Positions 1 to 64,000 of a stretch of DNA of 64,000 nucleotides are shown one piece after another. The notes under the pieces were generated by a model, which was not told the origin of the DNA, made no database searches, and worked only from the letters and a program-made list of their open reading frames with translations. Each line of letters begins with the position of its first letter. Positions within the stretch are counted from its first letter, which is position 1. Source of the DNA: Balanoglossus misakiensis (lineage: Eukaryota > Animalia > Hemichordata); NCBI GenBank assembly GCA_040954595.2, contig CM082588.2, positions 1,169,935 through 1,233,934 on the forward strand, written 5' to 3'. The position numbers were made by a program, and so were the translations under genes.

Positions 1-3000
1 TCTCAAGCTGATACTACATATGGTGACACTGTTTACTGAAATGAACATCATTTGTCCATTTCTGCGGTGTTTTCAGTAACTGTTCTGTCAATCAATTTGA
101 AATTGACTTATTATGATATACTGGTGCATTATTACAACAAAAACAAAATGTGTTTTTTAACAAAAAGCATCTGATATCCTCAGTGTACCTGGATGAATGT
201 AACATGGAAAAGCTGATTAGATAAGCATGGAAAAGTGATCATGCACAAATGACAATTCTGATCGATAAAACTGTTTTCCCAAACAATACAACTGCACATT
301 TAAAGCCTATAATGTATCACGCAACATATTAAAATCTACACGATGAGAAGAATATTGGTTTTTCAATGGAACGCGTTCAATAGACTTGGCTTTCAAGTGG
401 TGTTGAGATTAATAATTGCATGTAAATGATATGGAAATTGCTCATAATTGGGATATGGAAATCTCGACAGTGCCAGGCACCGACTTTAAGTACTTATTAA
501 ATCCAAACTGAAACAATTTTCGCGTTGCCATAGTGAGCAATCAGAAGATCAGTTTCGTATTTGAAGTGTCAGATGCAAAACTCGCACTTCTAGAGCAGCG
601 CGTACTACTCTGCAAAATGTCATTGCAAGCGTTGCCATGGCAAAGCACTTGAATGCACATTTTAAAGTCTCACTTGACCCAATGAGTGAACAAAAATTTC
701 TACGTTGCTCCGAAAAATTACCTCGCAATTGGTTTGTGGTAGGGAGCACATAATGGCCGTCACAAAAGACATTGGATCTCTTCTATCATTGGTTTCACCT
801 AGCTTCATGTTGTTTTAGAGGAGAGCGCCGTGGATACCGTGGATCCTTCATGAAGCGTTGTTGTTTATGTGTGACGTTCATTTGTTTTGAGTTGGATACT
901 TTGTTGCTGGTGCAACTTTCACCGAAGATTGCATCAGCTATCTCCGACACATCCCACATGTTTACAACAATAAACGACGATTAACATACGCCCAAGGTCA
1001 CGGCTAGGGGACGAATACTGGAGGCAAGTCGCAACCCGACAAACAAATGACCTCTGACCCACGTTCTTTCCGTAAGAGATGATGTAATATCACGTACCTG
1101 GAGATTAAAGTGTACACAGCCACTGCCCATCCCCTATACAGTACTGTTTATAACAATATAACTGACAGTTTTGGGATCACAGGATCAATCGCTATTAAAC
1201 GTTTAAGTACCAAGCATGATATTTTTTCCAGTCTGGAGTTTTTATATCAAATAATTAAAGTTAAATACCACTTTTGGTGTCATATTGTGTTGCATGCCTC
1301 TTTGTGTTGTTTTCTTGCACTGAACCTTGTAGAATTGTTGCTCATTTTGGCTAGACTATCCCCAGCTCTCACGATGCTACTCGCTGACAACTGTGCGATC
1401 AGCGTACCACATCTGTGAGTGCAAGTGTCACATTGAATCTATAGGAACACATCACCATTGTGTACCTGGGACAAGAAGGTGACTGGGTGGAGACATACAC
1501 ACAGTCCAGACTCATCCTTGGTGATCATTTTTTGTCATGACTGCGAGGCACGAAAAATGCCACAGCTTGGACCATCTATATTAATCAAAGTCAGAGAAGC
1601 CCAGCTGAGCCTTAATATAATTAATCAGTCAGCTGAGGTGATGTCATGCAGTTTAGATTTTACAAATTTACATATGTAGGTCATCCTGCACTGATAAAAT
1701 AGAGCAAGCTCTGGCTATCATTGATAATGTGTGTTTTTTGGTCATCTCTGACGCAGTTCTGGTTGCTTCTTTTTCAAGCATTGTCACTTACATCGATGTT
1801 GCTCTTCCTCCGAAACACAGTTAATTTTGGATCCAGTTAGAAAAAGCTCAATTGGGCAATTGATTTTCAAGGCACGTACTACCTTAATCAACCAGCAAAC
1901 CTCGCAACAGATTCCGTTCCATGAGAAATTATATTCTTTTATAACTGGGTACAGGGTACTGTTTGCATATCATGTGTACAACACATGAGATGACAAACAA
2001 GTACATACATGCATTTTCTACTGTGAAACTAATATGTTACCACTGTCTTTATTTACCAATCGGATGCCCTGGGCATGTCAGAAACCTACGCTACTGACAG
2101 ATATACTACTACCACCACTTCTGAAGCAATTTCTTTCATTTATATGGTTAGCAAGTGAAGTCGCCTATACAAGCGGGTCTTCCAATTACCCATTAGAAAG
2201 TACATGTACCTGGAAATGATTCACACAGTTGATTATGAAGACCAAATCACACTTGTTTTTCGGATGAAATCAAAACTGATTACTAGTATGTGACATCTCT
2301 AATTTCCCCCATTGTTCTCTTTGATGAAATAAAACTGGCAGTCAGCCCTGGAATTCAAAACAACTGCACTGCCAACAAAACCCTGAAAGGATCGAGTGAT
2401 GTAAGCCCTGGTTTTTGATTACTATTGTTGTAAGCAATGGTTTTGGTGGATTCTACATGTATGATCCCAGGAAATGACAAGACTATTCACATCGTAAAGA
2501 GTGCATTTTGTCTCCGACATCACAGGATATGCCAAAGCATGATCAAATAGTTGAAGTACCAGTATGTTGGGAGACTTCAGAACCATATTACCAGAAACTC
2601 AATGATTGTTTCAACACTGCAAATTTTAAAATTGTTGGACTGAGTCCATGTCAACAGGTTGTATACCTGGGCCATGAACTTTTTGAATTTCAGCTGACCC
2701 CATTATGACTCAGCACAAACACCTTGCGTACAAAACATCTTTACTTGTGCATAAACAAAAACAAACGAAACAGTTCTAACATCACTGCACTATGATACTT
2801 AAGCATAGGGTCAATATTGATCAAACGCGGGTCAAGTTCTGGGTATACATCTGATGACGTAGGAAAAGAGGAAGTAATGAATGCACAGAAACTCACAAAA
2901 AAGGGAAATCTGGTCAAAAAATCAGCACTGGTAACTCTCCTCCAGAATTTGTACATCAATGAACCAAACATGGCTAAACCATTGGACTTCCTTTTTACAT

Positions 3001-4300
3001 ATTGCACCCACCCACAGAAAGCTATTCCCCACGACATACACATCCACAAATGAAACACAATATTTATGACTATTATTAAATCCCAACAACCACACAATAT
3101 ACATCAATACTGCGATATGTACAATAGACCATCAATCACAAAATTCAATAGGCCATCAGAAGACACAGTAAAGTACGGGTCAAAATCATCTTGATATTTA
3201 TTTATTATTGTATATGCACTCATCATAGCTCATAAATGTCATAAATGTATCATTTATGGGTAAGAAACCACCGTACGACTTTTGTTTTGCATTCTTCTTA
3301 TTTTAGTCATCTTTAACCCTTACAGTAGAGGTCCAACTTTGCAATATGAGCCTGACCAGAGTGGCAAAAATTTTCCTGATAACCCCCCCCCCCCCAGTAA
3401 ACCTGACAAACATGGACAAATGTAGATTGGTCTAAGCTCTCAACCAGTGTGTCAGTTAACATGACAACCATACAAGGACAGCGAGCCCAGTATAGTGAAC
3501 AGCTAGCAAATCTCAGAGACCTATCAAAAACATGAAGAAATGTTACTTTCTATCAACAGTTCACTAATTTACAGGGCTTTTATAGTCGCTGGGTGATATG
3601 ATAGAACCAACTCGACATTCCATTCTTCAACTTAGAAAAATCACAGGTACTTAGTCACTATTGACTATCTTGTATCAGATTAAGTAAAGATATGGCCTAA
3701 TTTAGAATACCACCAAGTCATATTTGGCATTACAGTCCATCAGATAATAGATATGGGCAAACTATTCCAATTGTTTGGTCTATGCCAGCTCTTTGGATAC
3801 TTCAACAAACATGATACACCAATAACCTGTTTTGGGGAAATTCCACTTCCCGTCTCAATGTTATTTTAATCAGTAACTTCGAAAGTCAACACCATTTTAG
3901 ATATTAAAGTAATGATTAACAATTTAATTTTGCGTTTAACCACATCTGAAAAGTTTAAGGTCACCCGCAAAAATCAGGAGTTAAAGTTCTTGGGACAACA
4001 CAGTTTTGTTGTCGAGTCCTTGGCCTGAAAAAAGTGTAAAATCAGTGTGGTCATAAATTATCCTGTGTGTCACATTTTATCTCTACACAACCTGTTTCCT
4101 GGATATTTTCTGGAAATTTAAAGATAAAGCTGATGACAGTGATAGAAAAGTTTATATTTTGCTTGTTTATTTGATGCATATATTCTCAGACAAGGGGACT
4201 AGAATGTGTTGTACATGTACTTGTATTTTGCCTGGGTTTTCCACCTATAATCACAGTCCCTCAGTACAAGATGGAGGACTGGCATGCTCCCATTGGACGA

Positions 4301-4540
4301 TTTCAGGTTCAGTTATATGCTAATCAACAGTTGCCATATGACCTAGCCAGGCCAGCAACCAATGAATGCTCTCATCTGTGAATATTTTAGGTTCAGTTAT
4401 ATGCTAATTAACAATTACCACTTGCTAATTACTCACTTACAGTCTAGTTCTCTATACAATTGTACATCTGTTGGGCATCACCAATCACAAGTTCCCATTG
4501 GTGGATATTCAGGGTTCAGTTATATGCTAATTCACAGTAA
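4301..4540. repeat. Three dispersed copies of a ~25-bp motif (AGGTTCAGTTATATGCTAAT) in the sestrin intron
   Basis: Near-identical copies begin at about 4301, 4386 and 4508; two are preceded by TCCCATTGG. Confidence 0.7.
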
Positions 4541-6017
4541 CTTTGGCCAATTATTGGATTACTGTCAACATACACATCACCTGTTGATCATTATTCACAA
4601 TTCTATTTGCTTGGTATGTTTCTACACCCACTGGATTGACCTTATTTCCACTCTTAGTGGAAGAAAGTATGTCTTGAAGGGGGGGGGGGGCTTCTAGACT
4701 TCTGGAGTGATTGGAATGCCAAGTGTTAAGTATAATTCAGTCATTTATTGGGTCAGTCCAAGGTCTAATCCTTGGCCTTAGCTGACACTGCTTCTCCGCA
4801 GAAGAAATGGGGTCATTCTGGTGTTGAACCTGTTTGACAATGTTGCTTTTGCCTATGAAAATACCACCAGACCGATAATTATTTAGGAAAAACACTGTGC
4901 TATTTTTGGCGTTCCCGTTATGCAAATTTAGGTCAAATCAATAGCATGAGTAGCGTCTTAGTTGCATCATCAAGGTGAACGCGATTATTATAGCTGGAAC
5001 CTTTAAAATCAATACTCATTATTTGTTCAGTTTACTCGTCGCAAAATCAAGCAAACTTGAATTAAAGTTAGCTTCGGTGCGTGGATAGGCTGGGGAAACG
5101 TTGCATGAAATAGACAAATCGGAGAATACCCATTATGTGATTACGTCCGATGGAATGTCCATTTCTCTGGACCTCCTACTTGGATTCCTAAATTTTGGTT
5201 TCGCAAATCGTACTTCACAAATGAACCTTCATCTAAACATTCATATTAAACTGCTTAATAATCATAGTCTACATCTGCAAATTTGCAGGTTTACAGACGA
5301 TTTGCAATCATTTATATCGAATATATTGTAAATATCGAAATCGGCGCGCCGTTGACATCGACATGACCCGAGGTGACGCATAGGTCAACCATTTCTAATA
5401 TTATAATATTTTATCTCGAAATGTCGTAGTTCACGAACTCTAGAAGACGTAAAATTGGAGACCAATAGTTATTCAGTCTACCAGACATAGAATACCGACA
5501 ATCGGAGATCCTTTCGACAGGGGAAACCCCATTTTAACGGGGCGCGCTGACAACGTTACGTTCACTGAATGGCAGACAAAAGAAACATACAACACCGGCG
5601 CGCTCAGACGCGCTAGACGCGGTAAGTGACGCGTTCGACCGGGCGCTACTTTCCGCGTCTGGCGGTCACCGCGAAATACATTGAGCTCGATATATTCTTG
5701 AACTCACACCGTGCATATGAATACTATGGGTAGTTGAACAGGCAGATATCGGTTCTGTCTGTTCTGATGCATGTACATGAACTAAATACAGCATTAAATA
5801 CAGGAAGATGTGTGTGGAATTTGATCAACAAAAACTAGGTTATGAAGTCGCAGCTCAGGATGTCCATTATTACAATAGTGACAATGACAAGCCCGTGCTA
5901 GACATGTTAAGTACATGCACCATGTCCAAGCAGTACGATTAAATTATAGACAATATTAATGTCGATGAGACTTTCTCGATCTGGTGTGTTGTGAAACACA
6001 GTACCTAACCGGCTTAC

Positions 6018-6299
6018 CTTATAATCGTTCAGTAGAGATGAGCACTTTTCTCTGACATCTTCGAACGGGCACTGAAACGATAGCTTCAATAAATGTGCCA
6101 GATATTCAACAACGTTGTTCCCGACCTCACAGCCATTTTCCTCACTTGTCCCCGGGGGAGATGTGGGTTCTAGCAGTGTGTCAATGTGGGTGGAAATCTG
6201 ATCCAAGGCTTGACTTCGGGCTGTTGGTTCTCGACTTGCCAGGCTCATGAACCACCGAACTGTTTCCGTTCTGCGAGGCACTGAATTTTCTCCGGCCAT
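6018..6299 (-). CDS. SESN1: Sestrin, first coding exon (SESN1 long-isoform-like N-terminus); the rest of the gene lies left of the window
   Basis: ATG at 6299 and 94 codons to a phase-0 GTAAG donor at 6017. MAGEN..VRWFMSLASREPTARSQALDQI...YLAHLLKLSFQCPFEDVREKCSSLL parallels the recalled human SESN1 T1 N-terminus (MAEGENEVRWDGLCSRDSTTRETALENI...LLAHLLMLSKRCPFKDVREKSEFIL). No further sestrin exon was recognised in 1-5900, so that stretch is taken to be intron. Confidence 0.85.
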
Positions 6300-7534
6300 G
6301 TAACACTCCCTTCCGATCCTGTCGTCGAGGATGACCGGCCGGTGCTCTAGCTACAATCTTCTTAACAAAAATACGTTGTAGGCGCTTCTTTTTCTCCTTA
6401 TTCAGTCAAAAAAGCTGTAAACTTGGCCGTAAAACTATATTTTCAGTGACGCGATCGACTGAGGATCCTGTATATACACGAGTTGGCAAGCAAGCATACA
6501 GGGTACACGTATACTGATATATGTTCTGTCCACAAATGCTATTAAGTTTCCCTCCAAATTTACAGAAAATCAGGGTTGTACTTATGATACATATATCGAG
6601 GGGAACGCGAGCAAAACTGGTCGATAGGTAGCCTAAAAATTACTCAAATTTACAGGGAAATACAGCCGATACTATGCATGTGTAAAGACTCATACCTTAC
6701 CACAGCCGGGTCGACATCACCATACAAATTTGCATATTTAGTAGGTGCTGAGTAGGTTGTGTATAGGCTGAATAAATTATTCACTTTGCATAAGTAATTA
6801 GGAGACACACCTCCAGATTTAGCCAATCAAATGCGTTTATAAAAGGCAATAAAAAGTATAGTTTCAAATGCGTACTGATGCTATTTTTATCTTTTTGGCC
6901 AAATTTATTTTAAAAAGTTTAATAGGAAGTGAAATATACACGTTCTTTATAACATGAATCTATTTCACCGACCATCGTACATGTTTTAAACAGGTCCATT
7001 TTCACACCCTATCATCATGATCATAGTATGGCAAAGTTGATACTATCAAACTATTATTGGTTGGACAAATGCCAGGTGAAAGGGCCTCAAAGTTCATCTA
7101 CCCGAGTTAGTAGACGAAACACACCACACTTATAAACAGTTTGCGTAAACCAGACACAAGGATTGCAAAAAAGATATACGGAATCCACGCAACTTGAGCA
7201 ACGCCTCATTGCAGCCATGGTAATTGAAATGGAGTGCCAGTCTCTTGTATATAAAACACGATTAATTCCCGAGTCGACGAGAACTTACATGTACAAACGT
7301 GTACCTTGTGAATAAAACCCATCGCTCAAGAAAGCTAGCAAAAGTCATATATTGCATGTAAATTTTAACCTTGAGCGAACATCATTATTATCGGACCACT
7401 TTCCCCTTTTCCATTGCACAATCAAATGATTTGCATACAATGAGAAAGCCGTTATCCTGATAATTATATCGATCAATTTCCGCGACAAACAACGTCGTCA
7501 TCTTCAGCAAGCTAGAGATGTTAATCGCAAGAGA

Positions 7535-7627
7535 ACCACCACCACCACCACCACCACCACCACCACCATCATCATCATCGTATCATCCTCCTCCTCCTTA
7601 TCATCATCATCATCATCATCATCATCA
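7535..7627. repeat. Compound trinucleotide microsatellite (CAC)n(CAT)n(CCT)n(CAT)n
   Basis: Directly visible; intergenic between the sestrin 5' end and the myosin VI 3' end. Confidence 0.95.
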
Positions 7628-10463
7628 ATGATGATCCCGTCAACGAAGGTTCACGTCAACTTTGGTCCTTGAAACTCGAGCTGATACTTTTAATCCATGT
7701 GCATGGTCCAGGGTATGAGCAATCTATTTGTAGACAACAACTTGTATCCTATTGTAAACTTGTTAGGCTTTTTGTTAGGTAAAGTATTTTTACTTTTATG
7801 AGCAACGTAAAGCGCCAAATTTATACTCTCTGTAAAGGAGTTCACACGCACGGAAACGTAACACTTTTCCCAGGGGCCAGGGACCACAACGCCCTCTTCC
7901 ACAATCTATACGTATCACTTCGTTTGTTTCTAACCTGAAATCTTAATTGTATCCTGTCGCTTGGGGGCACTATGAAGAGAGCTATAAATATTTAGCCACA
8001 ATGTGAACAGAAAGACACAATAATGCCGCATTTTCTTTATTTCACATGACATTTTACTTACATAGGCTAGATTTTCGCACACAAAAATCAACACATCATA
8101 CACGCTACATCATGCACATACTTCGCAAAAAACTTGTGTACATGTAATTTCTTCCTAATTAGACACCTTCTGTGAGAACTAAAGCATTACAAAGTCAATG
8201 ATTCAATTTAACTGGTCTGATTGATTGATTTTCTCAAAAATTGGTTTGTGGACGTAAGCCAGTCAAATCTTCTGTCACTTACAAAACATCCAAGTCATAA
8301 TGCCCTGATTTATAATTTATATGCCTAAAAAGGGTCAAATACTATTTTGGTTGTTGTTTCCTTTAAGAGCACTTCCTTCATCGTGTGAAAATGCAATCAT
8401 GAACTAAACAAAGTGACTGTTGCCTAGATGGAAAGAAATTCATTTTCACAAGTTTATGTTACATAGATCTACAAGTACACTGGCACAATCTGTATGCTTT
8501 AGAAAAACAGAGAAATCACAGAAAAAGCTCTCTGACATCCGATAGTTTACCAAAATCACCAGACCACGGCAAAAATTGCCCCATCATCAGAATTCCATTT
8601 ATACACATTTATACAGTTTCCTTGTATCATTTCACAAATTTTCACTTCAGGAATTACAAAATATTTCAACATCTGATTGTTTGTCTGGCAAAACATACTA
8701 AACAGAGAGGCTTATGTGACAGATAATACAAAGCACAGCAGTATAACTAAAGTTGAAAGGTCACAGGGTCAACAAGAAAGGTAACAAAACTTGAATGTCT
8801 GCGGACATATTTATCTGTTAAGATGTGCAACTTTGAGGGGGGGGGGGTATTTCGATAAAAACTGTTTAGACACGCAATTCCAGTTGATTAAAAACAGTAT
8901 CAAAAATATCACTCGAGTTCCAGCTATTCTTTGTTCTCATGCTCCTAATTCTACTTCCAGGCCCCTTATTAGCATAAATATTGAGCAAATTACTTTCTGT
9001 GCAATAAATTATTACATCAATATCTTGAATCTTCACCACGATAAAAAGCTGTGTTGTAAAGTTTTGTATCTACCGATACCAACAGTTTCTTAGTATCCAT
9101 GTATGATTTTGCACTATACTATTTTTCAAAGTCAGACTATTCAACAAGAGTTAAAAAACAATCACTTACATCGTGATAAGCAGCCACTCTAGCTGTGGGT
9201 TCACACCTTTTTACTGGCAATCAAATTTCGGCCACACAAGATACAGGACCACCAGAAAATACCAGTAGAAGGAATGTGAACTGTAGTCATTTGAACAGCT
9301 AATTCAACCAATTGAACATCACAAGCCTCCATATTCATGCCTTCTCATTTGCATGTTATTCAACTGTCACACCTGGTGCTGTTCGTTATTTATCAAAAGA
9401 TTTCCTTGTGAAAATATTCCAAAGTATAATTTTATCAGGATCAGAAATATACAAATAGGTCCATCTCATTATTAATGTACTATTTCAATATTCATCATTC
9501 ATGGTTTATTTAGTATCCATCACTCATGCATTATTTAATATTCAATCATAATTCTTACCTTCAATGATTTTTTTTTCTGTTCAGTTTTTGCTTTCAACAC
9601 TTTCAAGCAAACACTATTAACGCTCTTGAGTATTCCCCAAATTCTTCAGTACCATATTCTATCCCACCAAATATTGCTTGATAAAATTTCAGTTATTTAC
9701 AGACTTTCCCCATAAAATGTTGGTAAAGCTTGGAGCAGAAAAATTACAATTTCTGTCAATACTCTTGGTTTCAAAATCGGAGCCAGAATTTTGTAGGAAA
9801 TATTTGTTTATGAGTGAGTGAAAAATTCAGTCAAATACAAGTTTAGAACATCATTCTGTGGTTGATAGTTTTGTTACAGTTTTTTAGTCAATATATTATC
9901 TTTACTTGACAATATAGCAAAATATTTAAAAAGCCATAAATCCCAAAATGTTCTTGACAGTGACTTGTACAATGAAAATTTACGCTGTAATACATCTAAT
10001 AAACGCTAAGTATTGTGCAAAGCTATGAATACCAGCTTTTAAAAAATTACCATGAATTGTGGGTCACTGTAAATCTATTACTAATACATTGCACACAAAC
10101 AAAAATACAAATTGAGACAAAAATGAAATTTCCCTCTTTCTGAACAACTTATAGATTGGTTGACATGGAATAACATCACAGCAGGACACCACACAGTTGG
10201 TACCAAAATGGCGAAGGTTTCATAGTGTATGTGCTCTTGTTTTTATCTTGAAGCATTTTCTTCATGATAAAAACAGTTGACAACACTTTGCACACCTCAG
10301 TATACATAACATAAATAAACGAGCAGGACAAATTTTGAAGGATAAAAACAAAAGAATTTGAGTACTTCGTGAAGTTTGATGAAATTACATCAACAAATAA
10401 TAGGATAATGACTAAACATTAATTTATGGCAGAAATCTGTAAACATTTGCTCGAAAGCTGTAA

Positions 10464-13400
10464 CTATGCTGTTAGCTTCTTTGTAGCGTATGTTGGTCTG
10501 GCTTGTTTGTTCTTGACGGCCAACAGTAAATAATTTCTCCCACCATGTTGATCCCACTCCTCTTCGAACTCTCGCTCCAAGATCTCGGCGCCGCGCTTAC
10601 GAGTCAGGCCGGTTTCATCCAGACTCAGCTCACACATTTGCATGTCGTCTTTTCCTGCAAAGAGATGCAAAATCATGTGACGATCATGTGTCATCATATG
10701 TGACTGAATCATGTGTTATGTAAGGGAAATCATGTGACATGTAGCTAAAATCTGAGATGTACTTCCTCTGTGTTTTGGAGTACTCTTTGCTTCAAATCAA
10801 AGTTCACAAAGACAGCAAGTTTGTCAACTAACCTGCAACGAGCATTATCGGAGGTTTTTCCGGATGGATCTCCATCTGTCTAGCGATCCAGGGTCCATCG
10901 AAATGAGCATACCACCACCCTTTCTTCTTGAACCTGGGATCCTTGTGTTGGTCGGAGGGTCGCACAAATGGCACACGGAAAAAGCGCTGTTCAGTGGTGG
11001 CTGGGGCGGTGGGTGCTGGCTTTGGAGCTGCCTGGGTTGGGGAGGCTGCTTGGGGTGCGGGGATCAGAGGGGCTTGTAACTGCTGCTGCTGTTGTTGATG
11101 CTCAGCTGAAAGAATCAAAAGAAATAGTTTCAATCATATCATCTCAAATGGGGAAGCTCATGTTGAAACTATAATGAACAGACAGAGACAGCCAAAATAC
11201 AAACAAGCATGATAATTACCTGTTTCTATGACAGATACAGGTGCTCTCTGTTCAGCTGTCTCATTTCTTACATTGTGCTTCTTATTTTTAACTTTCCAGG
11301 CATGGTACACTTTGAGACGACGGTGGAATTCTTCTCGACAGGCCTCCAACAAATCAATTTCTGTCAAGAGAGAGAAGAGGTAAGAAAAAACATTGTGACG
11401 GAAGAGAAAACTTGAGAGAAAAGCACCTCGATATGGTTGCTCAACTCACCACAAGATGTGTTAATAGAATCTCTGAGTTCTGCATATTTCCATTTTGTGA
11501 GATCGTATCTTTTCATCAGATTAGATTGCTTCTGGGCCACCACCTGTTCGGACCTGTACGCCGCCATAAAAGAAACAGATTAAAATTATATTAAAATATG
11601 TTTTTTAGATATCACAGACTGAAGCAACTGTGCTTCAGTCAAAATATATACTTGGACTAAATTTGGTCATAGTCTAGCACAAACAGTATGGTCTGAAATT
11701 TCAAATTATAACTTACTACAAAGCACACAAATGAAACAAAAACACTGAATGAAAACACTATTTCATGTGAAGCATTTATATTTGGTGATTTGATGCCTTG
11801 GATTTTCTGGGAGCTGTAGAATGGACAATATTCAATGCTGAAATGGAAGCTGGTGAGAACGGATATTTTTTCACAAATTTTGAAATGCGTGATTCTTATG
11901 ACATACATATTAGACCATCAGCAGTTGCTTAGGTGTTTTTTAGCGATCACACACAACAAGTCAAAAAACTTATGAATCTGCAAACAATCTGTACCTCAAT
12001 TTGCATAATTATTGCTGCATTATTGGCATGACATTGGTGAATTACGGAAAACATAGCTAACAGCAAATAAAATACCTATATTGAATTGTGATTTATATAT
12101 AGCTAACAACCAATTTAATCTAATTTGTATAATTGGTGAATTATGTACATATGACCACCATCCCATGGAATTCTATGTGATTAACATGACAATAGGTGGA
12201 TTATGTAGATGTGGCAAACAGCCAATGGGATGCCATTACTGGTGAATTTGTGATTAGTTTGGTTAGTTTGTTTCTACACCTTTGAGCCACCATTGGCTGC
12301 ATTGGTTGCATGGGTTGTATTGGAGACATTGGCGCCATCACAGGCGGAGGTGCGCTGTTTGAGGAGAAAATGTTAGAACTGTTAGTTTTGTGCTACCATG
12401 GTAACTGAACCTGGAACAAAATCTCGGCTAAGCATCCGGTGTGTTAAGGTCTCATCTTGCTCACCCCTGCTTTTTGGTTGCTTCCTTGTTTTCCTACCAG
12501 GGATTAGTCCATTACACACAGGAAAAGGGGGTTAAAGCTTTAGTTTTGTATTAGTCTTTTAAAGCCGAGGTCCCTTTCCTTCAAGCACTGTGCATGTTTT
12601 AGTCAAGTGACACTGTGATTTTAGCAAATTCAAGTAAATAAATTCAATGTAGATATATCTAAATAAAATATTTCTGAGATATAACAAGGAAAGACGCCTG
12701 AGTTCAACATATGTTGAGAGAAGTGAAAATTGTACGAAGAAAAATTTTGAAGATTTCTTCTGAGAAATATGCCACTCAGATCTCCTATTTTCGGACACTG
12801 ACCTGACAAGTGTTTCATGGGCTTCGGTCTGTACAACCTCTGCTTCGTTCTCTTGCGCCAAACGCAACGCCAATTCGTAGTCGCGACGCTCTTGTTCCAA
12901 TTGAGCTTGTCTGAAACATAAGGGAATTTTAAACATTAACAGAGTACTATGACAACTGCCAGTCATAATTACCAACAGAAACCCCATTTTAAGTACAGTA
13001 CTTATCACAAAACTATACATTGCAGTAGGATACACCATACATCTGTGTGAACACTCCCCCTTGATAAACATGTATTACCACATACACAGTCTGTATTCAT
13101 CCACTAGAAAGTAGTGCAGATGCTGTTGCATTATAAGGCCTTCTGCTTTGGAAAAAGAATCAGATGAATTTTCACCTTTTAGCTTCTGCTTCTTCTTGTC
13201 TTCTTTTCTCTTCTTGTAATTTGCGATCTGCGTCGATTCTCTTTCTCTCTTCTTCTTGTCGTTTCTTGTCTTCTTCTTCTCTTCGTTTGGCTTCCTCTTC
13301 CTCGCGCTTTCGCTTCGCCTCCATTTCCGCTTTGCTGTTGGAAAATAAATAAATAAAATCAGTTTTCAGTGTACACTACACAATGAGGCATATGTCCACG

Positions 13401-16400
13401 TCATGGATTTGCAGTGCTTTCAAATTCCATGATTTTTCCAGCATTGAACTCACAGTTTCCTTTCCTCTTCTTCTTGTTTCCTCTTCCGTTCTTCCTCCTC
13501 CTTCCTTTTCCTCTCCAATTCCATCTGTTCCTGGATTTTTCGCAGTCGTTCCTGTTCCTCGGCCTGTGCCTTCTTTTTGCCAATCTCCTTCAATTCATGG
13601 TTGACTTTGTTGGCCAGTTCGAAGTAGGCTGTATCGATCTGCTTGCGAGTCATCATGGTTGTCTGCAAAAAGAGAAAACAAAAGCTGATAATGTTTTAAA
13701 AAACACTTGGAAAAAATACTGGGTACACCAGGAGTGATTCTTTCCAGTTTCAGGGTTGACATATGTCTAGGAAACTTATAAGAAACTTTACAGATGGCTC
13801 AGTCAAAAGAAATTAAACAACATTAACAAGAAATTGATCGATGCTCACCTTGATTTTTGTAACCAATGCAAACAAGGCTTTCTCCACTGTAGCCACATCT
13901 TTGGTCAGTCTTTCTTTTGTCTTCTTGTCCTCCTTGATGTCATTCACTGAAATTACATTAAAGGGACAAACCATCCAGATGTATTAAAGGGACATAATTT
14001 ACTGGTGTGTCACTCAGAAATAAATTACACAAATATTTGCTCCATCCAAGAAAAGTATGCACTTAGGAAATAAATCACACAAAAATTTGCTTCATCCAAG
14101 AAAAGTATGCACTTAGGAAATAAATCACACAAAAATTTGCTTCATCCAAGAAAAGCACACACTTACCAATCTTCTTCATCTGGTCCAACTGTACACGTAG
14201 TTTGGAAACTTGTTGTAAGCCCTTGTAACGAGGTCTGTGTTTCTTGATAGCCACGTACATACGGACACAGCTCTGAATTTTGATCAGAGCATTTCTGCGA
14301 AACTCTATCTTATTCTTCACTGAAAAATAAGGGAAAAGTGAAAACCATTAAACTTTGCTGCTCAAGACTTGAACTTCTCTATGCCAGGTTCATAACTAGT
14401 TATAACTATTCATAACTAATTATAACTATTAACCAATACTTACGTTTAATAACCATAAGAGTGCCATACTGAGCAAACTTCCATCTTGTACACAGCAACC
14501 ATCTCTTGACCTTCTTCACTAAGAATGCCAGATGTTCCGGATCTGATTTCAACAACTGATCAAATTCGGCAAACTTGCCCGGTCTGAAGAAGACCTTGGT
14601 CAAACCGAACTTGAAGTCATAGTCATTCAGACCTAAAGCTTTGAACAAGGCCTGAAATAAATAAGCAAAATAATTTCAGCATTTCAAACACTTCCGTCCT
14701 TGTTTCTCTGTAGGTATCAGAGGAAGAGGATGTCAAAATAAATCACACGAAACAGCAATAACAATGCCACACAAACTATCATCATACCTTGCAGAAAAGT
14801 CTGGGATCCAGCCTGACCAGTTCTTTTGGCATGTACTTCTTATACATTCCATAGAGATCAGCAAACACAGCACGTGACGGGTAGCCACCTTGCATCAAGT
14901 CGAGTACCGACACCATACCTTGAGTTCAGAAGGGGCATGTTCGTAAATATCTGAACCTCGAAGTTTGTCATACATGAAACTCAGAAACACAAAAGGGCCA
15001 TAGCTAGCTGACTTACCTGCACACTGCAACTGACTGAGGATTTGTCCACCTTCAAAAAGCTTGTCGATCATCTTCGAATTTGGTTTGATACATCGGATGA
15101 AATTTGAGCCCGTGCTTTCCAGCTTGTCCATCAGATCCATCAGTTGAGTCTACAAGAGAATTACTTTTAGATTAAGTTGAGGGCGCGCCACTGCAGGACG
15201 TTGCAGTTTTAGTTGGAGAAAATATACACATCAGTATTTATAGCCATCGTTTCTACTACACTGAATCACTGTATGTTCTCTTACCTTGAACTTGCTACCA
15301 ACACTAATGAAGGCAAGTTTTTGGATCGAAGATGAGCTGGGCGACCCTGGGAACAAACTCTTCACAAACGTGTCCTTACTTTCCTGCATAAGGCACTCCA
15401 GGGATGCGTGGAGGGCATCGTTGTTCTTGTAGATGAATTCACTCTGCAACAAACACACTAACTTGGTTAAAACTTTCAATGCAACCCGAAGCTCAGCATC
15501 AATTAACATGCAAATGCTCCTCAGTTCACTTTTCAAAGTGTCTCTGCCTCAATTTAGGAAAGCATACAGCCATGATAATACTTACAGTTTGGTAGCAGAC
15601 AGCACCAGCGAAATGGCGAATCAAGAATCCTTCATCATCTCGGATTTGTCTATGAAGGGCCAGTCTGGATTTGCGGGGAATCTGTTGATGTAGGAAGAGA
15701 TAAAGATGTGGTTTGCTCTCCATAAGTTTAACCATACAAAAGTTTCATACAATAACTGAACATTAGTAATTTCACATACACTGGTCTACTTACATCTAAT
15801 CTGAAATTATCTTGATGTTTTCTGTGTATGGTGCTTGCAAAGTTGTTGGGACTAGCTTTGGGGAGCTTGCTCTCTTCGTCCAAGAGATCCATGATTCCAC
15901 CTGGCTTCGTTTCAATCATATCTGTAATGAGATGTAAGAGTTGATTCATTCCATTCAAACAATTCGGGGCTTGGCGTGTCCCCTAAGTGAACTTACATCT
16001 GAGAGGGTATCAAGACTCAATTATGCACATGAGAATATGACGATTGTCAACCTTTAATTATGACACTCACCAATGACATCTTGATTATCAATGTAACTGA
16101 CATGGGCAATTCCAAGTCCTTCTTTCTGGTACAACTCTTGTTCCTGGCCAAAGAAACAATGAAAGAGTTTTTTACTAAATCAGTCATTATTCTGAAGTAG
16201 CATTACCAAGCACATATATTGGAAAGGAAGTGAAAGTTTCCCAAATATTGCAAAAATTTCAGACCCACCTCTTTCAGTACCCTCCTGTTGAAGAACTGTT
16301 GCAGTTTCTCGTTGCAGTAGTTGATGCAGAACTGCTCAAAGCTGTTGAGTTGAAAGTATTCGAAACCGGCAATGTCCAACACTCCGATGTAATTGGCCGA

Positions 16401-19400
16401 TGACTTGAACGGGAAACAGCGGTTGATGCGTTCCACGATGTTGTCAAACAGCCGCGAGTAAATGGCCTTGGCGAGGGCGTCTCTGGCGTGTGAAGCCTGG
16501 TCTTTTCGCAAAGGGACTCTGCATAAAAAAATGTACTTTTATCCATGGTGATTTTTTTATTTCCACACATACTTTGATCAAACTGTACAAAGAAGAACCT
16601 ACACGTCCACAATGCAAAGACACAACACTTTAAACTGTAAGTGCTGGTCAGACAGGACCACTGTCGGACCAGCGTGGGGAGAATCACGAACACTTACTTG
16701 ATGAGAGTGCCACGTCCACCACCCTTGGCCGTCTGCATAATACGAGTTGTCAAGCTCTCTCTCAGATCCTCCGTATCGACCATCAACAACATCGACGCCA
16801 ATTTCAGGGCATTCTCTGCCTTGTCAGACACCATGCTCCCACCTTGTCAAAGCAACACAATAAAAGTTTTAGCTTCATCAAAAACACATCTACATGAATA
16901 CACAGTTTCCCCCACAGCATTACACGTGAACTTCATAACTGCTTTTGCCTTAAAATAACACTTTGCCTAGTTGGGTCTAAAGACTGCCATTTATTAAGTT
17001 CTCATTGCACATTATCTTTGAGCATTATTCAGTAACATTTATAACCTCAAAGTATGGATATTAACTCATTATTGCTGATCAAATCTGTCATATTTTGCCC
17101 CTAAATTGCATCAATAGCAGTGCAGACGTTAAAAAATATCTACGATGGTGTAACACTGTGCAAATTGTCAAAAATTAAACAATATTGTGCATTACTTTCA
17201 TACAAGCACAAACATAATTTTGCCATTATAATAAAATATTCTAAGACTGAATAAAAACAGAAACATGAACCAAATTAAACACAAATATAATTCAAAATGA
17301 AAAATGACTGGTGACCTTCATAAGTAGAACCTGAGGAGACCACAGCTTTGGTGAAAAAATAAGCAAGAAAACCAAAAAAGTGTTGTTAGCACTAATCTAT
17401 AAGGAACTGCTGCGTGGATGCATCAATGACAGATATTGGCCCAAGTTTTACTCTTGAGGAAACTGGACCAAGATCCATAGAAGCAGTGCTTGTAACAAAT
17501 GTAATTCTTTCAATGTCTCTTAATACTCATACTGCAGTATTTACTGGGTAGATGTTGTGTGAGTTTTGTGCAGATTTTAGAGATAACAAAGAATCATTTT
17601 GAAAAACCAAAGACATGGGAGCCATTCTGAATTTCAATGTGGCAGCCATTTTAAATCTTGGGGCAAAGGTCACCAAATTAGCCAATCAGATGCAAGGAAG
17701 CTCACAACACACCTTTGGTGTCTTCAGAACTCTCCTCAAACGCTATGTTGCCAAGATGCAAGACACTTGCCACCACCCGGAATATATCCATCTTTTCATC
17801 CTCTGTGATTCCCAGTTTCTGCATGGCAACATCCATTTTCTTGAAGTCCTTGACATCATCCAGAATGATGTCAGTCATACCGCCCTCCTTCTTGTGCTGT
17901 TGTAAAAAAATGCCACATAATTAGAGATCTCATGTCACTGTGGTAACATGAGGGACCTCACGCGAGGCTGGGAAATTAGCACTTTTCATGACCCAAACCT
18001 GACCATCAGCACTATAGTTTCACTGGTAGAAACAAGTTTGATTTGAACAAGATGACCACTGAAACAATATTCCAACAGGATGTAAGGTTAAAGGTCATGA
18101 AAGCGGTCACATTTCTTAACCCAACAAAGAACTTGAAACCATTAAAAACAAGTTTCATATAAGTTTATACACCACTAATGAACTACACTTGGAGTTTATA
18201 TTTTGACACACATCCACAAAACCAATAAAAATTGACTTGTATACAAATTTATAATTGTCTGTGCATAACACTAATATCATGTTTGTATACATGCACATGG
18301 GATGGTTGAAGTGCCTTTGCACATTTTCAGACAGTTTGTGTGTGATTCTGTGTATACAGAGGTGAGATAAACATTGCAATTCAGGGAGGAACTGGGATCA
18401 CACACAGTAACAGTATTAACCAGAGTTTGGTGTTGGATCAAACCATCTTTTTTGCTCCTTCAGTGACATGTCAGACACAATACAAAAACATTCCACAAAA
18501 TTATTAAAGGGCAACAGGAAAATGTGATCAATCGTTGATTCTAATTTACTTACGCATTTGTTAGTTCATGGTGAAGAAAAGGTTAAGTTGCCAAAGTAAA
18601 ATATGAAATGAATTCAAAACTCAGTTAAGAACATCAAAGCAAAGTTGAAAAAGAAATCATAGAATGACTCATAGTTCATAAGTATGCATAAGAAGATGAA
18701 AATAAGTTTTTAAATCAAATAAATGAACTACTGCTCGAGAAAGTAAAGACAAAAGAAAATGCTATAACCATAGGCGGTGCTGTTGAAATTGGATAGTGAC
18801 ACTTACCTGGGCACTCTTGCGATCATCAGAGAGTTTAGAAGTTGTTTCTTTGGATGTGAAATACTGTTTGTTTCCAAATTTCAGATACTGTTCAGAGAAA
18901 AACAAAGAGACATATTTTATTTCCAGTATTTCATGCATAGCAACAGCACTAGGAATTTATCATTCAACAGATACATCAGTGATGGGATAACACAAGTGGT
19001 CTTTCTTCCTGTTTCCTTACAAGATTACGTCACTAAACCATCCATGCCTTTCCTTCCTGAAAAAAGTCCCGGAATGAAATAATCGTAGGATGAATGTACT
19101 ATTGCTGATTATTACACTAGTATTCTCTTTAAAAATTCTCCTTAGAATTCGAACCTAGCTGTAAAAGTTTGTCACACGGATGTGCAACTCAGCCATGCCG
19201 CTATGGCGCTTAGAAACATCATGGATCAGTCACAGGCCTCACAACACATACATGTACATCTTACAACACCAACACATCAGAACACACACACCAGACTGTC
19301 CACATTTCACTTACCTGGAAATCATCAGGCGTGGTAATCGCAAGTTTCTTTCGCAGTTCTTGAGAGGCACCAGCACATATTCTGTAGAACACATGGTAGT

Positions 19401-22400
19401 TTCTCTCTTCTTTGCTTTGACCAACGATGCGAGATTTTTCAAGCAGGTAATGAGATACATAGCCACCAACCACTGTATTCTGTTTAACAATAAAACAACA
19501 TGAAATACTTTAGTTTGTGCCGAAGTTACAGAAACCCCTTTTTAAACCTGACGTGCGATCAGATAATTTTCAACAATGCTCAATCCACACCTTTAATTGT
19601 AAGTTATGAAAAAGACTTTATTTATTTATTATTTGGTAAACATATGTGCCTGCGTTCTGCCATGAACTTACTTTCTCATTGAAATGCATCTCTACAAATT
19701 TTCCAAAACGACTACTGTTATTGTTTCTGACAGTCTTGGCATTTCCAAAAGCCTCCAGGAGAGGGTTGGCCTCCACAATTCTCTGTTCTATAACGCCTGC
19801 ACCTGAACCGTGAGATTCGGTCAGATACCTGTAAACGACAACAAAATATTATCGGTAACTGATTGTTCAAAGGTCAGAGGTCAATTCAAAGGCTGGGTTG
19901 GCCATGGGTGGCCGCCATCTTGGCAGGGTGAAACCATTCATTCAAAGATTAGTTAAGGGACTAACCAAATTCATCTTCAGGAGGGGATTATTCTTACCGT
20001 AGTATATACTTTGTGGATTCTGTTTTTCCAGCACCACTCTCTCCGCTGACAATGATGGACTGACTCATTTTGTAAACTTTCATGTCTCGGAATGCCTTGT
20101 CAGCTGAACAGAGTGACAAGAAAAGAAGACAAAGTCTTTTATTTGTTCAAAAATATTCTGAAATGCTAATCTCATATGTGACAAGCTCTAGACATGTGTC
20201 GTCATATCATGTACAATTCAACTTCTTCAGTCCAGGATGACATCAGGCACGTGATACAGTAGATCCATCATGGCCTCGTGGGGAGGCCACGATTACAAGA
20301 AGTCTAGACAGTCTATTTTCATTCATCACAGTCGGAAAACTGCAGTGCCGGTAGTAATGAAACCACTCTGCCATAATTGGGTTAAGAGGCAGGGGTTCTG
20401 GCTGCCTTCTGTGCGTATATGTGAGCCACTTAGATCAGTCATTCTTGCCAGACATGTACAATATGTTCACGACATATGTAGTGAAATAGTCAGATTCCAT
20501 GAAACCCGACCTGCATGTGGGTTTGACATGCACTAATACAACAATATTAGATTTCCACACACACTGTGAACACACACAGGTGCTGGAGATTAAATTTCAT
20601 GTTCTGTACGCGATTCGATGTTGTACCTACCGATGGCAAACACGTGAGGTGGCAATACACCTAGAGATTTTCCTTGATACTTCTTGATGACGTCTTGAGA
20701 ATATAATTTGGGCATGTCACTGTATGGGTTGACTGCTATAAGAATATTTGCCACATATGTCTGAGGGTGGGGGTGGGGAGAGAGAGACAGATTTGTGAGA
20801 AATCTAATTATGTGAATGCATTGTTACCACTTATGGACAGATTTCTTTCTCAGTTCCTAGCATTCCCCCTCCCCCAATTCATGTAAAATCTGGATTTCTA
20901 AACACTTAAACACTTCATAATTGTTATTCCATGCACATCATTGTCTTATAAAGATTTCGACAGCGACAAATGAATTATTCAAAAGTGGCGCGACTGCTTA
21001 ATGTGGCAAAGTCACTACAAATCCTCCCATTTGTTCTGACAGAGATAGAAAAAATCACATCCGGCTATTTGAGAAATTAGTCTGCATTAGTGCATGCTTC
21101 AGAAAAAGATTGACAAGAAACGCCACTTTGAATTGACAGAGTCTAAATCTGATAACATGCAATGCCCACTGAACAAGGAGTGTATTTATCTCTTTTTTCA
21201 GAAAATACCACAGTTATACTTACATAAATTTGGTTTTTCTTGTATCTAAGTCGTAAATTATTCAGCAGTGTAGCTTCGTTCAAATACATTAAGGCACCTG
21301 AAATTGAAAATAATTGAAAAATAAAATTGTAAATAGAAAAAAAAATATTGAAACATTCTCTTGTTGGCTTCAGGGTTGTTATGCTTGAATGAAATTCTGT
21401 GTAGGACAGGAAAGCAATGAGCAGTGGTGTATTCAAAGGTTTCTGAACACTAGCAGAAAAATACAGTCCATTTTCAAGGAGATTTGCTGAAGGAAGTCAT
21501 CATTTTCAATGGTGAAAAAGAAAAATGACGCACACCATTGAAAAATATTCCTTACTTAGAGTTGGACTATATTCAACATCTTTGCCAATTCATTTTACAG
21601 AAACACAGATGACAGTGATATTATTAATGCCAAATACAGAATGGATTAGATGTGTGATAGATGTCATCAAAATTGACCTTTCTTTTGTTGAGACTGCATT
21701 AACCGAGTCAGAGTAAAATATGTCATCATTTTCCCTTCGATTAAAATTTCCCAGTTGAGCAACGAGTTCCCTGATGATGCCTTTCAAATTATTCCCTGAT
21801 TGTGAAAATTTCACTTTAGGTGTCGCTTCAAGGACCAGACCACACCCAAGTAATTTATCTCAGAAGCTCCCCTCCCCCCCTCTAGGGCTAATTTCTCTCC
21901 TGTGACATTTTAGTTTCGCTTTGTTAATTTTTGCTTCTGTATATAGCGAGATAAACATGTGAATTATTACCACACTGGGGAAGGAGAGAAGTTAAACACC
22001 AAAATATTTAAGTTGAAGATATCATGCCGCAATACTATATTTTTAAGTGGTATCTTTCTCAGTGTTATTTCTGCTAAATACATGATTTCTGTAATTTGAC
22101 ACTTTGACAGGCCTTGTACAATTACACGCAAGATGAAAAACACTGTGTCACACAGAATTCCCATATGTCAGCCCCACCTGGTGTCGGCTTAGGTGATACG
22201 CTGGATAAAAAGCGCACGTCTTAGCTTTTAAAAAAAGGGCATATGCAAAAGAGACCTTGGTGTTAATCAGCCGATCATTGAACCACTTTACTTCACCACT
22301 TAAAGAATTATCCTTCGAAATCAGCACATAAAATAACGTGCTGGTGTTTTTCAGAATATAAAATGAACTCACAGAGGCTAATTTTCCTCAAAGCGCAGGC

Positions 22401-23828
22401 ACAACTCACTAGGGTGTGGTTGCAAATGTACGTCTTGAGGGTGATTGACAGAGACACAAATGAAACCGATCGCAGAATACATGCTCAAAGCAAGACTGAA
22501 ATCTCTTTAATATTAATAAACAAACCTTACTCAGAGGAACAGATGTTTTGATGATTTATGCCAAGTCAGTTGTCTATTTTTGCAAGAAACACCAAGGTTA
22601 TCATCAATGTATGATTTCACAGTGTGAAGAAATCTGCAAAGAAAGTGATCATCTTGATGCGATACTTACAGTTATCGTCGACTGTTTTCGTATCATCTTC
22701 CTCGGCAGGGAAAACCCGGGAGTATGGGGCTACGACTTGCTACACAGGAAAAGAAAAACAACAAGTTTGATAAAACAGTGAAAGTTTTTACTCAAAATCT
22801 GTGGATACTGGTTATGTGGAAATTCCACAATTTATTTTGGCAGAATGTGAAATCAATATCGAGCTATATTCATTAATTTCGACCTTTTTGTGAGATGAAT
22901 GTCTGGCCACGTTTTACGTTGACACGTTTTCGTCAGAACAGGACATTGGATTATTTTTTCTCTACAGAACACAAATGACAAATGTCACTGAATTCCCACT
23001 AGCTATACATCATGCATGACAATTACACATGAGATTTCTTGGGGTTCTCCGTGTCAAACGTGAATTTGAGGATCGTTTATTGAGCTTTGACATGTTCATC
23101 ACTTTCTTGCGTCACTGAGCTTGCTCCTTTATCGGCAGCGTGCTGTATAGGTCAGAGGTCACACTACCCAATTCTTAGAACTACACACCCTAATTTTTTT
23201 TCATGTATTAATCCTGACATTCTACAATTTATAGCTAAGTCCGGGTCATGGGTCAAAGGTTATCAGTGGCCAGGCTCCTAAGTTTCAATACACGATACAT
23301 TTATCACTGTATACCTGTGGGCCACCTTTTTATCTTTTGCATGTGAGGGACAAAAGCCTGGCTGTGTATATTTGACTTGACTGAGGTTCACATAAATCTT
23401 ATTTTCCATATAAAAAGTTGTAGATATATCAATTAAACAAATGGATTCCCTCAGGCATTTTGAAGTACATGTAGGCACGGCAACCCATTTTTTCCACTCT
23501 TCTGGGCTCTGAAAGGACAAATCTTTTTCATCATAAAACTGGAGAACTTCATTAATTTAAATTATTAATACTTCATTCAAAATTAAAATGAAGACAAAGA
23601 TGTGCAAAAAGATACAATGATTTTGGTTCATTCTCTTGTCAGTTTGTAAAACAGTTCTTGATTGGCCAAAAGGAACACATATAACAACCTGATTGGTTGA
23701 GCACTCTCACTCACCTTCTTGTTCTCAAAGAGTTCAACAGTGATAGTTTCAGTCTTGATGTCCACCATGGTGCCCATCTTGAACCCATCAGCGGGATCAG
23801 GCGCCCACACCTTCTGTGTGTCATCCAT
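10464..23828 (-). CDS. MYO6: Unconventional myosin VI, complete multi-exon gene
   Basis: Start [12 protein letters not shown] (exon 23715-23828). Exons 22670-22739, 21224-21297, 20631-20760, 19998-20103 (P-loop GESGAGKT), 19672-19828 (NNNSSRFGK), then further exons with switch II DIAGFE (~16269-16517), converter/insert-2 (~14443-14652), IQ (~14167-14320), ER/K-rich SAH (~13177-13662) and a cargo-binding tail with RRL (~11220-11361) and WWY (~10833-11105) motifs. Stop at 10464. Splice phases were consistent wherever checked. Confidence 0.97.
12280..12354 (-). CDS. MYO6: Candidate 75-nt symmetric cassette exon of myosin VI ([25 protein letters not shown])
   Basis: CAG acceptor after a pyrimidine tract, GT donor at 12279, phase 2-2 matching both neighbours; lies between the distal-tail exon (..ETLV) and the SEQVVAQK exon. 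Confidence 0.65.
14018..14166. repeat. 50-bp tandem repeat, about 3 copies, at the 5' end of a myosin VI intron
   Basis: CATCCAAGAAAAG recurs at 14043, 14093 and 14143, an exact period of 50. Confidence 0.9.
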
Positions 23829-26800
23829 GTTGGCTGATCAGATCTGTCTACAAATAATAAAAAAGTCGATCCTGATTTTATTATATTTGAAGATTCATGG
23901 AGATATTGATTACGAGTAAAATACAGATGGCACTGTCAGCCCACAGCTACATGTACTCTTTTCCCCGGGTCTGTACCATGATATGCAAGATAACAATATC
24001 TCACTACAGGGGAAATTTATTGGCAATGTAAACCTAGACATGTACAGACTGTTTTCAATAATGATACATACATGGGTACATACAAAAATGTAAATTGCCA
24101 CTCATGACCCGAGATGACCTTCCACATACATCCTGGTTCATGTATTTCTGTTGAATGTGGTCTTTCTGGGTATCAAACTTATGTTTTTTCATCTTGTCAA
24201 ACTAGCCGTTAAAGCTCACACATGTTACACAAACAATATGTTATTTTAATGTGCATGTACAACATATCAATAACACAGATGGCAAACAGTGAGTCTGAGA
24301 CTCATATCGATGAAATTTCCAGGATGTGAGGTCATGCAGAAGTCATAAAAATGACCAATTACATTTTATCTGTTATCTTATCAAAGCTTGTTTCTAGACC
24401 ACCTGGTGGTCATTTTCTCATATACAGGGAACAATACATGTACAGGCAGCACTGGATGCTTAGTGTTTAAGGCATGCTCTGGATCGATCAAACAGGTCTT
24501 CCCACAATTCTTTGCAAAGAGGTCGGGTCACTGACATAAGATGCCACTAACTTCTGCTAAAACCTGACTATTCACAAATTAAATCTCGACATTCAAGTAA
24601 TCATAATAAAGTTTCAATGCAGGAGTACCCAGAGGCTCCATGTTTGACATTGTGTGAAAGTCTGTCACGAATAACGTCCGATTGATCTGTCTGTCGGGGG
24701 TTAATAGAATCAAGAATATGTCAAACTAACTCCAATCCAGGTTTCATTTGCGAAAAACCACAGGGATGAGTTGCCATGGTTACATCAATGATGAAGGACA
24801 CAAGGGAAATGAAGTTAGCATCAGTGTGATGAAATATTTAAGCTCTTTTCATTTATGCTGATTTTCACCTTCAAGACATGTAAGTTGCTTGAACTGGATT
24901 AGCGGAAACAGTATTGATATTATGATCTATGTTTTGCAAACTTTCATATTTTAGATGAGAAATGTTCGTCTTCTAAATCATGACTTTTGTTCAATTCCCA
25001 ACCTTGCATTGTTTCACTGTTTTACTTTGAAGCAAGGACTTTTTATTGTTGGAAGCTATGTCCACATTTATCTCCACACTAGACTTATCCCATTGTCAAT
25101 TTATGGTATTTCATGGTCAGAATAGCATGGCTAGTCTATCAGGCTCATACAAAAACTTCAATGCAAATTATAAAAAAATATTTAAAAAACTGCATGTCAA
25201 CTGGAAAAGAGATTACTGATGATTTATTTTGCGAAATTATCCATGGTCCAGAAATATTTTCCAGTGCAATGGGATGACTGATAAGTTAAACATGAAAGAT
25301 ATGTAAACGATTAAACCTGACACTGCAAACTCTCAGAGGAAATCACCAACATATACCAGACTTCATTAGAAATGCACATCACATCTATCGTCGTAATCGA
25401 CGACTTTTTCATCATCCTCAAATGCGGATCAGGTCACCGTGATCAACGTTTGCCGACAACGTCTGGTGTTCTATTTCATGTTAACGTTTCATCCTTGAGT
25501 CGAACTGATAGTCTGTGAAACTGACGTGAGCCTCGTCGATTTTCCAGAAATCAACATCATCAAATATCAATTGTTACAATGCCTGTCAGCGAGGCATCCA
25601 AGTGATTAATGTTACGGACATACATTATTTAACACATACAATTTTGATGACTTATTTTTCAATGCAAAGGCTAATCTCATTGATACATATATTTGTTAAA
25701 TTTTCTAAAACATAAAATTAATTCTCAACTCTGAGTTATATAATTTATAGTCAAGGTGAGATACTGGTTCAATATACAAGTACACTTGCTCAGAAGGACA
25801 TTTCATTGACTTTTAAGAATTGATCTGTGTGGGCGATTTGCAGATAAATCCTTAGAAATGACAAATCCCTCAAGTAAGCTCTTTTGATGAAGGTGTGAAT
25901 TGTCAGAGCCAGTGAACAAGACACAATGCTTTCCTGTCAGTGAAGAACATCTAAATTGAACACGCACAAGACAGGATGCATGACCTGTTTCCATGGAAAC
26001 AAGTGATTTTTACTGTTTCCCGGGAGACAACATCAATTTGATAAAACAAATAAACGTATGACATGTCTATGCAGGCTGCAATCTACAAATATAGTAAAAC
26101 ACAAAATAAACAACATAACGGCTCTTGAAGAAATTCTCACTGGAGCATAGCAGATATGTATAACAAATACAGGTTCTGTTGGTTATAGAACCGTGTGATT
26201 CACAGAGAAAAGGACACACCCGTCTCTTTTGAGAAATCGGCCACCAGACAGCGATATTGTCGACAGGGCTTTTAATCTTCAATTTCAGGGTCCAGTACAG
26301 CTGTATGATTGATTCATTTTTGTGAACAGACTGTGTGGTTGCCTATTCCTGAATGATTCTGGATAAAAGAAGACGGTAATTCGGTGTTGTACATGGCTGC
26401 TGGTATTCTTTTATCTGAAATCTTTTGTATCATATTTGTATCTTTGTATGTTTGTATGTTTCTTTGCTCTATTGGCCTGTGTTCTATTGTTATGAATACT
26501 CGAATCGACTTGAATACTGGACATTCATTCTCACCCTTGGGTTAAAATGATTGCCACTACCGGTAAATTTTTTTTTCTCGCAAAACAAGATGGCTTCTTT
26601 AAAATTGTGGGTGTATCTTCGGAGTATACCGGTTATTTTGAACTTTGACCCCAGATTCACAATTATCTGATGCCTGGGTCAGAATGCAATCTGCTGAGGC
26701 TGATGCATTTAACAAATACCAACCATATCAACAATTACACCAATAATTCTTTGTTTCTGAAAAACTGTACTAGTATTTAGAGCACTGTCAGTGTGTCTGT

Positions 26801-27836
26801 CCAATTGGGGTAATTTCCATAATCATCCATTTGAAAGACACAGCTAGATCTATTCTGACTCACATATGGAAGCTTATCCCATTTGTCCACATGGACAGCA
26901 TACACAAGTCCTGCATGTACAAAGCTTATCATTGTGCCCTTCATTGTGTGTAACCATGGCGGTATATATAGGAAACCAGAACATACCTCATTTGTTTAGC
27001 AGACCACAGTCTAGGGGTTTAAAACAGACTTACATCACACCAATATTTCAACATTAATACAATAACACATGTTTCAGTATAGTCAGTTTTTTTTAACCAA
27101 ATCTGATAATTTCATTAAACTAAACCAAAAAGAGATACACATGTCTTGTGAATATTTGCGATATAATCTTATATTTTCAGATGAATAATCAATTTCCGGC
27201 ATTCACACCATTAGCTATGATTTCTCAACATTCTTAATGGGTTTATGTACTTACATAACAAAGACAGGCTTTCAATAGATCGGGTATCAGATTATATGAT
27301 GAGCACTGGATATTATGAAATGTATGTTTCAACCGCTGCTGGAAAATTCTTCGCTGAAATTGTTTGCATTGCTAAGGCTTCAATACAGAAGTGCAGACAG
27401 ATTCCTGCTGTACTAGGATTGGGACTACCAGTACAATATCATTTCCTATACCTGACATCACGACACTAGAAATGACAGTGGGTGGGTGGGCCCAGTCAGT
27501 GTTAGCATAATTGCCACAATTGTTTCAGTAGCTTGTGCTATAATGCATTGTTTATATATCATGAGCTATTGCTAATGTAAGTGTATACTAATGAGGTGTA
27601 ACAGTGAAGTGATAAATTTACTCACTCCAGCTAGCCTTGGGTTAGCCCAGAGATGGCCCAGTGCTGACCTAGTTGGTAACTTTGCTTGGATCTGTAATGT
27701 ACTTTGCAGACTCAATGTGGAATGATTTGTAGCGTACAGCACAGCTAATGCAATGTACACATTTGTAAAAGAGAAAGTTGATTATTCAATGCTTAGCAGT
27801 GTATTGAGTTGTCAATGGGTTTATATAACAGTGATA

Positions 27837-28156
27837 TATTGCCAATTATATTATACCAGTATATTGATGGTGTAAATCACGCTATTTGATTGGTCGAGAC
27901 ACGACACGTGACCGTGATATATTAGCCATATACCACAGTCATATATCATAGTCAAAGAAAATGCCTTTTTAAAATGTTTTATGCAAAGTTTCAATATACT
28001 GGCATAATATAATAGCAATAAAACACCCCCAGCCATGGTATACCACTCGATTTTGACCAGTTCAACTCCATATACGCACTCGCTATCGCTCGTGCGTATA
28101 TGTCGTGAACTGGTCAAAATCTCGTGGTATACCATGGCTGGGGGTGTTTTATTGCT
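27837..28156. mobile_element. Non-autonomous foldback/MITE-like element made of two adjacent hairpins; family unassigned
   Basis: Stem 1: 27845-27867 pairs with 27991-28013 (22/23). Stem 2: 28014-28046 pairs perfectly with 28124-28156 (33 bp), followed by inner 16-bp and 11-bp stems around the loop TCGCTATCGCTC. No coding capacity recognised. Confidence 0.7.
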
Positions 28157-31100
28157 TAAGTAATGGTCATGCGGTGAAAACTAAGTTTGCATTTGCTTTC
28201 ATTCAGTTCAGTAGTTGAAACCATTACACATTCATTCTTAGAGACCCACTGACTCCTGACATACTCATGCGTGCATCGACATATTTTGGAATTACAACCT
28301 GACATAATGGACAGAATTATTCAAATCGTAGAGGCTTATTATTTTAGACGGACATCACGTTCAGTATTGAAAACATTCGCAAGGCCGTACTTAAGGTCAG
28401 CTGATTGTTTCGTTTATGAGAAATTTACCCAGTGTGTGGCTGCACTGGAGTACGCATGCAAATTCTGGTGTTATGCAGGGTGTTCTCCCAGCTAACGACT
28501 GACCGTCGCCATAGCAATAACATCTCTGCCCCAGGCAAAAGCATGTCTGATGTACAGGACTACTCCTTACTGCATCTCAGTATAATCGCAACCATGGCAA
28601 CAGAGAAACGAGAGCCAAGAGAATTCAAATACAGTGTAGTTTAACACACAATAGATTACAAGGAGGAACCCTAGCAACTAGCCACGGTAACCTAGCTAGA
28701 TCTCACTTGTTTTATGGATGTCAATAAACAATGGTAATAATTGCCCATATACATTGATCATGCACTCAGAAGATGACAATTTTACAACAGACGTTAGCAA
28801 GTATATGAACTGCACATCACACATTGTGAAAACTAAACGTTATGTGTGTGTGTTATTGCCTGTTCACACTCACTGGTTAGATTCAGTGGAACCAGTGAAA
28901 TTATGAACGAAAATAAACTGACGATCATTTACATCATGGTGGCCGAGCCGGCAGCCTTCTGTTGCCAGTTGACAGATCGTTGATTGCCGTCATTTCTACG
29001 AAAAACTCTCATAATCATACGGTAGCCTAACACCTTTTGCCAAATGGAAATTTACAGCTTTTTGAAGAGGTTGTTTAAACAGAAGTCACAGTTAAAATCA
29101 CCTCATTCTTGGCAATCAGGTGTATGAGGCAACGCTAATGAAGATATATCAAATTTATCAGAAACTGGGGCGAAATATCACTTAATGATAACATTCAGTA
29201 TTTTCACTTCAGCTTGAAACAGGAAAATCACACACAGGCTAAATCACTCTGAAATTAATCAAAATAATGGGCCATTCTACTTTTATCACCATGGTTATGG
29301 CAATTTTACTCCTAACTCTATTTTCTCAATCTGGAAGCTATTTATAGCAGGGCCAAAATTCAAATTATACATTCATATTTTCTTTTATGGGTTATTGAAG
29401 CATGCAATGGAATATTATATCAAAATTTGGTATAGACTCTGTCGTATCAATGACTGACAACTTTAATGCATTCCGTGATTATTAAACCTCAGGATAATAC
29501 TATCCATTGTGACCTGAACCTGTACTTTTGCTTATTTCAATCTTCATTTTCCCCCAAAAATTAATGTTTGCAATAAAATACCACAAGAAACTTTGAGGTA
29601 TATTTGTAGAAATCATTCACACATTACTTCGCAAGGTTCCAATTACTTGAATCGAATTATGTTGCTGTCTGGGTCGAGTAAATTACCTTGCATTGGATAG
29701 AATGATTGCAATATCCCATTTTAATATGACTAATAAAGTCTTTATGTAAAGCTATCAAATGTTAAGTATGATTATGGGCAGTGTTGGTGTTGGGGTGGTT
29801 GTGGATGTAATCCTAACATTGACATTGAAAACAACGATGCCTACTTTACTTGATTAAACATTAATGTTATCTTTCTGCGCACCCATATCACATTAATTAA
29901 ATAGTTACATGACAACATTCACAAGAAAACAAGTAACTGAGTTGGTGTTCTAGATTTATTTTTGCATTTAAAAAAAAGACGAAAATGAAAATGTGCCAAT
30001 TTTATGAGTTTGTAACTATTTGTATAGTGTTGCCAGTTGGCAAAGAGTCAGCTGGGACACGTTTGTAAAAGGGGAGTTGCAGGTACGGGTGGCAGACACG
30101 TTGATACCAGACTGTGTACTCATCCATTTATCTCTGTCAAAAATTAAAACCGACCTTTGCTTTGCTGAGCTGGAGCTCGCCTCTCATCGCCTTGTACAAC
30201 ATGCAGCATGAAACGACCTTTGCAACTACAGGCCAAAAAGTCTGCAGAATTCACGAAAATGATTTCTGATGACTGTTTTGGTCGCGACAGCCGAAATAAG
30301 TCAATATCAGCCCATCAGGATATTGACCGCATGCTGAATGAAGACATGTCAAAATTAATATCGATATGTTCATTTCTGGCATGATTTTATCCAACTATAA
30401 ATATTTTAATCGACTTACAATGGACACTTTATACTGCATATGCAATATTAACTTGACATCAACGAATGTATCTCATTGACACCTTTATCAAGCAATTAAT
30501 GTGACTTCAGTATATATTTAGATATTGACACGTTCAGAGTAAACGACTCCACCCACATCATGATGTACCCACCCTGGTATATGTAATGTACATCTTTTGA
30601 TTTTCGGTATCAACCATCAAGAAATGGTTTCCTGAGTGCTAGTGTCCCTGCATGGGATTCGGCGGTGGTATCTGCAATGGTTTCCCACAGCAGATGCCAG
30701 TACCGACCGTCGATCGCGTCCTTCGAGACAAACCAGGAAGTAGCGAACGATCGCACGATTCACACCATCAGAGATACGGACACAGTGATACCAGTTGGCA
30801 GTTACCTTTCAATCAAAGCGTCTGGCGATCCCATTGATAACTAGCTATGGGGTATATAAATTGAGATCGCGCGCGGTACAGACCATATTATCTACCACCC
30901 AAACTTTGAAAATACTGTATCATAACGGTACTCACCTATACACTTGTCACAACCCACAAAACACAACAAAATAACACTATTATCAACGGCAGGTTGCTGA
31001 AGCCGGCTACACCGGATGACACTTACCGGTAGTGCCGAGCAACGACTTTTCTTCAATTACAATCATTCCACGGCATTAAAGTAGAACCAAAATACATCAC

Positions 31101-32756
31101 CCTAGTTTTTCATATTCACACGGAGAAAAGCAAAAATTCCTAATTTTCCCGCTGTTTATTACTATCTACACTTTTATTTCTTCGTTTGACTTTATTGCAA
31201 CAATTTTCCCCACATTATCTGATTTCGCGGATGGATACGAGGCGTGCCAGGCCAGGTGTGACCTCAAGGCCACTGGGGGAGCACTACTTTAAAAGTTCCT
31301 ATTCACACCTGATGACGTCAGAGCTATATAATCACATACACCAACTGAAACGAAACAAAGTCTGAGTGCAATGAACGCCAGGGGGTGGGGCGTCGTCATA
31401 ACCTCCCCCCTCCCAGAATGCGGAAAAACACGGTCGTACAAAATACACCGGATAATTTGTGGATGACGCTGTCTGTTTTCTTTTTTTCACCGAATTCGCA
31501 TACTTTATACAGGAATATGATATGAATCAAAGTTTAGATAAGATTGTTCACTTGTTGAAATAAGGAAGTTGTTTGCGAAATATTCAGACACTAAAACAAA
31601 TCAACCGTACAGTTTACTAGAATATTGCGTAGTCACGGAAATTAGCAATTAAATCACCTATTGTATTAAACAGTGTTGTCCTGGTCCACATATGATCACG
31701 AAATCAAACACTTAATTTTGATCTTTAAAAAAAAAGCCGGCTGCTATTCTGTACTGTTTTTAATTAATGTATTTTTATTCTTTAAAATTGTCATTTTTTC
31801 AAGATTTCGTCATCAAATCCGACAAACATTCCTCAGAATGTTAAGTTTTTGCGAAACTTTTAATTGTAAATTCGACGTCTTTTCATATTATTGGTCACAA
31901 GAGGGCGCAATTCAAAGCTGCATCTCGAAACAGACAAGAAAAGACAACGATGATGACAAACAATGCTCAAGTTTCTGTTTAATACATACTAAAGAAGAAA
32001 CATCACACAGCTAAAACATAACACTGTCATTCAGAATGACTAAGATATTAAAATATGTCATAGCTTATCAAAAGCTGCTACATACAAAACAGTACAGTAC
32101 ACATCATTTCATAATTAAAATCAATACAATCTAATATAGTTTTCTGGGATATGAAAGTTTAGAAGACATCACAAAGCAAGAAAACACTTGCAAAAACTAC
32201 GCTTATGAACTGGTCACTTTCATGACTGATCTTCATGCCCAATGTAAATGCCTTTTTGTAAATACATCTATTTGCAAAAGTACACTATTATATGTCAAAA
32301 GCCAAAAAAATATTTCTAAACTTTACTGCATCTGTTTGTATTGACACATATAACCGATTTAGTAGTCAATTTACGTTTTTCCACTGTGCAGACAAGTTCT
32401 TCTATAGACCTATACTAAGTTCTTACCCAGAAAGTCTCTGCTTTGTGTGATATAAGCAATATCCAATACTAAAAAAATGTGTTTAATTGGTCCATGGCAC
32501 TTCTAAAATTTAAATGAATAGAAAAACAAACTTTTCTTCAAACTGCATCACCAGTTGCAAAAATACTTCTGAATACCATATATACAATTTCTATTTCAAT
32601 TGTTATTTGATTGAAAAAAGGAAATTATCTTAAGTGAATAGTAACAACATATCTGCCTAACATACATACATGTAGCGGTATAATGATCTCATATTTCAAC
32701 CATGGAACCAAGACGGGAGCTTCACTTTGTTTGCTAGAAAAGTACCAGACATGTGA

Positions 32757-35700
32757 CTAGATTCTGAGCAGGTGATTGGTGATATTCTCCCAGCTGGAGC
32801 CCAGCTCTAACTGATAGTAAATAGAAGGGTATGCCTTGTCCAATTGCTTGATCAGGACGAGCACAACTGTCAGCCGGTTTCTCCATTCACTTGGCACGCT
32901 GCCAGACAGCTTCAAGAGATCGTCAAACCACTGCGGCCACTGATTCCTTAACACAGACAACAGAATCACCAGGACAACCAACGCAAAAATATCATTGTAT
33001 GCTTTCCATCCTGCAAAAGAAAGAAAGAAACCATCACACAAAAGAAATAGCATTCTAATTGTTTGTGACAAGAGAACAGAACAGCCCTTGATAGAACACT
33101 GGCATGATGATGGTTGCCAAGGGTGATGACTTACCCAGAGACTTCAGTCCAGCATCCTCTAGTACTTGTATGATCATCTTACTGTTGATTCCAAATGTCT
33201 GGTCGACAGTGTCAGCAAATAACTGGTCAAAGCAGTCAGAAAGGTCTCTCTGTATTTAAAAAACAACACACGGAATAATTTTTTATTTTTGAGAGATACA
33301 AACAGACTGATGGATCCAAAAGTTCCCTTGTTTCCAATCAGCTGGAGATTGTTGTAATCAATGGTAGGTAGACGAATTCTTCCATGGGAAGTTTTTACAT
33401 TTTAAAAGAGGTGTAATTTCAAATTAACAGGTACACACAGTAAATATGCATGCATTCATACATACATGTGATCTATTGCAGAAACAAGCAATCTGCTTAC
33501 CTTCTTTCCGAATATGTCAATCAGAACATCAATTGTAGTCACAGCCTGTGGAGGGTCATAACAAATGTAGATTTTCATATTATGTTACAATGACATATCG
33601 GCAGTATATAATCTCTTTCTTCAACTACAAGAATTTCAGTTAAAAATAAACAATATATTCAGTGGTGATCATAATTAACGTCTGCATTTCAATTTCTTTT
33701 TACCGGTAATAAAACATTAAATCAAACACCAAACAGACATCGATGACTAAAGTTGTTGACTAAGTTTAAATACTGGACTCTTTCTGATTGGTTGATATTA
33801 TTGATGAATCAAATTCAAACATCAGTGTGTCATGCTCTGATTGGTCATCTTGCAATTCTAAAATTGAACTTCTTACAAGCTTTTGTTTCTCTTCTCCCCA
33901 AAGTCCAGATTCAGGTCTTGTGATGTTTGGCAGGCCTGTAGTAGATGTCTCAGCTTCCATAGGTTCTGTAAAAGACAATATTTATAATGTTATTGACAAA
34001 ATACATGATATTTTATTGTAAGGTAAGTTTTACACGCAACTTGTATCATATATGCAACAAACCAGACAAGCCGGAGCAGTACTCTGTGGCCTACACTGTC
34101 CTTGTTTTTGTGTCACCTACTTGGAGATGGCGTCATGTTTTGGAAGGACACCCTCTTTATGGAAAAGGTGTATGGCTATGAGAATAGATTTCGTTCCCTT
34201 ACCTGGAGATGGAATGGCTGATACTCCATATAATTCAGCACCATGACGAATATCGTTATATATCCTATGCCTGGGCTTCCTCACTATTCCTGCATTACAC
34301 AGAGGTAAAGAAGAATTATTCACAAAATACCAGGATTTATGTCCAAGTACATCATACAGAGGAGGAACTTTAATGTAAGGTAAGATTTGTACGCAACTTG
34401 TATTATATATACCGTACAACAATCCAGACAAGCTTGGGCAGTACTCTGTGACCTGCTGGTCTTGTTTTCGTGTTGTCTCCTTTGAGATGAGGCCATGTTT
34501 TGAAAGGACGCCCTAATTCTTATGAAAAGCTACGAGTATAGATTTCGTTCCCTTACCTGGTGGTGGAATGGCTGCTTCCGGTACAGCATTAGATAGTGCC
34601 AGCTCAGAGAGTAATGACATGGAGACATCAGCATCAGCATCACGTTGCCAATCACCATAACCAAGAACTTCTTCATCTTCTGCACCCCATGAACGCCTCA
34701 TACCCACCTTTTTCTTCTTCTTCTTCTTACCAACTAAACTCTCTTCGGCGGCAATCAACTCCACTGGCTTTTCTGCTCGCCAACTGACAGAAGGCGCAGA
34801 CTGAGCAGTAGACTTCTCGCTGACTTTCCCGCACAAGAATGTGGGACCCCCTTTCTTTATTGCTGCATACACAGGATGTACTGGTAAAGAAGAATCGTCC
34901 AGATGCTTGCCACGTCCTCTTCCTCCTTTCTTGTACTGCAGAAAGTAAATTGAACAGCTTTGTCATGTTGCACTGGACACCCAAAAATGGTTAAATAGGA
35001 GTGGTGTAGTTAAAACATTTGATCAACTTTGTTTCTCTGTGTTTAGTTCCTGGGACTCGATTCACAAACATGTTGATACCATGAGTAAAAATATTTATAT
35101 TTCTGTGTTTTTTAAAGTGTTTGATTCAAATATACCAGTCCACGAATTTTGTTTCCTCTAATCAACAGAATAACAGGGAAACGATCAACAGTCGATTTTT
35201 GAGCACATGAAATGTGAATCAAAAATAAGGTTAAATCTTATTCACCACACAACATCTACAGGGATCTAAGATACTATTACATAGTGTATTTAGCTGGTTT
35301 TAGTTATGAGAACTACACAACATGTATTAGAAGCTATTTACAGTTGCAAAGAAAGAGCGTAGCTAGGTTTATTTATGAGATAAATTCTTCTACATACATG
35401 TACCAGTGTGGGAGATGCGACAGATCGTGCTAAAATCTGTGAGGATTTTAGATTTTTTTTCTGTGTTTCCTTTTCAGTGTCAGAGCTTTCAGCAAGGACA
35501 GTTTTTCCGCGGAACTTTCGTGGTTTTATCAGAGGTTTTTGTTTGTCTGCTTCATCGCGTTCCTGCTTTTCAGAAGTTGCTGGTTGGTGTTTTGCTGGAA
35601 TGGGTAGGTCTGCAGTGGACACACTGGGTAAAATCGATCGGTACATTTCTGGTTCAAAGGGCTTCAAATAACTGAGATCTGCAGTCTCCATTGGAGTTGA

Positions 35701-38700
35701 TGTAACAGCTGCAGTTCCATGGTGATCCTGGACCGCAGCACTGGAACCAAATCCAAGGGCACTAACACTTCCAGGTGATGGCTGAGTCGCAGTACCAAAA
35801 GTGATGAACCCAGATGAACTTTCCCCTGTTGGCTGCTGAGTTGCAGCACCCAATCTCACACTAGAGCCACCCCCAGATATTGACTGCACTGCAGCACCAA
35901 AACCAAACCCTGCTGCAGGCCCAGATATTGGCTGAGGTGCAGCTCCAAAACCACACGGTGCTGCCACTGCAGACCCGAATGCACTGCTGCCACTTGACTG
36001 CAACGGTGCAGAACCAAACCGGAGCCCAGCTGAACCTCGTTGTTTGCTTAAAAAGCGGTAACTCATGGCCTGTTCATCAGACACTGAATTAGTTCGTGGT
36101 GGTCCTCGTGGTGGTGGTGGTGGTGGTCGCTGTGCTTCTGATCGGAAATCCACAGCTCTCTGATCAGACACTGGTGCATCTTTTGGCTGCAGTGGAGGCC
36201 GAGGGGGCGGCAACAGGGACAACTCTGATTTATCTGATTCTAACTCTCTTTCACCGCTTTCGTCAGATGACAGTTCTTCATTCAATCTTGACTGCACAGA
36301 CATGTACAGTTGTTGCATCTGTTGTTGTTGTTGTGGCACTGGTAGTGTAGAACTCGGTGAATATGCCTTCCTTGGTGGTAGCAATCTCTGTGCTTTGACT
36401 GGTGCTCTTGCTGGCATTGGTGGTGCTTCAGCGTATGGTGGTGGTGGTGGTGGGGCACCTATATGTGATAATTGTGGTGGTGGTGGTGGTGGTGATGGTG
36501 GTGGTGGTGGTGCTAATAATTCTGCCTCATCAGGTGATGTCGGCGTTTGTAGGGCACGCACTGTAATTCCCCTGGATGGCACTGCTCCTGCTGGAACTGG
36601 TGGCACTGTAGTTTTTTTCACTGGTGGTGGTGGTGGTGGTGGTAGTGGTGAATACTTCTTAATGATGTCCCTCCTTGTTGCACCCAGCACAGCAGCTGCA
36701 GGTCTTGCAATTGGTATCGGTCGTGCTTGCGATCTTCTGGTTGCAGATGCTTTTGCAAAGCCTGTGGTTGGTGGCGATGGTGGTGAGGGTGCTTCATATA
36801 GTTCTGACTGTACCAGAAATGACTCTGCAACATAAAATAAAATGACACTGGCAGAACAGCTAGATCGACAACAAACAAGCATATAAACAGTAAACAAATA
36901 AATGCATCACTTCTAGTCAGTTTAATTCTCTTACCACCGAGGGGCTGATGCTTAAACCTGTGGGAAAAATTACAGCAACTCTCGATCCCTACAGAATTTG
37001 ATCTAGTACTGTCATACATAAACTCAAGTACACTGTCCAAACTTGGGTAATAAATACATGTACCGTAGTTACACACACGCACACAGACAAATGATCGCAT
37101 AACCGCGGCCACCCCCACCCACTGGTATATGCATGTAGTGGTAACAAGCAGGAGACAACTACACCATCATTGTCCAGTAAAATTCTATGCTTTTCCCTGA
37201 CCCAGATAATATTCATATCACCCATGTAGAAAGTAATATTTACCTCGTTTCGCAGGTTTAGGAGGTGCACCTCGCTTCTTCGAAGTAGTATAGTCGGCGT
37301 CACCAAATAGACCAAAACCCATATCTTCATCAGATGACTCCTCTGATAGACCAAAAACCGTATTTTCATAACATGACGGGTCTGGTGATTCTTCTATTAC
37401 ACAATGAAAATGAAGACGAAATTTCAGGATTTTAAACACTACTTTGCTTTAGAATTGCTGGCATGCTGTCTATTCATTCAAAAAAATAAATAAAAGATAC
37501 ACCCAGATAATGATCTGGCATTGAACTTAAAGACAAGACCAACAAAAAATTATGGTTGTGACAATAAAGAACTTTTCAACTGGGTATTTATAAACACTTT
37601 CACTTTCTTTTTTCCCCGGTTCCTTAAAATTTGAAAGCCACACTTTGTAACATCACAGACAGTAGAATTAGAGATCTAACCATCTTTAATATACAGTATT
37701 AGACATACCTTCTTTGGGTTTGGGTTTGGATTTTACACCTAGCTCCTTGAAAACAGCGGACATTTCTTCTATTACGTTCATGTAAATGAAAAAAAAATGT
37801 TTTGGATAAAGTTGTTTTCACATCCTTGTTCACACTGTGTCAATGGCATGTTTAACTATTATGATTTATCCCCAACTCCAAATTCACATGTGAAAGAAAG
37901 ACTTTGGCCATTAAAATGACAAATCTGGAAGATTATGCACCTCAACAACTTGTGACCAGATGGCAAATTACGTACCTCGTTCTTGCACAGGCTTGATCTC
38001 GGTTTCCAACTTCGCAGGGAAATCATCAGAACACATGACTTTTCAAGATAAAAAACAGAAGAGGTTACAAGTGGACATTTCTCACCCTGATGTTGGGTTT
38101 AGCCTTTGCTTGTACAATCAAATCTGTGTTAATAGTGGCCACCTTTTGAAATATGTTACAGTTCCTATGCAATTAATTTACATGTGGATTAATTGACTTG
38201 TCTGTAAAGGCCACCTGTCTATAAAGGCCACATTGGGATAGTATTCAGTTGATTTTAATGTGCAATATACACACTGAAACATATGTGTGGTGCATTCTTA
38301 ATAAATGGATAATATAAAACAACTTTGCATACAATCGTCAGCCAAATTTGGCAGAGTCCAGTCAGTGCGGTGGCTATACCCTATCATCCCACCACCTAGA
38401 AGAAAAAATGATTTGGATTATTTTTTATTATGCTTTAGTGGTAAGAATTATGACAATGGCTACGTCATGTGACACAAACGAATGTGGGGGAGGGGTGTTC
38501 TAGTGTAAGTTTGTTTTATGTATGTTTAGGGGGGTCCTGGTCAAAGGGATTCACGTTGCACAGATTAAAGTCACTTACCACTTAACCTCTGTAGCTGTGG
38601 AGGTCTAGCTGGCACCTGGTAATAGAGAAATATACAATGTTAAATGAGTTAAAGAGAAATCAAGAGCATTAGCATTAGATGACTGAATATTTGCTCGTTT

Positions 38701-41700
38701 TCCCCAAACCATTGGCTAGATCAATGTCTGACCTGACCGAAGGAATATTACATCCATACAGATCCATCGTTTGAGGGCACTTCCTATGCTTTGGGTGTAG
38801 GGCGCACCCTTGAATGTACGATCTTTCTGTCAGCAGAAAAAAAACTGTGATAAACATTTCTTACCAGTGGCTGTTTATCGGCTTCTCTTGTTGATTTCAA
38901 ATCTCGGCGTGATAGTTTACGAGTTCTTACTACAAGAAGCAGATAGGTAAATTTTGTCATTTCTATATTATATGATGACATATTGCTTACTTCAATACCA
39001 GAATAGGTTTGTAAATTTGTTAACTATATTAGTTGCAAACATTAATTGACTTGGTGGCAACATCTACAGTCAAAAAAGCAATAAATCAAATAGCAAGATG
39101 TCTGGAAACCAATCGATTATATCACCAGTGAAACTAATAGCTTCTGATAAAGAGAGAACGCTAACATATTTAAAACTAGTCCAATAATATGCAACACTCG
39201 GCTGTCAATCTGGCAGCAGCAGCAACAAAGCAAACAGAATCAACAGCAGACATGAAAACTCACCTGGGGCACTGGCACGAGATAATGTGGGTGCAGACAT
39301 CAGCTGACTTTCCATCAGGGGAGGGTGCATCACGCTTCCCACTTTTCTCCTCCCTGTTGCCTCCAATCCGACATAACTGTCTTTCTGGCCCATCCCGACC
39401 ATGACACCTCGGTGACGGGGGCGGCCAACAGCTGTGGGGAAGACTGCTTGGGGCTGTAGTGGACCGACCAAGCCAGCTTTGGTCAGCATTGATCCACTGT
39501 CAATTAAAATTGGTGGTCTCTCTTCTTCCTCCTCCTCCTCCTCTTCTTCCTCATCCTCCTCTTCTTCCTCATCCTCCTCTTCCTTCTCTAAATTAAAGCT
39601 ACATGTATTTAAGCACAAATCTTCCAGGCTGTAATCACCGTCATCTATATCGCAATAATCCAGGAGCTCATCAACACCTTCAAAGACAGAAATATAGAGA
39701 CAAAATATAGAGCAAGGTGATGGAAACTCAAATAGTCATAAATGACAAAGCATCCTGAGGAATCATTACAGTGCCCTCTTTGCCAACTTAAAGCAAACAC
39801 TATTTCAGTCTGATTGTAATACAGCAAGTGATTTAATGTTGATTCCTTCATGGAGGTAAATCAGAACCTATAAGGGGTCACGATATAACCAATTACATCA
39901 CCTGAGTCAGCCATCATTGGAAGATCAGGCCGTGACTCCAGGATCAGCCGTTTCAACAGTAAATTCTGATGCTACACATTGCATTTACCTGTAAAATCAT
40001 TGAACAATTCTATTTCTATTGCTTTATCCATAAATAGGTCTCTTTCTGTTTCTTCCATTGATTCGAAAAACCTTAGAATAAAACAAAACTAATTAAACAT
40101 AGAAGCAATGCGCAATTATCTACAAATCTATGAGAAATAAAGCAACTCCCTTGAATAGTTAAATATCATTTTCATAAACTGTTGCAATATATGCATGCAG
40201 TCTTGAAACTTTCCCCATTGTGTCAGTCCAAGTACCCTACATACCAGACCAGAGAGCAAATATCCCAAAAAGTTTTCAACTAACAACAGCACTCTGCTGA
40301 GCTTGTTCATGGAACCACAAGAGAACTATAATGATTATAGATCAGACTTACCCTTTCAGTTCTTTCACTGAATCATTGTAACTGTCCTCGTTAAGAGAAT
40401 CAAGGCTCTGATAACATCCTGCAAATAACAATTGTAGTATCATCAAAAAATTCTAAGGAAAGCCAGACTGTTTTCAGCACCTGCATAGTAAATTTCGAAA
40501 ATGTAAATCACAGGGCGTTTGTTGTCTTTGTGATAAATGTTTGAATGGGTCCTGTCTGGACAATAATACATCAGAAGGATGGATGCCTATGGTTGAATAG
40601 ACTCATGTACATAGGTTATCCATACCCATCACACAAATCCCCTTCATCAATTTTTCCAAGCAGCAAATGATTATATGAGATGCTCACCATCTAATGTGTC
40701 AAATGCTATGGATTTATACTTTTCCGTGTCTCCCTGTACTTCCTTGACAAAGTTGGCAAACGAGTATGCAACCTGAAAACAAAATCAGACACTGATTTCT
40801 CTTAAATTTTGACATGTAACTTTTGTCGTCACAGATCTGGACTGCAGCTGATATCCACAGTTGTCTAAAGCTAATGTTTACTGGATGTGAATTTGGGTGT
40901 CTATTATTAACCCCCTTACTTATAAATAAGATAGGCCAACCACAATTGGTTATATTACAGGTGATTCCAAATGCATAAAAAGGGGTGTTGCCTACTTACT
41001 TGCAGCCTCAGGGGATGTGAAGGTTGTAAATCTTTGATGGCGATTTCATGGGCGTCTTTGTAAGCTCTCTCGGCTTGAAGGACCATGGAAAGATTCTCGC
41101 TGGTCTTTGCCCGCTCCAGCAACTTTTTGATTTCTTCTTCACCACTCAGCTGTAAAAAAGTAACAAGTCATTGTAGATGACACAGTCTCCACTAGACGAC
41201 CTGCTGTGGTTCAATAATACACTGAACAGTGAACTGATATGTAATAATGCAAATAACCACGGAGGAGTGACCATGAAATAAAAGACACAAATCTGCATGC
41301 AAGAGTATGACAAACTTCTTACTGCCACTTCTTTGCATGGTTTCTCTTCCCATCCAATGTAGGTCAGAATGTCGACATCTTCCTTAGCAACCAGCTCTTC
41401 AATGCTTGGTCCTCGAGGTCCCAGTAACTCCTCATCCTAAAAAAGTCAGAGTTGAGGAGAGATTTACACAATCATGATTGGAACATTCCTACTGAAAGCA
41501 TTTTCATCAGCGTTTAGATACCAGTGAATGACTCCAATAACATTTCTTACCTTCTCTCTGGTTTCCACGGCAACAAAGCTGGTGAACTGAGTCACTATAG
41601 AATACTCCTTACTGATACTGATGATATAATCTTTCTGCTCACTCTTCATTACCTCATGCTCTGTGCGATCCATGTCTAAAGTCCCATCCTCCCAATCTCT

Positions 41701-44700
41701 AATGATGGCACGAGCTGTCAGTTGGTGGAGGATCTTGGGAGACAAACAACATACCAAGAATGAGGTAAAACAAGATTTACCAATGTTTCTGTGCCTGCTA
41801 TAAAGTTGGAATGAATTACATATTACAATTACACTACATAGCCATTTTACCCTTTCATCACCGTGGTCCAATCCAACCCATTGTTCTCTATGGTAAGGTT
41901 GGACCTCTAAAGAGGGAACTGGGGGTGAAAGGGTTAACTTGCTTCTGAATAAATCTGCACTCATGTGCACAAAGTTCTCACCTTTCCTCGAGTGATGTTC
42001 AGGTCTGCAGTTGACACCATGGTTGAAACTTGTTGATGATCAATTTCTGCATTCAGTGTTGCCTGAAAAATTGTCAAAATAGGCCTGTTGGTATGATGTT
42101 TTAAGTCAGAAATGACAGCTGAACAGAAGCACCGATATTTTTTCTGTTCTGCAAAACTAACTTTAATCTTCGTCTAGCTGAGTACACTTTTAATTTTATT
42201 TGATTCAGAAGTAATTTGATCAGTTAACATTTACACACGAAGAAGTAGTTCAGGAAACTTGAAAATAAATAGAGATCTTCATGTATACCTGAGTACAGTA
42301 TGGCACAAAACCATAGACCACCTGGCGAGAACCACTGAATAGCGAGACAATCTGATTGGGTGCCTGGATGGGTTTGGGAGCGTCACTGTCAAACTGTTGC
42401 CAAGCAACATGCACTGATGTCAATGCTGGATGTGCTGCTTTCAGGAGTTGGGACTTCACCTGGAGAAGACAGGAATTGTGGGAAAGAATGACAGACAAAC
42501 AGACAGACAGGGAAATGCCTCTTAGAAACTGACTACATGTATCAAGTTCTACCCCATGCTCATATGGAGCAGAAAAAATCAAAGAAGAATGCAAGAAAAC
42601 AGAAAAGACAATCAGTTTTACCTTTCTTTCCCACTTTGATTTAGTTTTCTTGTCAAAGTATTCATACGCACCAGCGCCAACTCTGGCCATCGCCTGAAGT
42701 AAATGTCGGTTTGCAGTTGAACTGAAATTTAAAAAAGAACAAAAATATGAGAATATTTTTAATTTTTATTTAATCACAATTTAATATTTCCCTCCCAAAT
42801 GCTCAAACATCCAAAAGAGCGTGACCTCCCCCATGAATCCCCCCCCCCCCCAGGCCCGAAGAAACTGTCTAGTCCCTAAATGGATTTTACCTGACTCCAA
42901 GGGTAAACACCCTTGTGTGTTGATTACACCGGCGGATAGATTCCAGTGTCATGCTCTCATTGTTGATGTGACCGTCCGAGAGAAGGAATATGTTGCGCAG
43001 ACCGGTGCTGGGGGAGAGTTGGAAGAACGAGTGAAGAGGCCGCCAAAGTTCTGTGTTGCCCATGTCGCCTGTGTCGCAGCACAGCTGGAGAAACTTCCGA
43101 GCCAGTTTGTGGTTTTTCTCAGTTTTGGGCAAGCTGCTCGGGAACAGCTCAACAAAGGCTGAAAGAAATGAATTATTATTAACAGTTAGAATGTTAAATC
43201 ACTCTGAAATTCTTATCAGAATTAGCACATATGGCTTTTATGATACCAGAGCATCAAATGTTAGTCATTTCTAAAACTTCTGAAGTTGATTTGCTACAAG
43301 ATCTTACGGATCTGTAAACCATACTCTGTCAAAGCCGCAGCTAAAATGCCCCAGCACACAACCACTTACTGGTGCCAAAAGTCACGATATTGAAAGTACA
43401 ATTCTCAGGTAAATGATGCAGCAACAACAGCAAGGCTGTGAGTGCCGTGTTCAGGGTATCCTCATCCTCATCCATGGAATTCGACATATCTAACAGAAAC
43501 ACCACTTCATATCCATCCATGCTGTCGGCTTCAAATTCCGGGTAAAATGTCAACATACAAGCCTGTGTTGGGGAAAAAAAACATTATCCGGCATTCAGAA
43601 TCATGTTATCAACTATCTGTAACGAACTGGGTATTATCTTGTTCTCCCTAAAAGCACATTGAAATTCCTGATATTTAACTTGTCATTGTAGTCTGTACAT
43701 TTAGAGCCAGCACTATTATCATCAATGGACAATGATGTCTCCTGTGTGATATATGTATCTCACCTGACTGTCAACTTTATCCGGATGTTTTTCCACCCAC
43801 ATCCTGGGAACATGGATCTCGGCAAGCCCAACCAGCAGTTGGAAGCCATCGCCCAGAGTTGAGTTCTCATCCAGCGCCACAACCGCTTTAGTTGCAGTTC
43901 GCTGTAAAACAAGTGAGTCGCAAAGTCATCATTATTCATTCACCAACACTCATATCCTTTTTTGTATCTTATAAGTAATGATATGAACATGCACTGAAGA
44001 TAGTCAGACCAAATTGAGTCAATCCTTGAATGAGATTTCCACAAGCTATCAAGGAGTAACAAGTATCACACCAAGTCAATGCTTGCGAATAAAATCACTT
44101 GCTATCTATACATACTTACCTTGATGGAGATTTCATGAGTTGGTGATTCTATCGTTCGGATATCAAATGGCATTTCAACAGAAATTTGCAAGTGCACATG
44201 TCTGTCAGGATAATAAATATGTAATTCTTGTGAACCCAACATTTTGTACATATTTGCTATATTTTTTTAATTCATATGGATACTATATTAAAGTCAACAA
44301 AGAAAACGGAACCATATATAAGCCCTCTAGACATCACTTTCTCTTGACTGATGAACTCACCCTTGACCTTCGGCCACTTTCACAGTTTTCACATCTGCTT
44401 GAGTTTCTTGAGAAAGTGCAGAATCTTTCTTCCACGGTGCCACACTCCCAGGAAGTTGGAAATTAATCTTATCCCCGTCCACACTCAGCTCAGTGACGTA
44501 TGTAATCTTGATCAGGACATTTGCTTTGGGAGGCAGGTTGCCCACACTCACTGTGAATACATCCTGGTTGGATGAAACGTTCAAAAAATAACTATAAGGT
44601 ATCATGCATATTTATGCATTCTCATTGGTTGGAGTCAAGCATGTGACACTGCAAGTGTGATCTCATTGGCTATGGTCAGTCACTAAAATCAATGGATCAA

Positions 44701-47700
44701 ATAACATATAGGGGAAAAGATTAACACAAAACACAAATTACCGGAGTTTCTTCATCCATGAGATACGCCCCATGCCCCTTGCTGATGGCTTCCTTATATT
44801 CTTTGTGAGCAGTTTCCTTTTCTTTGACTTCACCAACAATGTGTTTGCCGTTGATGAAGGCTTCAAAACCGCACACTGCTGCCATGGTGTCAAGGGGAAA
44901 CACATACTTTGCCTCTATTGGTATGCTGCTCTCATTTGAATATGCTTGCATGACTATCACCTGGCAACAAGACATGATTTCTTCCCGTTATTCATCAGTA
45001 GAATTTACTGTCAGGGTACGTCTGACTAAACATAGACTATCAGTGAGACAAATATCTTTATGCACAAAACATCCATTATTTGTTGTGCATCAAGGATGCA
45101 ATGATGCATACATTTTCTATTCTCGAAGATGCCCTTAATTGACGGGTTTCACTGTACCTCCAAGACTTGATCAATCTATCAACTTACCTTAGCAACAAGG
45201 TCCAATAGTTGAGCTTTCACGTGCACCGACTTCAAGGGAACTGGTGCGTCACCACTTGAGACCAAACCTGGTTTGACTTTTGACATGGGATCAGTCATAT
45301 TCATAATACCATCCAAGGCTGGAATTGACAACAATTTCTTAGACGAGCATCCACATTGATTACTTGAAGATTGTATCCACACATAAAGGATATTACTTCA
45401 ATGTTAATATTTGGCCAATCTTAAAGAAGTACCGTATAGACGCTTCACAGTATTAACTCTGGTCGACTTCAAATGAAGACTCTTACCCCCATCCAAGTCG
45501 GAGTAACTTGATGAGCTGGACGAGTCATCAGAGCTGCTGTCGTCAGAATCAGAATCTGTTTCTTCGTCCGAAGATTCATCCTGACTGGACGTGTCTTTAA
45601 GCGAAATCGCTTTGGGAACTGGTTTGAGAATGTCACCCTGCAAGGTGAATTCAACCAAGTATCGGATTCGCTGTTGGTTTGTGTTGTACACCACAAACTC
45701 ATCATCCTGTGAAACAAAACACCACATGCAGTGGGTAGTTAGTTGCCATAATGTGAAGAGCAGAAAGATCTTGTTAGGACAAGACCCAAGAAGCCACTGT
45801 GAAATTAGCAAATCCTGAAGAGTTGTGACCTAAAGACATAAAAACATAAGTCATAGCCTATTTAGAAAGAACAGATCTCACTTTGAAATCTGACGGTTTC
45901 AGGTCGGTTCCCTTGACGCCTTGAACACTGTTGTACCCATCTGGTGGCGCTGTCATATTGGTGTCAGATTTGTACATCTCTTGGCACTTCCCTAGAGCCA
46001 CATCAGCCACAACCATCCATCTGGTACCTCTCACCTGATTGGGCGAGCTGTACTTGGCACTTGTGCTGTAAAGACAAAAATAAACATGTCAACTTACCTT
46101 AGAGGCCTCACCTTATTCTTGGTGTGTGGTCCACTAAATGTAACGTATAAACAAGTAGTGGCTACAGATAACAATCACCTTGCAATCTGCACCTTGTGAA
46201 AACAACTAACACCCACACAAATGCAAATATATGGTTTGTACCAAGTTTTCAGCCACAGGAAGATTTTTTACCTTGATGAGTCAGTGAAGTATATTCCATG
46301 GCCGAGCATTCCCGGATCAGTTCGTTTTCCACCAAAGTCATCCACCACTACTTTGGGTAATAACAAGCCTCTATAAAACACAAATATTAAACCAGATTAA
46401 CATGACATGTAGATTCAACTTAATTTCACTACTTAATTGTTACATTTTAATGACAAAATTTGACTTCAAGAAAATTGCTTCACTTTTTTCTGACTTCATT
46501 TTGAAAACACGTACTCCCTCCTACCTTGACAAAATTCCAACAAAGTTAGCAGGCTTGGATGCATGGAACAAGAGCCTGGAATCACCAAGATCTTTGACAA
46601 AGCTACTTTCTTCAACTGACCGGCTCACGGCATAGATGTTTTCTATATTCAGCGAATGGAATCTGTGATATAAATAATACACACATGAAGATTATCAGGG
46701 TTAGAACCAGACATGTTCCTCACTCTGTTCCTCATATGTTCACTCCCTCAATCAATCTATCTCTCACTTACTCACTCACTGCTGTAGCACAGAGATAATC
46801 TTACCCGTCCAAGAAAACCAAGTGTTCAATCCTCTTGTATTCAGAGTCACCTTTCTCAAGATGTTCAATGTGGCATCTTAGAGCATTGTACTTGGCTTTT
46901 GTACTGCCAACACTGGACCAGTTTGTGGCTTCATTCACACTGATGATGTCCCGTATCAGCTGTAAAAAGATAACACGATTACTGCTCAGCAATTCCATCA
47001 AAAAAGATTTGCCAAATATGATTTACAAATTTATATTAAGCCCCCCAAAAAGCTGATGACACTGGGTTTAGTTTACTAGTTGACAAATTATTGTACACAA
47101 ATACATATACTGTACACACACTCACGTACACACACACACAAGATTGAAAAAAAGTAACTGACAACTTATCGACTGACTTACTTGACACAAATCCTGCTTT
47201 TGAGCAATCAGACTTTTGTTGTCGATAAGTGGAATGTTGGTTTTGTGCGGAATGGCGCGTTGATATTCCTGTGTAAGACTTGACAGTTCCTTTTGTGTGG
47301 CCCCGGATTCAATGGCTCTCCTCAACTGTAGTAAAACAGCCTCTGCTTTCTCAACCTATATGGGTTTAATAAGAATAGTCATACCACCAGGAAAACACAC
47401 ATTTGGTAACTCTGAAAACGTTTGGAGTCTTTTTATTAAAATGTGAGAGTACTATTAAATGCCACTTACTTGTTCAATTTTTAATGAGGCCACAGGATTC
47501 AATAAAACCTCATCTAATTTCCCAAGAGCTTCTTGCCAAATCAGTTTCACTAGCGTAGACACTTCAGGTGAGAGATACTTGGCTTCAGTCGTCTCCAACA
47601 TCATCTGTAAAGCACAAACATGTGACATCAATTCGACCAATGAGATCATTTACAAAGTTCACAACACTGATTTTCTAAATATTTTTTGAAGTTTGATCAA

Positions 47701-49607
47701 TATAATTTGACATGACAGCACTATACCTTCCTGAATTTGCCAGATCCTATATACCTGGAGACCAAATCAAAGGATTTTGTCATCTTTCTCGGACCTTCAC
47801 TTCGTTGATTGTACAGGAAAGTATAGCATTCCAGAGCCTCATCAGCAGAGTGTAGGTAACGATACTCTCTAGTTCCGCAAGATTCATCCTTGTCAGAGAG
47901 AAAGACAACGAAAATTAGACTTTTTTTTAAAAAGTACCCTTTTTGGACATTCAAGATTTTCACAAACATTGCTTTATGCTGGATTGGCAAAGCATCTCTT
48001 TGGGGGCTTCAGCAGTAACCTCCCTATTCTTGCGAGAAGACTGAAGGGGAACATATACCAATGATTTCTGCTGCAACATATACAAATTTCATCAAAAGAA
48101 ACAATAACCTGAATAAAAAGTAAGCAGTATCTTACCTTCATTTCTGATAGAAGACCATAGTGGGTGACGACTCTAAAGTTATACTCATTGTCATTTGGTT
48201 TGTCTTTCAGATCATTCAGTGGTTGTACGTGGATCTCCATGACGAAGAAGGTCACCTCGCCACTTTTCTTCTCTTTCCTCTGCAAAAATGAACGAGGTAA
48301 AAGTTCAAGTTGAAATTATACAGGTGGGACCAGGCTTCTGTTGTTTACAGTGCAGGCTAGCTATCGTAAGAGGGTTGATATTAATGAATGATCTTCAGTG
48401 GAATTGAACAAGCCAAAAGTAACCAATGTTTCATGATCACAAGTTGACATATGATTTAACATACTGTGCTAAGTCACATGCTTGTGATAATGGAAATATT
48501 GAATACTTTCTGATGTTTCTGCTCTCCATAAGCCCTTACCTGTAAGATGGTACTTTTGGCAACCTCATACTTATCTTCATCAAAGAATGGTGCTGTGTCA
48601 TAGCCATCTCTCCAGACTCTAGTTCAACAGAAAATTGAAATATGAAAATATACTTTATGTGTGCCATGCCCTCCAGTTGTTATTGTCCCCCATATTCAGG
48701 GCCAATCCTCTAATAGCTAGAATACATCACATGATACTGCTGGACCAGTCAATATAGCTTGAGTTTTTGATTGACATTTATGGGCGGAGCAAGATAAAAT
48801 AGCAGAACATGTACTGTGCTACTGCAGACACAACAAGACTAGTTGATCATTTGCTTTAATGCAAACACAGACCTGTTTACTTTATTCATCCCATTTGACA
48901 CATGTCATGACCATACTCACTTTATTTTGTTTATGTTGAAAGTTGTCTTGACAGTTTTCTGTTTCTGGTCATTTTGCTGAAGTTGTTTGCTAGCTGTTGG
49001 GAGAACAGAATGAGATGGAAATGTGTTCTCGTAGTCCAAGCGAAGAAAGCAAGCATATAAAGAGTTCTAAATTTTGAATAAATTGTGCATCCCAGTCCAC
49101 ATCTTTTGACACTTACCTACAATCTTTCCAGAACTGAATTCATTGGATCTGGAGACTCCATACACAACATACGGATCAGCATCCAGTAAAGCTGCTTTCT
49201 CCACACAATCATGGATGAAATCCATGGATACAACCGGAATACCATACTTGACAGCTTGTCTCATTTTATAAGATAGGTCTCCTTTCTCAGGGTTGCTGAC
49301 CACCAGATACGTACTCTGGAATTATAACAGAGGATGTGTGACTATTTAACGAAATTGTTATGTGATTATGTCAAAAAGTGTTTTTCCTTCTTTTCTATGA
49401 AAGGCAAATGTACCCGTTGAGTTTCTTGGGTTGTGGAAATGACACCTCACAAAATAATCAGCGATATGTGACTTTCACCTTCTTTGTGATGATGTAACTG
49501 ACAACTCCATCATTGTTTGTGATCTTCTTCCGCAAATCTTGCTTCTTCTTGAAAGGGACACTGGTGCTCAGTTCCAGTGCAATTTGACATTTGCTGAAAA
49601 TTCCCAT
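32757..49607 (-). CDS. PARP4: PARP4 / vault poly(ADP-ribose) polymerase: BRCT - WGR-like - regulatory - ART - VIT - vWA - long insert - C-terminal domain
   Basis: Start [13 protein letters not shown] (49479-49607, BRCT). Catalytic exons carry LLFHAS (~46525-46662), GMLGHGIYF (~46272-46370) and [17 protein letters not shown] (~45488-45706). VIT: [47 protein letters not shown] (~44742-44960). vWA: [11 protein letters not shown] (~43371-43563), IFLLSDGHI (~42891-43158), [10 protein letters not shown] (~41551-41733). Last exons [10 protein letters not shown] and [22 protein letters not shown] resemble the recalled human PARP4 C-terminus (YPSICPRLELGNDWDSATKQLL). About 43 coding exons; a few small exons in 36900-39700 are uncertain. 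Confidence 0.95.
34017..34590. repeat. Diverged tandem duplication (period about 355 bp) of an exon end, splice donor and intron inside PARP4
   Basis: 34017-34240 aligns with 34374-34590, e.g. TGTAAGGTAAG..ACGCAACTTGTAT..CCAGACAAGC..GCAGTACTCTGTG..TAGATTTCGTTCCCTTACCTGG..TGGAATGGCTG. The exon ends translate AIPSPG and AIPPPG. Confidence 0.9.
35404..36824 (-). CDS. PARP4: PARP4 large low-complexity exon: polyproline tracts followed by FG/GFG-rich repeats
   Basis: Within ORF 35338-36897. GT donor after ..ASPTL (phase 0) fits the next exon, YKKGGRGRG (34557-34935). The 5' boundary is approximate. Confidence 0.85.
37244..37393 (-). CDS. PARP4: PARP4 exon carrying a ribosomal P-protein C-terminal-like motif, [15 protein letters not shown] (37299-37343)
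   Basis: TAG acceptor, GTAAAT donor, 150 nt, phase 1-1, open frame. The P0/P1/P2 consensus is EESDDDMGFGLFD. Confidence 0.8.
39264..39587 (-). CDS. PARP4: PARP4 exon: poly-Glu tract plus actin N-terminal fragment (39322-39516)
   Basis: TTTAG acceptor, GTGAG donor, 324 nt, phase 1-1, no stop codon. Ungapped match to actin residues ~6-70 including [21 protein letters not shown]. Confidence 0.85.
40352..41149 (-). CDS. PARP4: Three PARP4 exons (41000-41149, 40688-40772, 40352-40418) encoding a 14-3-3 C-terminal-helix-like segment
   Basis: Spliced translation ..[25 protein letters not shown]|[28 protein letters not shown]|[22 protein letters not shown]. Canonical CAG/GT sites with compatible phases (0,0,1,2). 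These exons are too short to appear in the ORF track. Confidence 0.85.
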
Positions 49608-52446
49608 AATTGCACAGGATTCTCAGTGCACACATACACTGCTAGTATTTCTGTTATTCTGTTAGAACAAACAAATGAGTTCACATAACAGAATTAAAGT
49701 TTAATTTAAACATAAAGTTATTCTGGGTTTTTTAACATAGCTTGGGAGATATCATACTGTATGTCACATTCTATAATACACCTAATTTAAATACCACCTT
49801 TCTGTTCCTGTTTTCCTTTGAATGTTAACAGGTGAAAAAAGTTAAGTCATAGGACAAAAATGTGCTGACACAGCACAGCTCAGTTTTCAAGAGTACAGCA
49901 CTATCAAACTTCATTCAATATAAGATGTAAAAAAAGTTTATTTGACTCAACGCACTAACTGTTGGTCAAGACTTGAATCGTTGTGGGTGGGGTGGGGTGG
50001 GGTGAAGGTGGGTTGTTTACACGCCCCTGAAATTATTTTTATTTCCTTGTTCACTTTCATCATGGAGGAGTGTATGTATCATTACATGTGTACTGTGGCG
50101 CTTATATCGATCATACGGTATGCACACATATGAAAAATGCTCAGTAAACTTAATACATATACATATGTGTGTAAACGTGTCCATATCCCATTTGATATCT
50201 GTCATAAATATTATTTGCGGGCCTGAACTTCAAGGTGAAACTCAAGAAGTCAGAGCGATCACTAGCATCACACATCTGATCAGGTGGGCGTGGCAAAACT
50301 GTGTACATATGTAAGCAGTATCTTGCAGCTGAAAACTTACCTGTGTTGCAGACCTGCGATCGAGCTGAGTTATGATATTCTACTCATTGACGAACCGGTT
50401 AAAATCTGCTTTTCAAAGCAGCATCAACCTGATCAAACGCGATCACTGCATGACTAACTCTCCCGTAATAGAGCGTGACGTTTGTTTACACCGTCGACCT
50501 CTTCCGGGTCAAAGGTCGCCTGATGTCAACTGTCGCTAAGAAAGCTGGAATTTGCTTGGATACCAAGGTTCTGAAGCTTCAGTACCGTAGCTCAAGGTTT
50601 TGCCTTGAACAAAACCCTTTTTTTAATTGCAGAAGAGTTCTATTTTGCTGTTTTGTCTCTTTACAATTCTGTTGGCCTTTGCACAGTGATGAAACTGTCC
50701 TATTTCTGCACTGGATGCAACAGTTAACATAGGACTCTCTTCAAAGACAACTTGAACCAAAAGGTTTACATACATCAGGGATGTATTGTAGACAATGTTT
50801 ATCACAGACAGCAAAAATAAAAGTATAGCCATTTACAATTGGCATGTGTAGCATTTGACCCTTTTCATTATTTTATTCCCATCAACTGCATCTTGTCCTG
50901 TAGTTGTGCGAAACTTGCCCACTGTTCCACTTGGCAACATACAATATGCAATCAATTTGCCCACTCACACATGGTATCATTCTCTGATATAGTCAATCAT
51001 TCAACAAACACAGGCCCAACGCAATTATTTCCTGTCCCAAAAACCTTTTTATTGGCAACAGTAAACAAAGAAGCATTTCTGTTATGTACATGTCTTAAAG
51101 TTCTCTATATCTACTTGTACAATGCTTCTACACAACTACGAAAAAGAGGAAAATTCAGAGGAGAGCAACCAAAAAATTATACGACCTTTCTTTAAAAATA
51201 AAACCCTAAAGCACAAAATACATACTGTTCAGGATAAACATAACACTTAATTCTATTGAAGTTGCATTAACTAAAAATATTTTCTTTAAAGCGTTTTTAA
51301 CAATCCTGCATGTCGCAGGACAACTGTAGCGGCTAGCAATTACTACTTTTATCAGGTGAACTTTATCAGTAAGCCCTCCATTGATGGCTCTTTTTGGCCA
51401 GCAAAGATTCAACAGATACGGGGGTCACACATAAAGTGGCCCATTCAGTTATCACGCACATCAGAAGACATGCACAAAATATCCATTCGGATCGGTCAGT
51501 CTTTCGTGTACGAAACAGCGACTCAAAAACTTTTGCTGGCGTCCAAAGTCCTCCAACTCCACAAAGCAGGAGTGTCTTGAAATAAACAAGAGAAACCGAA
51601 AAAACAAATTCATTTTCACAAAAGTTACATTTGCTTACAGTGAATGTTGAAATTGCTCATTTCAAGAGCGTTTCATTCGCTGTGGAAATCAAAGTTGTCT
51701 ACAATGGTTACTCCATACACAGCAATGTTAACTTCATAGTAAAAATAGTTACATTTTCTGAAGTCTCAGAATGTTAGAATAACAGACTACAATGGCCAAA
51801 ACTTGCAAATAAAATCATTAAGGGTAACTTTATCAGCAAAGACATCCCCCCAAAGAAAAACATTACTTTTATCATAATTAAACAGGTTTTCTGTGAACAT
51901 AGTGATGGCAGTCTGGGAAAAGTTTTACAAGAATTGTTTTTATGTGACCTTGGGTAGAAGAGGCAAAAACCTGTGTTATCACTACTCTCTTACCCTGATC
52001 AGTATTAGTATAAATTATGGAAGTTAATAAATGTACAATCAGCCATTGAAATCAGCTTTGTGTTTTTTGTTGGTTCTTTAAATTTTCAACTTGTACCTTT
52101 CTTCACATCGACTGTGCTGAGTTAATTTCAAACTAGAAAGACTGGTGCCATGTGACAGAAAGGTCAAGCAAGGGTCATGCAAACAAGCCCATTGACAAAC
52201 ATGTCACTCTTAAGACTTGGAACTGGCCAATCAATCTCTTGTACATGTAAATTTGTCGCAAAAAAACTTTTTTTCTGTCGTCAATGAACCACTTTATTGT
52301 AAAAAAAAAAGATCATTCCTTGTGATGAATCGTTGCGATCTCACTAAAGAATGCAATATACTACAACGACCCCTACAGAGGTCAGAGCTTGTCCAGATAT
52401 CTCAAATGATGCCCGAAGGGTAACATGCAGGTAGTTCCAAGACTCT

Positions 52447-55400
52447 TTATGAAACATCTGTAAGAGAACAAAGACAGAGAAACCATCAGTAACATTTACA
52501 AGGGAAATAAATTCATTTAATCCTTTACATACTTGCAGCTGCCTGCACACGAGGGAATCAAGCTACAAATGTCATCAGCATAAAATTTCAGCAATAAACA
52601 TATTTCTTTTTATATAATTATAATCAATGCCTCTCACACCACAAGGTTTATTACAAGCAGCTGGTAACTACTAGTCGTGGTCTATTTCGTCTCTATTAAA
52701 TTGAAATGAAATGACCACTATTATTTGTAAAAGGATAATGAGCTCATGCACAACCAGCTTGCCATGGAATTTCTACTGGCAATCAAATTAGCTGTGAATG
52801 AGCTGTTGTCCAACTGAAGTGTTAATGGTGATGAGGTGACCCATCAATGCAAGGAAACAATGCCGAGTGGCCAGCCTTTCCCCAATGCATGTAAACAGTG
52901 CAAGAAAAACTTGATATTCTATGGGATTTGCACAGTTGAGAATGAATACCAAACACTATCAATTTGAATAACAATTGCAGGCTATTCAATAATGCATACT
53001 GCAATCAATGTGACAGAAACGAACACTATTGCCAGTTTCAAAGCCTGGTAAGGCCAAAACGTGGATAATTTGCATGTTTACAGGAACGAATTTATAAAAT
53101 TTACACCGAGAATAATGTTTATGACTCAACATGTATATTTTTTATAAACTTGCTTTGTGGTGGTGAACAGTAAACCTGCTGGTAACATACATAAATATGC
53201 AGTTATGCTAATTTCGGTACTGCCCTCATCAATACCCTGGACACCACCCATTCTGCAACTATAAACCGACCACCGAGATTTTATTGCCAATATGACACTG
53301 AAATTCCACTCCCCCTAAACTGCAATTACCATAGTAACTACCCAGTAACATTCTCTCTAATTTTCTCCTGAATCACACAACCACTCGGCATATTTCACAA
53401 TCTGCAATATCATTTCTATGGTTTCAGCTGGTCTTAATTCTCACTGTATCAGTTTGTACCCAAGAATACTTACAGCTAGCAGCAGTTTCACCAAACCGTC
53501 TGTGGAGTTGGTCATGGTTGAACTTCAAAAAGGCTTCATATTGTTCTGTAAATGCAATGAGAAATGGAAGAAACGCCAGGTTATTCATTATCTGTCAAAC
53601 ATTTGCATTCATTTACAGCCATCGATCACTGGACTATGCATAATCATACAATTATTTATAGGACATGTCAAAAAGCTGAATATTTAATGCAATGCACAGG
53701 TCATGGCAATAAGTTGTGTGGAATTGTTACAATTGACAACGGTGGCAAATATCCCACCACTGGTATGCATATCAATTTCTCTAGGCAATTTCAGAGTTGG
53801 ATGCACATAAGAGCTAATGGCACAGCTGAAATCCCATCCCCACAGGGTTTTCACGACTGTGATAATGTACATTCGGCCATTATTCTCTAATGTAATTCAC
53901 AATTCCCTGCTGATTTACTGCCAAAGAAACCCCATTCAGTCACAAAACACCCCAACAAGCTCACCAGCAGTGTATTCAAAAATCAAGAACTTTTTCACAG
54001 CTGGTGACCACAACAACTGTCTCTCGCTATTTATGCGACACTATTCATTACCATACTGGAGACCAACTTCAAAGGGATTGGCGTGGAGTGGGGGGAGGTA
54101 TGTACTCAATAGCACACAACAAACATGTTTCTCAATGGGTCCTACTCTTGTACAGCCACGATGGTATTCACGTCACATATACGCACACATCAAATATGCG
54201 CTCCACTCCCCATACAATCCCCATCACATTCTGTGACTGATGGCTTTCACTGGCCCCAGATGACAAGGTTTCCATTACTCCACAAGACAAATCCATCATG
54301 CGCCATTTCATAAGCAGAGCCACTTGATTTTTTCTCCCACTCCCTTTACTAACTGGTTTTATGTGAGCCACTCGTCTCACCAGTACATTTCTGAACATTA
54401 CAAGAAATTAAAAGTCGCCATATATTCCAAGAGGTCTTTGTTTTTTTTCTTCAAACCATATCTGAACACATACCAGGAAATCTTTTTTCAGGAGAAACTG
54501 CCTAGGCACCCTTTTGTCAATTCCAGCATGTCCACATGGAATTTCTATTATATTATATTCAACATACATACGCAGCAGACTGGTTCAGGAATTTCCAGTT
54601 AATTTGATACGGGGTATCAACATCAGTTTGGCTTTTTGGGTGCAGTTTTGTTCCGAAACTGTGCAGTACTGACATTGTTCCAGCCAGTAATAACAGCACT
54701 CTGAATTTTATAGACATAATTAGGGAAGGCATACCTGCAAGTTTGCATGTCAGCGTTTTGTCATATTCCTCTCTGATTTGCTCCTCTCGTTCCTTGAGAA
54801 GCCTCTCGCACAGCGTGATGACCTGTCTCAATGTAAATATAGGCTGTTCTTTACGTGAAGGCGATGAACCGGGCGACGACACAGCTGGGGACAAACTCGA
54901 CAGAAATTGCACATGTTGGCTGAGATTACTTGATAACGATGAGGAGGATGACGAGGAGGTGGAGGCCTGTGCGACTGGCGTCGGTATGTGGGAGACACTC
55001 GTGGAAGTACTGCTACTATTTGTAAATGCAGTTGATAGCTTCTTGCGTCGTTGCATCCGTCGCCATTCTAACATGACATTGTTTGATAGTTGTTCTGAAA
55101 AAAATATACAAAAGGCACAAATTAGGTACATACAGTATGATACAAGTAAAAATAATGTAATCTGATCACCTCTGTCCCACATTCCATTATTTTACAGGAA
55201 CAAAATCATCCCCACCCCTCCCCTCCTATCACCAGAGCTAATCCACTTTTCAGGAGCAATGTTTGCTCTCAAGTCATGTTACGATAAACCAATTCCAAAG
55301 TACAACGTGATTCAAATAGGATTCAATGCAATTATCAAGCCAACCACAAAACAAGAATGGCTTAGGTAACTTTAGGTATATAACTTACTAGTACTGAAAA

Positions 55401-56330
55401 TACAACAGCAACATTTCAGACTATTGCAAGTGTAAAACTTTAAGCAATTTCTATGTAACGAACACGATACCCCCCCCCCTCCCTCTGAAAAAAGGGTTTT
55501 CACTCTCACAAAGCATTGAAGATAATACCTGATTTATACCGTCATTATGGGTATGTTTTTCACTTTTAATATGGACAAGCTGAAAGTTAAGAGTCACGAA
55601 TAGTTTCTAGAGTAAGGGTCAAACAGTCCTGGGTTGGTCCAAACTATGTCATTATGTGATCTTTTGAATATGAAATTTACATGGCGTCCATTCTGACCGT
55701 TACCCAATTTACATCGGATGCCGACAAAGCATTCTCTGATACGCCCTGATCTTTCGAAAATGAGAACCCTTCATAAGCTGAACATGAGAAGTCGTACAAA
55801 TCATTCAAAAAGCTAAAAAAGTAAGCCAAACTAGCAAACGCTTTTGCGGCGTTTTTTCTGTAATGAAATGAACATTTTCAACGGTGCGGCGTTGTGGAGT
55901 ACGGACCAGGAGTTATGTCGTCTGCATCTTTCTGCCCTTTTCAGATTTACTGACGACTTTGCTGAACCTATTTCCCGACTAAAGCAATAGTTTTAGAAGC
56001 GGTTCGACCCCACACCTCAATTTCGCAGTCGAATTCTCAAGCACGATAAACAATGAGCTTGTGGACAGGCTTATACTTGCATCCGACGCCATTTAAATTT
56101 TGATTTACTTGGCTTTTTGCTGTACCCCTTTGTGTTTGTCTTCTTCCGGTCTTACCTGGTGTTAACTTCGGAGAAACATGGCGAAACGGTGACGGTTCTA
56201 ACTGGTGTGCCTTGGTCTGTGGTGTCGTTGACGGCATGAGAGGCACACATCTTCTTCTTTTCGGCGACTGCGAGGGGCTATGTAAAGGATCAAAATCAAG
56301 TGTCCGTTTCAACGTTGCACCACAGGCCAT
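52447..56330 (-). CDS. AKIRIN2: Akirin, 4 coding exons, 205 aa
   Basis: Exons 56156-56330 ([26 protein letters not shown]), 54735-55094 ([26 protein letters not shown]), 53474-53545 ([18 protein letters not shown]) and 52447-52457. Total 618 nt, ending in the family C-terminal motif SYVS. This is probably the single invertebrate akirin; the symbol is that of the closest vertebrate paralogue. Confidence 0.95.
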
Positions 56331-56679
56331 TTTGGACTGTGAAGGCCTTACAGTTTAACACTGAAAATATCCAGTTAGCACCGCCTGTACACCCACAAAA
56401 ACAAGAAAAAGTGGTATTCGTGTTATTCCAGAATGTAGCTGCGATGTTCTCGACAAAATGAGACTCGGAATAACGCAGATGTTTCCAGATATTCCAACAA
56501 GGGCACCGCAGCTACGCAGTGAAATCCGACCAATTTCAAGATGGCCTTATTACAACCCAAACATTAGCAAGCCTCGGTTTCAATGAATGAACAACTGACG
56601 GTTTCTGGAACGAGAGGGCGCTTCAGGAAGTCGCGGTGCCTGTCGATATAAAGGAATGGAACTTTCATACAGCGTACGA

Positions 56680-56812
56680 ATTTCTTATAAGAAATAAGAA
56701 TGTCTTATAAGACATTTCTTGGTTATCATGGTAATATTTATACTTGTCAGAAACTTGTCAGAAACGTGTAAAAAACTCGTTTCTGACGAGTTTTTTTTAC
56801 ACGTTTCTGACA
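56680..56812. repeat. Cluster of palindromes and an inverted repeat upstream of akirin
   Basis: Perfect palindromes ATTTCTTATAAGAAAT (56680-56695) and AATGTCTTATAAGACATT (56699-56716). Hairpin 56756-56780 / 56786-56812 (25 bp with a 2-nt bulge and 5-nt loop). Confidence 0.85.
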
Positions 56813-57129
56813 CGTTTCAAGTTTTTTATTTCTTTATAACTTTCTTATACGTTTCTTATTATTATGGTTGCAGATATCCGACCTATTGTCTATCTCATAG
56901 GCAGTTGAACAATTAACATGAGTCTGGGAATACCTCTATTTGTCGGACTACACATAGAAACCTTGAAACCATGGGCCGCTGGGCTTGTGGTTGAAACCGG
57001 AAAATTACCAAGCCAATTTGTCGACTATTTCGAGACTGATAAGAAATTGATTGGTTCTGGCAATCATCTCTCCATGGGTGGTAATTAATGTCAGGATTAT
57101 GGTCTTTTAAAATTAATTATATTAGTATT

Positions 57130-57506
57130 TCTGAGACTTTTGAGTATTTCTGCGACTTTTGTTGGCAATTCCATTATGACTTTCCACTGTAAGCAACGGA
57201 CTGCTCGTTCCAGATTTTATCTCAGATTGAAAGAAAGTAGAAATAACTTGATTAATGCAACTTTATCCTTGGATGTAATTCGACACAGCATCTTTTGGCG
57301 CAAAACATTTGCTGACTGTTTTTAGACTTGTTAATATTCTTTTCCGTGACACTGTTAATCATTTGTGACTGTGTCTGTTTTTTCTTTCTTTTTATTGTTG
57401 TTTTGTGTGCTTTTAACTATTTTTTTTCTTTGTTGTATTTGTTTTTTTTATGAGCATGCCCTCGAAATAAAGATAAATAAATAAATAAAGATAAAGATAA
57501 ATAAAA
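57130..57506 (+). mobile_element. Probable 5'-truncated non-LTR retrotransposon (LINE) 3' remnant with TAAA-type tail
   Basis: ORF 57140-57325 (SISATFVGNSI..F..RLKESRNNLINATL..IFW) resembles the C-terminal end of CR1/L2-group ORF2 proteins as I recall them. It is followed by a T-rich UTR-like stretch and an AAATAAAGATAAATAAATAAAT tail (57466-57506). Confidence 0.45.
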
Positions 57507-57881
57507 TACTCGATTCGAGAAAACGTTAATATTGGAGCGCCCTCTCTCTATTACACATAAAATTCTGTCATGTATTTTTGTCTTGTCGGCCGAAACTATT
57601 CAGGGCACAAGGGAGGCGATCGCGACGGAGCAACACTTAGCTACACATGTTGTTATAAAAGCTGTGCGGTGTGCTAACTATATATTGCCTCCAAACTGTT
57701 ACTGCCACATTCTATAAATCGGTATTCTATTTTAAATATATGCCAAACCAAGCTAATATGTACTATATGAGATGTGTTGATATTTATAAATACTTGGAAG
57801 TAGAAACAATGCAGTTCTTCAACTTGCCCCCCCCCCTCCCAAAGTTCCGTTGGTGAATCCCTAAAAAGATTTATTACACCC

Positions 57882-57895
57882 GTCTCCAAGGCAAC
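57882..57895 (+). promoter_or_regulatory. RFX X-box (GTCTCCAAGGCAAC) with adjacent E-box CACGTG (57907-57912) upstream of ARL13B
   Basis: Fits the GTNNCC-NN-RGYAAC X-box pattern and lies ~450 bp upstream of the ATG of a ciliary gene, the expected context for RFX regulation. Confidence 0.65.
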
Positions 57896-58346
57896 ACAAC
57901 AATAAGCACGTGACTTTTACGTCAGGCAGGAGACCCACTGTTATTCGCAAACAGCAACCAATATGGCCGCCACTGTTTGATGTTCACGAGAGAAACACAG
58001 AGTGGAACTTCGAGGAGATCTACGGTATAAACCTGCTTCACAAAGTAAATCCAGTCACTGTAGGACAGCTTCAATAACCTCCTCAAGTCGAGATATTCTG
58101 TGTGATTTCTTTTCTTCATATTTACGTCAGATCGCCCGTAACCGGCATATACTCTCTACCGGAACAGAGGTTCGAACTTTGAGCATCCCAGCCATCTCAT
58201 AGTCGCAATCAGATGGTTCAACCTGCTCGGTGGTATACATCGTTTCATTTGTTATCGTTTCCTGCTACCTGTCCCGGACAAACCAAATCCAGTCTTTCAG
58301 ATGCCACCACTGTTTTTAGATCCTCTCTTTTATTAGACAATTGGCT

Positions 58347-61300
58347 ATGTTCAGCCTGATGGGGAACTGTTTTGTTTGGATCAAAGAGAGGCGAGAGCCT
58401 CCAAGGTAAGTTCTCATCTTTATCAATTTGAATGAATTATTGAATATTTATGATTGACATTGAGAAGCTATCATTGACATACCCTGTTTAACTTTTATTT
58501 ATTTCGTCTCAGGAAAGTGACATTATGTTTGGTTGGTCTTGATAATGCTGGCAAAACTTCTGCCATCAAAGGCGTCAAAGGAGGTGAGTGTGAAATGAAC
58601 ATAATATAATATAATAATATTTGATAACTTCAGAATCTATACAAACAATAGATGCAACGACTTAATTCTGTCCAGTGTTGGTCACAATTGTGTTGTTATA
58701 CAACAGTTTTTTAGGTAAATGAACGTTGGTCTTGGAGGTGATCATTATCTGTATGTACACCATGATTTGAGCAATGAACATGATCTCTGACATTTAATTG
58801 GGTACCAAAAGTTTGATATCAGATTTGATAAGACTGGTCAGTTTCTTTGTTACCGTAGTCACCCTAACATGATTGTAAACTGACACTATCTGACACAGTG
58901 CTGTCATTCTATGGGAGTGCATTGAACTTTGAATTTTTGAATCAACTTCCTTCCAGTGAAGAGTTTCTTGCAGTTTGTAATTCATACACACACTTAGGTT
59001 TTAGTCATTGATCCCACCTGCCCACTACCACACCTAGTGCCATTGACTTGTGGTGTAGGGATTGTAATATAGAGTAACCAATTCAATGCTTACAGTCATA
59101 TAGGGCAAGGTCAACATTACAGTCATACATCAAATAAACATTTTTTTAAACACAGCAGGTTACTAAGTACTGATCAGTTCAGCACACACAGACTGACCTG
59201 GACAAAAAACAAGACACCTGCAGAGTAAATTAGCAAAATTATACTCAATTTTTACTCTGCTGTGTAACTGAATTGTGAATTGCTGGAATTACCCACAGGA
59301 AAATTGTGGCAATTAGTTATTACAGCCTCATACATATCAGCTTCTTGACTGGTAAATGTACTGAGCCATAAAGTTAACAAAAATGATTAATTCAACCCCA
59401 GGGTACAGGGTATCGTCATTGGAACCAAGGTGTAGAAACAGAGATAAGTTTAATTCTCAAGATGCCAAAATGACCATCTTCTCGCTATTTTCCCTTCCAC
59501 TCCTTACAGAGTCTCTAGAAACTGTCGCCCCTACGATTGGATTCTCAAACGTGGACTTCAAAGTGGACAAGTTCCAAATCACCGTCTTTGACCTTGGTGG
59601 TGGCAAGAAGATCCGCAGCATCTGGGGAAACTATTATGCAGAGAGTCACGGCGTTGTGTTCGTCATCGACGCTGCAGATCAAGAGAGGCTCCATGAGTCC
59701 AGGGAAACCCTGAAGGCACTACTCAGTAATAAACGCGTGCAGGGAAAGCCGTTGTTAGTGTAAGTATAGCGGTATAAATAATATTATCGAGAAGCTGAAC
59801 AGACTTAGGAAAAAGACAGGATGAATTCTAGACTATACTTGACAGGAAGTTTACAATTGTCATTATAGTACCAGTGCTTGGGACAGCCTGTTAATAACCA
59901 CTCAGCCCCCAGGAGACCATTCTACCATATCCTGTGGTGCCAATTAGAGCTAATTTATGGTGACTTTCCTTCTAATAAGTATTCTACTGTCTCGTTTTCA
60001 CAGCCTTGCAAACAAACAAGATGAAGAGGGTGCCCTTGATGAAATTGACATCTGCGAAAAACTTAATCTTGAAGATATGGTGAATGAAAGCCAGTGTCCA
60101 TGCAGGGTGGTAAGTTATTCTCAAATATGATGGTAACCAAATAAAGCTGATGATAAATATCCTCATGCAAATTATAAATTCTATTTCTCTTGCATAACAA
60201 ATGAAATTGAGAAGTAGAATGAACCACTGTCATATACCCTTCTTCTTTTTAGGAAACCTGTTCTGCAACTCTGGGAGTTGGCAAGAAAATGGACAAGTCG
60301 ATCAGGTCAGGGTTCAAGTGGCTTCTGATGACCATCAGCGAGGAGTGGGAGGAGCTTGGCGACAGAGTGGAGAAGGACACCAAGGAACAGAGAGAGCAAG
60401 AAGCCATCGAGTTGAAAGAAAGAATGGAACGTGTCAGGAAAGCCCGAGAAGAAAGGTGAAATCATTGTACTAAAATGCTCTTCTTTGTAACATGGATAAG
60501 ACTTGCCATTATAGGAACAAAGTTTATTTTTTGGTCAGTACCAAAAAGCATGTCACACTGATATTCCCATAAATCATTTGAAATCTTGGTATTTGCAGGG
60601 AAAGGCAGGAAGAGGAAAGGAGGAAAAAAGAAGGAATTGAAAAGGAAGACAGTGAGGATGATGATGATGATGTCCATGTTGATGCCAATCCATTCAAACC
60701 AGTAGATGCTATCAAAGTAAGTGTTTCGCTGTCACATTTATTGGCCAGTATGCCCTCAGACATTCCTATGGCCCATGCAGATCCATACACACTTCTAGAG
60801 CAAAGAGTGACATTGTTACATTTTCTTTTCGTAGTTTGATGGCAAGGCAAAAAAGCCCAAGAAGAAACCGACAAAACAAGAGAAACTCCCAGAAGACACG
60901 GATGAAGACAAGACAAAAATGAACAAACACAAACCGTACGTGTCTGATGAAGACGATGAGGAAATTGTAACCAGGAAAACACATAAAAGTCCAAGGACGA
61001 AGAAGAAGAAATCGCCACAGAAACAGCAAATCAGCGATGAATCAGAAGAACTGTCTCCAAAATTAACTCCTAGATCAAGGACTAAACGGAAAACGTATGG
61101 ATTCTACCTGTCGGATAGCGACGAGGACAACAAAAGAACTCAACAAACGGGACTTACAAGACAAAAGTTGGCCAATGACTTCAGCAGTCAGAGTAAAGAT
61201 GGGTATGATAGTTACGAAATGGACAGCGCTAGTATCGAGAATGATTCCAAGGCTGTGAGAGCCACAAAAGGTCATCGAATTATTCAGGTCACGTCGGATA

Positions 61301-62097
61301 GAAGTGAGGAAGATGATGATGAGGTTGTTGCGGTGTCGCGGTCCAAGAAGAAAGTGAAGGATTCGACGTTGGAACAGGATCGTTACATTTCAAGGAATGA
61401 TGATGATGAAGACATGATGATTGCACAGATGAGGAGAGAAGTTGCAGGTAAAAGAACAGTGTGGTGTGGTAGTGTCGTGTAGTATGCATGTTGATGAACC
61501 AGTACATCATCGGTCATGTCCACATGGATATTTTTATCACAAGAGAAGGACAGTGCCATTGACACTCTTTTCCCCTTTTGCAGAAGAAAGCGAGAAGAAA
61601 AAGAAGAAGAAAAAGAAACTCAAGAAGAAGAACAAATTAGCACCGATGCCGATAGAAGGTGAAGATGATTTCCAACCACCCCCTCTTCCGGCTCCTCTCA
61701 AAGCACCATCATGGGCACAAACTCCGGGACAGAGAAATATCTTCGAATCCAAACCCTCCAGGCCACCCAGACTAGCACCTCTCATGGAGAAGAACACACC
61801 CAGGGCTGGCAGTCCTGTTGAGGCAAATTGTAAGTGCTTAGGTCACATGAAAGTCACATGGTAGTCATATGACCTAACATATTGCCTGGTATTGGATAGG
61901 CTGTATGTTCAATAGTAGGCTTATTCTTAGACATGAGATGACTGAACATCTGCAGGTTTATAATGGGATTACTGATAATATTTTGTTTTAACTTGACAGC
62001 TTTTGGAGCTACGAACTGGGGGCTTGCTGAAGATCTTCCAGAACTTCCAAGAAGGACAAAACCAAACACGGATGAGGATGATGACATTATGACATAG
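58347..62097 (+). CDS. ARL13B: ADP-ribosylation factor-like GTPase 13B, 9 coding exons
   Basis: Exons 58347-58405 (MFSLMGNCFVWIKERREPP), 58513-58583 (GLDNAGKT), 59510-59759 (DLGGGKKIR, with the ARL13-typical G replacing the catalytic Q), 60004-60109 (LANKQD), 60253-60455 (coiled coil), 60599-60716, 60835-61447, 61584-61829 (poly-Lys, Pro-rich) and 62000-62097 (stop TAG). Confidence 0.95.
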
Positions 62098-64000
62098 GGA
62101 AACCCTGATTGTATGATTGCAATAACTGTGCATCAGTTTGTGTGCGTGTGTGTATGAGTGTGTGTGTGTATGAGTCGCGACCATGCCAAAATACAGTGAC
62201 ATTCCCATTGGAGGAACAGCAATCAAAGTTTTGGCGTTACATGCTGAAGATTCTGTCAATGCTGGAAGTGTTGGATAACTTTTATCTTCAAGCTGTGTGA
62301 GACTTTCTATAAACATAGATTAAGAAAAGACTGCACATCGCTACCACCGCAGAAATACCAAGCAAATGCTGAATACACGGATCTGTCTTCCTGTATAGAC
62401 ATTTCTGCATCCATGGCAACCAGACTGCTGAAAAACGCAACACGAAAGTACAGTGCATGATCATATTCAAGTCCGAGTGAAATCAGTCATTAGCATTTCT
62501 TTACAAAATGGCATTTTGCCGCTTGCATGCAGGTGTTATGTCCAAGCTTTACTGCAGTTACCATGATGACTGTATTCAAAGATTATGACTAATTAGGCTG
62601 CGTGATTATGATGACTGTGTGTCTATTAGAGTGGCAGGAGTCATTTTGGGGTAGATGGGGATGTGGGATGTAGAATGGATAGGGATAGGCTGAAACACTG
62701 GGCCAGAGAGTTGTCCAGCTTGTAGAGATCTAACTATTCCCACCATTATCCAAGCTGATTTTAAGAATGATGAAGTCAGAAGTGTACAGTGTAAAAAATA
62801 TTGATGTATATTGCTTATTTAAAATAAAAAGGTCATTTTTATATATCCTTAAAAATAAAAAGCATTACACAGAGGACATGATGAGTACTGATAGATTTAC
62901 TTAAAATATGTACTTGTTGATTCAGGAAAATGAAAACAAAATCATTCAATCATCTTGATTTTTATGATTTTTTAAATAAAAAGAAAAATAGAATTTTTCT
63001 TATATTTTCGATGTCCAACAGTGCTACTGTGTATACCAAAGCCTTGCTCTTTTGCTTGTACTTTGCATTTCAGAGCTTCTTCTTTTGTGAAATTGATTAT
63101 TTATAATATTGATTGAGAGTTTATACATTTCCAAGACTTCTAAGGTGCCTTGACTGATCTTAGTCTTTCACCCCTCATTCATGTAAATAGGGCTGACCTA
63201 GTCATTGTGAACAATAGGGTTACACCAAAACTGTGGTGTTGAAAGGGGGTAAACATATGTTTTTACAACGTGCAGTATACAATCATGTTTTCAAGTGTGA
63301 ATTCATTGTGTATTCGTCTTTCGACATGATGATGTCATTGCCCATTTGCATCATGGGTATTCTCTCTCTCTCTTTGAAACTTTTTATATTTACTTTGTAA
63401 ATTAATGTGATTTTAAATGTAATCTGTGATTTTTGTCATTGATCCTTCAACGTGCCATGCAATAAAGATTAAATGTTAATGTTTTAAAAGTGTATTAACT
63501 GATTCTGTCCTAGTCTTTTCCCTCGTCAAGTTTTCATAATTACAGTCATATTGAGACCGACTCTGTTGACTGTCTAAAGCCATAGATTAGATCTGGCATA
63601 ACTAATGATGTGGATGCCCACCAAACAACCATCTTCAAACAGTCTGCTTTCAAATACTGAAAATGGGGTCAAGCTCACCCTGACCTGAGTAATAGATCAT
63701 GTTTTGTTAGCCTTTTGCAAGTGCTACTACAATCCAAGACAAGACACGACAAGACAAGAATGTATCAGTAACGACAATCACATAATATGAAATGAGAACT
63801 TAAAATATAAAGGTGAAAAAACTGACAAAATGGTTCAGTTTTGAACCCACAATACCCAGAAGCACAATAAAGCACCAGAAAAAAAAAACATGATCCAAAA
63901 ATGGTGGATTTAACAGCAAAGTATACACCAATTTAATTTCAAAAGCAGGGCTCTTTAAATATCAAAGCTTCACCTGAGTCAAGCTTGGGCAATCACAATC

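Follow-up and report, generated by a model that had tools for sequence, protein, structure and literature searches.

The window, the whole 64,000-nucleotide stretch of the Balanoglossus misakiensis contig CM082588.2 analyzed here, carries on its minus strand a gene for PARP4, whose linker between an ITIH-like core and a vault-binding end contains in-frame pieces of 14-3-3, actin, and the ribosomal P-stalk. The 14-3-3 piece precedes the actin piece as it does in sponges, the working parts of the donors have been lost, the D-loop of actin has been kept, and the set of donors turns over from lineage to lineage among PARP4 relatives. In our judgment it is somewhat probable that this linker is an array of baits for pathogen enzymes or effectors, acting inside the cell and placed as the proven bait of ITIH4 is placed.

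The architecture of PARP4 is BRCT-PARP-VIT-vWA-linker-MVP-binding end, and the BRCT, central PARP, VIT, and vWA domains occur in the window in the order expected of clade 5 (Pfam, tblastn). The gene is nearest to acorn-worm PARP4s: those of Glandiceps, Ptychodera, and Saccoglossus match collinearly in tblastn from residue 1 (49607), and the Glandiceps matches reach the last exon. The N-terminal half of the gene rests on these collinear matches and on single exons. By homology the protein is PARP4, the clade 5 vault PARP, with putative vault residence and putative ADP-ribosyltransferase activity. The features are as follows.

32757..49607, minus strand: PARP4 (vault PARP) gene, whole span (collinear tblastn)
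49070..49607, minus strand: BRCT exons (Pfam BRCT_2, E 1e-5 on 49070-49321; tblastn)
45698..46565, minus strand: PARP catalytic exons (Pfam PARP, E 2e-11)
46565-46563, 46291-46289, and 45700-45698, minus strand: His, Tyr, and Glu codons of the H-Y-E triad, read in single exons
44742..44963, minus strand: VIT exon (Pfam VIT, E 6e-25)
42893..43574, minus strand: vWA exons with MIDAS residues (Pfam VWA_3/VWA_2)
41323..41733, minus strand: final two exons of the conserved ITIH-like core (match 152/154 and 142/154 database proteins)
40352..41149, minus strand: C-terminal half of 14-3-3 (about zeta 138-215), helix 9 missing, in exons 41149-41000, 40772-40688, and 40418-40352 (Pfam, PDB, profile alignment)
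39989..40071, minus strand: small acidic exon, predicted (splice signals, phase)
39264..39677, minus strand: phase 1-1 exon with an acidic tract and actin residues ~2-70 (Pfam, sequence match)
Within 37709..38929, minus strand: five predicted micro-exons, 38929-38865, 38615-38579, 38395-38333, 38038-37976, and 37768-37709 (splice signals, phase), and an ambiguous candidate exon, 38826
37244..37393, minus strand: phase 1-1 exon with an internal P-stalk tail motif (weak Pfam match, motif pattern)
35398..36824, minus strand: largest exon, with polyproline, Gln-rich, and FG-rich low-complexity tracts
34557..34935, minus strand: exon with a poly-Lys tract (blastp, E 6e-5)
34203..34289, minus strand: predicted phase 1-1 exon, not actin-like (splice signals, phase)
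32757..33249, minus strand: exons of the C-terminal helical domain, the MVP-interacting domain by position and homology (match 11/154 and 88/154 database proteins)

The initial annotation had called the catalytic triad intact, and all three residues are indeed found in single exons, assigned to the triad by their position in the motif. The MIDAS site of the vWA domain is complete as read in the open reading frames (D-x-S-x-S, Thr, and Asp). At the other end, the exons of the helical domain match no Pfam model in the exon scan, and the last exon matches the C-termini of 88 of the 154 database proteins (best E 9e-18).

The 14-3-3 segment proposed initially holds up well. Exon 41149-41000 matches PDB 14-3-3 chains at E 3e-5 and the Pfam 14-3-3 family at E 2.7e-5 (24.3 bits, under the cut-off of 33.2), and the three consecutive exons, joined in frame, give 78 amino acids that align without a gap to positions 142-219 of a 256-position profile built from 52 full-length 14-3-3s (E 4.2e-14 in a 150-sequence search). 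The copy lacks the full nine helices; the dimer helices are absent, and the helix of the phosphopeptide groove is mostly altered. It is degenerate, deviating at several helix 8 positions, and ends before helix 9, so that the surface used by ExoS (helices 8-9) is present only in part. Surface retention was graded at helix level (PMC6141617 yielded no contact residue numbers). Truncation is general, and all 17 PARP4 14-3-3 matches begin at profile position 133 or beyond, without the dimer helices.

The actin piece has been pared down in a more selective way. Exon 39677-39264 exceeds the Pfam actin cut-off (28.4 vs 27) and matches actin from about residue 2 to 70 (to ~72) at E 3e-19, in agreement with the acidic tract, actin N-terminus, and D-loop first proposed for it. 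With residues ~2-70 only, the piece has neither the full ATPase fold nor an intact phosphate loop; its D-loop region is kept, and its ATP loop is changed at Asn and Gly. True actins are 95-99% invariant across profile positions 8-68, whereas the identity of PARP4 actin pieces is 96% at positions 36-56, 57% at 8-35, and 52% at 57-68. This combination of kept D-loop and decayed ATP loop is found in 16/16 pieces, from sponges to hemichordates, and the D-loop retention was reached by 0/20000 column shuffles, with p-values that overstate independence because the 16 pieces are kin. Of 20 PARP4 actin pieces, only one retains the ATP-loop Asn, and none retains the second Gly of the loop. The retained part includes the Gly42-Val43 bond, which Serratia proteases cleave in actin (PMC7311988), and in a sponge PARP4 homologue the D-loop part is predicted to be unstructured (pLDDT <50).

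The P-stalk motif scores weakly in the window against the final 13 positions of Pfam Ribosomal_60s (E 0.068), and its exon has no PDB match. Its identification, also made at first reading, is nonetheless upheld by relatives, whose P-stalk pieces score E 1e-5, and by the motif pattern, which occurs in 21/58 invertebrate linkers (window included) vs 0.0 expected from shuffles, the patterns for such linker counts having been composed after the sequences had been seen. In the window the motif lies inside the protein and finishes with Gly, not at a free C-terminus, and a decayed 39-nt tandem copy lies upstream of it within the exon.

A predicted 20-exon model spans the linker with an open frame, giving a length of ~1065 amino acids; the first 14-3-3 exon begins at 41149 and one predicted exon ends at 34203, as the initial coordinates had it. 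The polyproline and FG tracts reported earlier are both visible in the largest exon (36824-35398), which has no significant family or PDB match and for which no donor protein was found. The poly-Lys exon contains a motif also present in Glandiceps PARP4 and has no Pfam or PDB match and no donor that we could find. At E<=0.01 no relative turned up for seven small exons (40071, 38929, 38615, 38395, 38038, 37768, and 34289), which are called solely from splice signals and phase, and no donor protein was found for the micro-exons, with 38615 and 37768 too short for the Pfam scan. With its best-scoring donor, candidate exon 38826 disrupts the frame, and it would have to be skipped or spliced at a weaker one. 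The 3' end of the 34203..34289 exon and the intron that follows repeat in tandem, over ~357 bp, the donor and intron that precede them. A second actin remnant, tentatively suggested before, finds no support (best additional match, -2.5 bits), and the one Pol II-like pentapeptide that the window contains is too weak to count as a donor piece.

PARP4 relatives from sponges to lancelets bear similar and other pieces. By hand count, donor families occur on 43/70 non-vertebrate PARP4 rows vs 1/50 vertebrate rows; vertebrate linkers are shorter (median 413 amino acids) and nearly free of recognizable donor pieces. The donors are actin, 14-3-3, ubiquitin, VAMP, Snf7, and the HSP70 substrate domain, and further EF-hand, PDZ, WH2, Pol II repeat, FG repeat, and P-stalk. 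As had been predicted, invertebrates have gained and lost different fragments: several Mytilus and two Dysidea records differ in their donor sets, and Glandiceps PARP4 is without the P-stalk motif of the window. An Arf domain in the fish PARP4 P0124 was set aside as likely read-through, since the model is of low quality and the domain sits at its extreme C-terminus. The order 14-3-3 then actin is shared with sponges and is found in 5/5 proteins holding both pieces, so these are not captures of the window lineage, and by this comparison the two pieces are ancient. The fragments first described are real, in frame, and under selection, but they were not captured in this lineage. Because the fragments are in frame and selected, and are gained and lost across invertebrates, the sequences favor an array of baits over debris.

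As a bait array, the linker would display, between the ITIH-like core and the vault-binding end, trimmed copies of conserved host-protein surfaces. Actin, 14-3-3, and the P-stalk match known effector targets, and their copies are putative integrated targets: an effector whose usual substrate or partner is actin, 14-3-3, or the ribosomal stalk would be drawn to the copy in the linker and would act on that in place of the real protein. More speculatively, once an effector had engaged or cleaved the copy, it might be held by the vWA MIDAS, by analogy with ITIH4, and the ADP-ribosyltransferase might be freed or switched on; alternatively, the engaged effector might stay tethered to the vault. Binding, cleavage, and activation by effectors are putative for every piece.

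Several observations count for baits: the apparent selection on the attacked surface of actin in all 16 pieces, the drawing of donors from unrelated processes into one linker and their turnover, the crippling of pieces such as a 14-3-3 without dimer helices, and the predicted lack of structure in the sponge D-loop part. The positive selection on the PARP4 linker in primates and bats (Daugherty et al. 2014, PMC4038475) also counts for them. On the other hand, PARP4 attaches to the inner face of the vault wall according to a preprint (10.64898/2026.05.01.722283), a position that may hide the linker from effectors. Some of the pieces date from before animals, a pace of change below what one might expect of an arms race, and the missing helix 9, the altered helix 8 positions, and the internal P-stalk motif ending in Gly count against baits. 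Conservation by itself cannot separate a bait from an adaptor, since the retained surfaces are also host docking sites.

The pieces could instead be docking mimics, though we think this rather unlikely: PARP4 and the vault would use them to gather normal partners or cargo from the host, such as elongation factors, actin regulators, transport receptors, and 14-3-3 clients. WH2, polyproline, FG, and P-stalk motifs are all host docking motifs, Dictyostelium vaults are reported to enclose 80S ribosomes (80/985 cytosolic vaults) and to bind ER and nuclear envelope (PMC13100048), and Perina et al. 2014 connected the actin and ubiquitin domains with the cytoskeleton and ubiquitination (PMC4245714). 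However, no single host pathway would need SNARE, ESCRT, HSP70, Pol II, and actin pieces jointly, and the donor sets differ among close relatives and paralogues and were lost almost entirely in vertebrates.

It is improbable that the linker is a bait for the host's own stress enzymes (proteases, oxidases, kinases, deubiquitinases), offering them their substrates. The terminal Gly-Gly retained in 14/19 ubiquitin-like inserts would suit such enzymes, but Pro, which slows host deubiquitinases in that position, comes next in 7/14. Host proteases do cut the ITIH4 bait (PMC7793589), yet rapid donor turnover suits conflict better. Least probable of all is that the pieces are relics which a permissive, disordered linker tolerates, or that the gene models have joined up pseudogene debris by error: the 14-3-3 half is decayed or lost in many lineages, several annotated relatives terminate within the linker, and seven window exons have no relatives, but the gap-free 14-3-3 alignment spans two introns, the actin D-loop and the 14-3-3/actin order have been maintained as described, and three Logan contigs (8.2-8.8 kb), too short for introns and so likely spliced transcripts, each encode a complete 2563-aa PARP4 with P-stalk and HSP70 pieces.

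For a bait array in PARP4, ITIH4 is by analogy a closer precedent than the integrated domains of plant NLRs that were first invoked. Like those domains, the pieces are copies of effector targets in a putative defense protein and vary by lineage; unlike them, they are several short pieces in series instead of one whole domain, there is no NB-LRR (no NB-ARC/NACHT and LRR scaffold in the scanned window exons or homologues), and the output would be ADP-ribosylation or vault tethering. In ITIH4 a variable proline-rich region is the bait, and trapping depends on the MIDAS (Pihl et al. 2021, PMC7793589); the window PARP4 likewise has a VIT-vWA scaffold with MIDAS followed by a variable proline-rich region. 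The PARP4 core has an ITIH1-like fold (PMC10450202), and ITIH1 and ubiquitin are among the best 50 fold matches of a sponge homologue model, which also contains a helical bundle. The differences are that ITIH4, a secreted protein without an enzyme, traps host proteases, whereas PARP4 is an intracellular ADP-ribosyltransferase that shows copies of host proteins. Mammalian PARP4 exon 30 is similarly disordered and lies between the ITIH-like region and the MVPID (PMC4038475, PMC10450202), and it has been proposed as a pathogen interface or viral cleavage site (Daugherty PMC4038475; Suskiewicz et al. 2023 PMC10450202). It differs from the long, multi-exon window linker with its named donors.

Perina et al. 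2014 had already described clade 5 PARPs to which 14-3-3, actin, or ubiquitin-related domains are appended, with 14-3-3 on VIT-vWA PARP4-like proteins of lancelet, sea urchin, Capsaspora, and amoebae (PMC4245714). Their section on clade 5 PARPs treats the domains as links to signaling and cytoskeleton and mentions neither truncation, selective D-loop retention, a wider donor set, nor baits. The trimming, the multi-donor turnover, and the bait reading of PARP4 appear to be new, as they were not found in a literature search covering few subscription journals.

What vaults and PARP4 do is still called unknown in the literature (PMC13100048). A broader proposal, which we put forward tentatively and with less confidence than the bait array, would make PARP4 a trap receptor of ancient origin, acting inside the cells of animals and of their unicellular kin, with a string of interchangeable host-protein baits, a MIDAS trap, an ADP-ribosyltransferase, and a vault cage; the bait set would then catalogue what the pathogens of each lineage attack, vaults would serve as organelles for capturing effectors, and exon 30 of mammals would be a worn-down remnant of the bait array. 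Even if the pieces serve docking, they point to partners worth seeking. A bait array in the linker, if borne out, would account for the positive selection seen in mammalian exon 30, and each piece would name one class of attacker; it would also extend integrated-decoy immunity beyond NLRs to an enzyme scaffold and give the vault particle a testable job.

The gene under study belongs to PARP4: its BRCT, PARP, VIT and vWA domains are each matched by single exons (Pfam), and PARP4 proteins from 3 acorn-worm species are collinear with it, the Glandiceps protein spanning first to last exon and the last core exon reaching 89-92% identity to acorn-worm PARP4, which makes a hemichordate source likely. 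The gene and its neighbors in the window are as follows.

49607 to 32757, minus strand: PARP4 gene, from Pfam matches of single exons and collinear acorn-worm PARP4s
5907-6350, minus strand: ORF with no Pfam match, presumably resembling the sestrin N-terminus
12559-21496, minus strand: myosin gene (Myosin_head, E 2e-36, Pfam), presumably myosin VI by its motifs
54559-55191, minus strand: ORF with no fitting Pfam match, which we take to resemble Akirin
59365-61864, plus strand: Arf-family GTPase exon (E 8e-24) with long charged ORFs downstream, a gene we assume to be ARL13-like

The catalytic H-Y-E triad is intact, as the initial annotation had it, and the MIDAS residues of the vWA domain are found. 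From 41733 to the stop, 20 predicted exons with AG/GT ends join into a single reading frame, open over 1309 aa. At 38826 lies a 21st candidate whose best donor breaks the frame, so that the transcript has to omit it or use a weaker donor. For seven small linker exons, all predicted, a search of 154 proteins gave no relative with E<=0.01. Because 6 of the 10 exons between 39677 and 34203 are phase 1-1 in the predicted model, the actin and P-stalk exons among them, the reading frame would survive if such exons were gained, lost or skipped. A 357-bp donor-plus-intron duplication within the linker and a 39-nt duplication of the P-stalk motif show recent local growth. A Ser-rich acidic tract lies between PARP and VIT (45521-45600, minus strand), and at 34557-34935 (minus strand) a short motif, found in two bivalves too, and a longer acidic one recur in the Glandiceps protein, the linker being otherwise unalignable.

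Three of the proposed donor pieces, stretches of other host proteins, are present in this linker. A 14-3-3 C-terminal segment of 78 aa in three exons falls gap-free on positions 142-219 of a profile built from 52 full-length 14-3-3 proteins (E 4e-14), an actin N-terminus/D-loop exon matches actin residues ~2-72 (E 3e-19), and the P-protein motif is weak by itself (E 0.068, Pfam) but recurs across the family. The tentative second actin remnant was dropped, none being found in the window linker. The 14-3-3 piece lacks the dimer helices and its groove helix is mostly changed. Its supposed trimming to the ExoS/ExoT surface holds for the helix 8-9 turn, which is kept, and fails for helix 9, which is missing; since binding reportedly uses both helices and their turn (PMC6141617), just part of that surface is present. 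Lancelet and Owenia copies retain more of it. P-protein C-termini are reported to recruit elongation factors as well as several ribosome-inactivating proteins (PMC6273143).

Whereas 52 true actin N-termini are 95-99% invariant along the whole stretch, 16 PARP4 pieces, one per genus, retain 96% identity at profile positions 36-56 against 57% and 52% on the flanks, a contrast seen in 16/16 (window piece: 95%, with flanks at 46% and 25%). The phosphate-loop Asn is lost in 19/20 pieces and the Gly in 20/20. Judged from these sequences, the actin piece is thus retained for its D-loop surface, not for ATPase function. For a sponge homologue, AlphaFold (35-row alignment, mean pLDDT 64) models an ITIH1-like core, a helical bundle, ubiquitin in folded form and a D-loop region of low confidence, which suggests, though it cannot prove, that this region is disordered.

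Among the matches listed (120 rows of 262 matches, counted by hand, two doubtful matches excluded), a Pfam family foreign to PARP4 occurs in 43/70 non-vertebrate rows versus 1/50 vertebrate rows. The expectation that invertebrate orthologues would carry different fragments was borne out in a rescan of 41 proteins, 23 of them picked since they or close relatives already showed foreign families: linker donors include a 14-3-3 half, actin N-terminus, ubiquitin, synaptobrevin, Snf7, HSP70 substrate domain, EF-hands, PDZ, WH2, Pol II repeat, FG repeat and P-stalk tail. No donor family was found in 6 of 18 invertebrate proteins of the second scan or in 3/3 rescanned vertebrate PARP4s. With motif patterns composed after the sequences had been viewed, we compared 58 invertebrate linkers (the window, truncated models and paralogues included) with 62 vertebrate linkers; the labels for H3 and the actin C-terminus are our presumptive ones.

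Linkers carrying each motif, invertebrate vs vertebrate (shuffled linkers, 0.0-0.15)
P-stalk: 21/58 vs 2/62
Pol II repeat: 18/58 vs 4/62
Actin D-loop: 16/58 vs 0/62
Histone H3 tail-like: 8/58 vs 0/62
Actin C-terminus-like: 4/58 vs 0/62
WH2: 4/58 vs 0/62

The order 14-3-3 then actin holds in 5/5 proteins carrying both, two sponges included, so these two were inherited rather than recently captured. Three Logan contigs of 8.2-8.8 kb each encode a whole 2563-aa PARP4 with donor pieces and are likely spliced transcripts of the animal from which they come. Ubiquitin-like inserts keep the terminal Gly-Gly in 14/19, with Pro next in 7/14. Among the database proteins compared, stretches seen by eye and unscored by Pfam in three linkers (P0082, P0013, P0066) are SNARE stretches, presumably SNAP-25-like; a fish PARP4 (P0124) has two P-stalk motif copies in its linker (1265-1291 and 1391-1417); and five proteins (P0271, P0273, P0274, P0280, P0281) each string together 3-6 degenerate pieces of the actin N-terminus in tandem. 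P0312 (478 aa) has one piece from the N-terminus of actin, along with polyproline, acidic-Trp and poly-Lys tracts, ahead of a helical C-terminus that by eye resembles the PARP4/VWA5 end; it suggests that similar arrays exist beyond the animals sampled.

Donor fusions as such are already published, since 14-3-3, actin and ubiquitin-related domains were reported on clade 5 PARPs (Perina 2014, PMC4245714), and viral cleavage in the PARP4 linker has been suggested (Suskiewicz 2023, PMC10450202). The portions available of Citarelli 2010 and of the Dictyostelium Vwa1 paper add nothing on trimmed donor arrays or baits, and none were found for PARP4 in the largely open-access literature searched.

Our best reading, toward which we lean modestly, is that the linker is a bait array. 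It draws on the unrelated donors, their crippling and turnover, and selection on an attacked surface, and also on the reported finding that this linker is positively selected in mammals (PMC4038475) and the precedent of ITIH4, whose variable proline-rich region, once cut, is described as trapping the protease via the MIDAS (PMC7793589). The pieces would be displayed in the linker as baits; every step beyond display is one that we infer. That they instead dock host partners seems rather unlikely, and it keeps some weight because the surfaces kept in PARP4 also dock such partners, vaults are reported to enclose ribosomes (PMC13100048) and PARP4 to line the vault lumen (preprint 10.64898/2026.05.01.722283). 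If the bait inference holds, the PARP4 linker would exemplify a bait, or integrated-decoy, principle.

What the first reader, a model, noticed from the sequence alone, without database searches (positions are those of the whole stretch)
37299..37376. Internal ribosomal P-stalk motif, preceded by its own decayed tandem copy
[15 protein letters not shown] closely matches the conserved P0/P1/P2 C-terminus (EESDDDMGFGLFD) but is internal here. 39 nt upstream lies a degenerate duplicate (TCATGTTATGAAAATACGGTTTTTGGTCTAT vs TCATCTGATGAAGATATGGGTTTTGGTCTAT, 26/31), translating [11 protein letters not shown]. All five differences change the amino acid, so one copy keeps the consensus while the other has lost it. 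It could bind eEF1A/eEF2/GCN2 or act as bait for ribosome-inactivating proteins (inference).
Basis: partly seen in the sequence, partly recalled or inferred. Interest (0 to 1): 0.7.

Follow-up and report, generated by a model that had tools for sequence, protein, structure and literature searches.

The report
PARP4 bait region copies ribosome tail
The vault enzyme PARP4 of many animals carries, in one fast-changing linker, copied pieces of essential host proteins (here the ribosomal stalk tail, an actin loop and half a 14-3-3), which likely act as bait for pathogen weapons; this is untested.

Summary
The motif lies in a predicted in-frame exon (37393-37244) of a PARP4 gene closest to acorn-worm PARP4, and the 39-nt duplicate is real (26/31). 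The 'five amino-acid changes' mean little (P about 0.28), and an equally good in-frame acceptor between the copies may make the decayed copy intronic. The motif is not a one-off. It occurs, always internally, in 46 of 174 PARP4 proteins, from sponges to teleosts, doubled in four other lineages. All copies lie in one hypervariable linker between the ITIH-like body and the vault-binding end. That linker also holds fragments of actin (D-loop kept, ATP loop eroded), 14-3-3, ubiquitin, SNAREs, Snf7, calmodulin, HSP70 and Pol II heptads, swapped between close paralogues. Best reading: an integrated bait array, placed like the bait region of ITIH4 (0.55). Main rival: recruitment of host partners (0.27). 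No binding was tested, and this copy lacks the terminal Asp that ricin needs. The 14-3-3, actin and ubiquitin appendages were reported in 2014 as signalling domains. I found no paper on the stalk motif or the bait reading. The scan earlier noted a stalk-tail copy in a fungal PARP4/ITIH-like protein.

The parts
37299..37343 (-). Intact P-stalk-like motif [15 protein letters not shown], internal
   Evidence: Pfam Ribosomal_60s 76-88/88 at E=0.068; score 50/61
37344..37376 (-). Decayed tandem copy ([11 protein letters not shown] if exonic; part of the pyrimidine tract if the 37342 acceptor is used)
   Evidence: 26/31 identity, period 39; acceptor scores
37244..37393 (-). Predicted P-stalk exon, 150 nt, phase 1-1 (99 nt from the alternative acceptor at 37342)
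   Evidence: AG/GT ends, open frame, acceptor 5.8 or 6.4, donor 8.3
39264..39677 (-). Exon with acidic tract and N-terminal actin fragment (about actin residues 2-70, D-loop kept)
   Evidence: Pfam Actin 3-61/410, E=8e-7; PDB actins E 1e-19; phase 1-1
39989..41149 (-). Four exons (41149-41000, 40772-40688, 40418-40352, 40071-39989) encoding the C-terminal half of a 14-3-3 domain and its flank
   Evidence: Pfam 14-3-3 124-163/223, E=2.7e-5, first exon only; match to Ptychodera P0006; phases chain 0-0-1-2-1
37709..38826 (-). Up to four small candidate exons (38826-38738, 38615-38579, 38038-37976, 37768-37709) between actin and P-stalk exons; uncertain
   Evidence: open frames and compatible phases, some weak sites; no match among 121 PARP4 proteins
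35404..36824 (-). Long Pro-rich exon with poly-Pro runs and seven FG dipeptides; positional equivalent of the rapidly evolving mammalian exon 30 (inferred); donor uncertain
   Evidence: 17% Pro, five runs of 5-7 Pro; donor score 0.2; PMC4038475 passages
41323..45318 (-). VIT-vWA-ITIH-like body of PARP4; vWA metal-site motif DxSxS present
   Evidence: Pfam VIT, VWA; exon list; oyster orthologue folds like ITIH1 6fpy, E=1e-32
45487..49607 (-). BRCT, regulatory and catalytic PARP domains; H, Y and E of the catalytic triad present (triad recalled)
   Evidence: Pfam BRCT, PARP_reg, PARP; exon translations
32760..33249 (-). C-terminal helical domain matching the vault-binding (MINT) end of other PARP4s
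   Evidence: tblastn hits from 42 of 121 PARP4 proteins and Glandiceps P0124 2202-2325

Best explanation
The motif is one exon of a hypervariable linker in an animal PARP4 that collects fragments of conserved host proteins, and the linker most likely works as an integrated bait array for pathogen toxins, effectors and proteases. Shown: the gene is PARP4; the linker lies between an ITIH-like VIT-vWA body and the vault-binding end; it holds a P-stalk tail copy and actin and 14-3-3 fragments here, and other fragments in other animals; the fragments keep recognition surfaces and lose the rest; the set turns over fast. Inferred: a pathogen protein that seeks the ribosomal stalk, actin D-loop, ubiquitin end or a SNARE would bind or cut the copy. 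It would then be held by the vWA body (as ITIH4 holds proteases), ADP-ribosylated by the PARP domain or confined in the vault, or the cut would release the enzyme from the vault. The tandem duplicate would be a by-product of birth and death of bait copies.
For: Motif in 40 of 120 invertebrate, 4 of 50 vertebrate and 2 of 4 unnamed PARP4 proteins; 27 of 51 invertebrate proteins with a complete linker; 52 motifs, none before the linker, none closer than 24 residues to a C-terminus (null 0.2%). Tandem pairs in Ephydatia, Aplysia, Mytilus and Elysia crispata. Same linker, 51 complete invertebrate proteins: actin 25, 14-3-3 9, ubiquitin 9, HSP70 9, multiple CTD heptads 6, VAMP 4, Snf7 4, SNAP25-like 3, calmodulin 3, WH2 1, none detected in 7 (Pfam positions). 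Actin pieces cover only profile positions 2-74 of 410; D-loop columns are 93% conserved against 65% upstream in 21 rows; the ubiquitin LxGG end is kept in 24 of 30. Turnover: at least 16 changes on a 66-row tree; two Dysidea paralogues are 97% identical in the core, 37% in the linker, with different fragments. The body matches ITIH1 to residue 606 and by fold; ITIH4's variable, Pro-rich bait spans 633-713 and trapping needs its vWA (PMC7793589 passages). The mammalian region is under recurrent positive selection (PMC4038475 passages). Free P-tail peptides inhibit a RIP (PMC6162817 passages).
Against: No binding, cleavage or infection result exists, and no RNA run was listed for this gene. The captured proteins are also host interaction hubs, so the list fits partner recruitment as well; that they are pathogen targets is recalled, except for the P-stalk. 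The window's motif has Gly where ricin needs Asp115 and no free C-terminus; after LF, 21 of 34 motifs keep Asp and 6 have Gly. The closest complete relative, Glandiceps P0124, has 14-3-3 and actin but no motif at the threshold. 14-3-3 and actin pieces go back to amoebae and Capsaspora (PMC4245714 section 3.1.2), which fits a stable housekeeping role. PARP4 sits inside the vault cage (PMC12280208 passages), which may hide the linker. Proteins counted include isoforms and congeners, and most are automated gene models. dN/dS was not computed for any invertebrate.
Confidence: 0.55

Rival explanations
1. Host-partner recruitment: PARP4 uses the copied surfaces to pull in the normal partners (elongation factors or GCN2 by the stalk tail, actin-binding proteins by the D-loop) as substrates or vault cargo, for example to modify translation factors under stress.
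For: The same conservation pattern is expected. About 8% of cytosolic vaults enclose 80S ribosomes in Dictyostelium (PMC13100048 passages). Perina et al. read the 14-3-3, actin and ubiquitin appendages as signalling and cytoskeletal links.
Against: Fragments are swapped between paralogues with 90-97% identical cores, lost in most vertebrates (4 of 50) and absent from 7 of 51 complete invertebrate proteins, which is hard to square with a fixed physiological partner. The linker is positively selected in mammals.
Confidence: 0.27
2. Tolerant linker: a disordered acidic region accepts retrocopies and exon fragments and drifts; the motif arises by chance from acidic tracts and has no function.
For: Patchy spread close to shuffled labels (16 changes against a mean of 19.6; 25 of 500 shuffles as low). 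Linker predicted disordered in the oyster model (pLDDT under 50 at 629-682 and 701-954; the alignment there is poor). The decayed copy shows loss can happen.
Against: Shuffles that keep local acidic composition reach the threshold in 0.2% of proteins, against 46 of 174 real ones. F, L and F of the core are kept in 29, 29 and 33 of 34 motifs. The actin D-loop is 93% conserved from sponges to acorn worms.
Confidence: 0.1
3. Annotation artefact: neighbouring pseudogene pieces in introns are stitched into PARP4 by gene prediction.
Against: Exon phases chain without stops from the body through the actin exon and into the P-stalk and long exons. The same fragments with similar ends recur across phyla ahead of a conserved C-terminal domain. 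Two unnamed proteins with the motif (2563 and 2198 aa) are encoded on contigs of 8409 and 6831 bases, as expected of spliced transcripts.
Confidence: 0.05

Closest known systems
Clade-5 PARPs (PARP4, vault PARP) with appended 14-3-3, actin or ubiquitin domains (Perina et al. 2014, PMC4245714)
   Same: Same family and same appendages: BRCT-PARP-VIT-vWA followed by 14-3-3 and actin pieces.
   Different: The section read does not mention the P-stalk motif, SNAREs, Snf7, calmodulin, HSP70 or CTD heptads, treats the pieces as ordinary domains, and offers no bait reading.
ITIH4 bait-and-trap protease inhibitor (PMC7793589)
   Same: Homologous VIT-vWA body (ITIH1 match) followed by a Pro-rich, species-variable region at the equivalent place; vWA metal site present.
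   Different: ITIH4 is secreted, has no PARP domain and no copied host fragments are described in the passages read; trapping by PARP4 is untested.
Integrated-decoy receptors: plant NLR-IDs, NLRP1, CARD8 (PMC11781737 passages)
   Same: Variable host-target mimics fused to a conserved effector protein.
   Different: No NB-ARC/NACHT, LRR or CARD; the output would be ADP-ribosylation or vault capture; many baits in series in one linker.
Ribosomal P0/P1/P2 C-terminal tail (Pfam PF00428)
   Same: Acidic run plus MGFGLF core; 9 of 11 residues identical to SDDDMGFGLFD.
   Different: Internal, no free carboxylate, Gly in place of the last Asp, no P-protein dimerisation domain.
Mammalian PARP4 exon 30 (Daugherty et al. 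2014, PMC4038475)
   Same: Long disordered exon before the vault-binding end, proposed as a host-pathogen interface.
   Different: No recognisable homology was found there; in invertebrates the region holds readable host fragments.

Membership tests
PARP4 (clade 5) | BRCT, PARP, VIT and vWA domains in order | tested here: met
   Pfam on exons; best whole-gene matches are Ptychodera and Saccoglossus PARP4
PARP4 (clade 5) | C-terminal vault-binding (MINT) domain | tested here: met
   tblastn hits of PARP4 C-termini at 33249-32760, E to 3e-20
PARP4 (clade 5) | ADP-ribosyltransferase activity and vault loading | not testable with these tools
   catalytic H, Y, E present in exon translations (triad recalled)
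Ribosomal P proteins | Conserved tail sequence | tested here: met
   score 50/61; Pfam E=0.068, below cut-off
Ribosomal P proteins | Motif at the free C-terminus ending in Asp | tested here: not met
   frame continues past the motif; 52 PARP4 motifs all at least 24 residues from the end
Ribosomal P proteins | N-terminal helical dimerisation domain | tested here: not met
   only profile positions 76-88 match in the window
ITIH4-type bait-and-trap inhibitor | ITIH-like VIT-vWA body | tested here: met
   oyster orthologue P0015 against ITIH1 6fpy: phmmer E=1e-17, Foldseek E=1e-32
ITIH4-type bait-and-trap inhibitor | Variable, disordered, Pro-rich region after the body | tested here: met
   26-42% identity against 81-97% in the core in 7 of 7 pairs; pLDDT under 50
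ITIH4-type bait-and-trap inhibitor | Cleavage leads to a vWA-dependent complex with the protease | not testable with these tools
   needs bench work
Integrated-decoy immune receptors (NLR-ID, NLRP1) | NLR or inflammasome scaffold | tested here: not met
   no such Pfam family in 26 window frames or 26 PARP4 proteins; it may work like one but is not a member
Integrated-decoy immune receptors (NLR-ID, NLRP1) | Lineage-variable fragments of host proteins fused to a conserved core | tested here: met
Integrated-decoy immune receptors (NLR-ID, NLRP1) | Effector engagement of the fragment triggers defence | not testable with these tools
   needs bench work

The most novel reading that the evidence does not exclude
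PARP4 is an ancient intracellular bait-and-trap immune enzyme. Its linker is a library of copied host targets that each animal lineage rewrites by exon capture and duplication; an attacker that engages a bait is held by the ITIH-like body, ADP-ribosylated and caged in the vault. The linker would then be a readable record of the pathogen pressure on each lineage and would give the vault a function.
Probability: 0.35. Interest if true: 0.92.

Novelty: new variant of a known kind. Interest (0 to 1): 0.76.

Why it matters
The function of PARP4 and the vault is a long-standing open question, and the rapidly evolving mammalian exon had no readable homology. In invertebrates the same region spells out named host surfaces, so each bait gives a direct test: a defined peptide, a defined ligand class and an exon that can be deleted in frame. 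If true, it extends integrated decoys from NLRs to an ADP-ribosyltransferase and moves the ITIH4 trap mechanism into the cytosol.

Tried and rejected
No whole genome is held. No RNA holder was listed; this is no evidence either way. The search of 1.84 billion representatives never ran, so non-animal and PARP-less VIT-vWA proteins were not surveyed. The 48-residue exon peptide found no PDB chain. PMC5086656 gave no usable passage on the terminal Asp. Complex prediction was not run: no eukaryotic elongation factor was on hand and an archaeal stand-in would pass by likeness to solved structures. Rejected: 'five non-synonymous changes show selection' (P about 0.28); 'the exon is skipped in orthologues' (the motif is in every isoform that spans its place in 8 clusters, except a Cyprinodon variegatus model of 1278 aa that diverges there; two truncated models also lack it); 'the motif is a P-protein gene or pseudogene' (no N-terminal domain). 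One origin against repeated gains could not be settled from an 11-residue motif. Literature searches that found no paper on the stalk motif in PARP4 or a bait reading: 25 of 34 listed; 17 of 19; 20 of 1328; 12 of 22; 15 of 17; 25 of 30; listings only, most subscription papers and all supplements unseen, including figure 1B of PMC4245714.

Full report
Observation. The minus strand at 37343-37299 reads [15 protein letters not shown]. The reference tail SDDDMGFGLFD is the conserved end of P2 (PMC2632931, start of abstract in the listing); the brittle-star PARP4 P0007 holds it exactly and served as the scoring reference. The window scores 50 of 61, and 0.05% of 2140 shuffled linkers reach 40. The upstream copy is real: 26 of 31 bases, period 39, with no such repeat in 20 block shuffles. 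All five differences are non-synonymous and all leave the downstream copy at the consensus, but 5 of 5 has P about 0.28 by chance. A splice matrix from 24 core exons scores the acceptor at 37393 as 5.8 and an in-frame acceptor between the copies at 37342 as 6.4 (core range 0.4-13.0). So the intact motif is in frame either way, and the decayed copy may be intron. No RNA run was listed.

The gene. Pfam finds BRCT, PARP_reg, PARP, VIT and vWA in order on the minus strand. The best whole-gene matches among 121 proteins are PARP4 of Ptychodera and Saccoglossus, which suggests an acorn worm or relative. After the body come exons for half a 14-3-3 (E=2.7e-5), an N-terminal actin piece (E=8e-7; PDB actins E 1e-19), up to four small uncertain exons, the P-stalk exon, a 473-codon Pro-rich exon and a C-terminal domain like other PARP4 ends.

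Relatives. Three searches gave 174 PARP4 proteins (the last two listed 120 of 270 and 120 of 935 hits). At a threshold reached by 0.2% of shuffles, the motif is in 40 of 120 invertebrate, 4 of 50 vertebrate and 2 of 4 unnamed proteins, in 28 named genera of sponges, a soft coral, an annelid, molluscs, echinoderms, lancelets and teleosts; among proteins with a complete linker, 27 of 51 invertebrate and 16 of 34 genus labels. These rows include isoforms and congeners. All 52 motifs lie after the body and at least 24 residues from the end. Four other lineages have two copies. Ten clusters were opened; in the 8 with the motif, annotated isoforms that span its place keep it, apart from one divergent C. 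variegatus model. Glandiceps, the closest complete relative, lacks it at this threshold.

The linker. The same region holds actin (profile 2-74 of 410), 14-3-3 (124-218 of 223), ubiquitin, synaptobrevin, Snf7, EF-hands, HSP70 (378-517 of 599), WH2, a Roc piece and Pol II heptads (Pfam on 26 proteins). Local searches place every such hit after the body and none before. What is kept looks like a recognition surface: D-loop columns are 93% conserved against 65% for the ATP-loop side (21 rows, 4 left out as partial or duplicate), and 24 of 30 ubiquitin pieces keep LxGG. The set turns over quickly: at least 16 gains or losses of the motif on a 66-row FastTree tree of complete proteins (near-duplicates dropped; shuffled mean 19.6), and 26-42% linker identity against 81-97% core identity in 7 chosen pairs, including two Dysidea paralogues with different fragments.

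Mechanism. The oyster orthologue folds with a confident body and a low-confidence linker; the body matches ITIH1 by sequence to residue 606 and by fold (E=1e-32). ITIH4 is cut in a variable Pro-rich region at 633-713 and then traps the protease through its vWA domain (PMC7793589, passages). Mammalian PARP4 has a disordered exon under recurrent positive selection (PMC4038475, passages; that it is the same region is inferred from position). P-tail peptides block ricin A chain (PMC6162817, passages). That 14-3-3, calmodulin, SNAREs, the ubiquitin end, the actin D-loop and the Pol II tail are targets or cofactors of pathogen proteins is recalled, not checked. Together these favour an integrated bait array (0.55). 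Every step from binding onward is inferred. Against it: the window's copy lacks the Asp that ricin needs (more than 20-fold); the fragments are also host hubs; vaults can enclose ribosomes (PMC13100048, passages), which suits host-partner recruitment (0.27); and PARP4 lies inside the cage (PMC12280208, passages).

What is known. Perina et al. reported 14-3-3, actin and ubiquitin on clade-5 PARPs and read them as signalling links (PMC4245714, section 3.1.2 read; figure not seen). The database labels two proteins with PF00428. Nine searches found no paper on the stalk motif in PARP4 or on a bait reading (listings only). Passages of a Dictyostelium VIT-vWA paper, a vault NADase preprint and a decoy review did not contain it. 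Earlier unchecked scan notes describe stalk and histone tails in a fungal PARP4/ITIH-like linker (e1-7554311), CTD heptads in a protist VIT-vWA linker, read there as a tether (e1-7376754), and an actin front piece in an Asgard macroglobulin bait loop (e1-5469528); I did not test these.

Verdict. A real, conserved and apparently undescribed feature. It is a PARP4, not a P protein or an NLR; it may work like an integrated decoy or like ITIH4. New variant of a known kind, interest 0.76.

Noticed in passing
window 54562-56354, minus strand: Exon-like frames that resemble akirin, a nuclear innate-immunity factor (name recalled; frames), just upstream of PARP4 on the same strand.
   Followed up: no
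window 20593-23837, minus strand: Frames resembling the head of an unconventional myosin, probably myosin VI (name recalled).
   Followed up: no
window 45490-45600, minus strand: Acidic, Ser-rich insert between the PARP and VIT domains.
   Followed up: no
window 37709-37768, minus strand: A 60-nt phase 1-1 candidate exon with a short helix-like acidic/basic peptide and a strong donor; no match among 121 PARP4 proteins. Could be another bait.
   Followed up: partly
window 35750-36030, minus strand: Seven FG dipeptides and a 48-nt repeat in the long exon; starfish PARP4 has GLFG-like repeats and one Elysia protein carries PF13634 (recalled as nucleoporin FG), so nucleoporin mimicry is possible.
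   Followed up: partly
window about 34200 and 34557, minus strand: The end of the 34935-34557 exon and its donor appear duplicated about 360 bases downstream (seen; alignment not well registered).
   Followed up: partly
ubiquitin pieces in 30 PARP4 proteins: LxGG is followed by Pro in 13 of 24; Pro at that place resists many host deubiquitinases (recalled), which would spare the linker from host cleavage.
   Followed up: partly
P0126, P0161, P0163: Further precomputed Pfam labels on PARP4 proteins: PF00595 and PF01394 (recalled as PDZ and clathrin propeller); positions not checked.
   Followed up: no

Follow-up and report, generated by a model that had tools for sequence, protein, structure and literature searches.

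For decades the functions of PARP4 and of the vault particle have been unanswered questions; the architecture closest to the one reported here, PARP4 with 14-3-3 and actin appendages, has been known since 2014. In their account of clade 5, Perina et al. (2014, DNA Repair; PMC4245714) described PARP4-like proteins in lancelet, sea urchin, Capsaspora, choanoflagellate and amoebae, wherein the PARP catalytic, VIT and VWA domains are followed by 14-3-3 and actin. Its passages on the appendages list them as domains; they do not state the limit of the actin part to residues ~5-70, the loss of its nucleotide loop or the conservation of its hairpin only, and they make no mention of P-stalk, VAMP or Hsp70 copies. 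Our literature search turned up only this domain listing, and found neither the fragment nature nor the loop-only conservation of the actin part described.

Vertebrate PARP4, or vault PARP, resembles the gene reported here in its BRCT, PARP, VIT and VWA domains, its long disordered tail, its one very large exon and its C-terminal domain, according to the human domain map given by Suskiewicz et al. (2023; PMC10450202), and it is without a described actin-like part, the word 'actin' occurring 0 times in PMC10450202 and PMC12280208. Sources that discuss the PARP4 tail, PMC4038475 among them, treat it as a featureless disordered region. In their treatment of PARP4, Daugherty et al. (2014; PMC4038475) found the largest disordered exon of the mammalian gene to be under positive selection and proposed it as a pathogen-recognition surface, and a 2025 paper, in its treatment of the MVP residues that bind PARP4, reports these as conserved in vertebrates only.

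The window, by which we mean the whole stretch of 64,000 nucleotides that was analysed, carries pieces of the BRCT, PARP catalytic, VIT and VWA profiles in minus-strand frames at 42.9-49.3 kb, in the domain order of PARP4 (Pfam; BRCT_2 E 1.1e-5, PARP 6.6e-4, VIT 5.7e-25 and VWA_3 4.8e-6, the per-exon BRCT and PARP matches falling under the curated cut-offs). By tblastn, it is colinear with 11 annotated PARP4 proteins from oysters, mussels, hemichordate, tunicate, sea anemone and sponge, and its closest PARP4 relative is the hemichordate protein (P0167). Judged by this homology, the host gene of the actin module is PARP4. A 14-3-3 match follows the VWA domain and an actin match follows the 14-3-3 match, so the window is another member of the group listed by Perina et al. 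The exons and the features within them are read as follows:

41323..49610, minus strand: upstream PARP4 exons (BRCT, PARP catalytic, VIT, VWA and post-VWA), from Pfam and tblastn
41000..41149, minus strand: 14-3-3-like exon 1, 14-3-3 residues ~122-176; 150 nt, phase 0-0, AG/GT
40688..40772, minus strand: 14-3-3-like exon 2; 85 nt, phase 0-1, AG/GT, placed by by-eye colinearity with the P0167 tail
40352..40418, minus strand: 14-3-3-like exon 3, 14-3-3 residues ~206-221; 67 nt, phase 1-2, AG/GT
39989..40071, minus strand: small linking exon without homology of its own; 83 nt, phase 2-1, AG/GTAAAT
39264..39677, minus strand: proposed full actin exon, with a Cys/Asp-rich lead, the acidic tract and the module; 414 nt, phase 1-1
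39264..39587, minus strand: shorter actin exon from a weaker alternative acceptor (AG at 39589-39588); 324 nt, phase 1-1
39520..39588, minus strand: acidic tract of 23 residues (22 Glu/Asp and one Lys) preceding the module, from the translation
39322..39540, minus strand: actin-homologous stretch that begins at the acidic N-terminus and reaches about residue 72 (phmmer against PDB, PF00022)
39367..39429, minus strand: D-loop hairpin, actin residues 35-55
37244..37393, minus strand: exon whose motif resembles the ribosomal P-stalk tail; 150 nt, phase 1-1, AG/GTAAAT
35400..36824, minus strand: largest exon, with proline runs and Phe-Gly repeats; 5' end at 36824 in phase 1, frame closing at 35341
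32766..34866, minus strand: C-terminal PARP4 exons, from tblastn to the P0167 C-terminus

This exon set is predicted from sequence features and homology, and the spliced model demonstrates that it is frame-consistent with canonical splice sites: seven complete exons and the 5' part of the large exon are all bounded by AG..GT, and the spliced frame holds 0 stops in 496 codons, the two alternative frames holding 20 and 31. Only with the linking exon does the reading pass from phase 2, where the 14-3-3 exons end, to phase 1, where the actin exon starts. Beyond it, the largest exon gives a low-complexity alignment to the P0167 tail, and residues 2056-2325 of P0167 align at 34866-34603, 33246-33124 and 33011-32766 (tblastn).

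The actin-like module lies on the minus strand, which the initial annotation had left unsaid, in a stop-to-stop frame of 176 aa (39208-39735) that encloses 39264-39587. The initial annotation had taken it for an N-terminal actin fragment inside PARP4, and phmmer, Pfam and tblastn searches, together with the PARP4 domains, bear this out. The 107 codons of 39265-39585 match actin, with 123 distinct PDB chains at E<=0.01 (phmmer); the best match, alpha-cardiac actin, aligns without gaps at E 1.1e-19 (query 16-88 against chain 14-86), and an ESM Atlas search with the module returned clusters of actin fragments only. The match to the Pfam Actin profile PF00022 reaches 28.4 bits (cut-off 27) at positions 3-61 of 410 only, and the next exon is unrelated; the complete actin fold of ~375 residues and four subdomains is absent. 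With the bivalve actin P0117 as the identity reference, 36/65 residues are identical over actin residues 6-70, and the identity is concentrated on the D-loop, with 20/21 at residues 35-55 (Q41R being the sole difference) against 12/30 at residues 5-34 and 4/17 at residues 56-72 (Fisher exact test, p = 2.5e-6); the counts and the concentration claimed from hand comparison were hereby reproduced. As a proxy for gene conversion, third-position GC proved uninformative: it stands at 13/21 within codons 35-55 and at 23/47 in the flanking codons (p = 0.43).

Compared with canonical actin (PF00022), the module is homologous over residues ~5-72, it has the DNase-I-binding loop sequence (residues ~38-52) and it shares the acidic N-terminus; the difference is that it amounts to about one sixth of the fold, and its phosphate-1 loop, which reads DSGSMLTK in the window translation as had been noted before, has D-S-G-S-M in place of the D-N-G-S-G of actin. 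As N12 and G15 are replaced and His73 onward is absent, the encoded module cannot be a working actin. Whole-actin fusions are known from the primate POTE-actin genes, and the NACHT/TPR-actin and Sec23-like-VWA-actin proteins among our matches also have a complete actin domain, whereas the PARP4 module is a truncated, non-catalytic piece.

For the exon itself, the initial annotation had proposed 324 nt in phase 1-1. Its arithmetic, from the AG at 39589-39588 to the donor CAG/GTGAGT at 39264/39263, is right, and a gene model with this variant keeps an open frame, with 0 stops in 466 codons; its 5' boundary, however, is probably 39677 rather than 39587, because the pyrimidine fraction is 0.77 at the acceptor for 39677 (AG at 39679-39678) and 0.55 at that for 39587. 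The resulting 414-nt exon is compatible in phase with both neighbouring exons, and its upstream part aligns with P0167. The actin exon has a GC content of 0.51, against 0.36-0.39 in the flanking introns. The Glu/Asp tract of more than 20 residues that had been described before the module is indeed there, and acidic residues precede the module in most orthologues too.

Among 33 matches above 1670 aa, 24 are PARP4 with the actin module, from Ctenophora, Porifera, Cnidaria, Mollusca (bivalves), Hemichordata and Tunicata, and in all 24 full-length proteins the module sits at the same place. In 17/17 orthologues scanned, the best Pfam Actin stretch is confined to profile positions 2-74 of 410, with VIT and VWA always ahead of it. 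Most of these proteins come from automatic gene prediction, which may take in frames on the strength of homology, and they were all retrieved through the module, therefore isoforms without it would be missed. Vertebrate PARP4 is absent among the 33 matches, therefore the module appears dispensable in the vertebrate lineage, which counts against its being a mimic.

An alignment of 21 PARP4 modules from six animal phyla (A1) has 21 invariant columns, of which 13 lie inside the hairpin at residues 37-51; R37-H40, G42-M44, G46-D51, Y53 and G55 are invariant in 21/21 modules. By contrast, N12, G15, V10, Q59 and H73 are actin-like in 0/21, and K61, R62 and I64 are kept in 15, 11 and 8 of the 21. The view that selection, not even decay, has shaped the module is upheld by this pattern. 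Position 41 is Q in 15 modules, R in 4, M in 1 and K in 1. Arg41 was considered as a signature of all fragment modules and was rejected on these counts; the idea had arisen because word-based retrieval favoured sequences sharing the query's own Arg. Twenty invariant residues are long for a linear motif, and their conservation from sponge to hemichordate suits a housekeeping role as well as a bait role; both observations count against a mimic.

The word 'exonised', in so far as it implies that one lineage captured a decaying pseudogene, did not survive this comparison. Because the same module occupies the same place from ctenophores and sponges to hemichordate and tunicate, recent exonisation can be dismissed, and the module is old, as far as its distribution and sequence tell; a recent processed pseudogene would be confined to one lineage and decay evenly, and what was found is six phyla and uneven divergence. 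In a tree that rests on 67 columns only, the window and hemichordate modules are sisters (support 97/94), and the 11 bilaterian PARP4 modules group together (94/98), to the exclusion of the actins from those taxa; without constraint the PARP4 modules do not all fall in one clade, and the AU test does not reject such a clade (p = 0.17). The mussel modules and 3/6 oyster modules (M. gigas, C. virginica and O. edulis) have A52 against S52, and four modules have R41 against Q/T41, in the animal actins of the set, states which argue against ongoing gene conversion.

The initial annotation had overlooked the several other host-protein copies that share this tail with its actin exon. The 14-3-3-like exon 1 matches PDB 14-3-3 gamma at E 5.7e-6 (phmmer) and aligns to P0167 and to the sponge protein P0162; its PF00244 match (E 2.7e-5, profile 124-163 of 223) is under the curated cut-off because it is partial. 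For exon 2 alone, phmmer found no PDB match, and 20/21 weak PDB matches of exon 3 (E 0.35-0.7) are 14-3-3, at chain positions ~202-244 and colinear with exon 1. The P-stalk-like exon matches Pfam Ribosomal_60s (PF00428) weakly, at E 0.068 over profile positions 76-88 of 88, and no PDB chain in the phmmer search; its motif has a counterpart in 9/23 PARP4 proteins scanned. From these matches we infer that the PARP4 tail is a set of host-protein copies, here a 14-3-3 half and a P-stalk-like motif beside the actin piece.

In the orthologues the set of cassettes differs by lineage (Pfam). 14-3-3 is matched in the tails of two sponges (3e-19, 2e-22) and in the hemichordate (1e-6), and other tail copies are ubiquitin (1e-20 to 1e-27), synaptobrevin (~1e-13) and Hsp70 (1e-22 to 1e-29), with WH2 in three sponge tails (5e-8, 2e-4 and 2e-3). 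The ubiquitin copy retains an intact RLRGG end, the Hsp70 copy is the substrate-binding piece and the VAMP copy is the SNARE motif, which stops just short of the membrane anchor. In Oscarella, Corticium and Glandiceps, as in the window, 14-3-3 comes first and actin second; in 4 genes the 14-3-3 half stands directly before the actin module; ubiquitin or VAMP takes the slot before the module in other lineages.

Based on these comparisons, we propose that the predicted PARP4 exon would encode a non-catalytic copy of the first ~65 residues of actin, displaying an invariant D-loop hairpin on the flexible PARP4 tail as a molecular mimic or bait, which could capture, or compete for, factors that read the D-loop on actin. 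Since the fragment would be unable to fold or to bind nucleotide like actin, what has been preserved would be the hairpin as a recognition surface. AF2 with A1 places a beta-meander over residues 7-31 (pLDDT 75-84) and leaves the hairpin without secondary structure (pLDDT 54-66); the hairpin is predicted to be unstructured, beside a small beta-meander. The candidate reader may be the barbed-end groove of actin itself, an enzyme of the host that acts on the D-loop or a factor from a pathogen, and the other tail copies (14-3-3 and P-stalk-like here; ubiquitin, VAMP, Hsp70 and WH2 in orthologues) could in the same way draw to the PARP4 enzyme whatever reads hub proteins. That the module is such a displayed lure for D-loop readers is a proposition whose chances we put at about half.

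Other explanations assign the same sequence to chance, to the enzyme itself or to the cytoskeleton. A recent exonised pseudogene, that is, an actin retrocopy in an intron, unused or tolerated as a neutral passenger, or else an artefact of gene prediction, would account for the fragment's being without an intron, which fits an mRNA-derived origin sometime in the past, as many animal actin genes have an intron at this position; it is scarcely credible, since six phyla carry the module at one and the same position and share states that differ from actin, since the window by itself yields an open frame with canonical splice sites and phases that fit, and since the exon exceeds its introns in GC. 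An intramolecular role, in which hairpin and acidic tract would act as pseudosubstrate, automodification site or cis partner (of the 14-3-3 half or a VWA site) in regulating the enzyme, could draw on the 14-3-3 half directly before the module in 4 genes and on the long Glu/Asp tracts, which might accept ADP-ribose; the occupation of that slot by ubiquitin or VAMP elsewhere speaks against it, and we regard it as quite improbable. Cytoskeletal coupling has more in its favour. The D-loop docks into the barbed-end groove between the subunits of the actin filament, and V43, M44, M47 and their neighbours, the first three of which we take to be its groove-contacting residues, are invariant, so a hairpin docking in the groove of G- or F-actin might tether PARP4, or cap or nucleate filaments together with WH2 and polyproline. 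WH2/thymosin-beta4-type motifs, which bind actin's groove, are likewise short elements on disordered tails, and would engage the same site. Three sponge tails carry WH2, and long proline runs occupy the large exon that comes next; WH2 and polyproline in some tails suggest a part in normal actin regulation, which counts against a mimic, and Perina et al. (2014; PMC4245714), in discussing actin and actin-binding appendages, take them as a link to the cytoskeleton. However, WH2-type groove binders are unrelated in sequence to the hairpin and vary widely, so that simple docking would not lead one to expect letter-perfect identity over 20 residues; K61, R62 and I64, which make longitudinal contacts, have drifted in many modules; and the copies of ubiquitin, VAMP, Hsp70, 14-3-3 and P-stalk that these tails also hold are left unexplained. 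We consider this coupling rather unlikely.

The last explanation takes in all the copies at once. Plant NLR integrated decoys and NLRP1/CARD8 protease tripwires carry copies of the host targets of pathogens, and the proteins copied in PARP4 tails are each a classic toxin target. The tail could then be an integrated decoy or tripwire, an array of host surfaces attacked by pathogen toxins and proteases, with cassettes strung between the ADP-ribosyltransferase and the C-terminal anchor; an effector that binds a cassette would be trapped at PARP4 and ADP-ribosylated, or its cut would free the enzyme from the anchor and so set off a defence response. In keeping with this, the pieces are homologous to host proteins (actin, 14-3-3, ubiquitin, VAMP, Hsp70) and are interaction or cleavage surfaces (the D-loop, the VAMP SNARE motif, the ubiquitin RLRGG end, the P-stalk-like tail) and not whole proteins, cassette content varies by lineage, and the actin and P-stalk-like exons are symmetric (phase 1-1). 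The adjoining exon is the one under positive selection in mammals, in the PARP4 analysis of Daugherty et al. (2014; PMC4038475). The likeness to the plant and NLRP1/CARD8 systems, a host-target copy built into a defence protein, is one of analogy and not of membership; PARP4 is not known to have a receptor or signalling domain, nor an effector. The actin and 14-3-3 cassettes have shown a very long-lasting stability that most decoys lack, WH2 copies no target, and the theme of hub proteins is partly an ascertainment effect, because homology detects only fragments of highly conserved proteins. To our knowledge, neither an immune phenotype nor an effector interaction exists for any invertebrate PARP4. 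We hold the integrated decoy or tripwire to be doubtful, and the wider statement, that the PARP4 tail outside vertebrates, and by published lists also in amoebae, is a multi-target array of exact copies of toxin and protease targets, to be a tentative idea with the balance of likelihood well against it.

In conclusion, the PARP4 tail outside vertebrates includes an actin fragment in which the exposed loop is near-unchanged and the remainder has drifted, and such partial copies turn a vaguely described disordered tail into defined, testable candidate baits. If what the displayed D-loop catches are actin regulators, PARP4 would gain a link to the cytoskeleton; if it catches pathogen effectors, a previously unrecognised animal decoy system would come into view, which would fit the positive selection on the adjoining exon in mammals. 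A decoy array, if true, would be an animal and amoebozoan counterpart of the integrated decoys of plants, and would assign a concrete function to PARP4 and perhaps to vaults.

The stretch that the initial annotation read as an actin fragment lies in a minus-strand stop-to-stop frame of 176 residues (39208-39735). The 107 codons within 39264..39587 align without gaps to PDB actins (E 1.1e-19; 123 distinct chains with E<=0.01), and Pfam Actin scores 28.4 bits on the exon (cut-off 27), covering only profile positions 3-61 of 410. Counted against the bivalve actin P0117, 36/65 residues are identical over actin residues 6-70 and 20/21 over the D-loop hairpin (residues 35-55, single change Q41R), exactly as had been counted by hand; identity is 12/30 in residues 5-34 and 4/17 in residues 56-72, and its unevenness along the module is significant (Fisher exact test, p = 2.5e-6). 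Therefore, the actin-fragment observation is confirmed, far beyond chance.

As for the host gene, minus-strand frames at 42.9-49.3 kb give partial Pfam matches to the BRCT, PARP catalytic, VIT and VWA domains, and tblastn places 11 annotated PARP4 proteins colinear with the window between 49610 and the actin stretch. The best summed score belongs to the closest one, PARP4 of the hemichordate Glandiceps (2190 bits; mussel, 1375), whose alignment extends into C-terminal exons at 34866-32766. The minus strand also carries a myosin VI gene downstream of PARP4, at ~10467-19509 (motor, lever-arm and cargo-binding matches), and an Arf-family GTPase exon lies on the plus strand at 59365-59760. The tail exon boundaries, derived from the window sequence alone, are predicted as follows, together with two stretches of the actin frame.

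41436-41323, minus strand: post-VWA exon, 114 nt, phase 0-0, AG/GT ends
41149-41000, minus strand: 14-3-3-like exon 1, 150 nt, phase 0-0, AG/GT ends
40772-40688, minus strand: 14-3-3-like exon 2, 85 nt, phase 0-1, AG/GT ends
40418-40352, minus strand: 14-3-3-like exon 3, 67 nt, phase 1-2, AG/GT ends
40071-39989, minus strand: linker exon, 83 nt, phase 2-1, AG/GT ends
39677-39264, minus strand: actin exon, 414 nt, phase 1-1, AG/GT ends
5' part of the 39208-39735 frame, minus strand: short Cys/Asp-rich stretch preceding the acidic tract
39520-39588, minus strand: acidic tract of 23 residues (22 Glu/Asp and one Lys), followed by the actin-like sequence
37393-37244, minus strand: P-stalk-like exon, 150 nt, phase 1-1 (symmetric), AG/GT ends
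from 36824 (to ~35400), minus strand: large exon, phase 1 at its 5' end

Read across the predicted splices, the tail frame stays open for 496 codons, whereas the other two frames contain 20 and 31 stops. GC is 0.51 in the actin exon versus 0.36-0.39 in its flanking introns. The actin exon had been described as 324 nt of phase 1-1; that arithmetic is right, as a start at 39587 stays in phase and the frame is open, but a start at 39677 appears the better candidate, because its acceptor has the stronger pyrimidine tract (pyrimidine fraction 0.77 vs 0.55) and the extra 30 residues of the longer exon have counterparts in hemichordate and oyster proteins. Skipping the actin exon preserves the frame, so that the predicted exon could act as a cassette.

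The conservation of the module was followed in an alignment of 21 PARP4 modules (A1), comprising the window's and 20 others and omitting the near-duplicates or close relatives P0150-P0153, P0156, P0157 and P0159 and the two fragments P0069 and P0075. Invariant in 21/21 are D11, G13, K18, G20, G23 and P27 in the N-terminal part and, in the hairpin, R37, P38, R39, H40, G42, V43, M44, G46, M47, G48, Q49, K50, D51, Y53 and G55, position 41 being the sole variable site inside residues 36-51. V10, N12, G15, Q59 and H73 are actin-like in none of the 21. N12 and G15 are part of actin's phosphate-binding loop, so all modules of A1 have lost nucleotide-loop residues and kept the hairpin. The module endings also depart from actin: 12 bilaterian modules (the tunicate's excepted) share (A/V)(T/C/A)-G versus A-Q-S in actin, four of the five sponge modules end in ...SKRGILT(L/M)(R/K)SPF and the fifth (Ephydatia) in ...SKRGILTVKSPF, and the Hydractinia and ctenophore modules end in ...SKRGILTMSSPF and ...SKRGILTLTNPL, respectively.

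The 21 PARP4 modules were placed in a tree with 5 further fragment modules and 22 actins (48 N-terminal stretches, 67 columns). The window module is sister to the hemichordate module (support 97/94), 11 bilaterian PARP4 modules are united in a single group (94/98), and of the 22 true actins, 20 fall together with branch lengths near zero. These groupings show that the PARP4 modules do not follow the actins of the taxa that carry them; a single clade of all 21 modules was neither recovered nor rejected on these 67 columns (AU p = 0.17).

The module cannot work as an actin, because it comprises about one sixth of the fold, its phosphate-1 residues are gone and nothing follows past about residue 60-72. 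In the AF2 model built with A1, which is of modest quality (mean pLDDT 67), residues 7-31 form a three-strand beta-meander (pLDDT 75-84) and the hairpin has no regular structure (pLDDT 54-66). In this model the best-conserved residues are the least structured, as would be expected of a recognition surface and not of a fold core. In actin, the D-loop hairpin residues fit into the groove of the adjoining filament subunit and bind DNase I, Met44 and Met47 are oxidised by MICAL, Tyr53 is phosphorylated, and certain bacterial enzymes cross-link or cleave the loop (Lys50; Gly42-Val43).

The spread of the module was determined by three protein searches, each restricted by protein length; the PARP4 orthologues are mostly automatic gene models, every one found via the module itself. 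With the window exon as query, 26 of 315 candidates matched, and one of them, the oyster 'PARP4-like' protein P0013, carries the module after VIT and VWA. With the oyster module as query at 524-1670 aa, the best 120 of 311 matches were processed by script with the earlier ones (145 proteins); besides the query P0013, truncated modules among the matches listed occur in four bivalve PARP4-type entries (P0069, P0074, P0075 and P0087) and in a protist VIT-VWA protein, P0100, and most remaining matches listed are whole-actin tandem or fusion models. At 1671-4770 aa, 24 of the 33 matches (46 candidates) are full-length PARP4 with the module, from one ctenophore, five sponges, three cnidarians, oysters, mussels, Dreissena, a hemichordate and one tunicate; vertebrate PARP4 is absent from the 33. 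In all 17 full-length PARP4 scanned, the Pfam Actin match falls inside profile positions 2-74 of 410 and lies downstream of VIT and VWA. A recent exonisation is thus not borne out by this range from ctenophore and sponges to hemichordate and tunicate, and the module is ancient in PARP4.

In the part of the source available, Perina et al. 2014 (PMC4245714) list PARP4-like proteins with appended 14-3-3 in four amoebae, lancelet, sea urchin and Capsaspora, and 'actin or actin-binding domains' in choanoflagellate, Capsaspora and Acanthamoeba PARP4-like proteins. The architecture of PARP4, 14-3-3 and actin is already in print there, and from that listing the association probably predates animals.

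Other proteins also carry actin pieces. Five non-PARP4 proteins (P0018, P0019, P0021, P0026 and P0007) have a truncated module with the hairpin intact and the remainder divergent: a VWA protein, two related ~840-aa proteins without other Pfam domain, an Asn-rich 610-aa protein and a 629-aa protein with likeness to the ctenophore PARP4 tail. In P0100 (Anaeramoeba), Actin profile positions 44-407 are followed by a Glu/Lys-rich linker and then ~1-48, which may be a circular permutation of actin or a tandem of two truncated units. P0108, P0131, P0161, P0163-P0165 and P0175, protist proteins (one from Balamuthia), combine a NACHT NTPase, TPR repeats and a complete actin domain, a layout like an NLR carrying actin.

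The actin module has companions in the PARP4 tail. Directly upstream, three exons encode the C-terminal half of a 14-3-3 (~residues 122-221): exon 1 matches PDB 14-3-3 gamma (E 5.7e-6) and Pfam (E 2.7e-5, positions 124-163 of 223), exon 3 is colinear with exon 1 and 20 of its 21 weak matches are 14-3-3, and exon 2 is assigned by colinearity with the orthologue alone. The order 14-3-3 then actin recurs in two sponges and a hemichordate. The exon that follows the actin exon encodes an internal motif resembling the C-terminal tail of the ribosomal P-stalk; it weakly matches the last 13 Pfam positions of acidic ribosomal stalk proteins (E 0.068). When 23 PARP4 proteins were scanned with a strict pattern, 9 had a counterpart, all from oysters or from three sponges. 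With strong Pfam E-values, orthologue tails contain 14-3-3 halves (two sponges and the hemichordate), whole ubiquitin with its ...LRLRGG end retained (a sponge and Dreissena), a SNARE motif of synaptobrevin (C. virginica and one sponge, with a precomputed match for Saccostrea), part of the Hsp70 substrate-binding region (three oysters and Dreissena) and WH2 (three sponges); the carriers of the ubiquitin, VAMP, Hsp70 and WH2 copies are P0168, P0170, P0154, P0013, P0149, P0155, P0162 and P0176. The C. virginica VAMP copy extends to where the membrane anchor would begin. In Pinctada P0087, calmodulin-like sequence follows the actin module, possibly through gene-model fusion. The 'hub protein' theme of these copies is partly a detection effect, because homology recognises fragments of very conserved proteins only. 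The large downstream exon contains proline runs and Phe-Gly repeats and is probably the counterpart of the largest mammalian PARP4 exon, which the available part of Daugherty et al. 2014 (PMC4038475) describes as disordered, under positive selection and a proposed pathogen-recognition surface.

In the literature, where figures and supplements may bear on the matter, we found no description of the 'actin domain' as a truncated module whose nucleotide loop no longer functions or of the cross-phylum invariance of its hairpin, no mention of the accompanying P-stalk tail, VAMP and Hsp70 copies, and no functional test of the module.

Across the aligned modules, selection has kept the hairpin as constant as in actin and left the remainder free to drift; such constancy would follow if partners shaped by actin still have to recognise the copy. 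Because the fragment is also no working actin, mimicry, namely a copy of the D-loop hairpin on the PARP4 tail, is the best-supported reading, and we give it an even chance of being right. Two narrower versions are each rather unlikely. One is ordinary docking of the hairpin in actin's barbed-end groove, by which the module would tether PARP4 to the cytoskeleton or cap or nucleate filaments; WH2 and polyproline accord with this. The other, at a similarly low probability, is that the module acts on pathogen effectors as a decoy or tripwire, in keeping with the assembly of copied target surfaces, with the turnover of cassettes from lineage to lineage and with the reported selection in mammals. 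Less likely than any of these are a cis-regulatory role of the module, which we consider very improbable, and a neutral or artefactual origin, to which we give hardly any weight. Under mimicry, the flexible PARP4 tail would display an exact copy of the actin D-loop hairpin, and readers of actin's D-loop would be caught by, or diverted to, the ADP-ribosyltransferase.
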